In this document: positions 1-64,000 of the stretch, in pieces | Numbering within the stretch: position 1 is the stretch's first letter | Layout of the letters: each line of letters opens with the position of its first letter | Notes under the pieces: generated by a model | What the model was told of the DNA's origin: nothing | Databases searched by the model: none | What the model saw: only the letters and a program-made list of their open reading frames with translations | Translations under genes and position numbers: made by a program | Source of the DNA: an uncultured Candidatus Rokubacteria bacterium | GTDB taxonomy: Bacteria; Methylomirabilota; Methylomirabilia; Rokubacteriales; CSP1-6 | Length of the DNA: 64,000 bases | Assembly: GCA_963758635.1 (NCBI GenBank) | Contig: CAVWWD010000007.1 | Location: forward strand, 160,001-224,000 | Direction: 5' to 3'

Positions 1-463
1 GGATCACGCCGTCCTGGTGGATGCAGATACCGCCGGGCGCGCCCTCGACCAGGCTCTGATGGCGGGCCTGGCCCTCCTCGAGGTCCCGCCGCGCCACGCG
101 CAGCGCCTGCTGGGCCCTGACCCGCTCGGTCACGTCGATGGCGTGGCCGAGCACGCGCGCCTCCCGGCCGGCCCCGCCGATCATCACGTTGCGGTACTCC
201 CAGAAGCGCTCCGAGCCATCCCTGGCCAGGAGCAGCATGAGGCCACTGTCCTGACCTTTCTCGCGGATGCGGACGAGGTAGTCGTCGAAGAGGTGCGCCA
301 CCGTGGGAGCGAGGTATTCGCGGAGGCTGTGGCCGACGCCGTCGTCCGCCGTCCAGCCGAGGGTGCGGGCCGCCGCCGGACTCACGTACGAGAGCACGCC
401 CTCCTGGTCATGGATGCACATGAGACCGAGGCTGTTCTCGACGAGGAGTCGGTAGTCGTCCAT
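1..463 (-). CDS. PAS-domain sensor protein (N-terminal part; runs off window start)
   Basis: Manual minus-strand translation from ATG 463: MDDYRLLVENSLGLMCIHDQEGVLSYVSPAAARTLGW...GHAIDVTERVRAQQAL...; PAS/PAC pattern, then the start of a second PAS. Not in the ORF track. Confidence 0.8.
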   Translation of the reverse strand, partial: MDDYRLLVENSLGLMCIHDQEGVLSYVSPAAARTLGWTADDGVGHSLREYLAPTVAHLFDDYLVRIREKGQDSGLMLLLARDGSERFWEYRNVMIGGAGREARVLGHAIDVTERVRAQQALRVARRDLEEGQARHQSLVEGAPGGICIHQDGVI

Positions 464-731
464 GTTGGTTGCGCTGGGGCTCGCTCGCCTGATGCTTGAC
501 GGGTGCGCGGCCAGCGCGATTCCTACAGCAATATCACATCAATGTCCCTCGGGACGGCACTCGCGAGAGTGGGGCGACGTATTTCCGAACGGTTCCCGGC
601 GTGATGCTCCTGCAAGGAACTCGCGAGCGAGAGAGACCGATCGTCTGCCGCGCGGCCTGCTCTTCTAGCACACCGACTGCGTGATCTAGCGGGGCTCGCG
701 ACCGTCCATACCAGGGAGAATATCTTTTTAG

Positions 732-778
732 TTGACAGCGCTTTCAATAGTTCCTATTGTTTCAGCACACGCTGAAAC
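732..778 (+). promoter_or_regulatory. sigma70-type promoter with two inverted repeats (candidate operator)
   Basis: TTGACA(732-737)-17 nt-TATTGT(755-760); IRs CAATAG-ttc-CTATTG (745-759) and GTTTCAGC-acac-GCTGAAAC (759-778). Confidence 0.7.
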
Positions 779-797
779 CTATGGAACGAGTGAAAGG

Positions 798-1844
798 ATG
801 TTTAAGTCTCAGGCTCTGCGTCAGTCGGCGGCTCAGCGACTCCGTGACCTGTTTCCTCGAGCGTCAGCCTGGGAGGAGACGCAGGACGCGGCCGTCGGCA
901 CGCAAACTGTGGATGTGCTGGTGAAATTCAAGTTGGGTGCGGCCGAGCAAACCCTCGCGGTCGACTTCGCATCCTTGGGTCAGCCCAGACAGGTCCGTGA
1001 GGCCATCACGCGCCTGTCCGACGTGAAGCGCGAGTTCCCGTCGGCCTACCCGGTGGCGGTGGCGCAGTACATCGGCGCGCAGAGCGGGACGCTGCTCAAG
1101 CGCAACGGCATCGGATACCTCGACCTCTCCGGCAACTGCCATCTTTCGTTCGAGAACGTCCTGATCGAGAAGACGGGCAAGCCGAACGCCCAGCCGTCGA
1201 CCCGACCGCTCAAGTCGCTGTTCGCCCCGCGCGCCACCCGCGTGGTCCGAGTGCTCCTCGTCGACCCCCAGCACATGTGGCGGCTCGAGGAGCTCGGCAA
1301 GGCGGCCGACGTGAGCCTCGGCCACGCCCATAACGTGGTCAAGCGGCTCGAGCAGCTCGCGTGGGTGTCCCGCGACGAGAACCAGCGCATTCAGCTCGCG
1401 CGGCCGGGTGACCTCCTCGACGCCTGGGTGGACTCCTACACTTACAGGCGGAACGACACCGGCGCGTTCTTCTCGGCGGATCGCATCACCCGGAAGGTGA
1501 TCGGCGAGCTCGCCCGCGTGGCCCACACCGAGGGCCGACGCTACGCCTTCACGCTGCACGCCGGCGCCGCGCTCATCGCGCCGAACATGCGCTTTCCCGC
1601 GATCCACTGCTACGTGGAGGGCAATCCTGCGCCCCTGGTCCGGGCCCTCGGTCTTCGCAGCGGCGAGGGCGAGGGAAACGTGTACCTGATGGCCCCTTAC
1701 GACGAGGGCGTGTTCTACGCGCCGCTCACGAAGGGCGGCCTCCCGGTGGTCAGCCTGCCGCAGCTCTACGCTGACCTCTACCACTACGAGCGCCGGGGCA
1801 GGGAGCAGGCCACCCACCTCCGCCGCGAGGCGATGGGGTACTGA
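798..1844 (+). CDS. Type IV TA AbiEi-family antitoxin-like transcriptional regulator
   Basis: GYLDLSGNC motif, central HTH (LEELGKAADVSLGHAHNVVKRL), C-terminal VSLPQLYADL...RGREQA; ATG 798 after GAAAGG. Confidence 0.7.
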   Translation: MFKSQALRQSAAQRLRDLFPRASAWEETQDAAVGTQTVDVLVKFKLGAAEQTLAVDFASLGQPRQVREAITRLSDVKREFPSAYPVAVAQYIGAQSGTLLKRNGIGYLDLSGNCHLSFENVLIEKTGKPNAQPSTRPLKSLFAPRATRVVRVLLVDPQHMWRLEELGKAADVSLGHAHNVVKRLEQLAWVSRDENQRIQLARPGDLLDAWVDSYTYRRNDTGAFFSADRITRKVIGELARVAHTEGRRYAFTLHAGAALIAPNMRFPAIHCYVEGNPAPLVRALGLRSGEGEGNVYLMAPYDEGVFYAPLTKGGLPVVSLPQLYADLYHYERRGREQATHLRREAMGY

Positions 1845-1912
1845 ACGAGCCCGCGTGGGCCGAACACGTTTGCGGTGGCACATGGCTGTACACGAAAGGG
1901 GGTGAGTTCTCA

Positions 1913-1951
1913 ATGGCGAAGAAGAAGGCGGCCAAGAAGAAGAAGAAGTAA
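1913..1951 (+). CDS. Putative 12-aa Lys-rich micropeptide MAKKKAAKKKKK
   Basis: Strong SD-like GAAAGGGGGTGA upstream; ATG...TAA; below the ORF-track length cutoff. Confidence 0.5.
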   Translation: MAKKKAAKKKKK

Positions 1952-1967
1952 GGCGGCAACGTGCTGA

Positions 1968-2076
1968 GCGGCGGGGGGTGGCGGCCCCCCACCGCGGTTG
2001 GACCTTCAGCGCGTCCGCGGCGCCATCTGGCGCTGCGGTCTCCGGGACGGGGGGTGGAAACGCCCCCCGTCACCGG
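1968..2076. terminator. Two GC-rich hairpins between convergent genes
   Basis: GCGGcGGGGGG/CCCCCCaCCGC (1968-1995) and CCGG-GACGGGGGG/CCCCCCGTC-CCGG (2042-2076); no clear U-tract. Confidence 0.4.
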
Positions 2077-2100
2077 TTCCTTCTGGAGGTCGTCGAGCGC

Positions 2101-2292
2101 TCAGACGACCTTCGTGACCTTCCCGGCCTTCAAACACCTCGTGCAGACCCGCACTCGCTTCACGGCCCCCGCCACCTTCGCCCGCATCGAGACGAGGTTC
2201 GCCAGCCACCGGCGCTTCGTGACGTTGTGAGCGTGGCTGATGCGGTGGCCGACGGCAGGCCCCTTCCCGCAGATATCGCAGCGCTGAGCCAT
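2101..2292 (-). CDS. rpmB: 50S ribosomal protein L28
   Basis: MAQRCDICGKGPAVGHRISHAHNVTKRRWLANL...VCTRCLKAGKV. Confidence 0.97.
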   Translation of the reverse strand: MAQRCDICGKGPAVGHRISHAHNVTKRRWLANLVSMRAKVAGAVKRVRVCTRCLKAGKVTKVV

Positions 2293-2339
2293 CCTGACTC
2301 CTTCGGGTTTCGTGAAGCGGTTGCTGGTTGCGGCCCTTC

Positions 2340-2368
2340 CTTATACCGTATGCAAGAGGGCAATGCAA
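2340..2368 (-). promoter_or_regulatory. sigma70-type promoter of rpmB
   Basis: Minus strand TTGCAT-17 nt-TATAAG upstream of rpmB. Confidence 0.6.
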
Positions 2369-2484
2369 GGAGCCGTCGTCTAAGTCGCTGAAAAATCGGG
2401 CGAGGCGCAGGCTCCCCGTCCCCCGAGCAACGGGGGACAGAGGTCTCGGGCCCTCTTCGTCGAGCCCCGCAGGAGGAGGATGGC

Positions 2485-3192
2485 ATGGACAGATCCTTGA
2501 CCCACGTGATCGTCGGTGTCCTGAGCGCCATGGGCCAGCGGCTGCTCTCCGCGCTGCCCTTGATGCTCACGTTGATCACGGTCATCGCGCTCGGCATGGT
2601 GATCGCCTGGGTGGCCGCCCGGCTCGTGTCGCGCCTCGCTCAGGCCGTGGACCTCGACCGCCGCGCGCGGAGCTGGGGCGTGGCGTCGTCCCTGGGCCGC
2701 GATGGGGGCGGCCGCACGCCGAGCGGCACGCTCGGGCTCATCGTGTTCTGGGGCGTGCTGCTGCTGATCGTCACCCTCGCCGTCGACGCGATGGCGGTGC
2801 CGGGCACCGAGCGGATCACCGCCTTCTTCTTCTCGTGGATTCCCGTCGCGCTCGGCGCCGTGCTGATCCTGGTCGTGGGCACGCTCTTCGCGAACTTCCT
2901 CTCCCAGGGCACGCTGATCGCCGCGGTGAACGCGGGTGTCCCCGAGGCGCGGCTGCTCGCGCGGGTCGTGCGCTGGGGGCTCCTGCTCTTCACCGTGGCC
3001 GCGGCGGCGACCCATCTCGGCCTCGCGAAGGAAATGGTCCTCGTCGCGTTCGGCATGACCTTCGGCGGGCTCGTGCTCGCGGCCTCGCTCGCGTTCGGTC
3101 TCGGCGGCCGACACCTCGCGCGGGAGATCCTGGAGCGCCGCCTGCGCCGGGAGCTGGACGCCGAGCGCCCCGAGCACCTGACTCACCTGTGA
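2485..3192 (+). CDS. Membrane protein, MscS-associated TM-helix (CmpX-like) family
   Basis: Multiple TM segments; C-terminal LAASLAFGLGGRHLAREILE motif. Confidence 0.7.
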   Translation: MDRSLTHVIVGVLSAMGQRLLSALPLMLTLITVIALGMVIAWVAARLVSRLAQAVDLDRRARSWGVASSLGRDGGGRTPSGTLGLIVFWGVLLLIVTLAVDAMAVPGTERITAFFFSWIPVALGAVLILVVGTLFANFLSQGTLIAAVNAGVPEARLLARVVRWGLLLFTVAAAATHLGLAKEMVLVAFGMTFGGLVLAASLAFGLGGRHLAREILERRLRRELDAERPEHLTHL

Positions 3193-3199
3193 GAGAGGC

Positions 3200-4375
3200 T
3201 CAGGTCCGGTGTCCGCGTTCTCCGAAGGCGGCCGCAGCGGCATGATAGACGGCCTCCGTCCGCTCGGCGACGGCGTCCCATCCGAACCGGCGCTCCACGT
3301 GCCGGCGGCCCGCCCCGCCCATCGCCCGGGCGCGAGCGGGGTCCGCGAGGAGCGCGGCCATGGCTTCGCCGAGCGCGTCGGGGCGGCCGGGCGGCACCAG
3401 GATCCCCGTCTCGCCGTCCACGACCACCTCGAGGATGCCGCCCACCGCGGAGGCGACCACGGGGGTCTCGCACGCCATCGCCTCGAGATTGATGACCCCG
3501 AACGGCTCGTACACGGACGGGCAGACGAAGAGCGCGGCGTGGGAGTAGAGCTGGATCACGTCGTCGACCGGCACCATCGCGTCGATCCACGTGACGCGCG
3601 GCCGCGCGGCGACCGCCGCGCGCAGCCGCTCGGCGATCTCCGGCGTGTCCGGCGCGGCGGCGCACAGCACGAGCTGCACCGGCTCGGGCAGGGCCGCGGC
3701 CGCCTCGACCAGGTGGAAGATGCCCTTCTGCTCCGAGATGCGCCCGACGAAGAGCACGTAGGGCGGGCGCACGCCGAGGCGGTCGAGGGCGTCCCGGGCG
3801 CGGGTGCGCCGGTAGCGGCCCAGGTCGATGCCGTTGTGGACGACGACCACGCGCTCCGCGGGGACGTCGAAGTGCGCCATCACGTCGCGGCGCATGGCCT
3901 CCGAGACCCCGATCACCCGGTCGGCGCCCTCCAGCGCCATCCGCTCCGCCCAGCTCGACACGCGATAGCCCGGCCCGAGCTGCTCGGCCTTCCAGGGACG
4001 CAGGGGCTCGAGGCTGTGCACGGTCACGACGAGGGGCACGTCGTGGAGCATCCGGATGAGCACGCCGGCCAGCGCCGCGTACCAGGTGTGCGCATGGGCA
4101 ACGTCGGCCTGGACGGGGTCCCGCGCCATGGCGAGCCCGACGGAGAGCGCCTCGAGGGCGGGAGCGTAGCGGAGGCCGTCGGCGCCGCGGCCCACCCGCG
4201 GCCACGGCGTGTAGCCGCGCGCGGCGATGCCGGCCGCGGGCGGGGCCGGCTCGTCGAAGCAGCGGACCTCCACGCTCATGCGGCGCGCGAGGGCGCGCGT
4301 GAGCTCGTCCACCACGACCCCGGCGCCGCCGTAGATGTGGGGCGGGTACTCGCGAGTGAGGCACAGCACGCGCAT
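3200..4375 (-). CDS. glgM: GT4 glycogen synthase / alpha-maltose-1-phosphate synthase (GlgM-like)
   Basis: REYPPHIYGGAG, HAHTWY, HSLEPLRPWKAEQLGPGY, CPSVYEPFGVINLEAMAC motifs. Confidence 0.85.
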   Translation of the reverse strand: MRVLCLTREYPPHIYGGAGVVVDELTRALARRMSVEVRCFDEPAPPAAGIAARGYTPWPRVGRGADGLRYAPALEALSVGLAMARDPVQADVAHAHTWYAALAGVLIRMLHDVPLVVTVHSLEPLRPWKAEQLGPGYRVSSWAERMALEGADRVIGVSEAMRRDVMAHFDVPAERVVVVHNGIDLGRYRRTRARDALDRLGVRPPYVLFVGRISEQKGIFHLVEAAAALPEPVQLVLCAAAPDTPEIAERLRAAVAARPRVTWIDAMVPVDDVIQLYSHAALFVCPSVYEPFGVINLEAMACETPVVASAVGGILEVVVDGETGILVPPGRPDALGEAMAALLADPARARAMGGAGRRHVERRFGWDAVAERTEAVYHAAAAAFGERGHRT

Positions 4376-4398
4376 CACCGACCAGCCTATCACCGCCC

Positions 4399-5691
4399 AT
4401 GACGCCTCCCATCATCTACAACCTGTTCCCGACGCTGGTCGGCCCGGCCGCGGGCTGGGTCGCGCACGCCGAGCGCGCCGCGAGCATGGGCTTCGACTGG
4501 CTGTACGTGAACCCCGTGCACTACCCCGGCTTCTCGGGAAGCCTCTACGCGGTGAAGGACCACGAGCGGCTGCACCCGCTGCTCGTGCCCGGCGACGGCG
4601 CGGCGCCGCTCGCGGCGCTCGGCCCCGTGGTGGGCGCGATACGCGAGCGTGGGCTCGGGGTGATGCTCGACCTGGTCGTCAACCACACCGCCCGGGACAG
4701 CGTGCTCGTGGAGCGTCGGCCCACGTGGTATCGGCGCGACGCGGCCGGCCGGGTGATGAGCCCCTCGGCGATCGACCCCGCCAACGCCGAGCGCGTCACC
4801 GTGTGGGGGGACCTGGCCGAGATCGACAACGCCGGGTCGTCCGAGCGAGACGATCTGTGGGGCTACTGGCAGGGGCTGATCGAGCGGTATCTCGACCTGG
4901 GGGTGACGGGCTTCCGGTGCGACGCCGCGTACAAGGTGCCGGCGGCCCTGTGGCGACGCCTGATCGCGACGGCGCGAGAGCGCACCCCGGAGGCGCTCTT
5001 CGTGGCGGAGACGCTCGGCTGCCGCATCGAGGAGGTCACGGCCCTCGGCGCGGCGGGATTCGACTACTTCTACAACAGCTCGAAGTGGTGGGACTTCGTC
5101 GCGCCGTGGGCCCTCGAGCAGCACGCGGCGTTCGGGCGCATCGCGCCCTCGATCGCCTTCCCCGAATCCCACGACACCGCCCGCCTCGCCGCCGAGACCG
5201 GTGGCCAGGAGGCCGTGCAGCGGCAGCGCTACGCGTTCGCCGCCGTCTTCTCGGCCGGCCTCCAGCTCACGATCGGGTACGAGTTCGGGTTCCGCCGGGC
5301 GCTCGACGTGGTCCGGACGAGCCCCGCGGACTGGGAGGCGCCGCTGTTCGACCTGCAGCCGTTCATCCGGCGGACGAACGCCCTCAAGCGCAGCCAGCCC
5401 TTGCTGCGCGAGGAAGGCGTGCTGCGGCCGGCCCCGCCGCCGGGCGATCGGGTCACCGCGCTCCGGCGGGAGAGCGCGGACGGCCGGCACCGCGGGCTCG
5501 TGCTGGTGAACCGGGACGCCCGCGGGTCGGCGCCGGCGTCGACCGCCGCCGCCGGCGTCTCCCCGCGCGCGCGCCTCTTTCGCCCGTGCGCGGACGATGC
5601 GCCCGCGGCCGGAGAGGCGGTCCCGGCCGAGATCCGGCTCGCCCCGGCCGAGATCGCGCTCATCGTGGAGGAGCCGGGCCGATCCGTGTGA
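4399..5691 (+). CDS. GH13 alpha-amylase family protein
   Basis: DLVVNH, GFRCDAAY, FVAET, ESHD catalytic regions. Confidence 0.85.
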   Translation: MTPPIIYNLFPTLVGPAAGWVAHAERAASMGFDWLYVNPVHYPGFSGSLYAVKDHERLHPLLVPGDGAAPLAALGPVVGAIRERGLGVMLDLVVNHTARDSVLVERRPTWYRRDAAGRVMSPSAIDPANAERVTVWGDLAEIDNAGSSERDDLWGYWQGLIERYLDLGVTGFRCDAAYKVPAALWRRLIATARERTPEALFVAETLGCRIEEVTALGAAGFDYFYNSSKWWDFVAPWALEQHAAFGRIAPSIAFPESHDTARLAAETGGQEAVQRQRYAFAAVFSAGLQLTIGYEFGFRRALDVVRTSPADWEAPLFDLQPFIRRTNALKRSQPLLREEGVLRPAPPPGDRVTALRRESADGRHRGLVLVNRDARGSAPASTAAAGVSPRARLFRPCADDAPAAGEAVPAEIRLAPAEIALIVEEPGRSV

Positions 5692-5780
5692 GGGTGAGCG
5701 CCCGACGACGCGAGCGACGCGGTCGGGCCGGCGCCGGGGGCGCGAGGGCGAGGCGCGAGGGCGAGGAAGGAGCGTGGACG

Positions 5781-6164
5781 ATGGCGCAGGGAGCGCGAGT
5801 GCTCGTGGTGGACGACGACGCGGAGATGCGTGCGATGCTGAGGGACGAGCTTGTCCACGACGGCTACGAGGTGGCCGAGGCCGCCGACGGAGGGGAGGCC
5901 GTCCTGGCGTGCCGCGGCCGCGCCTTCGACGTGATCGTGATGGACAAGAACATGCCGGGCCCGAGCGGGCTGGACCTGCTCCCGGGCTTCCGGCGCTCCT
6001 GTCCGGGCTCCCGCATCATCATGATGACGGCGTTCGGCGACCTGCCGTCGTACACCGAGGCGGTGGAGAAGGGGGCGGTGGACTTCCTGTTCAAGCCCTT
6101 CCGCATCGACGAGCTGAAGGCGGCGCTCCACCGGGCCCTCGACGCCGGCACGCCCTCGCCCTGA
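5781..6164 (+). CDS. Single-domain response regulator
   Basis: VLVVDDD, MDKNMPG, MTAFG, KPF receiver motifs; AAGGAG upstream. Confidence 0.9.
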   Translation: MAQGARVLVVDDDAEMRAMLRDELVHDGYEVAEAADGGEAVLACRGRAFDVIVMDKNMPGPSGLDLLPGFRRSCPGSRIIMMTAFGDLPSYTEAVEKGAVDFLFKPFRIDELKAALHRALDAGTPSP

Positions 6165-6173
6165 TGGTGACGC

Positions 6174-7760
6174 GTGAAGAACCTCACCGCGCGCCTGGTC
6201 CTCCTGCTGATGCTGGTCCTGCTCGTCGTCACGGGCCTCGCGGACTACGTGCGTCTGGCGCGCGAGCGCGACCGCCTCGTCGCGGTCACCATGACCGACC
6301 AGCGCATCTTCACCGACACGCTCGCGCTGGCCGTCCGGCGCAACGTGTCGCGAGGACGGACCACGGAGGAGCTCCAGGAGCTGCTCGAGGACATCCGTCG
6401 CCGCCCCCGCCTGGTGTGGGCGGCCATCTACGACTCGAAGGGACGCCGGGTGGCCGCCGCCGCGGGCTCGGGCGAGGCGCCGGCCCAGGCGGACCGCATC
6501 GTCGAGCGCGCCCTCGCGAGCCGGGCGCCCGTGTCCGAGACGTTCATGGAGCCGGGCGGCAAGGTGCTCCGGTCGATCCGTCCGCTGCGCTGGCCGGACG
6601 GCGGGACGGCCGCCGTCGAGGTGCGCCAGAGCCTCCGCGGGGTCGAGCGCGAGTTCGAGCGCGCGGTGCGGGAGAGCGTGGTGACCCGCGTGGCCGTGCT
6701 CGCCCTGTTCGTGCTCCTCGTGGTGGTGGTGACGCGCTGGAGCGTCGCCCGGCCGATCCGGGCGCTGATCCGCGGCGCGCGGGCGGTGGGCAGCGGCGAT
6801 CTCACCCAGCGCATCGACATGCGCGGGACCACCGAGCTGCGGCAGCTCGCCGACGAGTTCAACCGCATGGCCGAGAGCCTCGAGCGGGCGCAGCGGGCCC
6901 TGGTCGCCCAGTCCGAGGAGCGGGTGCGCCTGGAGCGCGAGGTGGAGCAGGCCCAGAAGCTGGCCGCCGTGGGGCTGCTCGCCGCCGAGGTCGCGCACGA
7001 GCTGGGGACGCCGCTGAACGTGATCTCCGGCCGGACGGAGGCCTTGTCGCGATCGCTGCCGCCGGACGCCCCCGGCCGCCGGCACGTGGAGCTGATCCAG
7101 GCCCAGACGGACCGGATCGCCCACATCGTGCGCGACCTGCTCGATCACGCGCGACCCCGGCGCCCGGAGCTCCGCGCGCAGGCCCTGGGTCCGCTCCTGA
7201 CCCGGGTCGTCGACCTGGTCGACGCCCGCTTCCGCGCCAAGGGCGTGCGGATCGCCCTCGAGCCGGCGCCACCGGAGGCGGTGGTCCACGCCGATCCCGA
7301 CCAGCTCTACCAGGTCTTCATCAACCTGCTGAGCAACGCGCTGGACGCGGCCGCGCCCGGCACGGTGGTCCGGATCGCCAGCGGGCCCGAGCCGCTCCTG
7401 CCCGCCGCGGGCCGCCACGGCGTGATCCGCGGGAAGGTGGATCCGCCGTTCGCCGCCGTGCACGTGATGGACGAGGGCCCCGGGCTGTCGCACGACGAGA
7501 TGAGCCGCGTCTTCCAGCCGTTCTTCTCCACCAAGCGCCGGGGGCAGGGCACGGGGCTGGGGCTGCCCATCGTCGAGGAGATCGTGCGAGCGCACCGGGG
7601 CGAGGTCGAGATCCTCTCGACGCCGGGCGTGGGCACCGAGGTCGTCGTGCGGCTCCCCATCGGGATCCGGAGCGAGACCGGGGCGGCCGTGCCGGCACGC
7701 GCCGGCGCGCGCCCGTCCGCCTCTCACCCCGGCGGTACAATCGAGGCTCGAAGCGCGTGA
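6174..7760 (+). CDS. HAMP-domain sensor histidine kinase
   Basis: Two TM segments, HAMP, VAHELGTPL H-box, N box, DEGPG, GTGLGL. Confidence 0.92.
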   Translation: MKNLTARLVLLLMLVLLVVTGLADYVRLARERDRLVAVTMTDQRIFTDTLALAVRRNVSRGRTTEELQELLEDIRRRPRLVWAAIYDSKGRRVAAAAGSGEAPAQADRIVERALASRAPVSETFMEPGGKVLRSIRPLRWPDGGTAAVEVRQSLRGVEREFERAVRESVVTRVAVLALFVLLVVVVTRWSVARPIRALIRGARAVGSGDLTQRIDMRGTTELRQLADEFNRMAESLERAQRALVAQSEERVRLEREVEQAQKLAAVGLLAAEVAHELGTPLNVISGRTEALSRSLPPDAPGRRHVELIQAQTDRIAHIVRDLLDHARPRRPELRAQALGPLLTRVVDLVDARFRAKGVRIALEPAPPEAVVHADPDQLYQVFINLLSNALDAAAPGTVVRIASGPEPLLPAAGRHGVIRGKVDPPFAAVHVMDEGPGLSHDEMSRVFQPFFSTKRRGQGTGLGLPIVEEIVRAHRGEVEILSTPGVGTEVVVRLPIGIRSETGAAVPARAGARPSASHPGGTIEARSA

Positions 7761-7803
7761 TGCGCAGTCGCGCGGGCGCGGGTCCGACGAGGGAAGGTGA
7801 GAC

Positions 7804-9807
7804 ATGGCGTTGATGGCGGCGCAGAGGCCCGCGCGCGGCGACGCGCGGACGGTGTGGATCGGCGGCGTCTGGCCCGAGCTCGACGGCGGCCGCTCCCCGG
7901 TCAAGCGCGTCGTCGGCGACGTCCTCGAGGTGACCGCGGACGTCTTCCTGGAGGGGCACGGCAGCCTGGCCGCCGTCCTCTGCCATCGCACGATCAAGGA
8001 CACGTCCTGGCGCGAGGCGCCGATGGTCCACGCGGGCAACGACCGGTGGACGGCGCGCATTCCCCTGGAGGAGAACACCCGGTACCTCTACACCGTCGAG
8101 GCCTGGGCCGACCCGTGGGGCTCGTGGGCCGTGGATCTGCGCAAGCGCGTCGCCGCGGGGCTCGACGTGCGGAGCGAGCTGCGGGAAGGGGCGGGGCTGG
8201 TCCGCGCCACCCGGGACCGCGCGGGCGGCGCCAACCGCGAGCGGCTCCAGCGACTCCTGGACGAGCTCGACCGAGACGCCGATCCCGCGCGCCAGGCCCG
8301 GGCGCTCCTCGCCGACGAGACCGCCGCGCTCCTGGCCCTCCACGTCGACCGCAGCGCGGCCACGCGCTACGACCGCGAGCTCGAGGTCGTGGTGGATCGC
8401 CCGCAGGCGCGCTTCGCCGCCTGGTACGAGCTCTTCCCGCGCTCGCAGGGCACGCGGCCGGGCGCCCACGGCACCTTCCACGACTGCATCCGGCGCCTGC
8501 CCGACATCGCGGCGATGGGCTTCGACGTGATCTATCTGCCCCCCATCCATCCCATCGGCCGGACGGCCCGAAAGGGCCGGAACAACGCGCTCGCCGCCGG
8601 GCCCGACGATCCGGGCTCGCCGTGGGCCATCGGCAACGAGCACGGCGGGCACACGGCCATCGAGCCCGCGCTGGGCACGCCCGAGGACTTCCGGGCCCTG
8701 GTGGCGGCGGCGCGCGAGCACGGGATCGAGGTCGCGCTGGACTACGCGCTGCAATGCTCGCCCGACCACCCGTGGGTGCGCGAGCATCCCGAGTGGTTCC
8801 ACCGGCGTCCCGACGGCACGATCAAGTACGCGGAGAACCCGCCGAAGAAGTACCAGGACATCTACCCGATCAACTTCGCGTGCCGCGACCGCGAGGCGCT
8901 GTGGGAGGAGCTGCGCGGCATCGTGCTCCACTGGATCGGCGAGGGCGTCCGCACGTTCCGCGTGGACAACCCGCACACCAAGCCCATCCCGTTCTGGGCG
9001 TGGCTGATCCGCGAGGTGCAGGCGGTCTACCCGGACGTGATCTTCCTGAGCGAGGCCTTCACGCGGCCCAAGGTGATGCAGGCCCTCGCCAAGGTCGGCT
9101 TCACGCAGTCCTACACGTACTTCACCTGGCGGAACTTCAAGGACGAGCTGCGCGAGTACTTCACCGAGCTCACGCAGGGCGAGATGGCGGAGTACTTCCG
9201 GGGCAACCTCTTCTGCAACACGCCGGACATCCTCCCGCCCGTCCTCCAGCAGGGCGGCCGGGCCGCCTTCAAGATGCGGGCGGCGCTCGCCGCGACGCTG
9301 TCCTCGGTGTGGGGCATCTACAGCGGCTTCGAGCTCCTCGAGCACGCCGCCATCCCGGGCCGCGAGGAGTACCTCGACTCCGAGAAGTACGAGGTCAAGG
9401 TCCGCGACTGGGCCGCGCCCGGCAGCATCACGCCGTACCTGACGCGGCTGAATCGCATCCGCCGCGAGCATCCCGCGCTGCAGGAGTACACCGCGCTGCG
9501 CTTCTACGAGGCCGACGGCGAGCACGTCCTCTTCTACGGCAAGCGGAGCCCGGACGGCGCCGACGTGGTCTGGGTGGCGGTGAACCTCGATCCCTACGAC
9601 GCCCACGAGGCGACGCTCCGGCTGCCCCTCGCCGACGTCGGGCTCGCGCCCGACGATCGCGTCCAGGTCCACGACCTCCTCACCGACCGGCGCCAGCTCT
9701 GGCGCGGGCCGGAGCAGAAGATCCGCCTCGACCCCGCCGAGGAGCCCGCGGCGGTCTTCCACGTCACCCCGCTGCCTCGCAAGCCGTTCGACGAGCCCTG
9801 CGCGTGA
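7804..9807 (+). CDS. glgE: alpha-1,4-glucan:maltose-1-phosphate maltosyltransferase
   Basis: [45 protein letters not shown]. Confidence 0.95.
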
Positions 9808-9812
9808 CCGCC

Positions 9813-11489
9813 ATGGACGACCTCTGGTTCAAGGACGCGGTGCTCTACGAGCTGCACGTGAAGGCGTTCCAGGACGACGACGGCAACGGGGTGGGCGACT
9901 TCCGCGGCCTGACGCGCCGGCTCGACTACCTGTCCGAGCTCGGCGTCGACTGCCTCTGGCTGCTGCCGTTCTTCCCGTCCCCCCTGCGGGACGACGGCTA
10001 CGACATCGCCGACTACCACGAGGTCTCGCCGCTGTACGGCAGCATGGCCGACTTCGAGGCGTTCCTGCGCGAGGCGCACCGGCGCGACATGCGGGTCATC
10101 GCCGACCTCGTCGTGAACCACACGTCGGACCAGCATCCGTGGTTCCAGGAGGCGCGGCGCGATCCCGCCTCGCCCCGCCGCGACTGGTACGTGTGGAGCC
10201 CCCACGACCGCGCGTACCGCGACGCCCGCATCATCTTCGTGGACACCGAGAAGTCGAACTGGACGTGGGACCCGGAGGCCGGCGCCTACTACTGGCACCG
10301 CTTCTTCAGCCACCAGCCCGACCTCAACTACGACAACCCCGCGGTGCGGCGGGCCATGACCGACGCGATGCGCTTCTGGCTCGACAAGGGCCTCGACGGG
10401 TTCCGCTGCGACGCGGTGCCGTACCTGTTCGAGCGCGAGGGGACGAGCTGCGAGAACCTCCCGGAGACCCACGTCTTCCTCAAGGCGCTGCGCGCCGAGC
10501 TCGACGCGCGGTACACGGGGCGCGTCCTCCTCGCCGAGGCGAACCAGTGGCCCAAGGACGTGCGGCCGTACTTCGGCGACGGCGACGAGTTCCACATGGC
10601 CTTCCACTTCCCGCTCATGCCGCGGATGTTCATGGCCGTCCACAGCGCCAACCGCCTGCCCATCACCGACATGTTCCAGCACACGCCGCGCATCCCCGAC
10701 GGCTGCCAGTGGTGCCTGTTCCTGCGCAACCACGACGAGCTGACGCTGGAGATGTGCACGGACCCCGAGCGCGACTACATGTACTACGCGTACGCGCAGG
10801 ACCCGCGCATGAAGCTCAACGTCGGGATCCGGCGCCGGCTCGCGCCCCTCGTCGACGGAGACCGGAGGAAGATCGAGCTGCTCAACGGGCTGCTGTTCGC
10901 CTTCCCCGGCACGCCCATCATCTACTACGGCGACGAGCTCGGCATGGGGGACAACATCCACCTCGGCGATCGGAACGGCGTGCGGACGCCGATGCAGTGG
11001 TCGGCCGACCGCAACGCGGGATTCTCGAGCGCGTCGCCCGAGCGGCTCTACACCCCCGTGATCACCGAGGCGCCGTACGGCTACCAGACCCTCAACGTCG
11101 AGGCCCAGCGGGCGTCGGCCAGCTCGCTCCTCCGGTGGACCCGGCGCCTCGTGGCCACGCGCAAGCGGACGAAGGCGTTCGGCCGCGGCGGCTTGCGCTT
11201 CCTCGAGCCGGACAACCAGCGCGTGCTGGCGTTCCTGCGCGAGCACGAGGGCGAGACGATCCTCGTCGTGGCCAACCTCGCCGATACCGTGGAGCCGGCC
11301 GTGCTCGCGCTGGCGCCGTTCGCGGGGCGCGTCCCCACGGAGATGTTCGACGGCGCGCGGCTGCCGCGCATCGGCCCCGAGCCGTACCTGCTCACGCTGG
11401 CGCCCTACGCCTTCTACTGGCTCCGCCTCGACGACCCCGCGGCGGCGACGGACCGGCCCTATGTCCTCGACTCGTCGTCCATCATCTAG
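9813..11489 (+). CDS. treS: Trehalose synthase (maltose alpha-D-glucosyltransferase)
   Basis: [54 protein letters not shown]. Confidence 0.95.
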
Positions 11490-13680
11490 CCGCGCCGCGG
11501 CGCGGCCACCGCAATGGCTGTCGCGGGTGGCCGCCGCCCTGTCCGCGCGGCTGCCCGGCGAGCGGTGGTTCTCGGGCAAGGCCCGGAGCGTCGCGCGCGT
11601 GCGCCCGCTCGACTGGGCGGGCCTGCCCGGCAGCGCGGCGACGCTCGCCCTGTTCGAGGTCACCGGCGAGGCGGGCGACACCGAGCGGTACTTCGTTCCC
11701 CTGCGCGACGCCGACCCCGGCGCCGAGGCGCTCGACGACGCCGGGGTCTGCGCCGCGATCGTCGAGGCGATGCGCGCGGGCGCGGAGGTGCCGGGCGCCC
11801 GCGGCGTGTTCCGCTTCGCGTCCACCGCCGTGCTCCCCGAGATCTTGCCCGTGGCCCCGACCACGACGCGGTCCACGGGCGCCGAGCAGAGCAACACGTC
11901 GCGGGTGCTGGGCGAGCGCGCCATGCTCAAGGTGATCCGCCGCACCGAGACCGGGGTGAACCCCGAGCTCGAGCTCACGCGCTTCCTCACCGCCGAGACG
12001 CAGTTCCGCGAGGCGCCGCGGCTGGCCGGCTCGCTCGTCTGGGAGGGCGAGGCCGGCCCCCTGACCCTGGCGACGCTCCACGAGCTCGTGCCCGCGGTGG
12101 GCGACGCGTGGACCGTGCTCCAGCAGCGGCTCGACGAGTACTTCGCCGCCCTCGGCAATCGCGCCGGGGACGTGGCCGCCGACCCCGCGTACGCGCGCGC
12201 GCTCGGCGCCGCCGACGCGAAGGAGGCCCAGGCCCTCGGGTCGCTCACCGCCCGGCTGCACCGCGCGCTCGCGAGCGCCGGCCCGCGGAGCCCGATGGCG
12301 CCAGAGCCGATCACGGCCGACGACGTGGCGACCTGGCGGGCGGAGATGGAGGCACGGCTGGAGCGGTCGGCCGCCGGGCTCCGCGCCGGCCAGGCCGTCC
12401 TCACCGAGGACGCGGCGTCCGCGACCGAGCGCGTGCTCGCCGAGCTGCCCCGGCTCATCGAGCCGGCCGCCGGCCTCGAGGCGCTGGCCGCGGACGGCGT
12501 CGTCAAGATCCGGATCCACGGCGACTACCACCTGGGGCAGATCCTGAAGACGCGCGACGGCTTCGCGGTGGTGGACTTCGAGGGGGAGCCCGCCCGCGCG
12601 CTGCCCGCCCGGCGCGCCAAGGAATGCGCGCTTCGCGACGTGGCCGGCATGCTGCGTTCGTTCTCGTACGCGGTGCGGGCGGCGCTGCGCCGCGCCACCG
12701 AGAACGCTCCGGACAGCCCGCGGCTCGCCGAGCGGCTCGCGCCGTGGGCCGACGCCTGGGAGGAAGGCGTCCGCGAGGCCTTCCTCGAGGCGTACGTGGC
12801 GGGCGCGCGGGAGGACGCCGCCGTCGCGTTCGTCCCCGGCGAGCCGGACGCCGTCCACGCCGCGCTGCGCGCCTTCGAGCTGGACAAGGCCGTCTACGAG
12901 CTCGACTACGAGCTCAACCACCGTCCGAGCTGGGTGCGGATCCCCCTCGAGGCGCTGGCTCGGCTCGCCGCCGGTCCCGCGGCCCCGCGTCGCGCCGCGC
13001 GGCTCCGGCCCGGCGAGGGACCGTTCCGGTTCACCGCGTGCTTCGAGCTGCACGAGTTCCTGGGCGCGCGCGCGGAGAACGAGCGCCAGCTCGCCGAGCT
13101 CATCGAGACCGTGCCGCTGGACTCGATCTACTTCCACACCCATGGCTTCCTGCTGCGCCACCGCTTCGCGGCCGGGCTCTACCCGAACGACTTCGCCACG
13201 TGGGTGGCCGTCCACGTCCGCGACCAGGTGCTGGGGGAGCGCCTGGCCATGGTCGATCCGAGCGAGTTCCCGAACCTCCAGGCGCTCCGCGAGGAGCTGG
13301 TGGCGGTCATCGACGACCACCTCCGGCAGCTTCCCGTGGTGCCGCACGTGATCCTCGCCGAGCCGTTCGACTTCGTCCGCTCGCACATCGTCGAGATCCC
13401 CACCGGCGTCGAGGCGAGGACGCTCGCCGAGCTGCGCCAGGCGCTGCTCGAGGTGGACGTGAGCGCGATCTTCTTCCATCTCGTCGAGGCCCGCCTGCGC
13501 CTCGGCCGAGGGCAGAACGACTTCGCCGCGTGGTTCGAGCACGCGCTGGGGATGCCGGAGCTGGCCGCCCGGGCGCAGCAGGTGAGCCCCTACGGGGCGA
13601 GCCTGGAGCGGACGCGCGCGCGGCTCATCCAGCTCTGCGACGAGGCCCTGGCCGACCCCGCCTCCGGCGCGCCGCGATGA
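11461..13680 (+). CDS. Maltokinase (Mak/Pep2) fused to a C-terminal DUF5752-like domain
   Basis: [53 protein letters not shown]-terminus SIYFHTH...YPNDFATWV...SAIFFH...NDFAAW. Confidence 0.85.
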
Positions 13681-14879
13681 TCCCGCCCCAGCTCGAGGCG
13701 TACCAGGACATCGCGCCGCGGGGCACCATCGACCTCCTCATGCGGCTGGCCGAGCGGCTGCGCGGCCGGCGCTTCGTCCACGTCAACGGCAGCCGGTTCG
13801 GCGCGGGGTCGCCCGAGAGCTTGCGCCGGCTCGTCCCCATGCTGCAGGGGCTCGGCATCGACACGTCGTGGGAGGTGGTGGTGGGCGACCCCGACTTCTA
13901 CGCCGCGGTGCGGAGGATCGAACGGGGCCTCGCCGGGCTGGACCCGGCCGTCGCGGAGGCGTCGGTGCGCGCGTTCCGCGAGGGCGCGGCCGGCAACGCG
14001 GCGTCCCTCGCGCTCGCCGCCGACGTGGTCATGGTCCACGACGTCGCGGCCGTGCCCCTCGCCGAGCGGCGCGACGGGCAGGGGAGGTGGGTGTGGCGAT
14101 GCCACGCCGATCTCTCGCGCGCCCATCGCCGCGTCTGGCACGCCCTGCGCGAGAGCGTGGAACGCTACGACGCCGCGGTGTTCTCGCTGCCCCGGTTCGC
14201 CCAGCGCGTGCCGATCCCGACGCTCATCGTGCATCCGTCCATCGATCCGCTGAGCGAGCGCAACATGGACCTCAGGCGCGACGAGGTCGCGCAGATCCTG
14301 GACCGCCTGGGGGTGGCGCGCGACAAGCCCATCGTGCTCCAGGTGGCCCCGTACGCGAGCGACCGCGACCCGGTGGGCGTCGTCCGCGCGTACCGGCTGG
14401 CCAAGAAATACGCGGACTGCCGCCTGGTCCTCGCGGGCTGGGGCGTCAACGACAACGCCGAGGGCGCCGCGGCCCTCCAGGCGGTACGCGAGCTCGCCGG
14501 CAACGATCCCGACATCCGTCCCCTGGTGCTGCCGCCGGACGCCGGCCGCGAGCTGAACGCGCTGCAGCGGGCGGCCGCCGTCGTGGTGCACAAGCCGCTG
14601 CGCGAGGACTTCGGACTCGTCGTGGCCGAAGCCATGTGGAAGGGCAAGCCGGTGGTGGCCAGCACCGTCGGTGGCCTCTCGACCCAGGTCATCCACGAGG
14701 TCACCGGCTTCTGCGTGACCTCGGTGGAGGGCGCGGCGCTCCGCATCCGGCAGCTCCTCGAGGACCCCGAGCTGCGCGCGCGCCTCGGAGGCGCCGGCCG
14801 AGAGTACGTGCGGCGCCGGTTCCTCATCACCCGGCACCTCGGCGACTACCTCGCGCTCCTCGCGAGCTTCACGACATGA
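13677..14879 (+). CDS. TreT-like GT4 glycosyltransferase with divergent motifs
   Basis: WVWRCHAD, PSIDPLSERN, NALQRAA, EAMWKGKPVV; ATGA overlap with the upstream gene. Confidence 0.75.
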   Translation: MIPPQLEAYQDIAPRGTIDLLMRLAERLRGRRFVHVNGSRFGAGSPESLRRLVPMLQGLGIDTSWEVVVGDPDFYAAVRRIERGLAGLDPAVAEASVRAFREGAAGNAASLALAADVVMVHDVAAVPLAERRDGQGRWVWRCHADLSRAHRRVWHALRESVERYDAAVFSLPRFAQRVPIPTLIVHPSIDPLSERNMDLRRDEVAQILDRLGVARDKPIVLQVAPYASDRDPVGVVRAYRLAKKYADCRLVLAGWGVNDNAEGAAALQAVRELAGNDPDIRPLVLPPDAGRELNALQRAAAVVVHKPLREDFGLVVAEAMWKGKPVVASTVGGLSTQVIHEVTGFCVTSVEGAALRIRQLLEDPELRARLGGAGREYVRRRFLITRHLGDYLALLASFTT

Positions 14880-16118
14880 GCGAGGCGCGGCCGGACGGCG
14901 CCCTGCTCGCCGCCCCCGACGTGACCGCGGTCGACGCGCTGGCCGACGTGGACCTGGTGGTCGCGGTGGCCGCACGGGACCAGGACGCGGCGATCGTCGA
15001 GCTGCTCGAGGCGGCGGCGGCCGCGCTCGACAAGCACCTGCACGCGGAGCGCGGCGCCGTGGTCGCGCTCGAGGCCGCGGGCCACGCGCCCACGGGTGAG
15101 GCCCTGCGCGCGTGGTGCGCACAGTCCACGGCGGGCGCCCGCCGGCTGCTGCTGTCGCCCCGAGAGCCGCTCCGTACGGGCGATGCTCAGCGGACGCTGC
15201 TGGAGGTGGGCGGCCGGCCCGGCGTGACCGCGTGCCTCCTCGTCGACGGAGACCTGGCCGGCATGCCGGCGGAGGCGCTCGCCGGGTTGCTGGAGCCCGT
15301 CGTTCACGGGCTGGCCGACGCGGTCATGCCCGCCTACACGCGGGGGGCCTCGGAGGGGACGCTCACGACGAACCTGCTCAGGCCGGCGATGCTCGCCTTC
15401 TACGGTCGTGACCTGCAGCAGGTGGTGGGCGGGGTGACGGCCCTGGCCGGGCCGCTCGCGGGCCGTCTCGCCGAGGAGCGACCGCCGCTCTCCGAGGGTC
15501 CGGGGCCCGCGGTGTGGCTCACCACGGCGCTGGCCGCCGCGGACGCGCGGCTGGCGCAGGTGCACGTGGGGCGGCGCCCGGCGGGCCGGCCGGGCGCGGC
15601 GCGCGATCTCCCCGGCATCCTCGCGGACACGGTGGGCCCGCTGTTCGCGAGGCTCGAGGAGCACGCGGCGGTCTGGGAGGGGCGGCCCGACCGGCTCCCC
15701 GTGGCGACCCTCGGCGAATCGGCGCGCGATGCTCCCGATGCCCGTCCTCCCCGACGTGGCGCCGATGGTGCGCGCGTTCCGCCTCGGCGTGAAGGACCTG
15801 TCGCCGGTGTGGGAGCAGATCATGCTCACGTCCACGCTCGCCGACCTCTACCCGCTGGCGCTCCACGAGCCCGACGAGTTCCGCTTCGCGCCGTCGCTCT
15901 GGGCGCGCGTGGTCGTCGATTTCGCGGTGGCCTTCCACGAGCGCCGGTTGCCGGCCGACCACCTGCTGCGCTCCCTCACCCCGCTCTACCTGGGCCGCGT
16001 CGCCGCGTTCCTGCTCACGGCGTGGCGGCAGCCCGCGGACGCGGTGACGGCGGCCCTGACCGACGTCGCCCGCGCGTTCGAGGACGAACGCCCGGCCATG
16101 GCCGCGCGCTGGCGGTAG
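14876..16118 (+). CDS. Glucosylglycerate-synthase-like glycosyltransferase, divergent, frameshift near 15720
   Basis: VDGDL...PAYTRGASEGTLTTNLLRP...YGRDLQQVVGG; C-terminal part (LWARVVVDFA, LTPLYLGRVAAF) lies in a second frame, 15729-16118. Confidence 0.65.
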
Positions 16119-16238
16119 CGCCGCGGCCCGCCAGCGGCCACCAGCCGTGGTGGAAATCCGGTATGCTCCGGACGAGCATGAGACGCGGCGCGGGCGACAT
16201 GGCTGGGCCGGCGGGATGAGGCACGCGGGTGCCGGCTA

Positions 16239-16320
16239 GTGAGCCCCGCGCATCTGACTAATGCCGAGCGGTGGGACTATAGGGGCCCGTGGCGTTGCCG
16301 TATTCTGCGAGGGTCATGAG
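16239..16320. repeat. Dispersed ~82-bp repeat, copy A
   Basis: Aligns to 42633-42715 with 9 substitutions and 1 gap. Confidence 0.9.
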
Positions 16321-18436
16321 GACCGCTCCCCGCGGCGCGCCCCGGGACGCCGCGGCCGCGGTGGGCCTCGACACGCCGCTGCAGTTCCTCAAGGGCGTGG
16401 GGCCGCAGAAGTCCCAGCTCCTCGAGCGCATCGGCCTCGTCACCGTTCACGACGCGCTCCTGCACCTGCCGAGCCGCCACGAGGACCGGAGCCGTATCCT
16501 CCCGCTGCGCAGCGTGACCCCGGGGGACGCGCGAACCTGCGCGGGGACCATCGCGGGGGTGAGCCCGCCACCGCGCGGGCGCCCGCGTGTGCCGCTCGCC
16601 GTGGTCCTCCGCGACGCCACCGGCTTCCTCCGCGCCCTCTGGTTCAACCAGCGCTATCTCGAGCGCGTCTTCACGCGCGGCCAGCGGCTCATCGTCCATG
16701 GCAAGGTGCAGCCGCCGCGGGGCGGCGGCGCCCTCGAGATGCTGGTGAAGGACTACGAGATCGTCGAGAGCGCCGACGACGAGCATCTGCACACGGGCCG
16801 CCTCGTCCCCATCTATCCCGCCACCGAGCGTGTGTCGCAGCGGTGGCTCCGCGCGCTGACGCGGCGGCTCGTCGACGAGTTCGCCGACCGCGTGCCCGAG
16901 ACGCTGCCCGAGCCGCTCCGGGCGCGCCGCGACCTCGACGCCATCGCCCGCGCGATCCGCGAAGGACACTTCCCCGAGACGGAGGCCGAGCAGGCGCGGG
17001 CGCGGCGCCGCCTCGTCTTCGAGGACTTCCTCGTGCTGGAGCTGGGCCTCGCCATCCGCCGCCACCGTGAGGGCCGCGAGCCCGGACTGGCCATGCGGCC
17101 GCCCGGCGCCCTCGGGCGGCGCCTCCTCGAGTCGCTGCCGTTCGCGCTCACCGCCGCCCAGGAGCGCGTCTGGCAGGAGATCCGGGTCGACATGGCCACC
17201 GCGCACCCGATGAACCGGCTCCTCCAGGGCGACGTGGGATCCGGCAAGACGCTCGTGGCCGTGCTCGCCATGCTCACCGCGATCGAGTCGGGGTTCCAGG
17301 CCGCGCTGATGGCGCCCACCGAGATCCTGGCCGAGCAGCACGCGCGGACGCTCGGCGCGCTGCTCCGGCCGCTCGACCTCGGGGTGGCGCTCCTCACCAA
17401 CGCCACGCGGGGCAAGGAACGCCAGGCCCTTCTCGCCGCCGTCGCCGACGGCACGCTGCCGTGCGTGGTGGGCACCCACGCCCTCGTCCAGGGCGGCGTG
17501 ACGTTCCGGCGGCTCGGCCTCGCCGTGGTGGACGAGCAGCACCGCTTCGGCGTGCTCCAGCGCGCCACCCTCCGCTCGAAGGGGGAGCGGCCCGACGTGC
17601 TGGTGATGACGGCCACGCCCATCCCGCGGACGCTCGCCCTCACGCTCTACGGCGATCTCGACGTGTCGGTGATCGACGCGATGCCGCCGGGCCGCCGGCC
17701 GGTGCGCACGTTCGTCCGGGAGGAGAACAAGCGGCGCGACATCTACGCGTTCCTTCGTGAGGAGATGCGCGCGGGCCGGCAGGTCTACGTCGTCTACCCG
17801 CTCGTGGAGGAGTCCGAGGTCTCCGACCTCCGGGCCGCGACCGAGATGCAGGGACAGCTCGCCGCCGAGGTCTTCCCGGAGTTCGCGGTAGGCCTCCTCC
17901 ACGGCCAGATGGCCGGGGCGGAGAAGGACCGGGTGATGGAGGAGTTCCGCGCCGGGCGCGTCCAGCTCCTGGTCTCCACCACCGTGATCGAGGTGGGCAT
18001 CGACGTGCCGAACGCATCCGTCATGCTCGTGGAGCACGCCGAGCGCTTCGGGCTGTCCCAGCTCCACCAGCTCCGCGGCCGCGTGGGCCGTGGCCCGTGG
18101 AAGAGCTACTGCATCCTGATGAGCCGCGCCGCCGGAGCGTCCGACGCGCGCCGCCGGCTCGACGCCATGGCCGAGACGAGCGACGGGTTCCGGATCGCCG
18201 AGACGGACCTGTCGCTCCGCGGGCCCGGCGACTTCTTCGGCACGCGCCAGTCCGGCCTGCCCGCGTTCCGCGTCGCCGACCTCCTGCGCGACGCGGCGGT
18301 GCTCGAGGAGGCGCGCCAGGAGGCGTTCAAGCTGGTCGCCACCGACCCGGACCTGCGCGCACCGGAGCACCGCGCCCTCCGCGCCGCGCTGCTGGCGCGC
18401 TGGCGCGGCAAGCTCGATCTCGCCAGTGTCGGGTGA
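16289..18436 (+). CDS. recG: ATP-dependent DNA helicase RecG (start may be ATG 16316)
   Basis: LKGVGP, MNRLLQGDVGSGKT, DEQHRFG, MTATPIPRTL, QLHQLRGRVGRG. Confidence 0.97.
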   Translation: MALPYSARVMRTAPRGAPRDAAAAVGLDTPLQFLKGVGPQKSQLLERIGLVTVHDALLHLPSRHEDRSRILPLRSVTPGDARTCAGTIAGVSPPPRGRPRVPLAVVLRDATGFLRALWFNQRYLERVFTRGQRLIVHGKVQPPRGGGALEMLVKDYEIVESADDEHLHTGRLVPIYPATERVSQRWLRALTRRLVDEFADRVPETLPEPLRARRDLDAIARAIREGHFPETEAEQARARRRLVFEDFLVLELGLAIRRHREGREPGLAMRPPGALGRRLLESLPFALTAAQERVWQEIRVDMATAHPMNRLLQGDVGSGKTLVAVLAMLTAIESGFQAALMAPTEILAEQHARTLGALLRPLDLGVALLTNATRGKERQALLAAVADGTLPCVVGTHALVQGGVTFRRLGLAVVDEQHRFGVLQRATLRSKGERPDVLVMTATPIPRTLALTLYGDLDVSVIDAMPPGRRPVRTFVREENKRRDIYAFLREEMRAGRQVYVVYPLVEESEVSDLRAATEMQGQLAAEVFPEFAVGLLHGQMAGAEKDRVMEEFRAGRVQLLVSTTVIEVGIDVPNASVMLVEHAERFGLSQLHQLRGRVGRGPWKSYCILMSRAAGASDARRRLDAMAETSDGFRIAETDLSLRGPGDFFGTRQSGLPAFRVADLLRDAAVLEEARQEAFKLVATDPDLRAPEHRALRAALLARWRGKLDLASVG

Positions 18437-18446
18437 GGCCGCTCGC

Positions 18447-19346
18447 ATGACGACAACCTTCCCGGTGCGTCTGCGCACCATCGACGCCGGGGGGCCGGTG
18501 CACTTCGCCGATTTCGGCGGCGTGGGACCGCCGATGGTCCTCGTGCACGGGCTCGGCGGGTCTTGCGAGAACTGGCTCGCCGTGGGCGGCGCGCTGGCCG
18601 AGCACGCGCGGGTGCTGGCCCCGGATCTGCCGGGCTTCGGCCGCACGCCGCCCGCGGGCCGCGAGATCACCGTGACGGCCAGTCAGCGCTCGCTCCATCG
18701 CTTCCTCGAGGTCGCCGTGGGGCAGCCGGCGGTCCTCGTGGGCAACTCGATGGGCGGCCTCGTCGCCATGATGCAGGCGGCGAGCGAGCCGGCCAGCGTG
18801 GCCGGGCTCGTCCTGGTTGCGCCGGCGCAACCGCAGGTTCGCGGCGGGCGGCCCGATCTCGCGGTCCAGGCGCTGTTCGCCATCTACCTGGTGCCCGGCG
18901 TGGCCGGTTGGTTCCTCCGGACGCGAGCGGCCCGGCTCGGGCCCGAAGGGTTGGTGGCGGAGCTCCTTCGCCTGCTCTGCATCGACGGCTCCCGGGTGCC
19001 GCCGGACGTGCAACGCGCGCACGTCGCACTGGTCCGCGAGCGGCTCGAGTCGATGCCGTGGGCCAACGACGTCTTCCTGTCGGCCACCCGCTCGCTGCTC
19101 GGCCTGCTGCTGCGCCCCTCGCGCTACCACGCGATGGTCGACCGCATCGCCGCGCCGACGCTCCTGGTCCATGGCCGCGGTGATCGGCTCGTGCCGCTGG
19201 CCGGCTCGCAGGCGCTGGTCCGCCGGAAGCCGGACTGGGCGCTCGACGTGCTCGACGACATCGGCCACGTGCCGCAGCTCGAGGCCCCAGCGCGCTTCGT
19301 CGATGCGGTCGTGCGTTGGCTCGGGGGCCGGTCGGGGCGCGCGTGA
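18447..19346 (+). CDS. Alpha/beta-fold hydrolase
   Basis: VHGLGGS, GNSMGG, GHVPQLE. Confidence 0.9.
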   Translation: MTTTFPVRLRTIDAGGPVHFADFGGVGPPMVLVHGLGGSCENWLAVGGALAEHARVLAPDLPGFGRTPPAGREITVTASQRSLHRFLEVAVGQPAVLVGNSMGGLVAMMQAASEPASVAGLVLVAPAQPQVRGGRPDLAVQALFAIYLVPGVAGWFLRTRAARLGPEGLVAELLRLLCIDGSRVPPDVQRAHVALVRERLESMPWANDVFLSATRSLLGLLLRPSRYHAMVDRIAAPTLLVHGRGDRLVPLAGSQALVRRKPDWALDVLDDIGHVPQLEAPARFVDAVVRWLGGRSGRA

Positions 19347-19378
19347 GCCTCTCCACCGGCATTCGCGAGCGAGGCGGC

Positions 19379-19933
19379 GTGCGAGTCATCGCGGGGGAGC
19401 TGAAGGGGCGGCGCCTGGTGACGCCGCGGGGCCGGACGACACGGCCCACCGCGGACCAGGTCCGCATCGCGTGCCTGGACACCCTGATGCCGTTCGTCGC
19501 CGGCGGCCCCTTCCTGGACCTCTTCGCGGGGGCGGGGGGCGTGGGGATCGAGGCGCTGTCCCGCGGCGCGCCCCACGCCGTGTTCGTGGAGACGGACCCC
19601 GCGGCGCTGCGCGCGCTCCGCGACAACGTCGATGCGCTCGGGCTCGCGGGCCGGGCGCGCGTGCTCCGGGCCGACGCGGAGCGGGGCGTGGAAACGCTGG
19701 CCCGCGCCGGCGAGCGGTTCGCCGTGGTCTTCCTGGATCCGCCCTACGACTCGCCACGCGCCGCCCCCGCGCTCGCGCGGGTCCTGGAGGGCGCGTGCCT
19801 GCTTCCCGGGGCGGTCGTCGTGGTCCAGCACGCCACGAAGACGCCGCCCGCGCTCGGCAGCGACGTGGTGGCCGCGTGGAAGACCCGCCGGTTCGGGGAG
19901 ACGTCCTTGACATTCCTCCGCGCCCCTGCCTAA
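19379..19933 (+). CDS. rsmD: 16S rRNA (guanine(966)-N2)-methyltransferase
   Basis: VRVIAGELKGRRL, TRPT, LDLFAGAG, EALSRGA, FLDPPY; adjacent to coaD. Confidence 0.92.
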   Translation: MRVIAGELKGRRLVTPRGRTTRPTADQVRIACLDTLMPFVAGGPFLDLFAGAGGVGIEALSRGAPHAVFVETDPAALRALRDNVDALGLAGRARVLRADAERGVETLARAGERFAVVFLDPPYDSPRAAPALARVLEGACLLPGAVVVVQHATKTPPALGSDVVAAWKTRRFGETSLTFLRAPA

Positions 19934-19976
19934 ACTCAGCCGGTTTCGAGCCCGATCCTTCCGCCGGAGGTCTCTC

Positions 19977-20462
19977 GTGGGCAAGCGCGGAGTGTATCCC
20001 GGGATGTTCGACCCCATGCACAACGGACACCTGGACCTCATCGAGCGCAGCCTGCGCATCTTCGACGAGCTCATCGTGGCCGTCGTCGCCAACCCGTCCA
20101 AGGAGCCGCTGTTCACGGTGAAGGAGCGGCTCGAGCTGATCGACGAGGCGACGCGCGGCCTCGAGCGCATGCGCATCACGTCGTTCGACGGCCTGCTCGT
20201 GGACCTCGTGAACCGCGAGGCCGCGGACTGCATCGTCCGGGGCATCCGCGCGGTGTCGGACTTCGAGTACGAGTTCCAGATGGCGCTGATGAACCGGAAG
20301 CTGCAGAGCACCGTGGAGACGGTGTTCATGATGCCCCACGAGCGCTACAGCTACGTCTCCTCGCGGCTCATCAAGGAGGTGGCCTCGCTGGGCGCCCCCG
20401 TCACCGGCATGGTGCCGCCCATCGTCGAGGAGCGTCTGAACGAGAAGTTCCCCAAGAGGTGA
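19977..20462 (+). CDS. coaD: Pantetheine-phosphate adenylyltransferase
   Basis: YPGMFDPMHNGHLD, RGIRAVSDFEYEFQMALMNR. Confidence 0.97.
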   Translation: MGKRGVYPGMFDPMHNGHLDLIERSLRIFDELIVAVVANPSKEPLFTVKERLELIDEATRGLERMRITSFDGLLVDLVNREAADCIVRGIRAVSDFEYEFQMALMNRKLQSTVETVFMMPHERYSYVSSRLIKEVASLGAPVTGMVPPIVEERLNEKFPKR

Positions 20463-21658
20463 CCGTGATGCTCGCCGATCGGATGAAGACCCTCGCCCCC
20501 TCGCCCACGCTCGCCATGCAGGCCCGGGCCAAGGCCATGCGCGCCCAGGGCATCGACGTGATCTCCTTCGGCGCGGGCGAGCCCGACTTCGACACGCCGG
20601 CCCGGATCAAGCAGGCGGCGATCCGGGCCCTCGAGAGCGGCCAGACCAAGTACACCGAGGTCGGCGGCGTGCCCGAGCTGCGCGCCGCCGTCTGCCACAA
20701 GCTCAAGCGCGACCAGGGCCTGGACTACACGCCGGACGAGATCGTGGTCTCGTGCGGGGCCAAGCACACGCTCTACAACATCGTGATGGCCCTCGTGAAC
20801 CCGGGCGACGAGGTGCTGATCCCGAGCCCGTACTGGGTCTCGTATCCCGAGCAGGTCCGCCTCCTCGGCGGCGTGCCCGTGGCGGTGCCCACGCCCGAGT
20901 CGACGGGCTTCGACCTGGACCCCGCGGAGCTCCGGAAGGCCGTGACCTCGCGCACGAAGATGATCGTGGTGGACAGCCCCGGCAATCCCACCGGCGCCGT
21001 CTTCTCCGCGGCGGCCCTGCGCGCGGTCGGCGAGCTCGCGGTGGAGCGCGGCCTGTGGATCATCTCCGACGAGTGCTACGAGGCGCTCACCTACGAGGGA
21101 CGCCACGTGTCGATCGCGTCGCTGTCGCCTGCGATCAAGGCGCGGACGATCGTGGTGAACACGTGCTCGAAGGCCTACGCGATGACGGGCTGGCGCATCG
21201 GCTACGCCGCGGGCGCGCGCGAGCTGATCCGGGCCATGACCGACGTGCAGAGCCAGGTCACGTCCAATCCCTCGTCGGTGGCGCAGTGGGCCGCCGTCGA
21301 GGCGCTCACCGGCCCCCAGGACGAGATCGCCAAGATGGTGGGCGAGTTCGATCGCCGCCGCCGGACCATCGTGGACGGCCTCAACGCGGTGCCGGGCGTG
21401 AGCTGCGTGATGCCGCGCGGGGCCTTCTACGCGTTCCCGAACGTGTCGGGCCTCTTCGGCAAGCGCGCCAAGGGCGGCGTGCTCCGGGGCTCCGCCGACG
21501 TGTGCGCGTTCCTCCTCGACGAGGCGCGCATCGCCACCGTGGCCGGCGTGGACTTCGGCTCCGACGCGCACATCCGGCTGTCCTACGCGACGGCGCTCGA
21601 CAAGATCATCGAGGGGCTCGCCCGGATGAACGCGGCGGTACGCTCCCTCGAGGGGTGA
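20459..21658 (+). CDS. PLP-dependent class I aminotransferase (aspartate aminotransferase-like)
   Basis: GEPDFDTP, PGNPTG, SDECY, SKAYAMTGWRIGY. Confidence 0.93.
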   Translation: MTVMLADRMKTLAPSPTLAMQARAKAMRAQGIDVISFGAGEPDFDTPARIKQAAIRALESGQTKYTEVGGVPELRAAVCHKLKRDQGLDYTPDEIVVSCGAKHTLYNIVMALVNPGDEVLIPSPYWVSYPEQVRLLGGVPVAVPTPESTGFDLDPAELRKAVTSRTKMIVVDSPGNPTGAVFSAAALRAVGELAVERGLWIISDECYEALTYEGRHVSIASLSPAIKARTIVVNTCSKAYAMTGWRIGYAAGARELIRAMTDVQSQVTSNPSSVAQWAAVEALTGPQDEIAKMVGEFDRRRRTIVDGLNAVPGVSCVMPRGAFYAFPNVSGLFGKRAKGGVLRGSADVCAFLLDEARIATVAGVDFGSDAHIRLSYATALDKIIEGLARMNAAVRSLEG

Positions 21659-21670
21659 AGAGGTGACGGC

Positions 21671-22115
21671 ATGAAGATCGAGGGCTCGTACGACCTCGCC
21701 GCCCCGCGCGAGCGGGTGTGGGCCGCCTTCCTGGATCCCGCCACGCTCGCCCAGGCCATCCCGGGCTGCGACGGGCTCGAGGAGATCGGCGCCGGCGAGT
21801 ACAAGGCGATGATGAAGATCGGCGTCGGCGCCATCAAGGGCACCTTCGAGGGCAAGGTGCGTCTGAGCGACCTGGAGCCGCCGACGCGCTACCGCATGGC
21901 CGTGGAGGGCAAGGGCGGCCCCGGCTTCGTCCGCGGCGACGCGAGCATGGCGCTGTCCGACGTTCGACGGCGGCACGCGCGTGACCTACGACGCCGACGT
22001 GCAGGTGGGCGGGCTCATCGCGAGCGTCGGCCAGCGGATGCTGGGCGGCGTCTCGAAGATGATGCTCGACAACTTCTTCACCAAGATGACGGAGCTCCTC
22101 GCCGCCCGCACGTGA
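21671..22115 (+). CDS. CoxG/SRPBCC family protein, frameshift near 21963
   Basis: DPATLAQAIPGC...; after the shift DGGTRVTYDADVQVGGLIASVGQRML...ART*. Confidence 0.8.
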
Positions 22116-22738
22116 TCCCGGCCCGCGTCGCCCTCGCCGGCGCCGCGCTGGTGGCGCTGGCCTCGGCCGGCGCGGCCGCCGCCCCGCGCGTCACCCCCGG
22201 CGAGTGCACGCGCGACGGCCTCTACTGCCTCTACCGCTCGATCCTGCCCAGCGCGGGTCTGGTCGCCGACTGCCGGTCCGCCACCGACTGCCGCGTGGGC
22301 TACTACTACGGCGCCCCCGAGCAGGCGACCTGGTTCACGCCCCCCGCGGGCACGCCCACGTTCCCGAAGCCGACCGTGACCTGGCACACGGCCACGCTGG
22401 CCGAGGCCCGGTTTCCGTGCGGGCCCGGTTGCGCCACCAGCTACTTCTTCGAGGCGCGCCGGAGGCGGGTCTCCGCGCCGCGGCCGGACGTCCTGCACGT
22501 GGACCCCACGCGCCAGCTCCTCGCCGCGACGAGCGGCCGCGCGCTGGTGGTGTCGCAGATCTTCGCGGGCCGCGAGGTGGCGCGCATCGAGCGCCCGTGG
22601 GCGCCGGCGCCGCGCCTGGGGGAGGTGGTGACCGCCGTGCGCTTCGATCCCGACGGCCGGCTCACGTTCACGTGGCTCCGGGGCGAGGAGCGCGCCCCGG
22701 TCACGGAGCGCGTCGTGGTCCCGTCGATCCCGCGCTGA
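22112..22738 (+). CDS. Hypothetical secreted protein
   Basis: GTG overlapping the coxG stop; signal-peptide-like N-terminus; several Cys (CGPGC). Confidence 0.6.
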   Translation: MIPARVALAGAALVALASAGAAAAPRVTPGECTRDGLYCLYRSILPSAGLVADCRSATDCRVGYYYGAPEQATWFTPPAGTPTFPKPTVTWHTATLAEARFPCGPGCATSYFFEARRRRVSAPRPDVLHVDPTRQLLAATSGRALVVSQIFAGREVARIERPWAPAPRLGEVVTAVRFDPDGRLTFTWLRGEERAPVTERVVVPSIPR

Positions 22739-22748
22739 GCGGGGGAGG

Positions 22749-23951
22749 CTATCCTTCCGACGCGACGGCGTGGGCGGCGATGGGGGCGCGGAGCATGGAC
22801 GTGAGGGGGATCGTCACGAACACGATGACGCCGATCGCGGCCAGGGTGACGGCCACGCCCGCCCAGTCGCTCACCATCCCGTAGACGAACGGCGCCAGCG
22901 CCGAGGCGCTGATCCCCACCGTGTAGAACACGGCGTAGCTCCGCGCGCGGCGGTCGGGATCGACGAGGTCGGCCACGGTGCCGTAGAGCACCGACGACGT
23001 GCCGTTCAGCGCGATGCCGAGGATCGGCAGCACGGCGAGGCAGCCGCCGAGCGGAAGGGCCAGGAGCAGCAGGATGCCCACGCCGGTGGCCGTCTCGGTG
23101 ACGATCACGGTGCGGATGATGCCGAGCCGCTCGGCCAGCGCGCCGCAGGCGAGCTTGCCCGCCGCGCCGCCCGCGAACACGAGCATGAGGGCCAGGCCCA
23201 CGCCGCCCACCGGCGAGCCCTTGGCGATGAGCAGGAAGGGCAGGAAGGTGAGGAAGCCGGAGCGGGTGCCGTTGTCGATGACCTGGATCAGCGACAGCGC
23301 GCGAAAGCCGCGCGGCGTCGCGGATGCCCCAGCCCGAGCGCGCCGGCTCGCCGGGGTGCGCGCGCGGCACGGCCGCTTCCGGTCCGCCGACGTGCAGACG
23401 AGCGAGCACGAAGGGCAGCGCGCAGGCGGCGGCGAGCCCGAGCGCCGCATACACGCTCGTGGCCGCGCGCCATCCGCACCACGCCGCGGCCAGGCCCACG
23501 GCGGCCGGCACGGCGACCTTGCCGAGGTCCCCCGAGAAGTTGTACGTGCCGAGCGCCACGCGCCGGGCGGCCCTGCTCGTAGGCCTTCGACACGATCGAC
23601 GACGACAGGGGGTGCTGGACGCTCGAGCCGAGGCCGGCGGCGAGCAAGGCAGGCGAGGAGGCCGGCGAACCCGCCGCTCGTTCCCGCGGCCAGGTAGCCG
23701 AGCGCGGTGACCGCGGTGCCGATCGCGAGGAGGCGGGCCTCGCCCCAGCGCTCGGCGAGGAGGCCCGCCGGCACCTGGAAGCTCGCCATGCCGCCGCTGT
23801 ACGCCGTCTTCAGGAGGCCCACCTGGGTGAACGAGAGCCCGAGCTCGGCGGTCCACACCGGCAGCAGGACGAGGAGGATGTCCGAGAACCCGTCGTGGAC
23901 GAAGTGGATGACCGATGCGGCGGTGAGCACCGCGGCGGGACGTCGAGCCAT
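22749..23951 (-). CDS. MFS transporter (Fsr-like), three frameshifts
   Basis: HFVHDGF, GLLAERWG, GSSVQHP, ALGTYNFSGDLGK, GALAERLG pieces spread over three frames. Confidence 0.8.
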   Translation of the reverse strand: MARRPAAVLTAASVIHFVHDGFSDILLVLLPVWTAELGLSFTQVGLLKTAYSGGMASFQVPAGLLAERWGEARLLAIGTAVTALGYLAAGTSGGFAGLLACLARRRPRLERPAPPVVVDRVEGLRAGPPGAWRSARTTSRGTSARSPCRPPWAWPRRGADGARPRACMRRSGSPPPARCPSCSLVCTSADRKRPCRARTPASRRARAGASATPRGFRALSLIQVIDNGTRSGFLTFLPFLLIAKGSPVGGVGLALMLVFAGGAAGKLACGALAERLGIIRTVIVTETATGVGILLLLALPLGGCLAVLPILGIALNGTSSVLYGTVADLVDPDRRARSYAVFYTVGISASALAPFVYGMVSDWAGVAVTLAAIGVIVFVTIPLTSMLRAPIAAHAVASEG

Positions 23952-24120
23952 GCGCCGATTGTTCCACAGCCGGCGCGGCGCGGGCAACGCACGAAGTTCG
24001 TCGGGGGAGGTTCTCATGCGCCCATATCGAAGACACGCGGGCCATGCGACGAAGCTCACGCTGCGGGGTGCCATGGCCGCGATGAGGCTCTTGATGGCGA
24101 CGAATGCATACCATTGTGGT

Positions 24121-24505
24121 ATGCCAGGCTCCAGAGTGTACTGGACGCTGGTCTTCACCGCGGCCAGTCTGGAGCACCTCGCAGAGCGGGGCATCCACGC
24201 GATGGACGTTACCGATGCCGCCTACGGCAAGAATGGCCCTGCACGCGTACGTAGATCCGGCCGGGGTGCCCGGCAGCGCTGGTCGTAGTAGCGCCGCTGG
24301 AGACGGGCGACCTTCTGACCTGTGTGTTCCGGCGGCGCACCCGCGCGATCTTGAGACGGAGGGTGCGTTCACCGTTTCGGGCCAAGGACGGCAGGAGTCT
24401 CCGGGGCGATTCAACGCGTCGATGCGCTTGTGTGTCAGCGCCCGCATATCCGACGCGGATGAAGTGAGGAGTTATCGCAGGTGGCGCGCAGACAAAAGGA
24501 GATAA
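24121..24505 (+). pseudogene. Putative BrnT-like toxin, two frameshifts
   Basis: Reconstructed ...LEHLAERGIHAMDV...RW(F)VVAPLETGDLLTCVFR...CVSARISDADEVRSY; directly upstream of an antitoxin-like gene. Confidence 0.5.
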
Positions 24506-24821
24506 GGGTACAGTATCCACTCGGAAGAGCAGGATTCCAGTATTCCGAACCGATCGAGACGAGCGTGGGTTCTGGGCGCGGCACAGTGTCGAGGAATTCG
24601 CCAGAGACCTTGTGGATCTAGACGTTGAGATTCGCCCGCCGCGCACGGAGCAAATCGCTCTCCGCCTCCACAAGGAGGACCTGCAGACACTGCGTTCCTT
24701 GGCCGCGGAACGCGGCGTGGGACACACAACTTTGGCGAGAACCGTCCTCGAGGGCTGGATCACACGGTCGCGGACGAGGAGCACAACCGTACGACGCAGG
24801 CAGAACCGCCGCCCAGCCTGA
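24481..24821 (+). CDS. CopG/BrnA-type antitoxin (start uncertain)
   Basis: IPVFRTDRDERGFWARHSVEEF lies in frame upstream of an RHH-like IALRLHKEDLQTLRSLAAERGV; no in-frame canonical start before 24612, GTG 24481 would need a frameshift. Confidence 0.6.
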
Positions 24822-24898
24822 TCCGGAGATCTCCCTCTAACAGAGTCTGGAGCCGACGGTGTGCGGGGTTTCTTGTCTTGCCCGTCTCGCCCTCCAGG

Positions 24899-25711
24899 CT
24901 AGGACGGGAGAGACCCGAGAAAGTCGAGGACGGCGCGGTGGAACGCCTCGGGCTGGTCGCGGTTGGCGAAGTGGCCCGCGGGCGAGAGGAGCACGAACTG
25001 CGCGTGCTTGATCTTCTCCGTCATCACGCGCATGGCGGCGAGCGAGGGATCCTCGTCGCCGCAGATCAGGAGCGTGGGCGCGGCGATCTCCGACAGGCGC
25101 TCGGTGACGTAGTCCATCTGGAGCAGCGCGCGCAGCGCGTTCGCGTACCCGACGGGCTCCAGCATCCGGTACATGGCGAAGACCTCGTCACGGGCCCGGG
25201 GGTCGAGCTTGATCCGTCCCGCCACGTTCGGATTGGACGCGATCGCGAACTCGGCCATGGCGTCCATGCCTCCGGCCAGGGTCACCTCGATGCTCCGCGC
25301 CCGCATCACGAGGTGCGCCACCGAGAGCGGCAGCCCCGCCGCCGACGACGAGTCGACGACCACGAGGGCGGCCACGCGCTCGGGGTGGGCGAGGGTGAAG
25401 CGCGTGGCGATGCCGCCGCCGAGGCTCAGGCCGCCCACGGCGGGACGCGCGAGGCCGAGATGGTCCACGAGGTCGCGCAGGTCGAGCGTCCAGTGGCCGA
25501 ACGTCACGCGGGTCGGGTCGGCCGGGCTCTCCGACCGGGCGTGGCCGCGGGGCTCCCAGAGCACGAGGCGGTGCCGCGCGGCGAGGGCGGCCACGTTGGG
25601 CGCCCACATGCCGGCGTTGCCGCCGATCCCGTAGGCGAGGACGAGCGGCGTCCCCGAGCCGTGCTCCTCGTAGTAGATCCTGACGCCGTCGGTGGTCGTG
25701 AAGTGCGCCAT
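24899..25711 (-). CDS. Alpha/beta-fold hydrolase
   Basis: RGHARS, GGLSLGG, GDED, AGHF. Confidence 0.9.
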   Translation of the reverse strand: MAHFTTTDGVRIYYEEHGSGTPLVLAYGIGGNAGMWAPNVAALAARHRLVLWEPRGHARSESPADPTRVTFGHWTLDLRDLVDHLGLARPAVGGLSLGGGIATRFTLAHPERVAALVVVDSSSAAGLPLSVAHLVMRARSIEVTLAGGMDAMAEFAIASNPNVAGRIKLDPRARDEVFAMYRMLEPVGYANALRALLQMDYVTERLSEIAAPTLLICGDEDPSLAAMRVMTEKIKHAQFVLLSPAGHFANRDQPEAFHRAVLDFLGSLPS

Positions 25712-25811
25712 GTCGAGCCTCCCGGGCGGCCGCGCGCCGCAATTGCTGCTCCATGGAAAGGGCCGCCCGCGCGGATGTCAAGCAGGACGACGAGGCAGCG
25801 TTCGCCCTTCT

Positions 25812-25929
25812 CCCTCTCCCTTCGAGGGAGAGGGCCGGGGTGAGGGTCGGTGGCACTATCTCACGGCGAGACTGTCCGTGTGCTTGCGCGACCGCCCCTC
25901 ACCCTGCCCTCTCCCCAAAGGGGAGAGGG
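25812..25929. repeat. REP-like paired palindromic element (intact copy)
   Basis: CCCTCTCCC-ttcga-GGGAGAGGG-CCGGGGTGAGGG ... CCCCTCACCCTG-CCCTCTCCCC-aaa-GGGGAGAGGG; an inverted homologue starts at 36008. Confidence 0.9.
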
Positions 25930-25998
25930 AACGCCGTGACGCCTTGGCGCGCGGCGAGCGTTGGCGCGGCGCCCGCGCGCGTGCTAGAGTCCGCGACC

Positions 25999-26727
25999 AT
26001 GAGCGACAATGTCACCCTTGTCCGCGACGGCGCCATCGCGACGGTCACGCTCGACCGTCCCGAGCGGCGCAACTCCCTCAGCGATCCCATGCTGACCGAC
26101 CTCGGCGCGGCCTTCGCCGAGCTGCGCGACGACGCCGCGACGCGCGTGGTGATCGTCACCGGGACGCCGCCGATGTTCTCCGCGGGCGCCGACGCCCCCT
26201 TCAAGAAGGGCATGACGGCGGAGGAGCGGCGGCAGATGTTCCTCGGCCGGAAGAGCCAGTTCCGCCGGCTCTTCGAGCGCGCCAACACCATGCTGGAGAG
26301 CCTCGAGCAGGCCACGATCTGCCAGATCAACGGCCACGCGGTGGGCGGCGGCTGGGGCCTCACCCTCGCGTGCGACTTCCGTTTCGCGGGCGCGTCGGCC
26401 CAGATGTGGATCCCCGAGGTGGACCTGGGCGTGCCGCTTGGCGTGGCCTCCACGACGCGCTTCGTGCGCCTCGTGGGGCCGGCGCGCGCCAAGGAGATCA
26501 TCATGGGCTGCCGGCGCTACTCGGCGGCGGAGGCGGAGGCGTGGGGCCTCGTGCATCGCGCGGTGGCCGACGACCTCCTCGCCAGGACGGTGCGCGAGTA
26601 CGCGGCCCTGCTCGCGGCCAAGCCGTTCCGCGCGCTCGCGGAGATGAAGGCGCGGATCAACGCCATCGCCCGCACCGGCATCCCAGAGGTGAACGCGATG
26701 ACCGAGGGATTCCTCGACCGAACCTGA
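25999..26727 (+). CDS. Enoyl-CoA hydratase/isomerase family protein
   Basis: TLDRPERRNSL, FSAGAD, NGHAVGGG, PEVDLG. Confidence 0.92.
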   Translation: MSDNVTLVRDGAIATVTLDRPERRNSLSDPMLTDLGAAFAELRDDAATRVVIVTGTPPMFSAGADAPFKKGMTAEERRQMFLGRKSQFRRLFERANTMLESLEQATICQINGHAVGGGWGLTLACDFRFAGASAQMWIPEVDLGVPLGVASTTRFVRLVGPARAKEIIMGCRRYSAAEAEAWGLVHRAVADDLLARTVREYAALLAAKPFRALAEMKARINAIARTGIPEVNAMTEGFLDRT

Positions 26728-26778
26728 GGCCGGCGGGCGTCCCGCCCGCTGCGCCGCGAAGACCAAGGAGGAGAGTCC

Positions 26779-28199
26779 ATGAGCAGCAGACCCATGGCGA
26801 GCTACAGCCTCACCGTCCGGTTGCGCATCGCCAACCTGCCCGGGATGCTCGGCAAGGTGACCTCGGCGATCGGCGAGGCCGGCGGCGACATCGGCGCGGT
26901 GGACATCGTCGAGGCGGGGGGCCCCACCATCACCCGCAACGTCTCGTTCAAGGCGGGGGACGAGGGTCACGGCGAGCGGATCGTCGAGCGCCTCCGGCGT
27001 GTCGAGGGCGTCACCGTCGTCAACGTGTCCGACCGCACCTTCCTCATGCACCTCGGCGGCAAGATCGCCACGCAGGCCCGGGTGGCGGTGAAGACCCGCG
27101 ACGACCTCTCGATGGTCTACACGCCGGGCGTGGCCCGCGTGTGCATGGCCATCCACGCCGAGCCCGAGAAGGCCTACAACCTCACGATCAAGCAGAACAC
27201 GGTGGCGGTCGTCAGCGACGGCTCCGCCGTCCTCGGCCTCGGCAACATCGGCCCCTTCGGCGCCGCGCCCGTGATGGAAGGCAAATGCCTCATCTTCAAG
27301 GAGTTCGCCGGGGTGGACGCGTTCCCGCTGTGCCTGGCCACCCAGGACGTGGACGAGATCGTGCGCACGGTGATGGCCGTGTCGCCGATCTTCGGCGGCA
27401 TCAACCTCGAGGACATCTCGGCGCCGCGGTGCTTCGAGATCGAGGAGCGCCTTCAGGAGGCGCTCGAGATCCCGGTGTTCCATGACGACCAGCACGGCAC
27501 CGCGGTGGTGGTGCTCGCCGCGCTCCTGAACGCGCTCAAGATCGTGAAGAAGAGCCTGTCCGAGGCCCGCATCGTGTTCGTGGGCGCGGGCGCCTCCGGC
27601 ATCGCCACCGCCAAGCTCCTCATGCTGGAAGGGGCGCAGCACATCGTGGCGTGCGACCGCGTCCGGCCTCCTCTACCGCGGCCGCACCGACAACATGAAC
27701 TCGATGAAGCAGTGGTTCGCCGAGCACACGAACCCGAAGGGGCTGCGCGGCAGCGTCGCCACCGCCGTCGAGGGCGCCGACGTGTTCATCGGGCTGTCCG
27801 GGCCGGGCGTGGTGTCGGTGGCGGACATCAAGACGATGGGTCGCGACCCGATCGTGTTCGCGATGGCCAACCCGACGCCGGAGATCATGCCCGAGGAGGT
27901 GGCCTCGAACGTGCGCGTGATGGCGACCGGACGCTCCGACTATCCGAACCAGATCAACAACTCCTGCTGCTTCCCCGGCTTCTTCCGCGGCATGCTCGAC
28001 GTGCGGGCCCGGCGGGTCAACGACGAGATGAAGCTGGCCGCGGCGCACGCGCTGGCCGGGCATCGTGAGCGAGAGCGAGCTGTGCGAGGAGTACATCACG
28101 CCCGGCATGTTCGACTCGCGGGTGGTCCCGGCGGTCACGGCCGCCGTCGCCGAGGCCGCGGTCAAGACGGGGGTGGCCCGCCGCCGCGCCCGGGCCTGA
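26779..28199 (+). CDS. NAD-dependent malic enzyme with N-terminal ACT domain, frameshifts near 27660 and 28060
   Basis: VYTPGVA, DGSAVLGLG, INLEDI, HDDQHGTA, GAGASG, MANPTPEI, TGRSDYPNQINN. Confidence 0.9.
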
Positions 28200-28316
28200 C
28201 GCTCCGGGCCCCGCGCCCGGCCGAACGGAACGATTCAACGGCCGGCGACCCGTCCGATCCGCCGCGAAGGCGGCGCGGACAGGTCGCCGGCCGTGGTGTT
28301 TCCAGACGCCCGCGGA

Positions 28317-29081
28317 TCAGCCGCCGCGCGTCCAGACGCCGGCGGGGTCGCAGTCGCGGACGATCGCGAGATCCTCCGCGGTGGGGGCCGGCGTCTCGCC
28401 CACGTCGGGGGCGACGAGCAGGTCCCACCCCGTGGCCGCCCGCACGGTCTCGACGCTCTGCCCGGGGTGGTACGAGGCGAGCACCATCTCCGCGCGCTCG
28501 GGGTCGAAGCGGAAGACGCCCAGCGTCGTGATGACCGCCGAGGGGCCGCCGCCGTGGAGTCCGACGCGCGCGCGCCAGCCCGGCCCGTCGCCGAAGCCGG
28601 GCGAGGTGACGTAGTCGACCCGCTCCCGGAACCGGTGGCGCTCCTGCGGCATGATCACCACGAAGCGGCGCGACAGGCTCGCGATGTCGGCGCCGCCCCC
28701 GCTGCCGGGCAGCCGCACGCGCGGATGCGCCCAGTCGCCGACGTACGACGTGTTGAGGTTCCCGCGCCGGTCGATCTCCGCTCCGCCGATGAAGCCCATG
28801 TCCACCAGGCCCTGCTGGAGGAGGGCCATGATCTCGAGCGTGCCCGTGGCCCACACCGCGCCCCGGACGTTCGGCGTGTCGCTCATCGTCATGAGCGTCG
28901 CCGGGGCGGGGGCGTCGCGCACGATCCCGTTCTCGAAGAGGCCGACGGCGGCGGGCGCGTGGGTGCGCTTGGCGAAGGCGAACGCGAGGAGGGGCAAGCG
29001 CATGCCGACGAACACGACCTCGCCGTCGCGGATCTCGCGCCCCGCGGCGATCACCATCAGCTCGCGGTCGGTGAAGCTCAC
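28317..29081 (-). CDS. CoA-transferase subunit B (glutaconate CoA-transferase-like)
   Basis: FENG, GGAEIDRRGNLN, LPGSGGGADIA, VITTLG. Confidence 0.88.
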   Translation of the reverse strand: MSFTDRELMVIAAGREIRDGEVVFVGMRLPLLAFAFAKRTHAPAAVGLFENGIVRDAPAPATLMTMSDTPNVRGAVWATGTLEIMALLQQGLVDMGFIGGAEIDRRGNLNTSYVGDWAHPRVRLPGSGGGADIASLSRRFVVIMPQERHRFRERVDYVTSPGFGDGPGWRARVGLHGGGPSAVITTLGVFRFDPERAEMVLASYHPGQSVETVRAATGWDLLVAPDVGETPAPTAEDLAIVRDCDPAGVWTRGG

Positions 29082-29113
29082 GGGACCATCAGCTCGCGGT
29101 CGGTGAAGCTCAC
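29053..29113. repeat. Perfect 29-bp direct repeat separated by GGG
   Basis: ACCATCAGCTCGCGGTCGGTGAAGCTCAC at 29053-29081 and 29085-29113. Confidence 0.95.
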
Positions 29114-30225
29114 CGGAGCACGAAGGGCGTGGCCCCCGCCGGCGAGTACGGGTGGCGGCGCACCGCCTCCTCGTTCACCTCCACGCCGAGCCCCGGCCCG
29201 GTGGGCACCTCGACCCAGCCGTCGCGGGCGGCGATGGGCCGTGCCAGGAACGGCGTCTCGTGCTCCCCGGTGGGGAACTCCACCGGCGTGGCGCCGCCGA
29301 AGGTGGCGGCCACGTGCAAGGTGGCGGCGAGGCCGGGGCCGAAGTAGAACGCGTGGGGGGCGACGGGGAGCCCCGCGCCCTGGGCCAGGGCCACGATCTT
29401 CCGCATCTCCGAGATCCCGCCCACCTTGGTGATGCTGGGCTGGAGGATGTCGGCGGCGCGATGGGCCACGATCTCCTGGAACCCGTAGATCGTGGACTCG
29501 TTCTCGCCGAGCGCGATCGGGGCGCGGCTGGCCGCGCGGACCCGCGCGAGACCGACGTAGTCCTCCGGCGGCCACACCGGCTCCTCGAGCCAGGTGAGCG
29601 CGAACGGCTCGAGATCGCGGGCCATCGCGATCGCCTCCGTCGCCGTCCACGGGCAGTTGGTGTCGAGCATCAGCTCCACCTGCGGGCCGACGGCCTCGCG
29701 CGCGGCGCGCACCGACTCCACGTCGATCTGGTGGAGCTTCAGCCGCGTGAACCCCTGGGCCACGTACTGGCGGCACGCCGCCGCCACGTCGGCGGGCGAG
29801 CCGTAGCGCACGAGGCTCGCGTAGACGGGCATCCGCGGCCGCACCGCGCCGCCCAGGAGCTCGTACACCGGCACGCCGCGCGCCTTGCCGGCCAGGTCCC
29901 AGAGGGCGATCTCCACGCCGCTGATCGCGAACATGGCGAGGCCGCGGCGCCCGTAGATCATCGTGCCGCGGTGCATGACGTCGACCAGGGCCTCGATGTC
30001 GGCGGCGTCGTGCCCCATGAGGAGCGGGGCCAGGCTCTCCTCGATCACGTTGACCACGGCGAGCGGCGCGCCGTAGGCGAAGGCCTCGCCGACGCCGGTG
30101 AGGCCCTCGTCGGTTCCCACGCGCACCACGATCTGCTTCGCCGTGGCCGCGGGCCATGGCGAGGGCGGGTTCATCGGGCGCGTGGGGATGGCCAGGGGAA
30201 TCGCGTCGATGCGCGTGATCTTCAT
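29110..30225 (-). CDS. Mandelate racemase/muconate lactonizing enzyme family protein
   Basis: ALWDLAGKA, KLH, LDTN, WLEEP, GEN, PTGPGLG. Confidence 0.9.
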   Translation of the reverse strand: MKITRIDAIPLAIPTRPMNPPSPWPAATAKQIVVRVGTDEGLTGVGEAFAYGAPLAVVNVIEESLAPLLMGHDAADIEALVDVMHRGTMIYGRRGLAMFAISGVEIALWDLAGKARGVPVYELLGGAVRPRMPVYASLVRYGSPADVAAACRQYVAQGFTRLKLHQIDVESVRAAREAVGPQVELMLDTNCPWTATEAIAMARDLEPFALTWLEEPVWPPEDYVGLARVRAASRAPIALGENESTIYGFQEIVAHRAADILQPSITKVGGISEMRKIVALAQGAGLPVAPHAFYFGPGLAATLHVAATFGGATPVEFPTGEHETPFLARPIAARDGWVEVPTGPGLGVEVNEEAVRRHPYSPAGATPFVLR

Positions 30226-30243
30226 GTCGTCGAGCCTCCGTGT

Positions 30244-31164
30244 TCAGCCACCGAGGTCGAGCGGCTCGGACGGCGCCGGCCGCGTCGCGCGCAGGGCGTC
30301 CAGGCGCTCACGGCCGACGAGGCCGAGGAAGCCCGGCCAGTCGGCGATGCCCGTGACCCAGCGATCGAGCCAGCGCCGGCTGCCCTCCGGCGTGCGGGTG
30401 TCGTCGTGGTAGCGGCGGTAGAAGTCGTGGTCGCGCGCGTAGTGGCCCTGCACGGGCGAGGGATAGGCGCCCCACGGCTGGTGGACCACGGCGGCCACCT
30501 TGAACGGCGGCGCCAGGACGAGGTTCGGGTCCGAGAGGATGCGCTCGCGCGGCCAGACCTCCTCGGCGACCAGCACCACCCGCCGTGCGGCCAGCGCGGC
30601 CTGGCGCGTCACGCCGAGCGTGCCCCACACGTGCGCGTGCCCGTCGGCGTCGGCGCGCTGCACGTGCAGGATGGCCACGTCCGGCGCCAGCGCGGGCACG
30701 AGCACGACGGGAGAGCCCGAGAACGGATCGGTGGCCGGGCGGAGCCGCGGGTTGGAGCGGAGGAGATCGGTGCCGAGAAGCGAGCGCGTTGGAATGTAGG
30801 GCGCGCCCAGGGCCCCGGCCTGGAGCGCGGTCGCGAGCGTGAGGTTCGAGTGGTCCTCTACCTCGAGGGGCCGGGGCACGCCGGCCTCGACCGCGCGGCG
30901 ATAGTTGTGTCCGAGGCCGGCGCTCACGTTGCCGACCCACGCCGCCGTGACCTTGCGCGCGCAGCCCGCGCCGACGAGCTGGTCGAAGAGGATGTCCGAG
31001 ATCGGGCCGACCAGCTCGAGGTCGCGGCGGCCCTGGCGGATCAGCTCGTGGCCGGCCGCGAACGGGATCAGCGCCTCGAGCGCCGCCCCCATGCACACCG
31101 ACGCGCCGTCGGGCACGAACGACGCGAGCGCGTCGCGCATGGACATGAGCTTGTCCGAAGGCAC
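30244..31164 (-). CDS. CoA-transferase subunit A
   Basis: PFAAGHELIRQG, AGALGAPYIP, PDVAILHVQRAD, WGAYPS. Confidence 0.88.
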   Translation of the reverse strand: MPSDKLMSMRDALASFVPDGASVCMGAALEALIPFAAGHELIRQGRRDLELVGPISDILFDQLVGAGCARKVTAAWVGNVSAGLGHNYRRAVEAGVPRPLEVEDHSNLTLATALQAGALGAPYIPTRSLLGTDLLRSNPRLRPATDPFSGSPVVLVPALAPDVAILHVQRADADGHAHVWGTLGVTRQAALAARRVVLVAEEVWPRERILSDPNLVLAPPFKVAAVVHQPWGAYPSPVQGHYARDHDFYRRYHDDTRTPEGSRRWLDRWVTGIADWPGFLGLVGRERLDALRATRPAPSEPLDLGG

Positions 31165-31220
31165 CGCGCCATCTTACTCCACGCGCTCGGTCAGGGCCGC
31201 CGGAGGAGCGGCGTGCCGCG

Positions 31221-31622
31221 TCAGAGGCCGAGCGCGGCGATGCCCGCCTTGGACACCTGCTCGTCCTGCTGGGACTGCACGCCGGACACGCCGACGGCGC
31301 CGACGCACTCGCCCTCGGCCATGATCGGCACGCCGCCCTGGATGGGCAGGTTGTCGGGGAACTTCATCATGACCGGGCGGTCCTTGATCAGGTCCTCCCA
31401 GACCTTGGTGGCGCGCCGGGTGAGGGCGGCGGTGCGCGCCTTGGCGGTGGCGACCTCGGCGGTCAAGGGCCCGGCGCCGTCGAGCCGCTCCAGGTAGAGC
31501 AGGAAGCCGGCGTCGTCGACGACCGCGAAGCTCACGTTCCACCGGTTCTTCTCGGCCTCGGCGCGGCACGCCGCGGCCACCTTGTGCACGTCTGCTCCCG
31601 TGAGGGCGGGCCTGGTCCGCAT
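31221..31622 (-). CDS. GlcG/HbpS family heme-binding protein
   Basis: AVVDDAG, KARTAA, GGVPI, GAVGVSG. Confidence 0.88.
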   Translation of the reverse strand: MRTRPALTGADVHKVAAACRAEAEKNRWNVSFAVVDDAGFLLYLERLDGAGPLTAEVATAKARTAALTRRATKVWEDLIKDRPVMMKFPDNLPIQGGVPIMAEGECVGAVGVSGVQSQQDEQVSKAGIAALGL

Positions 31623-31639
31623 GGGTGTCCCCCTGTGGT

Positions 31640-32557
31640 TCAGCGTGAGCGGGTGTACTTGACGACGCGCCGGGACCGTCCCCACGCGCCCGGGCGCACC
31701 ACGTAGAGGTCGCCGCGCGAGTCGCCCCAGATGCCGTGGCACGAGCGGAAGCTCGGGTCGCCCCACCGGGCGAGGCGCTCGCCGTCGAGGGTGAGCACGC
31801 TGACGAACCCGCCGTTGTGCTCGGGGATGTAGACGACGTCGTCTCCATCGACGTAGAAGACGGCGGGCCCGATGAGCTCGGTGGGCCAGATGCCCAGGAG
31901 CGCGCCCTGCTGGTCGAAGACCTGGACGCGGTCGTTCTCGCGGTCGCACACGAGCACGCGGCCCCGCCGGTCGATCCAGACGCCGTGGGGCAGGTTGAAC
32001 TGGCCCGGCGCCGTGCCCGGCTCGCCCCACGACGTGACGTGCGTGCCGTCGGCGGCGAACTTGTGCACGCGGGCGTTGCCGTAGCCGTCGGTCACGAACA
32101 TCTCGCCGGACGGGGTCAACGCGATGTCGGTGGGCAGGTTGAACGGGGGGCCGCCGCGGGTCACCTTCGTCCACGCCGTCGAGCTCGAGTCCGACGGGTC
32201 CACGCCGGTGTCGGAGCGATGCCCGCGGGCGCCGAGGCTGCGAAGGAGGGTGCCGCCCGCCGTGAAGTAGAGCATCTGCCCGAGGGCGCGATCCACCAGC
32301 CAGAGGTTGCCCTGCTCGTCGGCGCGGATGGTGTGGGGGAACTCGAAGAGCCCGGCGCCCCACGACCCGAGGACGTTGCCGTCACGGTCGAAGACCACGA
32401 CGGGGTGCTCGGGCGACCGGTTGAAGCAGTACACGCGGTCCTCCCGATCCACGGTCACGGCGGCGGCCGGCATCACCCAGCCCTCGGGGAGCTTCGCCCA
32501 GTCGTCGTTCACCTCGTACGTGTACGTGCCGCTCCCGACCGCCGTCGCCGTCGCCAT
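31640..32557 (-). CDS. NHL-repeat protein (peptidyl-alpha-hydroxyglycine lyase-like)
   Basis: FNLPTDIA, DGYGNARVHKF, FNLPHGV, DRENDRVQVF. Confidence 0.85.
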   Translation of the reverse strand: MATATAVGSGTYTYEVNDDWAKLPEGWVMPAAAVTVDREDRVYCFNRSPEHPVVVFDRDGNVLGSWGAGLFEFPHTIRADEQGNLWLVDRALGQMLYFTAGGTLLRSLGARGHRSDTGVDPSDSSSTAWTKVTRGGPPFNLPTDIALTPSGEMFVTDGYGNARVHKFAADGTHVTSWGEPGTAPGQFNLPHGVWIDRRGRVLVCDRENDRVQVFDQQGALLGIWPTELIGPAVFYVDGDDVVYIPEHNGGFVSVLTLDGERLARWGDPSFRSCHGIWGDSRGDLYVVRPGAWGRSRRVVKYTRSR

Positions 32558-32570
32558 GGTCTGTCTCCTC

Positions 32571-34217
32571 TCAGAAGGCTCGCCGGTGGGAGAAGGCGAT
32601 CTCCTCGCTGGTGATGAACTCGAGCAGCACCGACGTTCCCTCCCCGTTCAGCTGGCGGGCACGCTCCAGCGCGCCGGCGATCTCCGCCGGCTTCTCGATG
32701 CGCTCGGCGTGGCCGCCCATCGCCCGGCCCATGTCCGCGTAGTTCCCGCCGATGTCCCGCGTGCGGTACTTGTCGTGCGAGACGACGAGGGCGTGCCGCT
32801 CGATGGCCATCGCGGAGTTGTTGAGGACGATGGTCGTGATGGGGATGCCGCACCGGACCGCGGTCTCGAAGTCGAGCCCGGTCATGCCGAAGGCGGCGTC
32901 GCCCATGAAATTCACGCAGAACTTGTCGGGCGCGGCGAGCTTGGCCCCGATGACGAGGCCGAGCCCGGTGCCGAGCGCGTGCGACTTGCCCCAGCCCATG
33001 TACCCGCGCGGCGCGGTGGCGGTGTAGAAGGGGACCATCTGGTTGCGCGGGCTCCCCGAGTCGTGCGTCACGATGGCCCCGGCGGGGTCGATCGCCTGCA
33101 TGAACTCCCAGATCACGCGGTAGGGCGTGATCGGCACCTCGTCCGAGGTGAGCTTCGGCATCCACTCCTCGAGCCACGCCGTCTTCGCCGCCTGGACCTC
33201 CGCGGCCGCGGCGCCGGGCGCCCGCCGCCGGGACCCGAGCAGGTCGGTGACCGCGTCGATGAACTGGCGGAGGACGAGCTTCGCGTCGCCCAGGATGGGG
33301 TGATCGGCCGGGTAGTTCTTGTTGAGGTCGCGCTCGTCGTTGGTGGCGTGGATGATGATCTTCCCGCCCGGGATGTTCGTCGCCATCCCGTGACGCGTGA
33401 AGCTGCAGCCGATCCCGAGGAGGACGTCCGCGCGCGGGAGGAACACGCGCACGGGCCCGGACATGACGCCGCCGCCCCCCGTGCCGAGGGCGAGGGGATG
33501 GTTCTCCGGGAACGCGCTCTTGCCCTCGAGCGTGGTCATGACGGGGGCCTGGAGCAGGTCGGCGAGCTCGCGAAGCTCGTCGCACGCCTCGGCGTAGAGC
33601 ACGCCCTGGCCGGCATGGATGACCGGCCGATGGGCCTCCACGAGGGCGCGGGCGGCCAGGGCGATGTCGCGGGGGTTGCCCGCCGGACACGTGGCCTTCA
33701 CCGGCGTGTAGTGGAGCGCCGCCTCCGGCACGTCGGCGCCCGCGACGTCGGCGGGGATCTCGACCATCACCGGGCCGGGGCGGCCCATCCGGAGCAGGTT
33801 GAACGCCCGCCGCATGACCTCCCCGACCTGATCCGGCTGGTTCAGGGTCTCCACCGACTTCGTCACCGAGGCGTAGGCCTTGGCCGAGCTGAAGAGCGGG
33901 AACACCTGCGCGCGGTCGCGCGGGTGGCCCAGCGGCAGCACGAGCATCGGCGTGGAGTCCGAGAAGGCGGTGGCCACGCCGGAGAACGCGTTCTCCGCCC
34001 CGGGCCCGTACTGCATCGCGAACACGCCGAGCTTCCGGCCGTTGGCGGTGCGGCTGTAGCCGTCGGCGATGCCCACGCCGACCCGCTCCTGGCGGCAGAG
34101 CACGGGGCGGATGCCCGCGGCGGCGGCGGCATCGATCAAGGACGTGGTGGGGTAGGCGCTCAGGAACTCCACGCCTTCGCGCATCATGATGACGGCGATC
34201 GCGTCGACGACGTTCAC
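32571..34217 (-). CDS. Thiamine pyrophosphate-requiring enzyme
   Basis: RQERVGVGIADG, RPGPVMVEIP, GDAAFGM...LNN; GTG 34217 after GGAGG. Confidence 0.9.
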   Translation of the reverse strand: MNVVDAIAVIMMREGVEFLSAYPTTSLIDAAAAAGIRPVLCRQERVGVGIADGYSRTANGRKLGVFAMQYGPGAENAFSGVATAFSDSTPMLVLPLGHPRDRAQVFPLFSSAKAYASVTKSVETLNQPDQVGEVMRRAFNLLRMGRPGPVMVEIPADVAGADVPEAALHYTPVKATCPAGNPRDIALAARALVEAHRPVIHAGQGVLYAEACDELRELADLLQAPVMTTLEGKSAFPENHPLALGTGGGGVMSGPVRVFLPRADVLLGIGCSFTRHGMATNIPGGKIIIHATNDERDLNKNYPADHPILGDAKLVLRQFIDAVTDLLGSRRRAPGAAAAEVQAAKTAWLEEWMPKLTSDEVPITPYRVIWEFMQAIDPAGAIVTHDSGSPRNQMVPFYTATAPRGYMGWGKSHALGTGLGLVIGAKLAAPDKFCVNFMGDAAFGMTGLDFETAVRCGIPITTIVLNNSAMAIERHALVVSHDKYRTRDIGGNYADMGRAMGGHAERIEKPAEIAGALERARQLNGEGTSVLLEFITSEEIAFSHRRAF

Positions 34218-35149
34218 GGCGGTCCTCCCTGGGCCTCGCGGCAATGCGGAATGACTCGCTCGGCGATGTCCACCATGAGCGAGGAGATGCGCGCCATCTC
34301 GCCCGAGTTCAGGGCGAGCACGACGTGCTCGACGCCCGCGCGCTGGTACGCGCGGATGCCTGCCACCATCTGCTCGGGGCTGTCGCCGGGCAGCCGCGCC
34401 CGCCCCGCGGCGCGCGCGCTCGACGGCCGGCCGCCCACCTCCACCTCGACGCGCAGGGACATGACGAGGGCGTCCGGGTCGCGGCCCGCCTCCGTCGCAA
34501 GCTTCCGGACCTGCTCCCGGCCGGCGCGGAACTCCTCGGGGGTCATGCCGGTGGGGTGCCAGCCGTCGCCGAGCGTGGCGGCGCGGCGCATGGCGCCGGG
34601 GCTCTGGCCGCCCACCCAGAGCGGGATGCCCGGCTCCTGCCGCGGCTTCGGCGCGAACTTGAACCCGGTCAGCCGCCAGCGCTCGTTCATGTAGTGCGGG
34701 TCGGCCTTCGTCCACAGCTCGCGCATGATCGCCATGGACTCGTTGGTCAGCGCGCCGCGCTGCGACATCGGCACGCCGAGCGCGGCGAACTCCTCGGTCA
34801 TCGCGCCCGCGCCCACGCCGAGGATCACGCGCCCGCCCGACATCTGGTCGAGGCTCGCCGCGTACTTGGCCAGCTCCACGGGGTTGTGGTACGGCAGCAC
34901 GAGCACCGACGTGCCCAGCGCCACGCGCTTGGTGGTGGCGGCCAGGTACGAGAGCGTGGCCATCGGGTGGTAGTACGGCTTGTCGTCGAGCCGGTCACGG
35001 ATGTAGCCGCAGTTGAGCAGGTGGTCCATGACCCAGATGGAGTCGTAGCCGAGCGACTCGGCGAGCGGCCCCATGGCGAGGACCTGACCGGGATCGGCGA
35101 TGCCCCAGTTGTTCGGGATCGTCACGCCGAAGCGCGCGGGCCCGCCCAC
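34214..35149 (-). CDS. LLM-class (probably F420-dependent) oxidoreductase
   Basis: WVMDH, LGTSVLVLP, LDQMSGGR, PLWVGG. Confidence 0.88.
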   Translation of the reverse strand: MGGPARFGVTIPNNWGIADPGQVLAMGPLAESLGYDSIWVMDHLLNCGYIRDRLDDKPYYHPMATLSYLAATTKRVALGTSVLVLPYHNPVELAKYAASLDQMSGGRVILGVGAGAMTEEFAALGVPMSQRGALTNESMAIMRELWTKADPHYMNERWRLTGFKFAPKPRQEPGIPLWVGGQSPGAMRRAATLGDGWHPTGMTPEEFRAGREQVRKLATEAGRDPDALVMSLRVEVEVGGRPSSARAAGRARLPGDSPEQMVAGIRAYQRAGVEHVVLALNSGEMARISSLMVDIAERVIPHCREAQGGPP

Positions 35150-35364
35150 TAGCGAGCCCTCGCGCGACGTCGGCACGTCGTGCGGACGGGGTCCGGGGAG
35201 ACACGGACTCTTCGTTCCATGGCGCATCCTCCTCGCGCGTGGCTGACGGGGTGCATCGTAGCCGATTTCGCGCGCCTTGACACCGCGCCCGCTTCGCGGG
35301 TAGCTAGCGGATGACGGCAGGCAGCGAGACTGTCTCCCACACATCGACCGGCGAGGAGGATTCC

Positions 35365-35991
35365 ATGATCTACGAGGTGCGGACGTACACGCTCAAGACG
35401 GGCGCGGTGGCCGAGTTCGAGGAGCGCTTCGCCAAGCGCAAGCCCCTGCGCGAGAAGCATTCCAAGCTGGGGGCGTTCTGGCACACCGAGTTCGGGCCGC
35501 TCAACCAGGTGATCCACGCCTGGCCCTACGACGACCTGCAGCATCGCACCGCGGTGCGAGACGCGATGGCGAAGGACACCGAGCTGGCGAAGCTTGCCGG
35601 CGGGCGCGACCTGATCGTGGCCCAGGAGGCGGACATCATGATCCCCGCGCCCTTCATGCAGCCGCTGGGCAGCCGGGACTTCGGCTCGGGCAACGTCTAC
35701 GAGATGCGCACCTACACCTACGCGCCCGGCGAGCTGTCGGCGGTGCTGGACGCGTGGGGGAAGGCGGTGCCCGGGCGCGAGAAGCTCTCGCCGCTCGCCG
35801 CGTGCTGGACGAGCGAGCTCGGCGGCCTCAACAAGTTCGTCCACGTGTGGGTCTACAAGGACGTGAACGAGCGCACGCGCATCCGCGAGGAGTCGCGCAA
35901 GGGCGGGCAGTGGCCGCCCCAGGCCGGCGTGCGCCCCATGCGCCAGGAGAACAAGCTCCTCGTCCCCGCCGCGTTTTCGCCAATAAGGTAG
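35365..35991 (+). CDS. NIPSNAP family protein
   Basis: Two YE(V/M)RTY repeats, FSPIR terminus; GAGGAGG SD. Confidence 0.9.
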   Translation: MIYEVRTYTLKTGAVAEFEERFAKRKPLREKHSKLGAFWHTEFGPLNQVIHAWPYDDLQHRTAVRDAMAKDTELAKLAGGRDLIVAQEADIMIPAPFMQPLGSRDFGSGNVYEMRTYTYAPGELSAVLDAWGKAVPGREKLSPLAACWTSELGGLNKFVHVWVYKDVNERTRIREESRKGGQWPPQAGVRPMRQENKLLVPAAFSPIR

Positions 35992-36007
35992 GGTCTCTCA
36001 CCATTTC

Positions 36008-36124
36008 CCCTCTCCCCTCCGGGGAGAGGGCAGGGTGAGGGGCGGTCGTACCACCGCGCCGGGTCGCCCGCCGAGGGTCGATCGTCGAGGTGGCGCCACC
36101 GACCCTCACCCCGGCCCTCTCCCT
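36008..36124. repeat. REP-like paired palindromic element, left part (interrupted by the IS)
   Basis: Arms match the reverse complement of 25812-25929; last hairpin stops at CCCTCTCCCT. Confidence 0.9.
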
Positions 36125-36157
36125 GCTCAGAAAATGACGGGTGAACACGGGCTCCTG

Positions 36158-37355
36158 TTAGGCAGCGGGTTCGAGCATTACGCGATAGCCCTGACGTTGG
36201 AGCAGCTCGACGGCGCGACGGGTGATGCGGTGAGATGGCGACGGTCGTAGTAGTCGGGGCCGGGGTCGCAGGAGCGACGCTAGCGAGGATGGATAGACCG
36301 CTGGGAGCATGGCATGGGCGACGGCGACGACAGCCTTTGTGCCCGATGGCGCTGATGCGGCGGTACGCGCCGCCAGGGCGCATTTGGTGCGGATGGCGGG
36401 CAGGGCCGCTTCGATGAGGGCATGCGCGACAGCGGTTGCCCTTCGAATCTTGCTGAGTGTGCTGACCACGCTCTGCCGATTGCCGGGGCAGAACCGACCA
36501 GCGGCGAGATGCCGGCACTGGGAAAGGGGCGCTGTCCAGCCCGATCCGCGAGGAGGACCTCCGCCGTGCGGCGAGCGATCCCCGGCACCGTGTCCAGCTG
36601 GTGCAGCTGGCGCGCGAAAGGGGCCAGGGCGTGTCGACCTCCGCGCTGACCGCGGCGATCGCCTCGTCCAGGTACTCCAGATGGGCTAACAGTTGCCCGA
36701 CAAGAAAGGCGTGGTGGGGCCGGAACCGCCCCGCGAGCGCTTGGCGCAGGGCAGCCAGCTTCTGCGCAACCGGCCCCGCGCCAGGTCGGCCAGCACCTCG
36801 GGATCGGTCGTGCCCTGCACCAACGCCTCCAGCATGGCGCGGCCGAGACCCCCAGGATGTCGGTGGCCACCGAGGCCAGCTAGATGCCGGCGTCCTGCAA
36901 CAGCTTGTGCAGGCGATTGGCCGCCCGCTGGCGCTCCTGGATCACCACCTTGCGGTGCCGCGTCAGATCGCGCAGCTCTCGAATCGCGGCGGGAGGCACG
37001 AAGCTGCCCCGCAGCAGCCCGTGCTCCAGCAGTTGCGCGATGCAGATGCAATCCAGCCGTCGGTCTACCGGCCGGGGACTTGCTTGATGTGGGCGGGATT
37101 GACCAGCAGGCACGTGCCGATCTCTTCGAGGACGTAGAACACGGGCTTCCAATACACGCCGGTGCTCTCCATCGCCACATCCGTGACGCCGTGCGCCTGC
37201 AGCCAGTCCCGCAACAACAACAACTCGGCCGCCATCGTCCCGAACGTGCGCACATGTTGCTCCCGCTCGCCCCGCGGGCCGGGCACGCGTACGCACGCGG
37301 CCACACTGTGCCGGTGCACGTCCAGCCCTGCGCAACGCTCGATCTGTCGCTCCAT
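36158..37355 (-). pseudogene. IS110 transposase/recombinase, many indels and an internal stop
   Basis: CAGLDVH, VAMESTGVYWKPV, VNPAHIKQVPGR, GLLRGSFVPP, LRDLTR, DTVPGI, FPSA, KAVVAVAH, LQRQGYRV across several frames. Confidence 0.9.
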
Positions 37356-37380
37356 CCCGCGCCTCCCCCCGGTCATAGTC

Positions 37381-37526
37381 GCCGCGGCCGGAGGAGCCTC
37401 CCTTTGCACGACTCTGCTCGGCGTGCTCAGACACGCAACAATGCGGGGTGCCGAAAGCTCCCACGTCAGACTGGAACCAGACTTGCCCCCGTACCATGGA
37501 GAGGGCGACGTTGCCCGGCCCGCGGC
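37381..37526 (-). ncRNA. Candidate IS110 bridge RNA
   Basis: Non-coding end upstream of the transposase; -10-like TACCAT (37539-37534); closing stem GCCGCGGGCCGG/CCGGCCGCGGC; internal segments match target and donor junction flanks. Confidence 0.75.
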
Positions 37527-37574
37527 TGGCGCGATGGTAGCCCTTTTCATGCTGCAGGGTGCGCCTCGGCAGCT

Positions 37575-37587
37575 GGAAGGGAGAGGG
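37575..37587. repeat. Displaced right arm of the interrupted REP-like hairpin
   Basis: GGAAGGGAGAGGG; its GGGAGAGGG pairs with CCCTCTCCC at 36115-36123. Confidence 0.88.
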
Positions 37588-37589
37588 GG

Positions 37590-38781
37590 TGTAGAACAGC
37601 GGGCTGTTCGAGGGGAGGCCGAGGACGGTGCGGCCGACCGCCTCGTAGTTCACGAACTGGAGCTGGTTGTGGCGCGTGACGACCTCGGCGTCGCGCGCGT
37701 AGCGCTCGAGCGGGCTCGACGTGAAGATCGACGTGGTGCCGGCGGTCGCGCACACCATGTGGGTGGCGGCGGCCGCGCTCTGCGCGGCGTGGGTCATGGC
37801 CAGGCGCAGGTCGGCGCGCTGGCGCTCCGTGACGGGCTGCGCGGCGAGCACGGTCTGCCACATGTCCGCGACCACGTCGAAGAGGAGCGCCCGCCCCGAG
37901 CGCAGGATGGCCTCGGCCTCGCCGATCTTCGCCTGCACGATCGCGCGATCGCGCAGCAGCTCCGAGGACGAGCGCGGCACCTTCACCTGCGCCAGCTCGA
38001 CGAACGCGTCGATGGCCGCGCGCGCCACGCCCAGGCCCACGCAGCAGAAGCCGCAGCCGGCGAGGTCGAAGCCGTGCATGCGGTTCATCGGCCCGGTGAT
38101 CCGCGCGCGACGGTCGAGCGCCGAGAACGTCCGCTCCTCGGGCACGAACAGGTCCTCGACCTCGATGTCGTGGCTGCCCGTGCCGCGAAGCCCGCTCACG
38201 TTCCACGTGTCGATGATCCGCGCCTGGGCCTTCGGGTAGAAGTAGGCGATCCGCACCTCCTGCTCGCCGTGCGGGGTGAGCCGCGGCGTGTCGCCGTCGA
38301 ACACCTTGCACGCCCCGTGGAGCGCGGACGAGTGCATGCACCCGCTCGCGAAGAACCAGTGCCCGGTGACCCGGTAGCCGCCGGACACCGCCACCGCGCG
38401 GCCGCGCGGGTTCGCGGACCCGGCGGAGATGCCCACCGGGTCGCTGAAGAAGATCTCGCGCCGCACGTCCGGAGCGAACTGCGCGCTCTGCCGCAGCGTG
38501 TTGATCCCCATGGCGAGGCACCAGCCCGCGGACCCGTCGGCCCGCGCGATCTCCTCGATGACCTGGAGCGTGGTGACGACGTCGGCGCCGAGCCCGCCCT
38601 CGCTCTCGGGCAGGGCCACGCGGAAGAGCCGCGCCCGCGCGATCTCGGCGACGAGGGCGGGGGGAAGCTGGCGCGTCGCCTCGATCTCCTCGGCCGCCTC
38701 GCGGACGCGGGGCGCGAGGGCTCGCGCCACCTCGAGCGGCCGGGCGGAGGCGGGGATACGCGCGCCGATCTCGGTCACCAT
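37590..38781 (-). CDS. Acyl-CoA dehydrogenase-family flavin-dependent hydroxylase (3' end approximate; no stop seen)
   Basis: ARADGSAGWC, GHWFFASGC, TWNVSGLRGTGSHD, LERYARDA; frame continues into the IS. Confidence 0.85.
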
Positions 38782-38803
38782 GGGCGGCTCCTGTGCGCGG
38801 CCG

Positions 38804-39646
38804 TCACGCGGCGAGCCCCGGCCGGAGGGCGGCGTCCGGCGTGCCGTCCTTCCACGGCACCGGCACCTCGTACTCCCGGAGCAGGCAGTCGTCGGGCAGG
38901 CACTCGATGGGGGTGAAGTCGCGGTGCGCGATGTACTCCGGCCGCTTGAAGCGCCGGATGTGGTTCGAGACCGCGCAGAGGCTCAGGTACACGCTGACCC
39001 GGTTCCACGGCGACAGGTTCGAGGTCGACGCGTGCACCAGGCAGGAGTGGAACAGGATCATCGAGCCCGCCGGGCCCTTGGGGGCCACGAGCCCGCCGCG
39101 CCCCACGAGCCGGCTGATCGTCGCGTGATCGATCGTCCAGAGCGGGTAGCTGGTGGTCGTGGTGTCGTGCCCGGCGTCCAGCACGCCGCTCCGGTGGCTG
39201 CCCGGGATGAACATCAGCGGCCCGTTGAACTCGTTCACGTCGTCCAGGAAGATCGCCACGTTCATCGCGCGCGGCTCGGGCATCTGGTCGTCGTTCTTCC
39301 ACGTCCCGTAGTCCTGGTGCCACTGCCAAACGTCGCCGTCGAACGCCATCTTGCCGTTGATCTTGAACTGGTGCATGTAGACGGGCTCGCCGAAGATCTG
39401 CATCACCGGCCGCACCATGCGCGGGTGGCGGGCGAGCCGGGCGAAGGGCGCGCTGTACATGTGGGCGGCGAAGTTCGTGCGCACCACGTCGCCCGTCTTC
39501 TCGCGGACGTTCTCCGGCCGCCGCTGGGCGTAGAGCGCGGGCACCTCGTCGGCGAGCGTCCGCATCTCGGGACTCGTGAACAGGCTCGGGAAGAACAGGT
39601 ACCCGTCGCGATCGAACCGCTCGAGCTGCGCCGGCGTGAGCTTCAT
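38804..39646 (-). CDS. Phytanoyl-CoA dioxygenase (PhyH) family 2OG-Fe(II) oxygenase
   Basis: WHQDY, NGPLMFIPGSH, LVHAS. Confidence 0.9.
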   Translation of the reverse strand: MKLTPAQLERFDRDGYLFFPSLFTSPEMRTLADEVPALYAQRRPENVREKTGDVVRTNFAAHMYSAPFARLARHPRMVRPVMQIFGEPVYMHQFKINGKMAFDGDVWQWHQDYGTWKNDDQMPEPRAMNVAIFLDDVNEFNGPLMFIPGSHRSGVLDAGHDTTTTSYPLWTIDHATISRLVGRGGLVAPKGPAGSMILFHSCLVHASTSNLSPWNRVSVYLSLCAVSNHIRRFKRPEYIAHRDFTPIECLPDDCLLREYEVPVPWKDGTPDAALRPGLAA

Positions 39647-39716
39647 CTCGTCGTCCCTCCGCGTCCGATGATGAGGATGGCCCCGATTCTAGCGCGGGAC
39701 GGCGCTCCACGGTGTG

Positions 39717-40005
39717 CTAGGCTTCGAGCCCCGCAACGATGTGAACTTGCAGCGAGAGGTCGCCCGTTTCTGGCGACCTCTTCGCATTTGTGGCGGCCGA
39801 CAGCATTGCCGCGAGATTCTCGTGTTTGCGTTCAACTCGTCCCTGACCTCACTGGCCGGGACGCCGTCCATGATCGACTCGACAAGCTTCTTCCGCCGGC
39901 CTTCGATCCGCTCGATCTCCCTTTCGGCGGCTGACAGGCCGGCGGGGTGCTCCATGCGGAGCCGGTTCATCTCGCGGGTGAACTCGTCGCAGAACTCTCC
40001 GAACC
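39717..40005 (-). pseudogene. Large serine recombinase C-terminal remnant
   Basis: EFCDEFTREMNRLR...EVRDELNAN joined to NLAAMLSAATNAKRSPETGDLSLQVHIVAG; resembles LSR C-termini with an internal deletion. Confidence 0.55.
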
Positions 40006-40009
40006 ACGT

Positions 40010-40200
40010 CCGACGCGGGGAGCCGGTAACGTCCTGGGCCGACCTTCTCCAGCGTGCCGGCCTTGGCCAGCGGGATCACGCGTACCGGTGTGGATTCCAT
40101 GAGCGGCCACGTCCCGGGCACGGAGCACGGGCCGCTTTGGGCCAGAGCAAGAGGACGATCCGAGTCCGGTTGACGGGCGCGGCATGTTGTGTTCGGGCAT
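40010..40200 (-). pseudogene. AbiEi-type antitoxin N-terminal fragment
   Basis: VLRARDVAAHGIHTGT...LAKAGTLEKVGPGRYRLP over two frames, then truncated. Confidence 0.5.
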
Positions 40201-40297
40201 CGTTAAATGTATGCATTTTACCGCACAGTCACGCTACGCGGAGCACAGCACGTAAAGCTGTGCTGCACGCGGCTATCGTGCTAGTCTTGGTCCAGTC

Positions 40298-40531
40298 ATG
40301 AAAACCAACGTCACGCTCAAGCTCGATGCCGATCTTCTGCGCGAAGCGCGTGTGGTGGCGGCGGAGGAAGGGCGGTCGATCAGCGCCCTTCTGACCGACC
40401 GGCTCGAAGCGATCGTGCGCGAACGAAAAGCCTTCGACAAGGCCCGGCGTCGGGCGCTCGCCAGGCTCCGCGAAGGCATGGACCTGCAGTGGACACCACC
40501 CAAGTCGCGCGACGAACTCCATGAGCGATAG
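40298..40531 (+). CDS. RHH-type antitoxin (VapB-like)
   Basis: NVTLKLDADLLREAR...SISALL...SRDELHER; overlaps the PIN gene. Confidence 0.85.
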   Translation: MKTNVTLKLDADLLREARVVAAEEGRSISALLTDRLEAIVRERKAFDKARRRALARLREGMDLQWTPPKSRDELHER

Positions 40532-40739
40532 GTGTTTCGTCGACACGAACATCCTCATGTACGCGCACGACTCGGCCGCAGGCGAGAAGCACGAGCGCGC
40601 CAAGGCCCTCGTGGAGGAGCTGTGGCAGGCCAGATCGGGTGTCGTGAGCACTCAGGTCCTACAGGAACTGGCCGTCAACCTGCGCCGGAATGACGAGGGC
40701 TCATTCAGGGCACCGACCCGGCTGATAGACAAGTCGTAA
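40521..40739 (+). pseudogene. Truncated PIN-domain (VapC) toxin
   Basis: FVDTNILMYAHD, STQVLQE; similarity ends near 40690, about half a PIN domain. Confidence 0.8.
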
Positions 40740-40814
40740 CGCCGCCCCGCTCCACAGCCGCAGGTACCGGTGGCTGCGCGCCCGGGACACCAACCGCACC
40801 CAGGGGAGCTCGCC

Positions 40815-41658
40815 ATGCCGACCATCGACGCCCAGGTGCACGCCTACGAGAGGAACCACCCCGGCCGTCCCTGGGCGGCCGTGCTGCACGGGCCGCCCGA
40901 GGTCACCGGCGACGACATGGTGGCGGCGATGGACGCCGTGGGCGTGGACGGCGCGCTGCTCGTCTCGCCGTTCACCATGTACCGCGTACGACGCGAGCTA
41001 CGCCGTCGAGGTGCACGCCCGGCATCCTGGCCGGTTCGGGCTGATCAAGCCCGTCGATCCGTCCGATCCTGGCGTGGCCGACACCGTCGCGGACTGGGCG
41101 GCGACCCCGGGCGCCGTCGGCATCCGCATCATGATGAACCGCGGCGTGTCCGAGGACCCCGCCGATCCTGGCATCAACCGGGTCCTCGCCGCGGGCGCGC
41201 GGCACGGGCTGCCGGTGAACGTGCTGTGCTGGGGCCGCCTGGAGCAGGCGCGGGAGATGGCGGTGCGCAACCCCGACACCTCCATGGTGATCGACCACCT
41301 CGGCCTCCAGCAGCCGTTCGAGCCGCCGCCGCCCGCCGAGCCCTTCGCGGACCTGCCGGGCGTGCTGAAGCTGGCGGCGTGCCCGAACGTCGCCATCAAG
41401 ATCACCGGCGCGTGCACGCTCTCGCACGAGACCTTCCCCTATCGCGACATCTGGGGCCCGCTGGGGCGCATCTTCGACGCCTTCGGCATCGGGCGCTGCA
41501 TGTGGGGCACGGACTGGACCCGCGCCGTCGGGCTGCTCACGTACCAGCAAGGGGTCGACGCGTTCCGCGTGACCGATCGCCTGAGCGAGAGCGACAAGGC
41601 CACGCTGATGGGCGGAACGCTCGAGCGCCTGTACCGGTGGTCGCCCGGGAAGGCGTGA
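40815..41658 (+). CDS. Amidohydrolase family 2 protein, frameshift near 40985
   Basis: IDAQVHAY, then IDHLGL, PNVAIKITG, MWGTDW in the next frame. Confidence 0.85.
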
Positions 41659-41733
41659 CCCTGGAGCGGATGGGCGCCGGGCGCCGGCTGCGCCGCGCCG
41701 TGGTATAGAAGGGCGCATGGACAGGTGCCTGCG

Positions 41734-42636
41734 ATGACCCCCGAGCGTGTGCGACGACACCGGCCCACCGTCCTCGACGAGCGACAGCGCGAGCGCTACT
41801 TCGAGGAGGGCTTCCTCGTGGTCCCCGGCGCCGTGAGCGCGCCATGGCTCGCGCGCCTGCGCGCGGTGGTCGCGGCGAAGATCGAGGAGTCCCGCGGCAT
41901 CACCGTCTCCGACGATCAGTTCGACCTCGCGCCCGACCACAGCGCCGAGAAGCCGAACATCCGGCGGCTCCGCAAGGCGGTGGACCAGCACCCGGACCTC
42001 TGGGCCTTCGCGCAGGACGCGTCGGTGGTGGACCTGGTCGCCGACGTGCTCGGCCCCGACCTGCGCTTCCACAGCTCGAAGCTCAACTTCAAGTGGTCGG
42101 CGGGCGGCGACGCCGTGCGCTGGCACCAGGACATCCAGGCGTGGCCGCACACGAACTGCGCGGTGCTCACCTTCGGGGTCTACCTCGAGGACACCGGCAC
42201 CGAGCAGGGCCCGCTCACCGCGCTGCCCGGCACGCACCGCGGTCCGCTGTTCGAGCAGTTCGACGACGCGGGTGGCTGGACCGGCGCGCTCGCCGCGCGC
42301 GACGTGGCGACGCTCCGCACCGACGCCGCCGTGGAGCTCTCGGGCCCCGCGGGGACGGTGGTCCTGCTCGACTGCCGCGTGGTCCACGGGTCGGCGGCGA
42401 ACTACTCGGATCGGATGCGCCCGCTCCTGCTGAACGTGTACGCCGCCGCCGACGCCCTGCCCATGACCCCGGCGCCCGCGCCCACGTCGCGGACGGGCGT
42501 GCTCGTGCGCGGCGCCGAGCCGGCCCACGTGCACATGGAGCCCTATCCCGCGCGCCTGCCACCCCGCTGGGACCGCGTCGGCTACCGCTCGATCTTCGCG
42601 GCCCAGAACGCCGCCGCTCCGTACGCCGACTCGTGA
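41734..42636 (+). CDS. Phytanoyl-CoA dioxygenase (PhyH) family protein
   Basis: SKLNFK, WHQD, LPGTH, VVHGS. Confidence 0.88.
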   Translation: MTPERVRRHRPTVLDERQRERYFEEGFLVVPGAVSAPWLARLRAVVAAKIEESRGITVSDDQFDLAPDHSAEKPNIRRLRKAVDQHPDLWAFAQDASVVDLVADVLGPDLRFHSSKLNFKWSAGGDAVRWHQDIQAWPHTNCAVLTFGVYLEDTGTEQGPLTALPGTHRGPLFEQFDDAGGWTGALAARDVATLRTDAAVELSGPAGTVVLLDCRVVHGSAANYSDRMRPLLLNVYAAADALPMTPAPAPTSRTGVLVRGAEPAHVHMEPYPARLPPRWDRVGYRSIFAAQNAAAPYADS

Positions 42637-42715
42637 GCCCCGCGCATCAGACCAATGCCGAGCGGTAGGACTGTAGAGGCCCGTGGCGGTTACCGAATTC
42701 TGCGAGGGTGATTAG
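42633..42715. repeat. Dispersed ~82-bp repeat, copy B
   Basis: Homologue of 16239-16320. Confidence 0.9.
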
Positions 42716-42755
42716 CCCGATTGCGGCGCCGCGCACGCGCGACAAGCGAGGACAC

Positions 42756-43952
42756 ATGACCGAGAACGGACGCCCCGGACCGCTGGATGGCCTCAGAGTC
42801 CTGGACCTGACCGAGCACATGGCCGGCCCCTTCTGCTCGATGATCCTCGCCGACATGGGGGCGGACGTGATCAAGCTCGAGCGGCCAGGCAAGGGCGACT
42901 CGTCGCGCGCGATGGGCGACGGCGCCGAGCGGAACCCGTACTTCCGCTACATCAACCGCAACAAGCGGAGCCTCACCCTCGACTACAAGCAGCCGGCCGG
43001 CCGCGAGGCGTTCCTCAAGCTGGTGGCGCGCGTGGACGTGCTCGTGGAGAACTACCGGCCCACCGTGATGGACCGGGCCGGCCTCGGCTACGAGGCGCTC
43101 CGGCCGCTCAACCCGCGGCTGATCTACGCGCAGCTCTCGGGCTACGGCTACGACGGCCCCTACCGCGACAAGGGCGGGTTCGACCTGATCGCCCAGGGCA
43201 TGGGCGGCATCATGACCGTGACCGGCGAGCCGGACGGCCCGCCCGTCTCGGTGGGCTTGCCGCTCTGCGACCTCGGCACCGGCATGTGGGGCGTGCAGGG
43301 CATCCTCGCCGCGCTCTACGAGCGCCAGCGCACCGGGCAGGGCCAGCGCGTCGAGTGCTCGCTGCTCGAGACGGCGATCGGCTTCAGCTCGTGGACGAGC
43401 GCGGGCTGGCTCGCCGACCAGCAGGAGCCCACGCGGCAGGGCTCGCGCCACCGCCAGAACGCGCCCTACCAGCGCTTCGCCACCGGCGACGGCTTCATCA
43501 TGATCGGCGCCGCCGGCCAGCACATCTGGGAGCGCTGCGCGCGCGCCCTCGGCCATCCGGAGTGGATCGAGGATCCGCGCTTCCGCGCCGGGCGCGACCG
43601 GATGAAGAACCGGCCCGCGCTCGAGCGCGCGCTGGAGACGCTGCTGGTCACCCAGCCCACCGCGCACTGGGTGAAGGTGCTGGACGACGCCGGTGTCCCG
43701 TGCGGGCCCGTGTACACCTACGCGCAGCTCTTCGCCGATCCCCAGGTGGTGCACCGCGAGCTGGTCGTGCACGCCGACGATCCCGAGCTGGGCCGCGTGC
43801 CCCACATCCGCACGCCGATCAAGATGACGTCGGGCGCGGTGGCGGTGCGCGCGGTCGCGCCGAAGCTGGGCGAGCACACCGATCAGATCCTCGCCGAGGT
43901 CGGCTACTCGACCGCCGAGATCGACTCGCTCCGCCGCGCCCGCATCGTCTGA
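42756..43952 (+). CDS. CaiB/BaiF family III CoA-transferase
   Basis: LDGLRVLDL, LADMGADVIKLE, NRNKRS, ENYRP, GFDLIAQG. Confidence 0.93.
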   Translation: MTENGRPGPLDGLRVLDLTEHMAGPFCSMILADMGADVIKLERPGKGDSSRAMGDGAERNPYFRYINRNKRSLTLDYKQPAGREAFLKLVARVDVLVENYRPTVMDRAGLGYEALRPLNPRLIYAQLSGYGYDGPYRDKGGFDLIAQGMGGIMTVTGEPDGPPVSVGLPLCDLGTGMWGVQGILAALYERQRTGQGQRVECSLLETAIGFSSWTSAGWLADQQEPTRQGSRHRQNAPYQRFATGDGFIMIGAAGQHIWERCARALGHPEWIEDPRFRAGRDRMKNRPALERALETLLVTQPTAHWVKVLDDAGVPCGPVYTYAQLFADPQVVHRELVVHADDPELGRVPHIRTPIKMTSGAVAVRAVAPKLGEHTDQILAEVGYSTAEIDSLRRARIV

Positions 43953-44075
43953 GGCCGGACGCGGCGGCTCGCCGCGCCCGCGCGTCGGAGCGCGCGGCGG
44001 CCGCGTGCTATCATTCCGCCACCCTCGAGTTTCGCGAGAGTCCGTCGGCGCGGGACCGCCTCGCGGGGGGCGGAG

Positions 44076-44810
44076 ATGTCACGCATGCCCGACCCGCCGC
44101 GGAGACCGCAAGACCTCACCCCGGAGCAGCTCGCCTTCTACGCCCAGGTCAGCGCCGACCAGGGCCATCGCACGCGCGTCTACGAGCACTACATCCCCAG
44201 GGAGACCGGCCACGCCTTTCCCGTGGACGCCGGGCAGGTGCTCCGGATCACGTGCACGGACGGCGGCCAGGTCGCGGACTTCAACGCGTTCTCGCGGACG
44301 GATCCCGCCGAGCACTTCTGGTCGGGACGGACGCGCACGCTCCAGGGCGCGCACCTGCGGGTGGGACAGCGTCTCTGGGGCACCGAGCCGCGGATGCGCC
44401 CGATGTTCACGTTCATCACCGACACCGTCCCGCACACCGCGCAGCCGTTCAACGCCGCGTCGCACGACCTCATCTACGCGCGGTGCAGCGAGCGGGCGCG
44501 GGCGATCCAGACGGGACTGCCCGACCAGCCGAACTGCAACACGAACCTGACGCGCGCGCTGAACGCGATCGGCTTTCCGGCCACCCACGTCCACGACGCC
44601 TTCAACGTCTTCATGACCACGGGCATCGACGAGCACCAGCGCCTCTTCTTCGTCCCGCCCGAGGCCCGGCAGGGCGACCACGTCGAGCTCTACGCGGAGA
44701 TCGACACGATCGTGGCGATCTCCTGCTGCCCGGGGGCGTGTAACGGCGAGCGCACGAAGGGGCTCGGCGTGGAGGTGTTCGCGCATCCCCACCGGCCGCG
44801 CCAGCCCTGA
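44076..44810 (+). CDS. DUF1989 / urea-carboxylase-associated family protein
   Basis: GGQVADFN, HDLIYARC, NCNTNL, FNVFM, ISCCP. Confidence 0.85.
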   Translation: MSRMPDPPRRPQDLTPEQLAFYAQVSADQGHRTRVYEHYIPRETGHAFPVDAGQVLRITCTDGGQVADFNAFSRTDPAEHFWSGRTRTLQGAHLRVGQRLWGTEPRMRPMFTFITDTVPHTAQPFNAASHDLIYARCSERARAIQTGLPDQPNCNTNLTRALNAIGFPATHVHDAFNVFMTTGIDEHQRLFFVPPEARQGDHVELYAEIDTIVAISCCPGACNGERTKGLGVEVFAHPHRPRQP

Positions 44811-45646
44811 TGGAGCGCGATCGCGCCGCCGGCGCCGACGCCAAGCTCGCCCTCCGCGAGATCACCCACGTCTTCGACGGGGCGGGCGGGCCGGTCACCG
44901 CCGTGGACGGCATCGACATCGACATCCCCGCCGGGAGCCTCGTCAGCCTGATCGGCCGATCGGGCTGCGGGAAGACGACGCTGTTCAACATCGTGGCCGG
45001 CCTGCTCCGGCCGACCCGGGGCCGCGTGCTCCTGGACGGCGAGGACATCAGCGGCCGCGCCGGGCTCGTCTCCTACATGCTCCAGAAGGACCTGCTGCTG
45101 CCGTGGCGCACCGTGCTCGACAACGTCGTGCTCGGCCTCGAGCTCGGAGGCATGCGGATCGCCGAGGCCCGGGAGCAGGCGCTGCCGCTGATCCGGCGGT
45201 ACGGGCTCGGGGGCTTCGAGCGCCAGTACCCCGCGGCCCTGTCCGGCGGCATGCGCCAGCGCGCGGCCCTGCTCCGCACCCTTCTGTGCGACCGCGACGT
45301 GATCCTGCTCGACGAGCCGTTCGGCGCCCTCGACGCGCAGACGCGCTTCAGCATGCAGGAGTGGCTGCTCGGCCTCTGGCAGGACTTCGGGCGCACCGTG
45401 GTGCTGGTGACCCACGACGTGGACGAGGCGGTGTTCCTCTCCGACGAGATCTTCGTGCTCTCGCCCCGCCCGGGCCGCGTGCGGGCCCGGCTGCCGGTGC
45501 CGCTGGCGCGCCCCCGGCCGCGCGGCATCGTGACCTCGCCGGAGTTCGCCCGGACGAAGGAGCGGTGCCTCGATCTCCTCTTCGAGGAGGAGCCGGCGGG
45601 CGCACCCGGGGGGACCGGCGCCCCGGAGCCGGCGGGCGCGCGATGA
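44810..45646 (+). CDS. ABC transporter ATP-binding protein (NitT/TauT type)
   Basis: GRSGCGKT, LSGGMRQR, LDEPFGALD. Confidence 0.95.
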   Translation: MERDRAAGADAKLALREITHVFDGAGGPVTAVDGIDIDIPAGSLVSLIGRSGCGKTTLFNIVAGLLRPTRGRVLLDGEDISGRAGLVSYMLQKDLLLPWRTVLDNVVLGLELGGMRIAEAREQALPLIRRYGLGGFERQYPAALSGGMRQRAALLRTLLCDRDVILLDEPFGALDAQTRFSMQEWLLGLWQDFGRTVVLVTHDVDEAVFLSDEIFVLSPRPGRVRARLPVPLARPRPRGIVTSPEFARTKERCLDLLFEEEPAGAPGGTGAPEPAGAR

Positions 45647-46521
45647 GCGAGGCGAACACCATCGCGCCGGGCGAGGCGGCGCCGGACGCGCGAGCGCCGG
45701 CGCGGCCGCGGCTGGCGCCGCCGCGCGGCATCGTGGTCCGGACGGAGCGCCGCTGGTCGACCCCGCGCGTCGTCGCCACCCAGCTCGCGATCCTCGTCCT
45801 CACGCTGGGGCTCTGGGAGCTGGGCGTGCGCGCCGGCCGGATCGATCCGTTCTTCTGGTCGCAGCCATCCGCCATCTGGCGGACGGCCATCGTCTTCGTG
45901 ACCCAGGGCAGCGCGCTCTACGACACGTGGTTCACGGTGAGCGCCACCCTGGTCGGCTTCCTGGTCGGCACCGTGGCGGGCGCGGCCATCGGGCTCTCCT
46001 TCTGGTGGTCGAGGAACGTCTCCGCCGTGCTCGAGCCGTTCGTCATCGTGTTCCACGCGGTGCCGAAGCTCGCCTTCGCCCCGCTGATCATCCTGCTCTT
46101 CGGCATCGGGATCAGCTCGAAGATCGCGCTGGCCATCGCGCTCACCATGGTCATCTCCATCCTCGCCGCCCACGGCGGCGTCAAGGCGCTGGACGACGAC
46201 CTCGTCCGGCTCATGTACACGCTGGGCGCGTCCCGGTGGCAGGTGTTCACCAAGGTCGTGATCCCGTCGTCGATGCCGTGGATCATCTCGTCCATGCGCA
46301 TCAACATCGGCATGGCGCTGGCCGGGACCATCGTGGGCGAGTTCGTCTCCTCGCAGCACGGCCTCGGCAAGCTCATCCTGTACGCGGGCTCCACCTACGA
46401 GATGGCGCTGATCTGGGTCGGCATCATCGTGCTGTCCGCGGTCGCCGTCGGCATGTACGCGGCGGTCATCCGGCTCGAGCGGGTGCTGCTCCGCGGCGTG
46501 CGCGCCCAGGTGAGCGAGTAG
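45643..46521 (+). CDS. ABC transporter permease (NitT/TauT type)
   Basis: VPKLAFAPL, LGASRWQVF, GTIVGEF. Confidence 0.92.
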   Translation: MSEANTIAPGEAAPDARAPARPRLAPPRGIVVRTERRWSTPRVVATQLAILVLTLGLWELGVRAGRIDPFFWSQPSAIWRTAIVFVTQGSALYDTWFTVSATLVGFLVGTVAGAAIGLSFWWSRNVSAVLEPFVIVFHAVPKLAFAPLIILLFGIGISSKIALAIALTMVISILAAHGGVKALDDDLVRLMYTLGASRWQVFTKVVIPSSMPWIISSMRINIGMALAGTIVGEFVSSQHGLGKLILYAGSTYEMALIWVGIIVLSAVAVGMYAAVIRLERVLLRGVRAQVSE

Positions 46522-46525
46522 CGCC

Positions 46526-48112
46526 GTGGCCGCGGGTCCTCCGGGCGTGACGCCGGCGGCCACGGGCGAGCAGATCGTCCGGGGCCGGCACGTGGTCTCG
46601 CGGGTCGCGCCGGACGGCCGCCCGGTGATCGTCGACGCGGGCGGCGTGCTGGTCCGCGACGGCGTGGTCGCGGAGGTGGCGGCGTTCGACGACCTGGCGC
46701 GCCGCCACCCGCGGGCCGCCGTGGTGGGCGCCGGGCGTGACGTGGTCGTGCCGGGCCTCGTGAACGCGCACCATCACACCGGCCTCACGCCCACCCAGCA
46801 CGGCATCCCCGACGCGCCGCTCGAGCTGTGGCTGCCGTCGTTCATGGGCATGCGCGCCGTCGATCCGTACCTGGACACGCTCCACTCGGCCATCGAGATG
46901 CTGGAGTCCGGCGTGACCACCGTCCAGCACATCCAGGGCGGCCCCATCGGGCCGCGCGGCGGCTGGATGTCCACCGCGGAGCGGATCGTGCGCGCCTACG
47001 AGGACGCCGGCATGCGCGTGAGCTACTGCTTCATGCTCCGCGACCGGAACCGCTTCGTGTACGGCGACGACGCCGCGTTCCTGGCCTCGCTGCCGCCCGC
47101 GCTCGCCGCCGAGCTGCGCGGCCTGCTCGCCGACCGCACCGCGCCCCTCGAGGAGTACGTGGGCTTCTTCGAGGAGCTGGCGGCCCGGTGGCACGACCCG
47201 CGCGGGCGCGTGTGCGTGCAGCTGGCGCCGGCCAACCTCCAGTGGTGCACCGACCGGGCGCTCGAGCTGCAGCGGGACGCCGCGCTCCGCCACGGCGTGG
47301 GGCTGCACATGCACCTGCTCGAGACCGCCTACCAGCGCGCGTTCTCCGGCAAGCACGACGGCCACTCCGCCGTCCGGCACCTCGAGCGTCTGGGGCTCCT
47401 CGGCCCGTCCATGACGATCGGCCACGGCATCTGGATGACCGCGGACGACGCGGACCTCGTGGCGGCCACCGGAACGATGGTGTGTCACAACGCGAGCTCG
47501 GGGCTCAGGCTCCAGAGCGGCATCGCTCCCGTCGCGGCGCTCCTCGACCGCGGGGTCAAGGTGGCGCTCGGGATCGACCAGGCGGGCATCAACGACGACC
47601 GCGACATGCTCCAGGAGATGCGGGTGGCCTGGTGCCTGCAGCGGGGGCCGGGGCACGACGCCGAGCCGCCCAGCGCGGCGACGGTGTTCCGCATGGCCAC
47701 CGAGTTCGGCGCCGCCACCACGGGCTTCGCCGATCGCATCGGCGTCCTCGAGCCCGGCCGCGCCGCCGACCTCGTGCTTCTCGACTGGGACGCCGTCGCC
47801 ACGCCGTACCTGGACGCGGAGACGCCGGTCCTCGACGCGCTCCTGCATCGGGCCAAGGCCTCCGCGGTGCGCACGTCCATGGTGGGCGGCCGCGTCGTGC
47901 TCCGCGACGGCCGGCCCGTCGGCGTGGACGCGGACGCGGTGAGGGGAGAGATCGCGCGCCAGCTCGCCGGCGGCCCCACCGCGGCCGAGCAGCGCCGGCG
48001 GGAGCTCGCGCGGAGCCTCGCCCCGCACGTGCGGGACTTCTACCGCGGCTGGCCGGTGCCCACCGCCACGCGCGGCTATCCGCGGTTCAACGACCCCGAG
48101 GACCGGCCATGA
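46526..48112 (+). CDS. Amidohydrolase (SAH deaminase/atrazine chlorohydrolase-like)
   Basis: PGLVNAHHH, HMHLLET, GHGIW, LGID. Confidence 0.88.
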   Translation: MAAGPPGVTPAATGEQIVRGRHVVSRVAPDGRPVIVDAGGVLVRDGVVAEVAAFDDLARRHPRAAVVGAGRDVVVPGLVNAHHHTGLTPTQHGIPDAPLELWLPSFMGMRAVDPYLDTLHSAIEMLESGVTTVQHIQGGPIGPRGGWMSTAERIVRAYEDAGMRVSYCFMLRDRNRFVYGDDAAFLASLPPALAAELRGLLADRTAPLEEYVGFFEELAARWHDPRGRVCVQLAPANLQWCTDRALELQRDAALRHGVGLHMHLLETAYQRAFSGKHDGHSAVRHLERLGLLGPSMTIGHGIWMTADDADLVAATGTMVCHNASSGLRLQSGIAPVAALLDRGVKVALGIDQAGINDDRDMLQEMRVAWCLQRGPGHDAEPPSAATVFRMATEFGAATTGFADRIGVLEPGRAADLVLLDWDAVATPYLDAETPVLDALLHRAKASAVRTSMVGGRVVLRDGRPVGVDADAVRGEIARQLAGGPTAAEQRRRELARSLAPHVRDFYRGWPVPTATRGYPRFNDPEDRP

Positions 48113-49356
48113 GCGACATCGCCGACCTCGTCCTCGCCGACGCCACGTTGCCGGACGGCACGCGGGGGTACGTGGCCGTCGCGGGCGAGCGCATCGCGAG
48201 CCTGGGCGCGGGCGCAATGCCCCCGGCGCGGCGGCGCATCGACCTCGGCGGGCGGCTCCTGATCCCGGCGCTCATCGACGGGCACCTCCACCTGGACAAG
48301 ACGCTGCTGGGCTTGCCGTGGCGACCCCACGCGGCCGCGGGCGACTCGACCCGCGACCGCATCGACGGCGAGAAGAAGATGCGGGCCGCGCTCGCCGGGC
48401 CCGTGGACGCCCGCGCCGGGGCGCTCCTGGCCCAGGCGCAGGGCCACGGCACGCTGGCGCTGCGCACCCACGTGGACATCGACGACGTGACGCGCGTGGC
48501 GAACCTCGAGCGGATCCTGGCCCTCAGGGAGAAGTGGGCCGGCGACGTGACCATCCAGGTGGTGGCGTTCCCGCAGAGCGGCATCCTGACGTGCCCCGGC
48601 GTCCGCGACCTCCTCGAGGAGTCGCTGCGGCTCGGCGCGGACCTGGTGGGCGGCCTCGACCCGCTCGGGATCGACGGGAACCTGGACGGCCACCTCGACG
48701 TGGTGTTCGGTCTCGCCACGCGCTTCGGGCGCGGAGTGGACATCCATCTGCACGACGGCGGCGAGGCCGGGCTCGGCGAGATCCTCGCCATCGCGGAGCG
48801 CACCCGGCAGAGCGGGCTCGGCGGCCGTGTCACGGTCAGCCACGCCTTCGCCCTGGGCTCGGTGCCCCCGGACGCGGCGGCGCGGGCCGCCGAGCGGCTG
48901 GCCGCCGCCGGCGTGTCGATCCTCACGAGCGCGCCGGGCAGCGCCGCCATGCCGCCGGTGCGGGTGCTGCGGAGCGCGGGCGTCACCGTCTTCGCGGGAT
49001 CGGACAACGTGCGCGACGCCTGGTCGCCCTTCGGCAACGCGAACATGCTCGAGCGCTGCATGCTGGTCGCCTATCGCTCCGGGTTCCGGACCGATCCCGA
49101 CCTGGCCTCGACCCTGGACCTGGCCACCAGCGCCGCCGCCTCGGTGCTCGGCCTCGCCGACCATGGCCTCCGGCCCGGGGCGCACGCCGATCTGCTCGTG
49201 CTCGGCGCCTCGTCGCTGCCCCAGGCCATCGTCGAGCGGCCGTCGCCCGACATCGTGATGCGCCGCGGGCGCATCGTGCGCGAACAGGCGGTCGGCCTCG
49301 CCGGCGCGGCGACCGCCCCTATCCGCAGCCCCTCACCCTCGGGAGGCACTCCATGA
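48109..49356 (+). CDS. Cytosine/creatinine deaminase-like amidohydrolase
   Basis: DGHLHLDK, RTHVD, VAFPQ, DIHLHD, SHA, GSDNVRD. Confidence 0.88.
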   Translation: MSDIADLVLADATLPDGTRGYVAVAGERIASLGAGAMPPARRRIDLGGRLLIPALIDGHLHLDKTLLGLPWRPHAAAGDSTRDRIDGEKKMRAALAGPVDARAGALLAQAQGHGTLALRTHVDIDDVTRVANLERILALREKWAGDVTIQVVAFPQSGILTCPGVRDLLEESLRLGADLVGGLDPLGIDGNLDGHLDVVFGLATRFGRGVDIHLHDGGEAGLGEILAIAERTRQSGLGGRVTVSHAFALGSVPPDAAARAAERLAAAGVSILTSAPGSAAMPPVRVLRSAGVTVFAGSDNVRDAWSPFGNANMLERCMLVAYRSGFRTDPDLASTLDLATSAAASVLGLADHGLRPGAHADLLVLGASSLPQAIVERPSPDIVMRRGRIVREQAVGLAGAATAPIRSPSPSGGTP

Positions 49357-50351
49357 AGCGCAGCATCGCCCTCGCCGTGCTGGTCGCCACCGTCGTGCTC
49401 GCGTTCGCCGGGACCGTGCCCGCGCCGGCGCCGGCCCAGCAACTGCGGCCGTTCGTGGTCACGGAGCCCGTCCACTCGCTCGACAGCGTCCCGTTCTACC
49501 TGGCCGTCCGGAAGGGCTTCTTCAAGGAGCTCGGGCTCGACGTCAAGCTCGTGACCTCGGAAGGCGGCGGGCGGCACATCGCCGCGGTCATCTCGGGGGA
49601 CGCCAACGCCTTCATCGGCGGGCCCGAGCACATCGCCTTCGCGCGGGTGAAGGGCGGCAAGGAGCTGCGCGCGGTGGTGAGCATGTCCAACCGCGCCAGC
49701 CAGTACTTCGTGGCCGGCAAGTCGGTGACGATCAACGACAAGGCCTCGGCGGGCGAGAAGCTCCGCGGCAAGCGCATCGCCATCGGGACGCGAGGCGGCA
49801 CCGGCTACTCGATCGTGCGCTTCCTCCTGGCCCAGGACGGGATCGACCCGACCAAGGACGTGGTGCTGGTCGAGATCCCGACCGCGGCGGGCCGCATGGC
49901 CGCCATCCGCGCCGGGCAGGCCGACGTGGCGATGATCAACGAGCCGCTGATCTCCCAGGGCATGAAGGCCGGCCTCTGGAACCAGCCGTTCATGAGCATG
50001 CCCGCCGAGCTCGGGCCCTTCGTCTACACGACCATCAACCTGCCGCTGGACCTCATCCAGAAGGATCCGGCCATGGTGGCGGGGATGGTCAAGGCCATGG
50101 TGAAGGCCCTCGACTACACGTTCGCCCACCCCGAGGAGGCCGAGGCGGTGGCCCGCGCCGAGTTCCCCACGCTGCCCGTGGAGGACGTGAAGGCCGTCCT
50201 CAAGCGCGCGCTGGACGACAAGCTGTGGGAGCGGAACGGGTCGATGCCGAAGGAGGCGTGGGCCCGCCTGCACGAGATCGTCCGCAAGGGCGGGCTCCTC
50301 GAGCGCGACGTGGCGTACGAGGAGGTCTTCGAGCCGAAGTTCCTGCGGTAG
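49353..50351 (+). CDS. ABC transporter substrate-binding protein (NMT1/SsuA-like)
   Basis: Signal peptide; PFYLAVRKGFFKELGLDV. Confidence 0.88.
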   Translation: MKRSIALAVLVATVVLAFAGTVPAPAPAQQLRPFVVTEPVHSLDSVPFYLAVRKGFFKELGLDVKLVTSEGGGRHIAAVISGDANAFIGGPEHIAFARVKGGKELRAVVSMSNRASQYFVAGKSVTINDKASAGEKLRGKRIAIGTRGGTGYSIVRFLLAQDGIDPTKDVVLVEIPTAAGRMAAIRAGQADVAMINEPLISQGMKAGLWNQPFMSMPAELGPFVYTTINLPLDLIQKDPAMVAGMVKAMVKALDYTFAHPEEAEAVARAEFPTLPVEDVKAVLKRALDDKLWERNGSMPKEAWARLHEIVRKGGLLERDVAYEEVFEPKFLR

Positions 50352-50367
50352 CCTCCGATGAGCGCTG

Positions 50368-51802
50368 ATGGACCCCGGGCCCGGCCCGCCCGCGCGGGCC
50401 GACGTGATCGTGACCGGTCACGTGATCACGATGGATCCGCGCCGCACCGTCCGGCCCGACGGCGCCGTCGTCGTCCGCGACGGTGACATCGTGGACGTCG
50501 GCGATCGCGCCGCGATGCTCGCGCGTCACCGGCCGGACCGGCTGATCGACCGGCCCGGCGCCATCGTGCTGCCCGGCCTGATCGACGCGCACACGCACAT
50601 GACGCAGGCCCTCGTGCGCGGCCTCATCGCCGAGGAGCTGCCGATGATCCTGCGGCTCTACGTCCCCGCGTCGCGCGCGATGACGCCGGCGGAGGCGGGC
50701 ACCGCCACCACGCTGTGCTCGGCCCAGCTCCTGAGCTCGGGCGTGACCACGGCGTGTGAAGGCGCGGGGGCCAGCAACCCCGAGCAGCTCGCCGCGCAGC
50801 TCGAGGCCATCGAGGCGGTGGGCATCCGGGTGAACGTCGTGCGCGGCGCGCCCGACCAGGACTTCCACCACGCGGCGCTCTACTCGCAGGTGAACGGAGA
50901 CCTCCTGGCGGAAGGTCCGCGAAGGGGACGCCGAGCGGGACCTGGCCGTCACCGAAGACCTCCTGCGGCGCTATCCGCCGAAGGGACGCGGCCGGATCAC
51001 CGCGGGCATCAACGCTTCCGCGCTCACCGGCTACTCACCGCGCTACTTCGAGCTGTCCCGGGCGCTCGCGGCGCGCCACGCGGCCAAGGTGCACGTGCAC
51101 GCCGCGCGCGACCGCGAGGAGGTGGAGTTCTGCCTGGCCGTGGCGGGCCGGCGGCCCATCGAGTGGCTCGAAGACCTCGGCATGCTCGGGCCGGACCTCG
51201 TGCTGGCGCACGCCATGCTCGCGACCGAGGGCGAGATCCGCGCGATCGGCCAGACGCGGACCGGCGTCGCCCACTCCGCCGTCGAGTGCGTGAACATCCT
51301 GAGCGCCGTTCCGAACGTGAAGATGATGCGCGCGCTCGGCGCCACCGTCGCCCTCGGCTGCGACAACGCCGTCAACGACATGTTCGTCGTCATGCACACG
51401 GCGTGGGTGCTGCACGCGGCCACCCGCGGCATCGCCGCCTACGATCCCGAGATCCTCGACGCCGAGACGATCCTGGCCATGGCCACCATCGACGGCGCGC
51501 GGCTGCTCGGGCTCGACCACGTGGTCGGCTCGCTGGAGCCCGGCAAGGCCGCGGACCTGACGGTCCTGGACGGGCGGAGCCTCTTCCTCCACCCGCCCCA
51601 GCACCTCGTGAGCGAGATCGTCCGCTACGGGTCACGGGCGGACGTCCGCCTGGTGATGGTCGGCGGCCGGACCGTCGTGGAGGACGGCGTGGTCACCACG
51701 ATCGACCGCGCGCGCCTCGGCGAGGACGCCGAGCGCGGGGCCCGCCGCCTCCGCGCGATCGTCGAGCCCCGCCGCTACCGGCCCCTCCATCCTCCGGCCT
51801 GA
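50368..51802 (+). CDS. Amidohydrolase (SAH deaminase-like), frameshift near 50900
   Basis: PGLIDAHTH; then HVHAA, LAHA, LGCD, GSLEPGKAADL in the next frame. Confidence 0.85.
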
Positions 51803-51822
51803 CTCCCCCAGCGAGCCCGGGG

Positions 51823-51879
51823 TTGACAGTGCGGGTCCCGGTTTAGTATCAGTTAACTCACGTTAAGCCATCACTTAAC
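51823..51879 (+). promoter_or_regulatory. Promoter/operator of the hcr-box operon
   Basis: TTGACA at 51823; AT-rich block with TTAAC-tcac-GTTAA and GTTAAG-ccatca-CTTAAC inverted repeats. Confidence 0.6.
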
Positions 51880-51944
51880 CGTGACGAGCCATCGTCGCGG
51901 GATGGCCTCGACGACCCGGCGGCCTCCAGGAGGGTGATCGGAAC

Positions 51945-52460
51945 GTGAAGGCGCGGTTCACCTTGTCGGTCAACGGCGAAGGGCGCGAGCTGGTGGTCGC
52001 CGTGCACAAGACCCTGCTCGAGGTCCTCCGCGAGGATCTCGACCTCACCGGCACCAAGCACGGCTGCGAGCTCGGCGAGTGCGGCACCTGCACGGTGCTC
52101 CTGGACGGCGAGCCCGCGCTCTCGTGCCTCGTGCTTCCCGTCGAGTGCCAGGGCCGCGAGGTGACCACGATCGAGGGGATGGCGGTGGACGGGCGCCTGC
52201 ACCCCCTCCAGCAGGCGTTCGCGGAGCTCGGCGCCGCCCAGTGCGGATACTGCATCCCGGGCATCCTGCTGACCGCCCGCGCGCTGCTCGCCGAGAACCC
52301 CACGCCCACCCGCGACGAGGTGCGCCACGCGCTGGCCGGCAACCTGTGCCGGTGCACCGGCTACACGAAGATCCTCGAGGCCGTCGAGCTCGCGGCGCTG
52401 CGGATGCAGGCCGGTGATGGCGCGGCGGCCGCGGCGTCCACCCGGGAGGCGCGGGCGTGA
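51945..52460 (+). CDS. hcrC: 2Fe-2S subunit, 4-hydroxybenzoyl-CoA reductase gamma-like
   Basis: GTKHGCELGECGTC, QCGYC, GNLCRCTGY. Confidence 0.75.
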   Translation: MKARFTLSVNGEGRELVVAVHKTLLEVLREDLDLTGTKHGCELGECGTCTVLLDGEPALSCLVLPVECQGREVTTIEGMAVDGRLHPLQQAFAELGAAQCGYCIPGILLTARALLAENPTPTRDEVRHALAGNLCRCTGYTKILEAVELAALRMQAGDGAAAAASTREARA

Positions 52461-54868
52461 GCGAGAAGGAGCGGTTCTCCGTCGTCGGCAAGAGCCTGCC
52501 GAAGATCGACGCGTGGGCCAAGGTCACGGGCCAGACGCGCTTCGCGGACGACATGACGCTGCCCCGCATGGCCCACGGCAAGCTCCTCCGGAGCCCGCAC
52601 GCGCACGCCCGCATCGTCAGGATCGACACGACGCGCGCCCGGAGCCTGCCCGGCGTGTACGCCGTGATCACCGGCCGCGACCTGCCGCCGGTCAAGTTCG
52701 GCATCCTGCCCGTCTCCCAGGACGAGGAGGCGCTCTGCGTCGAGAAGGTGCGGATGGTCGGTGACGCGGTGGCCGCGGTGGCCGCGGTGGACGAGGAGAC
52801 GGCGGAGCGCGCCGCCGAGATGATCGAGGTGGAGTACGAGCCGCTGCGCGCGCTCATGTCCATCGAGGACTCGCTGGCCCATCCCGAGGTGCGAATCCAC
52901 GAGTACGGCGACGGGCCGAACGTGCACAAGGCGGTCTCGCTCCAGTTCGGCGACGTGGAGGCCGCCCTCGCCGGCGCCCACCTCGTGCGCGAGGACGTGT
53001 TCTTCTTCGAGGGGAACACGCACCTGCCGATGGAGCAGCATTCCGCGGTGGCCCACTGGGGGCCGGACGACAAGCTGACGCTCTGGTCCTCCACGCAGAC
53101 GCCGCACTACGTGCACCGCCTGCTCGGCAAGATCCTGGACGTGCCGCAGGCGCACATCCGGGTGATCGCGGCGCCGGTGGGCGGCGGCTTCGGCGGGAAG
53201 CTGGACCCGTTCTCCCACGAGATCGCCGCGTGCAAGCTCTCCCAGCTCACCGGCCGCCCGGTGAAGATCACGCTGACCCGCGAGGAGGTGTTCTACGTCC
53301 ACCGCGGCCGGCACCCCGTGCTGATGTGGATCCGCACGGGCTTCGCGCGGGACGGCGCCATCACCGGGATGCACTTCCGCTCCTGGCTCGACGGCGGCGC
53401 CTACGGCTCGTACGGCGTGGCCTCCACCTTCTACACGGGCGCGCTCCAGACGGTGACGTACAAGATCCCCGCCTACAAGTTCGAGGGCGCCCGCGTGTTC
53501 ACGAACAAGCCGCCGTGCGGTCCCAAGCGCGGCCACGGCACGCCCCAGCCCCGCTTCGCCATGGAGTGCCAGATCGACAAGGCCGCCGAGCAGCTCGGGC
53601 TCGACCCCGCGGACATGCGGCGGCGGAACCTCGCCGAGCCCTTCACCAAGACGGCCAACCACCTCACCGTGACCACGATCGGGCTCGGCGAGTGCATCGA
53701 CCGCGTGGTGGAGGCGAGCGGCTGGCGCGAGAAGCGCGCGTCGCTGCCGCCCGGGCGGGGGATCGGCATCGCGTGCTCGTCGTACCTCACCGGCGCGGGC
53801 ACCGCGATCTACTGGAACGACATGCCGCACTCCGGCGTGGTGGTGCGCGCGGACCGGAGCGGCGGCGTGTCCGTGCTGTGCGGGGCCACCGACATCGGCC
53901 AGGGCTCGGACTCGATCCTGGCGTACCTCGCGGCCGAGGTGCTCGGCATCGAGCCCAAGGACATCCGCGTGCACGCGGCGGACACCGACCTCACCCCGGT
54001 GGACCTCGGCTCCTACTCCTCCCGGGTCACGCTCATGGCGGGCCAGGCCGTCATCCAGGCCGCGGAGCGGCTGCGCGCGCGGATCTTCGAGGCGGTGGCC
54101 CGGAAGCTCGAGGCGCCGGCGAGCGCGCTCGTCGCCCGCGACCGGCGCGTGTTCGTGGCCGACGACCCGGAGCGCGGCGTGTCCTTCCCGGACGCCGTCG
54201 TCCTGGGCGAGAGCATGCACGGCGTGCTCGCCGTCCCGGGCTCCTACGCGCCGCCGAAGCGGGCGGGCAAGTACAAGGGCGGCGGGGTCGGCCCGTCGCC
54301 GTGCTATTCGTACACCGCGTGCGTGGTCGAGGTGAACGTGGACCGGGAGACCGGCGAGGTCCGGCCCACCGAGGTGTGGATCGCCCACGACGTGGGCCGC
54401 GCGCTGAATCCGCTGCTCGTCGAGGGACAGGTCGAGGGATCGGTCTACATGGGCCTGGGCGAGGTGCTGATGGAGGAGCAGGTGTTCAGGAAGGGCGTCC
54501 ACAAGATCCCCTCGCTCCTCGAGTACAAGAGCCCGACCACGCTCGAGACGCCGGAGATCCACACGATCCTCGTCGAGACCGACGACCCCGAGGGCCCGTT
54601 CGGCGCGAAGGAGGCGGGCCAGGGGCCGCTCCTTCCGATCATTCCCGCGGTCGTCAACGCCGTCTACGACGCGGTGGGGGTGCGCATGGACGAGATCCCG
54701 GTCTCGCCCGACAAGGTGCTGAAGGGCCTCGAGCTGGCCCGCCAGGGCAAGCCGGCGCGCGTGGGGCCGGAGCGCCTGCCGCTCCTCACGTTCCCCGCGC
54801 CGCGCGCCGTCGAGTCGGCGTTCGGCCAGCCCGCCGAGAACATCGCGGAGAGGCCGTTTTCGACATGA
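52457..54868 (+). CDS. hcrA: Molybdopterin subunit, 4-hydroxybenzoyl-CoA reductase alpha-like
   Basis: FGILP, HRGR, TNKPPCGPKRGHG, DIGQGS, GSYSSRVT, GPFGAKEA; xanthine oxidase family, HcrA-type by recalled motifs. Confidence 0.72.
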   Translation: MSEKERFSVVGKSLPKIDAWAKVTGQTRFADDMTLPRMAHGKLLRSPHAHARIVRIDTTRARSLPGVYAVITGRDLPPVKFGILPVSQDEEALCVEKVRMVGDAVAAVAAVDEETAERAAEMIEVEYEPLRALMSIEDSLAHPEVRIHEYGDGPNVHKAVSLQFGDVEAALAGAHLVREDVFFFEGNTHLPMEQHSAVAHWGPDDKLTLWSSTQTPHYVHRLLGKILDVPQAHIRVIAAPVGGGFGGKLDPFSHEIAACKLSQLTGRPVKITLTREEVFYVHRGRHPVLMWIRTGFARDGAITGMHFRSWLDGGAYGSYGVASTFYTGALQTVTYKIPAYKFEGARVFTNKPPCGPKRGHGTPQPRFAMECQIDKAAEQLGLDPADMRRRNLAEPFTKTANHLTVTTIGLGECIDRVVEASGWREKRASLPPGRGIGIACSSYLTGAGTAIYWNDMPHSGVVVRADRSGGVSVLCGATDIGQGSDSILAYLAAEVLGIEPKDIRVHAADTDLTPVDLGSYSSRVTLMAGQAVIQAAERLRARIFEAVARKLEAPASALVARDRRVFVADDPERGVSFPDAVVLGESMHGVLAVPGSYAPPKRAGKYKGGGVGPSPCYSYTACVVEVNVDRETGEVRPTEVWIAHDVGRALNPLLVEGQVEGSVYMGLGEVLMEEQVFRKGVHKIPSLLEYKSPTTLETPEIHTILVETDDPEGPFGAKEAGQGPLLPIIPAVVNAVYDAVGVRMDEIPVSPDKVLKGLELARQGKPARVGPERLPLLTFPAPRAVESAFGQPAENIAERPFST

Positions 54869-55899
54869 TGCGCCTGCCGCCCTTCGAGTACCTGGCGCCG
54901 GTGTCGGTGGCCGACGCCGCCAAGCTCATGGCCGAGCGCGGCCCCGCGGCCATGCTGGTGGCGGGCGGCACCGACCTCTATCCGAACATGAAGCGCCGGC
55001 AGTTCGAGCCCGAGGCGCTGGTCGGGCTCCGCGGCATCCGCGAGCTCGCCGGCGTGCGCGGCACCGCGGCTTCCGGCCTCACGATCGGCTCGGGCGCCAC
55101 GCTCACCGCGGTGGCGCGCCACGCGGAGGTCGCCGGCGGATACCCGGCGCTGGCCACCGCGGCGGGGCTGGTGTCCACGCCGCAGCTTCGCAACTCGGGC
55201 ACGATCGGCGGGAACGTCTGCGTCGACACGCGGTGCAACTACTACAACCAGTCCTACCAGTGGCGGAAGGCCGTGAACTTCTGCATGAAGAAGGACGGCG
55301 AGATCTGCCTGGTCGCCCCGGGGAGCCCGCGCTGCTGGGCGGTGTCGTCGTCGGACACCGCGCCCGTGCTGTGGAGCCTGGGGGCGACGGTGACGCTGGT
55401 GGGGCCCGCCGGCGAGCGCGAGATCCCGATCGCCGCGCTCTATCGCGACGACGGCATCGCGTACCTGGCCAAGCGGCCCGACGAGATCCTCACCGAGATC
55501 GCGCTGCCGCCCGCCGACGGACTCCGGTCGGCCTACCTGAAGCTCCGGCGCCGCGGCTCGTTCGACTTCCCCGTGCTGGGCGTGGCGGTGGCGCTGACGA
55601 TGGACGGCGCCACGGTCGCGCGCGGGCGCATCGTGCTGGGCGCGGTGGCCTCGCTGCCGCGCGAAGCCTCCGACGCGGCCGAGATGCTGGCCGGCCAGCG
55701 GCTCACCCCCGACCTGATCGACCGCGTGGCGGCCCGCGCGGCGCGCCCGTCGAAGCCGCTCGACAACACCGACCTCACGCATCCGTACCGGAAGAAGATG
55801 ACGCGCGTGTTCGTGGCCCGCGCGCTGCGCCGCCTCGCCGGGCTGTCCGAGCAGGCGTCCGGCTTCGGCGTGGAGCCCACGGGGCAGGAGCTCGCGTGA
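54865..55899 (+). CDS. hcrB: FAD subunit, 4-hydroxybenzoyl-CoA reductase beta-like
   Basis: AGGTDL, TIGGN, Cys-rich insert DTRCNYYNQS...CMKKDGEIC...RCWA typical of the HcrB [4Fe-4S] loop. Confidence 0.75.
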   Translation: MMRLPPFEYLAPVSVADAAKLMAERGPAAMLVAGGTDLYPNMKRRQFEPEALVGLRGIRELAGVRGTAASGLTIGSGATLTAVARHAEVAGGYPALATAAGLVSTPQLRNSGTIGGNVCVDTRCNYYNQSYQWRKAVNFCMKKDGEICLVAPGSPRCWAVSSSDTAPVLWSLGATVTLVGPAGEREIPIAALYRDDGIAYLAKRPDEILTEIALPPADGLRSAYLKLRRRGSFDFPVLGVAVALTMDGATVARGRIVLGAVASLPREASDAAEMLAGQRLTPDLIDRVAARAARPSKPLDNTDLTHPYRKKMTRVFVARALRRLAGLSEQASGFGVEPTGQELA

Positions 55900-56444
55900 T
55901 CACGCTGGGCCAGCGGATCAAGACCCTCCGCGCCGAGCGCGCGCTCCAGCAGCGGCAGCTCGCCGAGAAGGCCGGGCTCACGCCGAGCATGCTGTCCCAG
56001 ATCGAGTCCGGCCGGCTCACGCCCTCGCTCCACACGCTGGGAAAGCTCGCCGGCGCGCTCGGCATCTCGATCGGCTCGCTCTTCGAGGCGACGCCCAACG
56101 GCCGGCTCCACGTCACCCGCAAGGCGGACTACCCGGTGGTGTCCTTCGACGGGAGCCCCGAGCGGTGGGCCGTGCTGGGGGCCGGCCTCTTCCAGGGCAA
56201 GATCCGCGCGGTGGTCTCGACCCTCCCCGCGCACACGCGAGGGGTGAAGACCGAGAAGGTCGTCATCGAGCCCGGGCAGATGAAGCTCTTCTACGTGATC
56301 GAGGGTAAGGTGGGCCTGCACTACAACGGCGAGGTCCACACGCTCGCGGCGGGGGACAGCGCCTACCTGGACGGCGGGGCCACGCACAACTGGGAGAACC
56401 TCGGCGCCCGGCCGGCGAAGGCTCTCTGGGTCATCCTCGGCTAA
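55896..56444 (+). CDS. XRE-family HTH regulator with cupin domain
   Basis: LAEKAGLTPSMLSQIESG; C-terminal cupin LAAGDSAY...HNWEN. Confidence 0.88.
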   Translation: MITLGQRIKTLRAERALQQRQLAEKAGLTPSMLSQIESGRLTPSLHTLGKLAGALGISIGSLFEATPNGRLHVTRKADYPVVSFDGSPERWAVLGAGLFQGKIRAVVSTLPAHTRGVKTEKVVIEPGQMKLFYVIEGKVGLHYNGEVHTLAAGDSAYLDGGATHNWENLGARPAKALWVILG

Positions 56445-56477
56445 CCCGCGCTGCACCCAGGAGCGGCAGGAGAGGAC

Positions 56478-58154
56478 ATGGCTGAGACCGGCGGCGACGC
56501 AGACGATCGTGGACTTCCGGACCGAGCCGTCGCGCTACCGTCACTGGAAGCTCTCGGTCGACGGGCGCGTGGCCACCCTGGCCATGGACGTGCGCGAGGA
56601 CGGGGGTCTCCGCCCCGGGTACGAGCTCAAGCTCAACTCGTACGACCTGGGCGTGGACATCGAGCTGCACGACGCCTTGCTGCGTCTTCGCTTCGAGCAT
56701 CCCGAGGTGGGCGCGGTCGTGATCTCCTCGGGCAAGGACCGCGTGTTCTGCGCGGGCGCGAACATCCGGATGCTGAACCAGTCCGCCCACGGCTTCAAGG
56801 TGAACTTCTGCAAGTTCACCAACGAGACGCGGAACGCCCTCGAGGAGGCCACCGCCGAGTCGCGCCAGGCCTACATCTGCGCGGTCAACGGGCCGTGCGC
56901 GGGAGGCGGGTACGAGCTGGCGCTGGCCTGCGACTGGATCGTGATGGCCGACGACGGCAACACGTCGGTGTCGCTGCCCGAGGTGCCGCTCCTCGCCGTG
57001 CTGCCCGGCACCGGCGGGCTCACCCGCCTGGTGGACAAGCGCCGGGTCCGGCGCGACCGCGCCGACGTGTTCTGCACGCTGGAGGAGGGGATCAAGGGCA
57101 AGCGCGCGGTCGAGTGGGGCCTGGTGGACGAGGTGGTGCCGCGATCCCGCCTGGAGGAGACGGTGAAGCGCCGGGCCGCGGAGCGCGTGGCGCAGAGCGA
57201 CCGGCCGGCCGCCGGACCGGGCGTGGCCCTCACGCCGCTCGCCCGCGACATCCAGGGCGACCGCATCGCGTACCGACACGTGACGTGCGCGATCCAGCGC
57301 GAGCGCGGCGTGGCCGAGATCACCGTGAGCGGGCCCACCGACGCGCCGCCCGCCGATCCGGCCGCGGCGCAGGCGATCGGCGACGCGTTCTGGCCGCTCG
57401 CCCTGGCCCGCGAGCTGGACGATCTCGTGCTCCACCTCCGGACCAACGAGGTGGAGGTCGGCCTCTGGGTGCTCCGGACGACCGGCCGGGCCGACCTCGT
57501 CGAGGCCCACGACCGCTTCCTGGCCGCCCACGAGTCGCACTGGCTCGCGCGCGAGATCCGGCTCTACCTCAAGCGTGTGCTCAAGCGCGTGGACGTGTCG
57601 TCCCGCACGGTGTTCGCGCTGATCGAGCCCGGCTCGTGCTTCGTGGGCACGCTGCTCGAGCTGGCCCTCGCCGCCGACCGTTCCTACATGCTCGACGGCA
57701 CGCGCCCGGAGGACGAGGCGCCCGCGGCCACCGTGCGCCTCACCGACGCGAACTTCGGCGCGTACCCCATGGTGAACGGGCTCACGCGTCTGGCGAGCCG
57801 CTTCCTGGGCGAGCCGGGACGGGTCGACGACCTGAAGGGCCGCCTCGGCCGCGACCTCGACGCCGCGGCGGCCGCCGAGGCGGGCCTCGTCACGTTCACG
57901 CCCGACGACATCGACTGGGAGGACGAGGTGCGCATCGCCATCGAGGAGCGGGCGGCGTTCTCCCCGGACGCGCTGACCGGCATGGAGGCGTCGCTCCGGT
58001 TCGCGGGGCCGGAGACCGTGGAGAGCAAGATCTTCGCCCGCCTCACCGCGTGGCAGAACTGGATCTTCCAGCGTCCCAACGCGGTGGGCCCGAAGGGCGC
58101 GCTCGCCGTGTACGGGACGGGCCAGCGCACCGAGTTCGACCGGAGGAGAGTGTG

Positions 58155-58155
<1 letters not shown>
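56478..58155 (+). CDS. boxC: 2,3-epoxybenzoyl-CoA dihydrolase (likely start 56478 with a frameshift near 56500; open frame from 56509)
   Basis: LKLNSYDLGVDIEL, KVNFCKFTNETRN, LTAWQNWIFQRPNAVG. Confidence 0.93.
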
Positions 58156-59573
<1,418 letters not shown>

Positions 59574-59615
59574 GGCCGCGCCGGCGGCGCGCGCCGGGAA
59601 GAGGAGGGGCCGACG

Positions 59616-61169
59616 ATGACGGGATCGCCGTTCGTGGCGCCGCAAGACTTCAACGTCGCCTCGTTCTTCGTGGACCGGCCCGTGGCCGAGGGGCGCGGCG
59701 GGCGCCCGGCATTCCTCTACGAGGACACGGCGCTGACGTATGGGCAGCTGCAGGAGCTGGTGAATCGAACCGGCAACGCGCTGCGCGAGCTCGGCGTCGA
59801 GCGGGAGCAGCGCGTGCTCCTCCTCCTCCTCGACACGCCCGAGTTCCTCGGCGCGTTCTGGGGCGCCATCAAGATCGGCGCCATCCCGGTTCCCCTCAAC
59901 ACGATGCTGCGCCCGCCGGACTACCTCTACTTCATGAACGACAGCCGGGCCGGCGTGCTCGTGGTGTCGGAGGCCTTGCTGCCGTCGGTGGAGCCGGTGC
60001 TGGGACAGGCGCGCCATCTCCGGCGGGTCGTCGTGGCGGGCAAGGCGCCCGCGCCCCACATGGCCTTCGACGCCGTCGTGGGGCGCGCGTCCTCGCGGCT
60101 CGATGCCGTCGACACCTCGAAGGACGACGCCGCGTTCTGGCTCTACTCGTCGGGATCGACCGGCTTCCCGAAGGGCGCCGTGCACCTGCACCACGACATG
60201 GTGGTGTGCACGGACAGCTACGCCCTCCAGGTGCTGGGCATGACCGAGGCCGATCGCACGCTCTCCGCGGCCAAGCTCTACTTCGCGTACGGGATGGGCA
60301 ACACCATGTACTTCCCCATGCGCGTGGGCGGGCAGGGCGTGCTCCATCCGCACCGGCCGCTGCCCGAGACCATGTTCGAGCTGATCCACCGGCACCGGCC
60401 CACGATCTTCTTCGGCGTGCCCACGCTCTACGCGTCGATGCTCCAGGTGAAGGAGGCCGAGAAGCGCTACGACCTGTCCTCGCTGCGCCTGTGCGTGTCG
60501 GCGGGCGAGGCGCTGCCGGAGGAGCTCTACCGGCGGTGGCGCGAGCGCTTCGGCGTCGAGGTGCTGGACGGGATCGGGACCACGGAGATCCTCCACATCT
60601 TCCTCTCGAACCGTCCCGGGCGCGTCCGGGCCGGCGCCTCCGGCGAGGTGGTGCCGGGCTACGAGGCGGTCGTGGTCGACGACGCGGGCGGCCCGATGCC
60701 GCACGGGGAGATCGGCAACCTGCGCGTGAAGGGCGACTCGATCATGGCCTACTACTGGAACCAGCACGAGAAGACCAAGAACACGCTGCACGGCCACTGG
60801 ATCGAGACCGGCGACAAGTACTACCAGGACGCCGACGGCTACTTCTTCTACTGCGGGCGCGGGGACGACATGCTGAAGGTGGGCGGCATCTGGGTATCGC
60901 CCGTCGAGGTCGAGGCCGCCCTGGTCGCGCATCCCGCCGTGCTCGAGGCGGCGGTGGTCGGGCGCGAGGACGAGGAGCGCCTGGTCAAGCCCCAGGCCTT
61001 CGTGGTCCTGAAGGACGGCTACACCGGCTCGCCGGCGCTGGACGCGGAGATCAAGGGCTTCGTGAAGGACCGCATCGCGCCCTACAAGTATCCTCGCTGG
61101 ATCGAGTTCGTGGCCGACCTGCCGAAGACCGCCACCGGGAAGATCCAGCGCTTCAAGCTCCGAGCATGA
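59616..61169 (+). CDS. Benzoate-CoA ligase family protein
   Basis: FWLYSSGSTGFPKG, AAKLYFAYGMGN, DGIGTTE, PKTATGKIQR. Confidence 0.92.
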   Translation: MTGSPFVAPQDFNVASFFVDRPVAEGRGGRPAFLYEDTALTYGQLQELVNRTGNALRELGVEREQRVLLLLLDTPEFLGAFWGAIKIGAIPVPLNTMLRPPDYLYFMNDSRAGVLVVSEALLPSVEPVLGQARHLRRVVVAGKAPAPHMAFDAVVGRASSRLDAVDTSKDDAAFWLYSSGSTGFPKGAVHLHHDMVVCTDSYALQVLGMTEADRTLSAAKLYFAYGMGNTMYFPMRVGGQGVLHPHRPLPETMFELIHRHRPTIFFGVPTLYASMLQVKEAEKRYDLSSLRLCVSAGEALPEELYRRWRERFGVEVLDGIGTTEILHIFLSNRPGRVRAGASGEVVPGYEAVVVDDAGGPMPHGEIGNLRVKGDSIMAYYWNQHEKTKNTLHGHWIETGDKYYQDADGYFFYCGRGDDMLKVGGIWVSPVEVEAALVAHPAVLEAAVVGREDEERLVKPQAFVVLKDGYTGSPALDAEIKGFVKDRIAPYKYPRWIEFVADLPKTATGKIQRFKLRA

Positions 61170-62458
61170 CCCCGGCGGATCCGAGCGCGCTCGAGACGCT
61201 CGACCGGGAGGCGCTGCGCGCGCATCAATGGGCGCGGGTCGCCGCGCTCGCCGCCGCGGTGATGCCCGCGAACCCGTTCCTCGCCTCCCGGTGGCGGGCG
61301 GCGGGGCTGGCGGCGGCGGGCGACCTCGCGGGCTGGGACGACTTCCAGCGCCTGCCGTTCATGCTGAAGGCCGATCTCGTGGAGGACCAGGCCGTCCATC
61401 CGCCGTTCGGCTCCGACCTCACGTATCCGCTCGACCGCTACGTGCGCGTGCACCAAACGTCGGGGACGTCGGGCGCGCCGCTCCGCTGGCTCGACACCGC
61501 GGAGTCGTGGGAGTGGTGGCTCCGGTGCTGGGGCGCGGTGTGGCGGGGGGCCGGCGTCGGTCCCGGGCAGCGCGTGTTCTTTCCGTTCTCGTTCGGGCTC
61601 TTCGTTGGCTTCTGGGCCGGCTTCGAGAGCGCCCGCGCCCTCGGCGCCCTCGCCATTCCCGGCGGCGGCCAGGACTCCGTGCAGCGGCTGGCCACCATCC
61701 AGGCGCTCGGCGTCACCGCGGTGGCCTGCACGCCGTCCTATGCGCTCCACCTGGCCGAGGTCGCGCGCGAGCGCGGCATGGACCTCACGAAGCTCGGCGT
61801 CACCACCACCGTGCACGCCGGCGAGCCCGGCGCGGGCATCCCCGCGGTGCGGGCGCGCATCGAGGAGGCGTGGGGCGCCCGCGCCTACGACCACGCGGGC
61901 ATGACGGAGATGGGCGCCTACGGGTTCGAGTGCGCGGCCCGGGAGGGTCTGCACGTCAACGAGGCCGAGTTCGTGGCCGAGATCGTCGATCCGGCCACGG
62001 GTGCCGCCGCGCGCGAAGGCGAGCTGGTGCTGACGAACCTGGGCCGGCTGGGCTCGCCGGCGGCGCGCTACCGCACCGGCGATCGGGTCCGAGCGGCGGA
62101 CGGGCGGTGCGGGTGCGGCCGCACGTTCATGCGGCTCGAGGGCGGCATTCTCGGCCGCGTCGACGACATGCTGGTCGTGCGCGGCGTGAACGTCTTCCCG
62201 TCGGCGCTCGAGGGCATCGTCCGGCGCTTCCCCGGCGTGGACGAGTTCCAGATCGAGGTGCACCGGCCGCAGGCCATGGACGAGCTTCGCCTCCTCGTCG
62301 AGGTCGGCGCCGGCGAGCCCGCGCCCGTCGTCCACGCCATCCGGGAGGCGCTCAAGGTCGAGCTCGGCATCCGCGTGGACGTGGTCGCGGCGCCCATCCG
62401 GAGCCTCCCGCGCTACGAGCTGAAGGCGCGGCGCGTCGTCCGCCGCGCTCGCGCCTGA
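61166..62458 (+). CDS. Phenylacetate-CoA ligase family protein
   Basis: HQTSGTSG, TPSYALHL, GMTE, RYRTGD, GRVDDM...RGVNVFP. Confidence 0.88.
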   Translation: MTPADPSALETLDREALRAHQWARVAALAAAVMPANPFLASRWRAAGLAAAGDLAGWDDFQRLPFMLKADLVEDQAVHPPFGSDLTYPLDRYVRVHQTSGTSGAPLRWLDTAESWEWWLRCWGAVWRGAGVGPGQRVFFPFSFGLFVGFWAGFESARALGALAIPGGGQDSVQRLATIQALGVTAVACTPSYALHLAEVARERGMDLTKLGVTTTVHAGEPGAGIPAVRARIEEAWGARAYDHAGMTEMGAYGFECAAREGLHVNEAEFVAEIVDPATGAAAREGELVLTNLGRLGSPAARYRTGDRVRAADGRCGCGRTFMRLEGGILGRVDDMLVVRGVNVFPSALEGIVRRFPGVDEFQIEVHRPQAMDELRLLVEVGAGEPAPVVHAIREALKVELGIRVDVVAAPIRSLPRYELKARRVVRRARA

Positions 62459-62525
62459 GTCGCCCGACTCCGCCTCCCGCCGCCCCGCGCGCGCTCGCCG
62501 CGCGCTGCTCGGTTCGCTCGCCGGG

Positions 62526-62964
62526 CTACTGTCCGACGATGTCGCGCTTCATCCCGCCGAGCGCGGCCAGGAGCTCGCTCTTCTCCTGCGCGGGCACCTT
62601 GAACTTGTCCAGGCTCTTCACGAGGTCCTCGACGAGCGCGCCGAACTCCGCGTCGGTGATCTTCATGCCCGCGTGGGCGCTCTTCATGTTCTGGCCGGTG
62701 TACTTGCACGGGCCCGCCCGACGCCTCGCAGATCTGGTCCACGAGCATCGTCTTGAGCCGCGGGACGTTGGCGCTCGCGAAGCGCTGGTTGATGCGCGTG
62801 TCCGCGGCCACGTTGCCGATGAAGTCGTCGACCACCGCCTGGATGGCCGGCTTGCCGCCGAGCCGGTCGTAGAGCGGCTTCTTCTCGGCCATCCCGCCGC
62901 CCGCGCATCCCGCCGCGAGCCATCCCACTGCCATCACCGTCGCCACCGCCTTGCGCCAGCCCAT
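62526..62964 (-). CDS. Group I truncated haemoglobin with lipoprotein signal, frameshift near 62712
   Basis: LAAGC lipobox; [25 protein letters not shown], then [14 protein letters not shown]...DIVGQ* in the shifted frame. Confidence 0.85.
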
Positions 62965-63041
62965 GATCCGCCTCCTGGTGAGAGATCGCCGCTCCGCCGC
63001 AGGGGGCCGCGCGCGGGCCGCGGCCTCCCGTCACCTTGCTC

Positions 63042-63067
63042 TACGGACGGGTCAGGGCGTCCGGATT
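63042..63067 (-). promoter_or_regulatory. Candidate ECF-sigma promoter for the haemoglobin gene
   Basis: Minus strand AATCC-17 nt-CGTA, about 80 nt upstream of the ATG. Confidence 0.45.
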
Positions 63068-63116
63068 CGCCGCTCTCCGGTTGTCAGGCGGGCGGGCATC
63101 TGATACTCGTGATCGC

Positions 63117-63698
63117 ATGTCCCCGCCGCGCGCGCTCGTGCCCGCCGCCGACCTCGTCGGGAGAGTCGCGCGCGGCGACGAGGACGCGTTCGGCCAGCTC
63201 TACGATGCCTACGCCGGGCTCGCGTTCGGCCTCATCCGCCGGGTCCTCCGCGAGAAGGAAGCGGCGGAGGAGGTGCTCCAGGAGGTCTTCTGGCAGGTGT
63301 GGCGCGAGGCGGGCACGTTCGACCCCGCGCGGGGGAGCGCGGAGGCCTGGCTCCTGATGCGGGCGAAGACCCGGGCAATCGACAAGCTGCGGTCCATGCG
63401 TAGAAGAGAGCAGACGTTCGTGGCCCCGGTCGACGAGGCCACGGCGCGTCCCGCGGAGCCGCGGCGCGACGAGGACCCGGCGCTGACGGCGGAGGATCGG
63501 ACGCTGGTGGGCGGCGCCCTGGACGGGCTGCCCGCGGCGCAGAGGCGGGTCATCGAGCTGGCGTTCTACGAGGGCCTGACGCAGGCGGAGATCGCGACCC
63601 GGCTGGGCGAGCCCCTCGGGACGGTCAAGACCAGGGCCAGGCTCGGGCTGGAGCGGCTGCGCACCCTCGTGAGTGGCAAGGGAGATCCGGGGACATGA
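63117..63698 (+). CDS. ECF sigma factor (SigK-like)
   Basis: AEEVLQEVF, FDPARGS, RAIDKLR, LAFYEGLTQAEIA, PLGTVKTR. Confidence 0.92.
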   Translation: MSPPRALVPAADLVGRVARGDEDAFGQLYDAYAGLAFGLIRRVLREKEAAEEVLQEVFWQVWREAGTFDPARGSAEAWLLMRAKTRAIDKLRSMRRREQTFVAPVDEATARPAEPRRDEDPALTAEDRTLVGGALDGLPAAQRRVIELAFYEGLTQAEIATRLGEPLGTVKTRARLGLERLRTLVSGKGDPGT

Positions 63699-64000
63699 AC
63701 CGGGAGCAGATCGACGAGCTGGCCGCCGGCTACGCCCTCGGCTGCCTCGACGTCGAGGACCGCGGGCGCTTCGAGGCCCTGCTGCGGTCCGGCGACCCGG
63801 AAGCCGTCGCGAGCCTGCAGGAGTTCCAGGCCGCCGTCGTCGACCTGTCCGCCGCGCACGCGGAGACGCCGCCCCCGCGCGTGCGGGAGACCCTCATGGC
63901 GCGTATCGCCGAGGAGCGACGGGCCGCGCCGCCCGTCGTGACGGCGCCGCCCCGGCCGCGACGGCGCTTCTGGCCGGTCGTCGTGGGCGGGCGCGATGGC
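63695..64000 (+). CDS. Anti-sigma factor (RskA-like), partial
   Basis: MNREQIDELAAGYALGCLD...PPPRVRETLMARI; ATGA overlap with the sigma gene. Confidence 0.8.
   Translation, partial: MNREQIDELAAGYALGCLDVEDRGRFEALLRSGDPEAVASLQEFQAAVVDLSAAHAETPPPRVRETLMARIAEERRAAPPVVTAPPRPRRRFWPVVVGGRDG

Follow-up and report, generated by a model that had tools for sequence, protein, structure and literature searches.

A long-recombinase IS110 element in a BoxC repeat of a Rokubacteria genome: bridge RNA of mirror polarity and a possible fold-back donor

Among the described systems closest to the element reported here, IS621 has a DEDD + Ser recombinase, an upstream two-loop RNA, a CT core with a fixed T, handshake guides and an extragenic-repeat target (Durrant 2024, PMC11208160; Hiraizumi 2024, PMC11208158). 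These features are shared by our element, which differs from IS621 as described there in the length of the recombinase (409 versus 328 aa, an 80-residue extension), in a mirrored guide order, in a left donor guide that misses the core-adjacent end and in the likely use of an internal rather than a junction promoter. ISPpu9 of Pseudomonas putida belongs to the IS110 group and, like our element, has an upstream non-coding region and AG ends on the transposase strand (PMC12288879). It is driven by a strong internal promoter, a likely counterpart of which occurs here, targets a REP and carries a conserved palindrome ~7 nt inside the left end, the role of which was left open by its authors (PMC12288879). 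The IS1111 seekRNAs (Siddiquee 2024, PMC11187229) resemble our element in their top-strand-first order and subterminal inverted repeats; in that report the top-strand-first order is assigned to IS1111 and the opposite order to IS110. Copying-out of the top strand into single-stranded circles, a feature we propose for our element, has been reported for IS621 and CazIS110-1 (10.1101/2025.10.25.684509) and in a preprint on half-match recombination by IS621 (10.64898/2026.08.31.748434); in both preprints the left donor guide is assigned to the bottom strand, and no folded donor is described in the available text of either. For ISPpu10 (10.64898/2026.03.19.712850), DNA secondary structure was described as a second recognition layer at a repeat target; there, the core is CT and the fold lies in the target, whereas in our element, as proposed below, the fold would lie in the donor.

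The window (i.e. the whole stretch of 64,000 nucleotides analysed from an uncultured Candidatus Rokubacteria bacterium) had been interpreted in a sequence-only reading as containing an IS110 element inserted precisely at a CT in the loop of a palindromic repeat. Insertion of an IS110 element into such a repeat is by itself ordinary. Both cores were confirmed at the positions assigned by this reading, with a left junction of CCCTCTCC-CT-GCTCAGA (CT at 36123-24) and a right junction in which CT at 37573-74 is followed by GGAAGGGAGAGGG; the proposed non-coding lengths of ~217 bp before and ~33 bp after the transposase also hold for the sequence as assembled (Table 1). Family membership was borne out by the PF01548 domain, the 2-nt core and the two-loop RNA. 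As is characteristic of IS110, the element lacks terminal inverted repeats and has a 2-nt core at both ends. The direct repeat at the window insertion is CTG. Across the family the core consists of 2 nt followed by a variable base: of 24 guide classes, 20 have AG on the transposase strand and four have AA; on the top strand the first letter is C or T and the second a fixed T, as in IS621. An actinobacterial branch (L146, L147, L149, L151, L152, L156, L162 and L170) exhibits an apparent CA top-strand core (i.e. TG on the transposase strand), which breaks the rule of a fixed second T.

Table 1. Positions of the repeat, element, gene and RNA features within the window
Feature	Position	Strand	Remark
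Inverted pair of BoxC/triplex repeats	36008..36124	.	Target's left half formed by the second unit (36103-36124)
IS110-family element including both CT cores	36123..37574	-	Core is AG on the transposase strand; placed from copies and contigs
Short 3' end, 33 nt	36125..36157	-	GCTCA at 36125-29 adjoins the core; read by the right donor guide
3' end, GAAAAT, right arm of the outer stem	36130-35	-	
DEDD recombinase gene, 409-aa type	36158..37355	-	PF01548; NF033542; broken as assembled
Long 5' non-coding end	37356..37572	-	217 nt as assembled; contigs add ~10 nt
3' arm of donor loop, CCGAGC-AG + handshake AG	37412..37421	-	Pairs with CT-GCTC
5' arm of donor loop, CACCCCGC	37443..37450	-	Slot of IS621 A123-C130
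3' arm of target loop, GTTCC-AG-TC	37469..37477	-	Pairs with CT-GGAA; handshake guide in the final 2 nt
5' arm of target loop, CCCTCTCCAT	37496..37505	-	Same sequence as the 8 nt preceding the core on the + strand
TACCAT, -10-like hexamer just before the bridge RNA	37534..37539	-	Putative internal promoter
GAAAA, left arm of the outer stem	37544..37548	-	Subterminal inverted repeat, ~33 nt from the core in relatives
Internal motif CACCCTGCA	37553..37561	-	Same-sense repeat of the left donor guide, 8/9
Left-end DNA hairpin, proposed inner stem of a fold-back	37560..37571	-	Shortened in this assembly
Right half of the interrupted BoxC hairpin, GGAAGGGAGAGGG	37575..37587	+	

Alignment of the flanks of other copies had been suggested as a check on these boundaries. 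A second copy in the same genome (C12:228401-229480) is 95% identical and has the same right end at the same position of the repeat, indicating that the window insertion is beyond chance. Approximately the first 400 nt are missing from this copy, which is bordered on the left by the same repeat arm. At this point (G000:C12:228380-228401) the repeat arm joins the middle of the transposase gene directly, with neither core nor non-coding end, reflecting either a real deletion or an assembly collapse. Both junctions were also crossed, into the same BoxC repeat, by short-read Logan contigs, namely X1 contigs spanning 36099-36382 and 37439-37588, an X2 contig (36115-36492) and an X3 contig (37435-37587); these derive from three runs in two studies and have flanks of only 8-24 nt, below the 31-nt bridging rule. 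The insertion in a BoxC loop is real, precise and that of an IS110-family member. When 250 further genomes from the phylum, many of them incomplete, were searched for the same right junction, a single match was obtained, with one mismatch (G231). No empty orthologous site was found among five homologues of the upstream gene, all of which have different downstream DNA. Among relatives, L045 carries a further 5' end behind its 3' end, forming a clean right-end/left-end junction in tandem, and so does L267, with ~12 nt between. The right junctions of L033, L036 and L093 contain an extra CAG between the right end and the guide-matched flank, possibly due to an offset strand transfer.

The target repeat conforms to the BoxC consensus (i.e. 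CCCTCNCCC-N3-6-GGGNGAGGG-N3-GGGNGAGGG) and is intergenic and often present as inverted pairs, in all of which it resembles the BoxC/PIT/TM repeats as described in PMC4666352. The genome contains 133 BoxC hairpins, 122 of them with the third arm, as compared to 12 in the shuffled genome. The repeat is classed as BoxC and not as a REP, the sequence fitting BoxC. REP sequences (RAYT-associated) are recognised by a terminal tetranucleotide tag and a linked RAYT gene. The hairpin had been called REP-like in the earlier reading, of a family differing from enterobacterial REPs; BoxC too occurs in enterobacteria, and its copy no. 12 in E. coli K-12 contains the same 14-mer as the target (Holder 2015, PMC4666352, Table 1). 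Intrastrand triplex formation by BoxC is described in that source solely for copies from E. coli and in vitro. The 14-mer of the exact empty target, CCCTCTCCCTGGAA, is found nine times elsewhere in the genome and not at all in the window; all nine of these targets (CCCTCTCC-CT-GGAA) sit in inverted pairs, and both insertions (i.e. in the window and C12) rebuild this same variant. Excision had been predicted to restore the hairpin found intact at 25812; this prediction did not hold, the repeat at 25812 being a member of the same family in inverted orientation with a CT-CGAA rather than a CT-GGAA loop. In the available text of PMC4666352 no link was found between BoxC and mobile elements, whereas here BoxC is a programmed target. 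BoxC-type sites are present, though unnamed, among the IS110 targets in the accessible part of Durrant supplement 5 (PMC11208160), which contains the window's repeat as a 31-mer, apparently centred on another CT. No paper naming BoxC as an IS110 target was found in a literature search largely confined to papers outside subscription. The linkers of paired BoxC units (36043-36102, 25840-25895 and nine other sites) vary in sequence but keep CGGTCG...CGACC ends, often contain AGCACG and GCGAG and are mostly spaced at 61-88 nt; a BoxC pair with its linker is possibly a mobile composite unit.

The transposase frame runs from 37355 to 36158 on the minus strand and exceeds the cut-off of PF01548, the N-terminal RuvC-like DEDD domain, in two natural pieces. 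As assembled, this gene is broken by many 1-nt deletions and by stops at 37067 and 36882. The window copy is missing 32 letters relative to the C12 copy, which is missing two relative to the window. P0083, a homologue with an intact gene, shares 87% identity with the C12 copy and scores 296 bits against NF033542. PF02371, the C-terminal Tnp domain with the catalytic serine, was detected in the C12 copy and in the 120 homologues listed, and was not detected by profile search in the broken window copy. The residues D12, E63, D99, D102 and S299 (i.e. DEDD + Ser) are invariant in alignment A1. At the listed frameshifts extra letters are present in the Logan contigs of four runs, and both window stops are sense codons in contigs (for 37067, in 4/4 runs). 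As contigs restore both letters and sense codons, most of these breaks look like consensus errors of the 12-contig assembly, with true decay as the alternative. Another PF02371 domain, at G000:C7:45320-45571, lies in an 857-aa open frame with no match to the proteins of this clade.

The contigs also bear on the left end of the element. The X3 contig contains eight extra letters within 37563-37572, and X1 exhibits 10 gaps over the same positions and shares the two listed inserts. With the inserted letters, the 5' end starts AG-TC...CATG as in relatives. Thus the stretch CTCGGCAG is probably mis-assembled and the window copy short of letters at its 5' end. As a consequence of these extra letters, the circle junction that had been proposed from the assembled sequence is probably wrong on its 5' side; it also violates the handshake rule of the family (28/31; see below). 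Neither a circle joint nor an empty-site joint was present in the contigs of four runs, contigs being informative for presence only. An RNA segment, TTCGGCAC, was considered as a reader of the assembled left end and rejected, as it is conserved in relatives with differing ends and as the contigs contradict that end.

Guides were examined in relatives gathered by a homologue search from P0083 (254 loci, 237 with a match). The guide set comprised 114 candidates (at least 55% identity plus the window copy, duplicates dropped), of which 39 could be parsed at both ends and in both arms and yielded 24 distinct guide pairs; the ends were placed from end motifs, independently of the guides. The statistics behind the best explanation leave the window copy out, no claim was drawn from the unpublished genomes G009, G023, G094 and G135, L119 is in no guide count, and L028, L119 and L133 were excluded from the internal-motif and later analyses. 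For the 24 guide pairs, the 3' arm of the target loop matched the left flank at 3.92 of 5 positions as compared to 1.55 for shuffled pairs (0/10000), and the 5' arm matched the reverse complement of the right flank at 4.08 of 6 as compared to 2.29 (0/10000). Guides in the IS621 order were tried and rejected, at 1.42/6 and 0.83/5 being no better than chance. The two letters past the core in the 3' arm (i.e. the handshake) equal the first two letters of the element, the second letter agreeing in 28 of 31 cases versus 12.5 for shuffles; this is a mirror image of the handshake rule of IS621. The window's handshake guide reads TC, which agrees with the contigs and disagrees with the assembly. For the right donor guide, a match to the right end of 6.5/7 was obtained versus 5.36 (12 pairs; 0/10000). 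The RNA scaffold was supported by covariation, with two-sided changes in nine of 21 pairs (0/500); single-sequence RNA folding was no better than shuffles (z -0.39) and Rfam gave no match at the gathering score. At 37497, an A of the target guide faces the core C, in the X1 and X3 contigs as well as in the window, and mismatches at the core also occur in L043 and L105.

These comparisons show the scaffold of the RNA, the two target guides, the handshake bases and the right donor guide to be of mirror polarity, and the steps of the best explanation up to and including this polarity are very probably correct. The CT strand, antisense to the transposase, is assigned as the top strand because the target guides, right donor guide and handshake fit only in this way. 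The sequence-only observation that CT reads on the strand opposite the transposase was sustained and is explained by the mirror order of the bridge RNA. The RNA lies upstream of the recombinase, as in IS621-type elements; the other IS621-type arrangement, with the bottom-strand guide first and a CT core on the recombinase strand, is absent. The top-strand match precedes the bottom-strand match, as in IS1111, whereas the IS1111 features of a long downstream non-coding region, a transposase of 330-350 aa and 11-13 bp subterminal repeats 7 and 3 bp in are missing. In comparison with the IS1111 elements described in PMC11187229, the RNA is upstream rather than downstream, the transposase is longer and the repeats are ~6 bp long, lying 5 and ~33 nt away from the core, as compared to 11-13 bp at 3 and 7. 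The element is therefore neither wired as IS621 nor an IS1111 member.

Expression of the bridge RNA is likely to be driven by an internal promoter and not by a junction promoter. A TAnnnT hexamer was present in 52 of the 77 relatives with the anchor; a strict sigma-70 promoter scan and a terminator scan found none. The element lies directly behind a co-oriented flavin monooxygenase gene, such that read-through could also supply the RNA, and supply by read-through has been shown for IS621 in the available text of PMC13626964. The monooxygenase gene ends TTC TAC in the window (37589-37594, minus strand) as compared to TTC TAG in 5/5 homologues, with the result that its frame runs into the repeat and element; either this is an error or the stop was lost to the repeat.

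The left donor guide behaved differently from the other guides. Its slot lies between a conserved GG and AU, matching A123-C130 of IS621, and was examined in a donor-arm set of 186 loci (at least 45% identity), of which 104 were parsed, giving 86 distinct loci and 38 with distinct arms; left ends in this set were placed from the target guide and not the donor arm. The IS621 placement failed, the guide matching the seven bases beside the core at 1.25/7 over 80 rows, with sister pairs giving four for, four ties and six against. These seven bases vary freely. Instead, the slot repeats, in the same sense, a motif located ~19-27 nt inside the left end behind a conserved hairpin, with a match of 6.38/8 versus 4.98 for the 38 distinct arms (0/20000). 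No signal was obtained for seven control placements. A third partner for the 5' donor arm was sought and not found in the left end (reverse complement), the 5' and 3' parts of the RNA, the target loop, the gene start and the element's 3' end. Among 14 disjoint sister pairs, 11 were for the arm-motif match, two were ties and one was against; shuffling restricted to clusters gave 0/10000 at each of the cut-offs of 55, 60 and 65%. Concerted changes of arm and motif were observed in separate clades (i.e. CACAT, CACAC, CACAAC, CACCA and TGCC). Per-position tree tests with independent pairs comprised 3-6 pairs and were not significant, with position 6 mixed, and in the closest relatives of the window the match usually requires a 1-nt bulge. 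Seven plasmid copies of the same clade, fetched afterwards and scored by eye, gave four clear matches (L259, L260, L261 and L265), two weak ones (L258 and L266) and none for L267; three plasmid elements at ~34% identity have a different scaffold and were not parsed. L261 is ISArsp3, the closest ISfinder name among those seen (46.5% to P0083), which by eye shares the scaffold, mirror order, hairpin, motif (6/9) and outer arms and differs in target.

The motif is flanked by two putative stems. Between the core and the motif is a hairpin of ~6 bp, which lies above its own shuffled mean in 84 of 86 relatives. Behind the motif, GAAAAT is complementary to ATTTTC located 5 nt inside the right end; the outer arms are complementary at 6.30/8 versus 5.86 (n = 64; 0/20000), and compensated variants occur in L113, L105, L062, L114 and L182. 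Were the CT strand of the circle junction to fold, one side of the bubble would span 13-14 nt (48/62) and the other 12-13 nt (47/62). With two guide-read stem bases, the folded-back side would be 14-15 nt, approximating the 14 nt of the IS621 site. DNA folding energies give no preference to the CT strand (-9.94 versus -9.73 kcal/mol), and many minimum-energy DNA folds lack the outer stem.

These features are best explained by insertion of the element at the CT of CCCTCTCC-CT-GGAA in BoxC by a long (~409-aa) IS110 recombinase having its bridge RNA encoded upstream. The top (i.e. CT) strand would be copied out as a single-stranded circle, the junction of which may fold on itself with the left-end hairpin as the turn and with the subterminal repeats pairing so as to close a bubble. 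The folded-back motif, and not the bottom strand, would then be the partner of the left donor guide, and CT-GCTC that of the right donor guide. As both donor guides would read one strand, the single-stranded circle could be a complete substrate. Integron attC sites are analogous folded single-strand substrates. A fold-back donor on the excised single strand, predicted from comparative data, is held tentatively as the most likely reading, its odds being about even. Its extension to a widespread clade of long IS110 elements with self-folded single-stranded donors, in which hairpin and subterminal repeats rebuild a 14-nt bubble, is slightly more doubtful than credible; relatives in the clade occur in Rokubacteria, Actinobacteria, Acidobacteria, Firmicutes, Chloroflexi and Betaproteobacteria. 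A single-stranded donor of CazIS110-1 was reported to be ~20-fold worse at the LD-RT junction, which requires the left donor guide (10.1101/2025.10.25.684509). A fold-back would lift a handicap of this type as the partner of the left donor guide would lie on the same strand. In ISPpu9, mutation of a similar left-end palindrome did not stop circle formation according to PMC12288879, indicating that the hairpin is not needed for excision there. Neither a displaced left donor guide nor a folded donor was found described in the literature searched, which mostly comprised non-subscription papers.

An unlikely explanation, though the best surviving of the alternatives, is that the right donor guide, handshake and protein of a mirror-polarity RNA suffice to recombine an ordinary duplex donor by half-match, the 5' donor arm pairing with the motif for another purpose (e.g. 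an R-loop over the promoter). This is consistent with the reported recombination of IS621 from the right-donor motif alone (10.64898/2026.08.31.748434), with the position of the motif, ~23 nt before the conserved TAnnnT and where a -35 box for the -10-like hexamer is expected, and with the strong internal promoter of ISPpu9 and dispensability of its palindrome for excision (PMC12288879). A half-match would, however, leave unexplained the conserved hairpin, the compensated outer arms and the IS621-like 14 nt bubble lengths. The same pairing might alternatively arise by cruciform extrusion in a supercoiled double-stranded circle with no free single strand, as both strands fold equally well and double-stranded IS110 circles are reported in the sources available. 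This is improbable given that ~55 bp would have to open for only ~12 bp to be re-formed per strand and that single-strand excision products are reported in those sources. It is very unlikely that the likeness of arm and motif is a relic of an old short duplication, inherited by descent with no present pairing: relatives are not independent, the per-position tree tests lack significance and some copies match poorly, but the concerted changes arose in separate clades and sister pairs run 11:1. Finally, that the element has an IS621-like wiring with the junction first proposed, or that the whole insertion is an assembly artefact, is scarcely credible in spite of a copy full of indels and a second copy without its first 400 nt, since the IS621 order is at or below chance and contigs of other runs carry both junctions.

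The formation of IS110 circles is in dispute, with cutting-out through a Holliday junction set against single-strand copy-out. If the proposed fold-back of the donor is true, the ends of these elements would be built as one folded strand, and a single-stranded circle can be the true substrate for integration. Such donors would parallel the attC-type substrates of integrons in an RNA-guided system, and the unexplained palindrome of ISPpu9 would thereby acquire a role. Exact compensatory mutants are predicted, and the presence of the target site in E. coli K-12 makes the proposal easy to test. Guide prediction or engineering based on the IS621 rules would mis-assign the strand, ends and donor in this clade, and a recombinase that accepts single-stranded donors would be useful in genome editing.

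Follow-up and report, generated by a model that had tools for sequence, protein, structure and literature searches.

The window analysed here (a 64,000-nucleotide stretch of DNA of an uncultured Candidatus Rokubacteria bacterium) carries an IS110 element (36123-37574, minus strand), and the stretch flagged in an initial annotation upstream of its recombinase gene is, as judged from the comparison of related sequences, the bridge RNA gene of this element. For both target guides and for the donor guide directed to the right end, this comparison places the guides in an order inverted relative to that of IS621. The donor loop also differs from the IS621 type, in which both strands flanking the core are addressed: its second guide reads the right end, while the first copies an internal site (X), with which it very probably pairs. 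Among the sequences compared this departure of the clade from IS621 is statistically firm, while mechanistically it is open. The reading that we favour, with modest confidence, is that of a two-loop bridge RNA encoded at the upstream end, both donor guides of which would recognise a donor folded from a single strand.

The CT core of the element lies inside a hairpin repeat that is found throughout the genome (113 repeats, corresponding to 226 strand hits), nine copies of which have the loop TGGAA. The left half of the host repeat occupies 36103-36122 (plus strand), within which target guide 1 reads the arm at 36114-36122, and the right half (37575-37587, plus strand) comprises the GGAA part of the loop and a stem arm, a flank shared with a second copy of the element on contig C12. 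The core dinucleotide at the right junction (36123-36124, plus strand; AG on the strand of the element) is present as a single CT in empty sites and is duplicated at the left junction (37573-37574, plus strand). The ends of the element were confirmed by empty repeats with one CT and the loop TGGAA (the repeat at C7:342694 is identical to the reconstructed empty site), which indicates insertion at a short core into a target that is otherwise unchanged.

The recombinase gene (36158-37355, minus strand) matches PF01548 in fragments and is broken by frameshifts and in-frame stop codons. Its start codon is placed at 37355, and the 218 bases between this codon and the left end hold the motifs of the initial annotation. 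Compared with the gene of the C12 copy, 32 bases are missing here and 2 are missing in the other direction; moreover, short-read contigs from two studies (runs X2 and X4), which share the insertion site, contain eight additional bases at four places within 37563-37572. Since the small deletions of this copy are many and one-sided, we consider an error of the consensus a likelier source than decay. The recombinase of this copy is broken, probably in part through assembly errors, and the copy, as assembled, is probably inactive. An amidohydrolase-like gene elsewhere in the window (40770-41708) seems to be split across two frames, which may be another assembly frameshift. The second copy (G000 C12:228401-229485) is devoid of the left end and of the first 61 codons, yet both repeat flanks are kept; it breaks off just past a GCTCTCC word resembling the target, which may reflect aberrant recombination or mis-assembly. 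The same genome contains a further IS110-family gene (L214, G000 C7:44492-44962), covering the full PF01548 model without stop codons, that was missed by a search with the DNA of the element.

Relatives of the element were drawn from genome, metagenome and plasmid collections; viral contigs yielded none. The 117 upstream regions obtained formed 74 clusters at 90%, from which we dropped eight whose left end was absent, had been replaced or could not be parsed (L002, L004, L017, L030, L035, L128, L150 and L167), and 24 new non-redundant elements were added, giving a set of 90. Seven loci from unpublished genomes were left out, as were L226 and L235, in which a complete left end was not recognised. 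Guides were excised by their position in the scaffold only. The script chose wrongly at about 9 of the 74 right junctions, and these were kept in the set, which lowers the scores given below, and in the shuffle statistics kin are only partly independent.

The recombinases of intact relatives are 409-414 aa long. Residues D12, D99 and D102 are invariant and E63 and S299 nearly invariant in 38 of them, and the predicted fold of one (L001) matches those of IS621 and ISCro4. Membership of the IS110 family is borne out by these residues, by the fold match to IS621 and by the PF01548 fragments in the window. Several groups of relatives show habits of their own. In one sub-clade (L001, L036-L038 and L090-L111) the insertion follows a conserved GATCGAG or GATTGAG, which resembles the final codons of a host gene that occurs repeatedly. 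Several of these elements begin with TGA or TA and may restore the stop codon of the host. A distant group (L012-L015, L019, L022, L221-L223, L225, L227 and L233) includes several elements inserted at an A-run within other insertion sequences; by eye, this site is the frameshift site of IS3-like elements, and target guide 2 is an A-run. Tandem or nested copies, with a second left end directly after the right core, were observed at L230:1779-2208, at the right end of L232 and in L017. In many targets (L041, L043, L044, L050, L133, L135 and L137) a strong hairpin adjoins the insertion site, a situation described for ISPpu10.

The body of the bridge RNA (37381-37526, minus strand; its true ends are not mapped, and the outer closing stem comes from a single-sequence fold only) comprises a target loop followed by a donor loop, as had been proposed from the single sequence. 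A consensus structure built from 48 of the 90 sequences has 23 pairs, 15 of which are changed on both sides; none of 500 shuffles scored as high, and slid-alignment controls scored far below it. In this alignment the two internal loops carry look-alike distal stems, and the scaffold motif TGTTGC ... GAGCAC, which forms the distal stem-loop of the donor loop (helix 6; 37423-37440, minus strand), recurs in 77 of the 90 elements. Taken singly, the window sequence folds no better than its shuffles (z = +0.51), and Rfam contains no match to the bridge RNA; it is therefore the alignment that supports the fold.

A weak hint of expression comes from two metatranscriptomes, in which contigs of relatives (about 91-95% alike) were found; one of these, 201 bases long, spans 37351-37547, ends and strand not being visible. 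Runs with only a small share of words (X17-X24) were left out. The contig matches listed include no end-to-end joint of the element. A candidate -10 box (TACCAT, 37534-37539, minus strand) was recognised by eye, with similar hexamers in close relatives, and may belong to a putative promoter. Upstream of the element, the frame of an acyl-CoA dehydrogenase gene (37575-38781) has no stop codon before the repeat and enters the left end with the same orientation as the bridge RNA, so read-through from it could supply this RNA.

The target loop contains two guides, directed to opposite strands, that covary with the insertion site. Target guide 1 (GCCCTCTCC, 37498-37506, minus strand) is the complement of the flank beyond the right end and is identical to the plus strand at 36114-36122. 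When scored against its own site it matches at 3.66 of 6 positions, compared with 2.42 for shuffled sites (n=73, best of three registers). It is followed by an A at 37497, where the core guide stands in most relatives; at 37498 a difference is seen in two RNA contigs of relatives, and the register of this guide shifts by one base across the clade. Target guide 2 (GTTCCAG, 37471-37477, minus strand) is a copy of the flank before the left end together with the core, its TTCCAG being the reverse complement of 37573-37578. Here the score is 6.38 of 7 against 4.30 for shuffled sites (n=61), and all 39 decisive swaps between neighbours favour the own site (39:0). The dinucleotide TC that follows (37469-37470, minus strand) occupies the handshake position and is identical to the dinucleotide with which the intact element begins. 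Such identity holds in 75 of 87 elements; this copy is an exception, and intact contigs of the same element begin with TC, as read from the insertions. In IS621, handshake bases have been described, and the pairing formed after strand exchange drives insertion (PMC11208158).

Within the donor loop, donor guide 2 (CCGAGCAG, 37414-37421, minus strand) is a copy of the right end and the core; the right donor arm (TGAGC, 36125-36129, minus strand) is read together with the core by this guide. Its score against its own right end is 4.38 of 5 (shuffled 2.56, n=53). The donor-loop handshake matches the target bases next to the core at 0.88 of 2 positions (shuffled 0.60, n=52), a value to which A runs at the core contribute. 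Controls in which the guides were read in the order of IS621 stayed at chance (2.20 vs 2.35 and 1.20 vs 1.28; n=69), in agreement with the inverted strand convention suggested in the initial annotation, which had also named both target guides and the right-end guide GAGCAG correctly. An inverted order has already been published for the target guides of IS1111 seekRNAs (PMC11187229) and an AG core for ISPpu9 (PMC12288879), and with these precedents neither feature is new as such.

Donor guide 1 (ACCCCGCAT, 37441-37449, minus strand) does not complement the end beside it; what it copies, in the same sense, is site X (ACCCTGCAGC, 37551-37560, minus strand), the complement of which lies on the strand read by donor guide 2. 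X lies some 20 bases into the element, with a conserved hairpin on one side and a sub-terminal inverted repeat on the other; this copying of an internal site was missed in the initial annotation, which called the other three of the four guides correctly. Across the 90 elements, which hold 43 distinct guides, donor guide 1 matches its own X at 5.77 of 8 positions, compared with 4.39 +/- 0.12 after shuffling, and the difference persists when the common ACCC guides are removed (5.75, shuffled 4.24). Disjoint swaps between nearest neighbours gave 29 cases for the match of guide and X, 1 against and 10 ties. Out of sample, nine plasmid elements including ISArsp3 scored 5.78 vs 4.70 (p = 0.00025), even though one of the nine was mis-anchored against the hypothesis (a tenth, L226, has no recognisable left end); the reverse complement was not significant in these plasmid elements. 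Control windows and the complement of the guide, tested against donor guide 1, were at chance. Matched single-base changes in guide and X are visible by eye in distant pairs (L232/L234, L224/L230 and L191/L206).

A left donor guide of the canonical type is at chance, with no clear excess over 8 positions (swaps 9:16). The position of the core guide matches the core in only 1 of 87 elements for donor guide 1, compared with 57 of 87 for target guide 1 (two registers allowed). Positions 9-10 of guide 1 equal the complement of the core in 36 of 87, so that some contact with the core is possible, and the two bases after X are neither conserved nor do they match the core. Guide and X do not match perfectly (mean 5.8 of 8). 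Their mismatches show no bias to the pairs tolerated in RNA:DNA hybrids (A/G 20 and C/T 8 vs G/A 5 and T/C 8); a lean toward such pairs is seen for target guide 2. At the right end the complement of guide 1 is in weak excess (5.68 vs 5.48, p = 0.012). The idea of an RNA switch with one partner common to guide 1 and X was rejected, since the RNA region holds no excess of the guide 1 complement (p = 0.63).

The surroundings of X have a fixed geometry. The hairpin begins 6-8 bases past the core in 62 of 87 elements, and in 65 of 87 X follows directly after it; it has a mean energy of -4.9 kcal/mol, compared with -2.4 and -2.6 in control segments; 68 elements have as many as 38 different outer stems, and the geometry stays the same. 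In the window, the left donor arm and hairpin (37561-37572, minus strand) are damaged by deletions and measure 12 bases, compared with about 19-24 in relatives. X ends 4-5 bases ahead of the left repeat in 80 of 83 scored elements. This left sub-terminal inverted repeat (GAAAAG, 37543-37548, minus strand) lies 24 bases inside the end here and 30-41 bases inside in intact relatives, while its right counterpart (TTTTC core, 36130-36136, minus strand) ends 5 bases from the core. The two repeats covary: 56 of 74 elements have no fewer than 6 of 7 bases complementary, own partners scoring 5.65 against 4.55 after shuffling. In folded junctions they pair with a probability above 0.5 in 46 of 62. Such pairing follows from their nature as inverted repeats and is no proof that folding occurs.

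These features can be joined in one model. As the covariation shows, the target loop reads both strands of the insertion site in an order inverted relative to IS621, so that the strand antisense to the recombinase gene plays the part of the IS621 'top' strand, and donor guide 2 reads the right end and the core on this antisense strand. Donor guide 1 would pair with the same strand at X; both donor guides run in the coding-strand sense, and both should therefore pair with the antisense, i.e. RNA-defined top, strand. In the excised circle the antisense strand would fold back on itself, with the inverted repeats paired on one side and the hairpin capping the other. The resulting bubble would consist of an arm of 6-8 bases, the core and an arm of 5 bases opposite X, so that X, antiparallel to the short left arm, would stand in for the bottom strand of the IS621 donor. 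One folded strand might in this way mimic the duplex donor that the RNA opens in IS621, which would fit a copy-out route with single-strand transfer; that the bases after X do not match the core would be expected if only one strand is transferred. A single-stranded fold-back of the circle junction is, on the sequences available, an evenly balanced proposition. Single-strand excision, with this top strand leaving alone, has been reported for IS621 (10.64898/2026.08.31.748434) and for CazIS110-1 (10.1101/2025.10.25.684509); at one of its junctions, the latter element makes about 20-fold better use of a donor that is double-stranded. In ISPpu9, a mutant of the left-end palindrome still yields minicircles, as detected by end-point PCR (PMC12288879).

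The folded single-stranded donor has to be weighed against other explanations, of which one retains a duplex throughout: donor guide 1 would invade X in supercoiled DNA, with the hairpin extruded as a cruciform, the repeats serving as protein-binding sites and no free single-stranded circle being needed. It explains all of the covariation and agrees with the preference of CazIS110-1 for a duplex donor at one junction (10.1101/2025.10.25.684509) and with the dispensability, by PCR, of the ISPpu9 palindrome for excision (PMC12288879). We nevertheless regard it as unlikely, if plausible, because it requires the unwinding of some 45 bp, because the unconserved bases after X, which do not match the core, fit an absence of second-strand exchange there, and because the asymmetric placing of the repeats turns roughly symmetric only in the fold-back. 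Donor guide 1 might also have been re-purposed for control, so that a complex on the template strand at X, near its own promoter, damps transcription, while donor guide 2 suffices for recombination ('half-match'). A half-match is indeed enough for IS621 excision (10.64898/2026.08.31.748434), the match of guide and X is loose, and in this copy X stands, by count, at the -35 position of the candidate -10 box at 37539-37534. This explanation is improbable, however, given that X is fixed relative to the core, hairpin and repeat rather than to the -10 box (among actinobacterial members this box varies or is not apparent); moreover, transcription in ISPpu9 starts about 84 bases in (PMC8450116), and its box is retained on non-coding mini-elements (PMC12288879).

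It could further be argued that this is an ordinary inverted bridge RNA with a degenerate guide 1, its likeness to X going back to a duplication long ago or to sequence copied from one site to the other, with no pairing involved. The mismatch spectrum, which has no wobble bias, the C-richness of both segments and the precedents for inverted order and AG core (PMC11187229; PMC12288879) would all suit such an origin. Ongoing coupling is needed, on the other hand, to account for the 29:1 outcome of the swaps and for the matched single-base changes in distant phyla, and the control windows were null and the guide complement not enriched in the RNA region (p = 0.63); we give this origin little credence. 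The donor map of the initial annotation, finally, took TCGGCA as the left donor guide and TCTGAGCA with GAGCAG as the right donor guides. The matches behind it are present in this copy: the five motifs and both stem arms lie on the minus strand where they had been placed, TCGGCA is identical to 37566-37571, and TCTGAGCA and GAGCAG both correspond to 36123-36131 read in reverse complement, all as sequence identity only. When covariation of guides and sites was followed in relatives, both target matches and GAGCAG held, the latter covarying with the right end, but TCGGCA and TCTGAGCA did not. The CGG of TCGGCA (37451-37453, minus strand) pairs with 37411-37409 in a covarying stem (helix 5, 98.6% of cells paired), a pair that is changed on both sides in 23 of 48 sequences. 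TCGGCA precedes donor guide 1 in 17 of the 90 elements, and its complement occurs at the left end in this copy only (1/17); similarly, the right end corresponding to TCTGAGCA is found in 14 elements, and TCTGAGCA itself in the RNA of this copy only (1/14), most of it being the conserved GAGCAC scaffold of helix 6. Intact contigs break the TCGGCA match, and as two of their eight extra bases fall within it, the match is a product of the deletions in this copy. As a whole this map is refuted by these results.

Returning to the folded single-stranded donor, we tentatively extend it, at slightly below even confidence, to a whole branch of IS110 elements with proteins of about 410-450 aa (Actinomycetota, Bacillota, Proteobacteria, cyanobacteria and probably ISPpu9), which may have moved to this mode of recognition: both donor guides would address one strand, and the hairpin and the paired repeats would form a pseudo-duplex. 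If true, such enzymes would be programmable recombinases or integrases suited to single-stranded DNA cargo. Whether double- or single-stranded circles are the route of IS110 elements is debated (10.1101/2025.10.25.684509; 10.64898/2026.08.31.748434), and a clade whose guides are wired to one strand would provide evidence for the single-strand route at the level of sequence, with sharp predictions for the cultured and active ISPpu9. For genome editing, a donor designed by the IS621 rule (14 bases around the core) would omit X, and orthologues could consequently be scored as inactive. Published covariation pipelines use 25-base windows centred on the core (10.64898/2026.10.21.760802); since X begins 19-24 bases in, such windows could miss it. 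We found no description of same-strand donor guides in the literature searched, nor in the portions considered of PMC13604230, 10.1101/2025.05.14.653916 and 10.64898/2026.03.19.712850; subscription papers, figures and bioRxiv supplements, which may bear on this point, lay largely outside the search.

Among characterised systems, IS621 and ISCro4 share with the clade the recombinase fold (a RuvC-like DEDD domain and a serine domain) and an RNA located upstream of the gene (Durrant 2024, PMC11208160; Hiraizumi 2024, PMC11208158; Hiraizumi 2026, PMC13626964). Also common to both are a target loop followed by a donor loop, with look-alike scaffolds, the use of a repeat sequence as target, a core of two bases that reads CT on the top strand as defined by the RNA, and handshake bases following the second guide; the two-loop layout parallels the IS621 template (PMC11208160 supplement). 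The clade differs in its protein, which is 22-24% identical and about 90 aa longer, and in the inversion of the guide order relative to the element. Moreover, the LDG of IS621 base-pairs to the bottom strand beside the core, whereas donor guide 1 of the clade copies an internal site without matching the core, and the repeats that flank the donor measure 2-3 bp in IS621, compared with 6-7 bp in the clade, where they are asymmetric and have a hairpin between them.

ISPpu9 of Pseudomonas putida shares the AG core and a repeat-sequence target (PMC12288879, PMC8450116). Its ends have the same geometry: 6 bases, a hairpin, 13 bases and CAAACA on the left, and TGTTTG, 5 bases and AG on the right (PMC12288879 supplement). 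The ISPpu9 protein is more distant, and its family row resembles, by eye, a sister clade sampled here that is about 34% identical to L001. In the parts of the ISPpu9 papers considered, the palindrome is noted, no guides are mapped and the group is described as having no inverted repeats. A motif scan for an ISPpu9 RNA gave two unrelated matches. As its transcription start, about 84 bases in, lies beyond the left-end box (PMC8450116), this box is a DNA element there.

The IS1111 elements with seekRNAs (ISEc11, ISKpn4 and ISPa11; Siddiquee 2024, PMC11187229) encode the RNA downstream of the gene and proteins of 330-350 aa, whereas the RNA of the clade lies upstream and its proteins have 409-414 aa. 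IS1111 repeats are sub-terminal, 7-17 bp long and close to both ends, with a short terminal extension past the left one (7 bp in ISEc11; PMC11187229); here they measure 6-7 bp, and the left one lies 30-41 bases inside. ISEc21, an element with an upstream RNA tested in the same report (PMC11187229), has the opposite guide order. ISArsp3, the name of which comes from a plasmid annotation, is 47% identical to L001 and shares the scaffold, the repeats and site X with the clade, while its target differs; the literature searched contained no functional study of it. Elements of the IS200/IS605 type recognise single-stranded ends via sub-terminal hairpins, using an HUH tyrosine enzyme and DNA-DNA guides, and their likeness to the clade described here is one of logic only.

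Follow-up and report, generated by a model that had tools for sequence, protein, structure and literature searches.

Positions 51945-62458 of the window, the whole stretch of 64,000 nucleotides analyzed here, contain eight co-oriented genes on the + strand in the order hcrC-A-B-like, XRE-cupin regulator, boxC, boxB, benzoate-CoA ligase, and PaaK-family ligase. The features are listed below; the family cut-offs are those of the NCBIfam models.

51823..51878, +: candidate promoter/operator, TTGACA and then repeated TT(A/C/T)A-N7-(T/C)(T/G)AA palindromes; pattern conserved upstream of hcrC
51945..52460, +: HcrC-like 2x[2Fe-2S] subunit; TIGR03193 best match, 190 bits versus cut-off 258
52457..54868, +: HcrA-like subunit with the Mo cofactor, a member of the "Gln clade"; 1RM6_A best PDB match, TIGR03194 864 versus 995
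54865..55899, +: HcrB-like FAD subunit; alignment with 1RM6_B, TIGR03195 310 versus 405
55896..56444, +: XRE helix-turn-helix plus cupin regulator; HTH_3 and Cupin_2 domains
56509..58155, +: boxC; TIGR03222 916 versus cut-off 712
58155..59573, +: boxB, di-iron benzoyl-CoA 2,3-epoxidase; TIGR03225 860 versus 499, PDB 3PER at E 3e-235
59616..61169, +: benzoate-CoA ligase with a BadA/BCL-type pocket; TIGR02262 692 versus 375
61166..62458, +: PaaK-family CoA ligase, 46 kDa; TIGR02155 197 versus 646

The gaps at the junctions, from 5' to 3', are -4, -4, -4, +64, -1, +42, and -4, with overlaps at five of the seven. The operon is real: all eight genes of the co-oriented, mostly overlapping run of hcrCAB-like genes, regulator, boxC, boxB, and two ligases claimed in a preliminary description are confirmed. 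The start of boxC, judged by comparison with six relatives, is probably the ATG at 56478, which is out of frame by one base in the assembly. A literature search found no published account of a Rokubacteriales hcr-like/box operon or of the Gln clade.

The palindromes upstream of hcrC overlap the likely -10 box and are a probable candidate site for the XRE-cupin regulator, which is retained in the operons of relatives. The promoter pattern is present in 19/19 regions upstream of hcrC orthologues and in 0/38,000 shuffles, counts obtained with a pattern fitted post hoc to the very upstream regions on which it was scored; it occurs at a single location in the host genome. A generic promoter and terminator scan called no promoter, the element at 51823..51878 included, and terminators at chance level. 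The regulator, with its XRE helix-turn-helix and cupin domains, was rejected as a BoxR or BzdR protein, and no BoxR orthologue was found in the host genome.

BoxB, BoxC, and the benzoate-CoA ligase each exceed their cut-offs. The BoxB residues E122, E152, H155, D213, E242, and H245, the iron ligands, are invariant (51/51). The benzoate-CoA ligase has 2V7B as its best PDB match and shares the pocket motifs FAY and LHIF with BadA and BCL. BadA-type ligases favor ortho- above para-substituted substrates (PMC8388817). The best PDB match of the second ligase is 2-hydroxyisobutyryl-CoA synthetase, followed by PaaK; with a TIGR02155 score far under the cut-off, it is rejected as a true PaaK. Its 46 kDa are close to the 48 kDa of the Thauera 4-hydroxybenzoate/4-aminobenzoate ligase (PMC8388817 Table 1). 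The PaaK-family ligase is the sole ligase in 6 loci, is kept with the hcrCAB-like genes and the regulator at loci without boxBC or the benzoate-CoA ligase, and at locus L085 still stands beside the Mo enzyme where boxBC is absent. It is thus a candidate activator of the substrate of the Mo enzyme.

The Mo, FAD, and 2x[2Fe-2S] subunits of an enzyme belonging to the xanthine oxidase family are all present, the last with Fer2 and Fer2_2 domains. For all three, the Hcr models are the best match, each under its cut-off, and the Mo subunit matches 1RM6_A at E 3e-188. The HcrB-like subunit aligns with 1RM6_B through a [4Fe-4S] insertion whose cysteines C124, C140, C148, and C157 are invariant in 51/51 aligned orthologues. 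This loop is not exclusive to Hcr, as PaoB has a similar cluster. In the Mo subunit, Q214, Y326, H360, and W453 of Thauera Hcr are conserved, with Q722 at the position of E726, K248 at R248, and K357 at M357. At least 7,998 sequence clusters match this subunit at E<=1e-100; among the best 120 of these, 119 carry Gln at the E726 position and the remaining one lacks the motif, whereas above-cut-off HcrA keeps Glu and Arg248 in 9/9. When 150 genomes from the phylum of genome G099 were scanned for the Gln motif by pattern, it turned up in none but G099. An alignment-free AlphaFold2 model of the Mo subunit reached a pLDDT of 35 and was discarded.

A FastTree phylogeny of 126 sequences, in which above-cut-off HcrA matches represent HcrA and the Thauera HcrA sequence itself is absent, separates the Gln clade (1.0) from the HcrA clade (1.0) inside a common group (0.996). 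The Glu-retaining sister branches carry automatic annotation labels only. On sequence, the Mo enzyme is thereby placed in a separate sister clade of HcrA, outside Hcr proper. Glu-to-Gln mutants of this family are not known to be active; a literature search on such mutants returned nothing relevant. The glutamate is described as essential (PMC11760930; PMC10420851) and activates the Mo-OH nucleophile during hydroxylation (PMC10420851). Since it is Gln in nearly all of these close matches and above-cut-off HcrA keeps Glu, Hcr chemistry is not to be assumed. The Hcr identity given in the preliminary description therefore stands in part: the enzyme is Hcr-like and nearest to HcrA, but it lies outside the HcrA clade, under the Hcr cut-offs, and with Gln for Glu726. 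The proposed substrate, 4-hydroxybenzoyl-CoA, is likely but, given the sister clade and this Gln, not established.

HcrCAB has a counterpart in HbaBCD of Rhodopseudomonas palustris. Thauera aromatica HcrCAB (1RM6/1SB3; TIGR03193-5) shares the three xanthine oxidase family subunits and the four-Cys [4Fe-4S] insertion; the Rokubacteriales enzyme is 40-44% identical to above-cut-off HcrA. It differs in its separate clade, in E726Q, R248K, and M357K, and in being encoded with an O2-dependent epoxidase in a host genome in which no benzoyl-CoA reductase was found. The Box system of Azoarcus (Aromatoleum) evansii (BoxABCD, BoxR; 3PER) is matched by BoxB, BoxC, and a benzoate-CoA ligase above their cut-offs, but no BoxA, BoxD, or BoxR was found, and an XRE-cupin regulator, the Mo enzyme, and a second ligase are present instead. 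The cluster of Sedimenticola selenatireducens CUZ is described as containing boxB and boxC; its Box proteins peak during growth on benzoate with O2, and boxA is nowhere named in the text (PMC4453571). SAR324 bins are described with the ligase, boxB, and boxC but without boxD; some of them hold a separately annotated 4-hydroxybenzoyl-CoA reductase (PMC4782131). In the available portions of both papers, no Hcr-like enzyme inside a box operon and no Gln variant are reported. Two further systems set precedents for other substrates among relatives of this reductase. Hcr-like proteins of Desulfatiglans anilini, compared by description, are induced by 4-aminobenzoate, with a putative 4-aminobenzoyl-CoA deamination proposed (PMC7500099), and Ucd dehydroxylates urolithin C (PMC11760930) but, unlike the Gln clade, retains the glutamate, as E741, and has no [4Fe-4S] loop.

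The co-occurrence survey suggested in the preliminary description shows the linkage to be order-wide. An hcrA-like gene lies <6 kb upstream of boxB in 34/47 boxB genomes of Rokubacteriales, which dismisses a unique juxtaposition; the linkage far exceeds chance juxtaposition, although these kin are not independent. True hcrA (TIGR03194 above cut-off) occurs in 0/61 genomes of the order. No boxA or benzoyl-CoA reductase had been seen in the window, and this extends to the host genome (87% complete), where neither boxA nor bcrB was found; there, the boxA model matches best to the reductase portion of a gene resembling P450-BM3. With boxA over cut-off also in 0/61 genomes of the order, 34 of them >=90% complete, a boxA elsewhere in the genome is dismissed. 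BcrB-like matches stay under the cut-off in 24/61 genomes and exceed it in 0/61. No boxD was found at E<=1e-60 (0/61; best tblastn match in the host genome 28%). The aerobic 4-hydroxybenzoate hydroxylase gene pobA is over its cut-off in 1/61 genomes of the order only, and the host genome holds two pobA genes. It also encodes a KorA-like 2-oxoacid:ferredoxin oxidoreductase, split in three pieces in the assembly, a heme-copper oxidase, and a bd oxidase; narG was not found there. The microaerobic setting given in the preliminary description is thus putative. Four rhizosphere metatranscriptome runs from one study share 0.27, 0.13, 0.12, and 0.12 of sampled words, values with no bearing on expression or habitat.

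The Gln clade stands beside benzoyl-CoA pathways in three arrangements: the Rokubacteriales operon, a betaproteobacterial cluster, and a run in genome G081. The betaproteobacterial cluster reads boxB-boxC-boxR / flavodoxin-bclA-TetR-hcrCAB-like and has a true boxD (687 versus cut-off 444). In G081, bcrC-B-A-D-like genes, bclA, hcrCAB-like genes, and a thioesterase-like gene form one co-oriented run; the bcr-like genes are under their cut-offs, and the same genome has boxBC elsewhere (L049). Since the clade adjoins both O2-using and O2-free sinks, a step upstream of benzoyl-CoA is suggested. In the betaproteobacterial family, the Gln motif occurs in 48/65 boxB genomes and 2/16 without boxB, counts confounded by genome completeness and kinship; genome-wide counts for metagenome lineages are taken from related MAGs, which stand in for the metagenome loci. 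Box genes are nearby at 9/80 metagenome loci of the clade, many on short contigs, and many loci of the clade have unrelated neighbors.

The likeliest function of the Mo enzyme, probable from sequence and context, is that of a peripheral aroyl-CoA reductase removing a ring substituent to supply benzoyl-CoA to BoxB and BoxC. This agrees with the funnel of hydroxy-aromatics into Box envisaged in the preliminary description; Thauera 4-hydroxybenzoyl-CoA reductase is the closest solved enzyme for both large subunits, and the linkage is conserved. Within this reading, 4-hydroxybenzoyl-CoA as the substrate is a tentative assignment, and removal of another substituent is only slightly less probable; 4-hydroxybenzoate would be the likeliest candidate. 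The scarcity of pobA in the order, the KorA-like gene, and the retention of the PaaK-family ligase beside the Mo enzyme also favor the reading. The PaaK-family ligase would activate a substituted benzoate, most likely 4-hydroxybenzoate and possibly 4-aminobenzoate or another. The Mo/FeS/FAD enzyme would then draw electrons from reduced ferredoxin via the [4Fe-4S] loop, as in Hcr, and remove the substituent; the loop is present in the sequence, while donor, direction, and substrate are presumed. Plain benzoate would enter via the benzoate-CoA ligase, assigned by family. BoxB and BoxC, likewise assigned by family, would epoxidize benzoyl-CoA with O2 and open the ring, a chemistry taken from the literature. 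An unlinked ferredoxin- or flavodoxin-type donor may reduce BoxB and a general dehydrogenase oxidize the aldehyde, as would be required in many other boxA-less genomes. Counting against this upstream reduction, the two host pobA genes would make an Hcr route for 4-hydroxybenzoate redundant in the host, and the Gln, the scores under the Hcr cut-offs, and the few metagenome loci with box genes nearby weigh on the same side. The reductase is moreover described as oxygen-sensitive (bioRxiv 2025.01.17.632430), a poor fit with co-transcription beside an oxygenase.

Arene oxides rearrange to phenols. A repair enzyme could reduce hydroxybenzoyl-CoA arising from 2,3-epoxybenzoyl-CoA, or the epoxide itself, to benzoyl-CoA. 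The Gln enzyme is nearly always found with a BoxB-family enzyme (48/50 in the betaproteobacterial family), its linkage persists at L083, L084, and L089 with a divergent 370-aa BoxB-like protein in place of BoxB, and epoxide control is important in the related Paa pathway (PMC4498308). Repair is nevertheless unlikely: most other boxBC genomes do without it, 26 of 38 boxA-less ones having no Hcr-like match at E<=1e-170, and the dedicated second ligase and the bcr-like context of G081 are left unexplained. Oxidation upstream of benzoate, in which an aromatic aldehyde or the side chain of an arylacetyl-CoA would be the substrate and the product would enter via the ligases, would agree with the oxidative majority of the xanthine oxidase family (bioRxiv 2025.01.17.632430), with the aldehyde oxidoreductase PaoB among the beta-subunit matches, and with true paaK and indolepyruvate-oxidoreductase genes near some loci of the clade (L129). 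The Glu that activates the Mo-OH nucleophile is missing, however, and the nearest characterized relative is a reductase, with the tree grouping the clade with HcrA, so that this role appears quite improbable.

The suggestion in the preliminary description that the complex replaces BoxA as electron donor fares worse. Here, the Mo or FAD site would oxidize the BoxC aldehyde or another donor and pass electrons to BoxB, perhaps replacing BoxD as well. The 0/61 counts for boxA and boxD, the co-orientation of the Mo enzyme with boxCB in 34/47, and a merely transient BoxA-BoxB contact (PMC4498308) would suit it. However, among 38 other boxA-less boxBC genomes, 35 lack boxA genome-wide (controls 12/12 positive) and only 1 has the Gln enzyme; boxA-less boxBC is the common state outside Betaproteobacteria and requires no Hcr-like enzyme. 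Among boxB genomes of the betaproteobacterial family, those with boxA carry the Gln enzyme as often (17/23) as those without (31/42; Fisher p=1.0), and in this family the enzyme adjoins the true boxD. The boxA-adjacent BoxB proteins all fall on one derived branch, so that no loss of boxA need be assumed for Rokubacteria; the scenario of such a loss followed by recruitment of Hcr is dismissed on these three grounds. The Glu loss also counts against ordinary aldehyde hydroxylation, and the replacement is very unlikely. Slightly less probable still is its closed form, a BoxA- and BoxD-free loop in which the ring-opened CoA-aldehyde would be oxidized without the glutamate and its electrons passed via FeS/FAD to BoxB; if true, benzoyl-CoA would be opened with O2 at zero NADPH cost. 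Least probable of all is a passenger enzyme fixed early beside boxCB in the order without a common pathway: the unrelated neighbors at many loci would fit, but the stop/start overlaps, the single conserved promoter, and independent box or bcr linkage in two further lineages speak against it.

In the survey, BoxA appears restricted to a single derived BoxB branch, which puts the usual donor of most BoxB at issue. A clade without the catalytic glutamate of its family sits with an oxygenase, in genomes without a canonical benzoyl-CoA reductase. If the upstream reduction holds, a Mo site lacking the glutamate carries out Hcr-type reduction alongside O2 chemistry. Public annotations name Gln-clade proteins "4-hydroxybenzoyl-CoA reductase", and such labels would be read as markers of anaerobic phenol degradation. 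The operon supplies the Gln clade with a short list of candidate substrates and a partner ligase.

The operon of the window is real and extends across the order Rokubacteriales. All eight genes proposed in the preliminary description were found, in one orientation and tightly packed, with the following features:

51823-51878, promoter-like element with repeated palindromes
51945-62458, plus strand, operon of hcrC-, hcrA- and hcrB-like genes, an XRE-cupin regulator gene, boxC, boxB and two ligase genes
59616-61169, plus strand, benzoate-CoA ligase (ligase 1)
61166-62458, plus strand, PaaK-family ligase (ligase 2)

BoxC, BoxB and ligase 1 score above their NCBIfam cut-offs, and the nearest named relatives of BoxB, mostly labelled Rokubacteria or Methylomirabilota, are 81 to 85% identical, which makes Rokubacteriales the presumed host. 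Ligase 2 belongs to the PaaK family but is not PaaK itself. The promoter-like element, defined by a pattern fitted after inspection, is present 5' of all 19 hcrC orthologues examined. A co-oriented run at 44076-51846, comprising a DUF1989-like gene (by eye), an ABC transporter and three amidohydrolases, was not found upstream of the operon in relatives and is probably a separate unit. Apparent single-base frameshifts affect the boxC start (56478-56509), the upstream amidohydrolase, which lies in two frames (50368-51846), and the convergent downstream gene (62413-62964), whose product, judged by eye, resembles a truncated globin. Assembly errors are the likely cause, since KorA-like and P450-like genes of the same assembly are also split. 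No description of the operon, or of the clade of HcrA-like Mo subunits discussed below, was found in the literature covered, which consisted of main texts, few of them from subscription papers.

The linkage is not unique to this genome. Among 61 genomes of the order, the window's included, 47 carry boxB above the cut-off. In 34 of them an hcrA-like gene precedes it on the same strand, no more than 6 kb away, and in 3 it is on a separate contig; no hcrA-like match of at least 700 bits was found in the other 10, several at contig ends. The unpublished genomes G009 and G023 are counted here, both among these 10, and no conclusion depends on either. The absence of boxA noted for the window extends to all genomes surveyed: boxA, boxD, true hcrA and true bcrB (above cut-off) were each found in 0 of 61 genomes. 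A weaker BcrB-like match occurs in 24 of the 61, with none in the window's genome. About a third of the genomes contain divergent class I benzoyl-CoA-reductase-like clusters below the cut-off, and those at L138-L143 (e.g., G052:C14 and G022:C2) have a dienoyl-CoA-hydratase-like gene nearby.

The composition of the loci varies. A divergent BoxB-like protein stands in place of BoxB at L083, L084 and L089; this 370-residue di-iron protein (L083:8445-9563, L084, L088-L094) is ∼35% identical and scores 237 bits with TIGR03225. In some Rokubacteriales, the place of boxCB behind the Mo enzyme is taken by this protein together with a single-domain crotonase, a nitroreductase or aldehyde dehydrogenases. 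L085 combines the hcrCAB-like genes, the regulator and a PaaK-family ligase without box genes. A Rid-family gene directly follows boxB or its divergent relative at nine loci, not in the window. At loci of family f4, the PaaK-family ligase is the sole ligase, and homologues of ligase 1 are located elsewhere in all five genomes with such loci.

The identification of the Mo enzyme as Hcr stands only in part. Hcr models are the top match for all three Mo/FeS/FAD subunits, yet all three cut-offs are missed, and its sequence marks the enzyme as a relative of Hcr but no member of it. Thauera 4-hydroxybenzoyl-CoA reductase is the best solved relative. Aligned to it, the enzyme retains the beta-subunit loop with its four cysteines and has Gln722 at Glu726 and lysines at Arg248 and Met357. 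All 20 orthologue loci retrieved encode the glutamine, as do 119 of 120 close homologues, and both Glu and Arg are kept in 9 of 9 HcrA above the cut-off; in this family, Glu at this position is described as essential (PMC11760930, PMC10420851). A FastTree phylogeny of 126 sequences has one group (support 0.996) that contains the Gln and HcrA sequences as distinct clades, each supported at 1.0; two more Gln sequences are placed elsewhere. Lys357 also occurs in Glu-retaining branches and is therefore not a simple compensation. The window's genome encodes a second xanthine-oxidase-family Mo subunit, which retains Glu and has the gene for another PaaK-like ligase immediately after it (G000:C5:242224-245781), and it carries a PaaA-like di-iron gene at C5:261151.

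The Mo enzyme probably serves as a peripheral funnel into the Box pathway. Gene families, linkage and residues are observed; substrate, direction and electron donors we infer. Ligase 2 would yield a substituted benzoyl-CoA, which the Mo enzyme would reduce to benzoyl-CoA with electrons from ferredoxin; benzoate would enter through ligase 1, and BoxB and BoxC would open the ring with O2. The pocket of ligase 1 is of the BadA/BCL type, which disfavours para-substituted acids, and ligase 2 keeps company with the Mo enzyme across loci. Its size, weak evidence in itself, matches the one given for the 4-hydroxybenzoate ligase of Thauera, an enzyme that accepts 4-aminobenzoate as well (PMC8388817 for pocket, size and substrates). 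The window's genome encodes both a heme-copper and a bd oxidase and has a fragmented KorA-like gene; narG was not found in it. It is also the only one of the 61 with pobA above the cut-off, in two copies (G000:C2:97349-98512 and C11:53861-55024) with near-identical N-termini and unrelated surroundings, possibly recent acquisitions.

That the Mo enzyme instead replaces BoxA, as suggested earlier, or BoxA/BoxD is improbable. Across GTDB, boxA is adjacent in 35 of 80 boxB loci, and an hcrA-like gene occurs in 6, in each of which BoxB shares 78% identity or more with the window's. A genome-wide search (12/12 positive controls) gave no boxA match in 35 of 38 other genomes whose boxB lacks an adjacent boxA, boxA on another contig in 2 and a weak match in 1. 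Of these 38 genomes, 26 are without an Hcr-like match at E ≤ 1e-170; true HcrA is present in 8 and the Gln enzyme in 1. Within 81 genomes of one betaproteobacterial family (unpublished G311 included), where kinship and completeness confound, the Gln motif accompanies boxB (48/65 genomes versus 2/16 without) and is equally frequent with boxA (17/23) and without it (31/42; p = 1.0). In the BoxB tree, every boxA-adjacent sequence belongs to a single derived branch, whose support is 0.56 if the myxobacterial sequence is included and 0.94 if not, and the window's BoxB is placed among boxA-less lineages. Sedimenticola CUZ offers a cultured precedent for a box cluster without boxA, described as boxB plus boxC and expressed most highly on benzoate with O2 (PMC4453571). 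From these surveys, the tree and the precedent, the absence of boxA is ordinary and does not require the Mo enzyme.

There is a small chance that the Mo enzyme repairs epoxide side products and a still smaller one that it acts oxidatively upstream. Least probable is a mere passenger. The Gln clade has a second box linkage in a different gene order, with flavodoxin, bclA, BoxR and true boxD, and in G081 its genes come last in a run that also holds bcr-like genes and bclA, all in one orientation. Counting against a tie to box, only 9 of 80 metagenome loci of the clade have box genes nearby, many having unrelated neighbours. In the betaproteobacterial family of G101 (L225-L234, L244-L263), a second BoxB paralogue always comes with a MioC-type flavodoxin between boxR and bclA, in 10 of 10 loci of one set and 12 of 19 boxB loci of another; the flavodoxin is absent from six loci with only boxB and boxA, and L249 is truncated. 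This flavodoxin is a candidate for an electron donor independent of BoxA, and its gene often has that of an ApbE flavin transferase as a neighbour.

Eight genomes within G062-G098, several labelled Alphaproteobacteria, have true HcrA of the Glu type as well as boxBC, at separate loci. If these are without bcr, a canonical route from Hcr to Box may exist as well as the proposed funnel.
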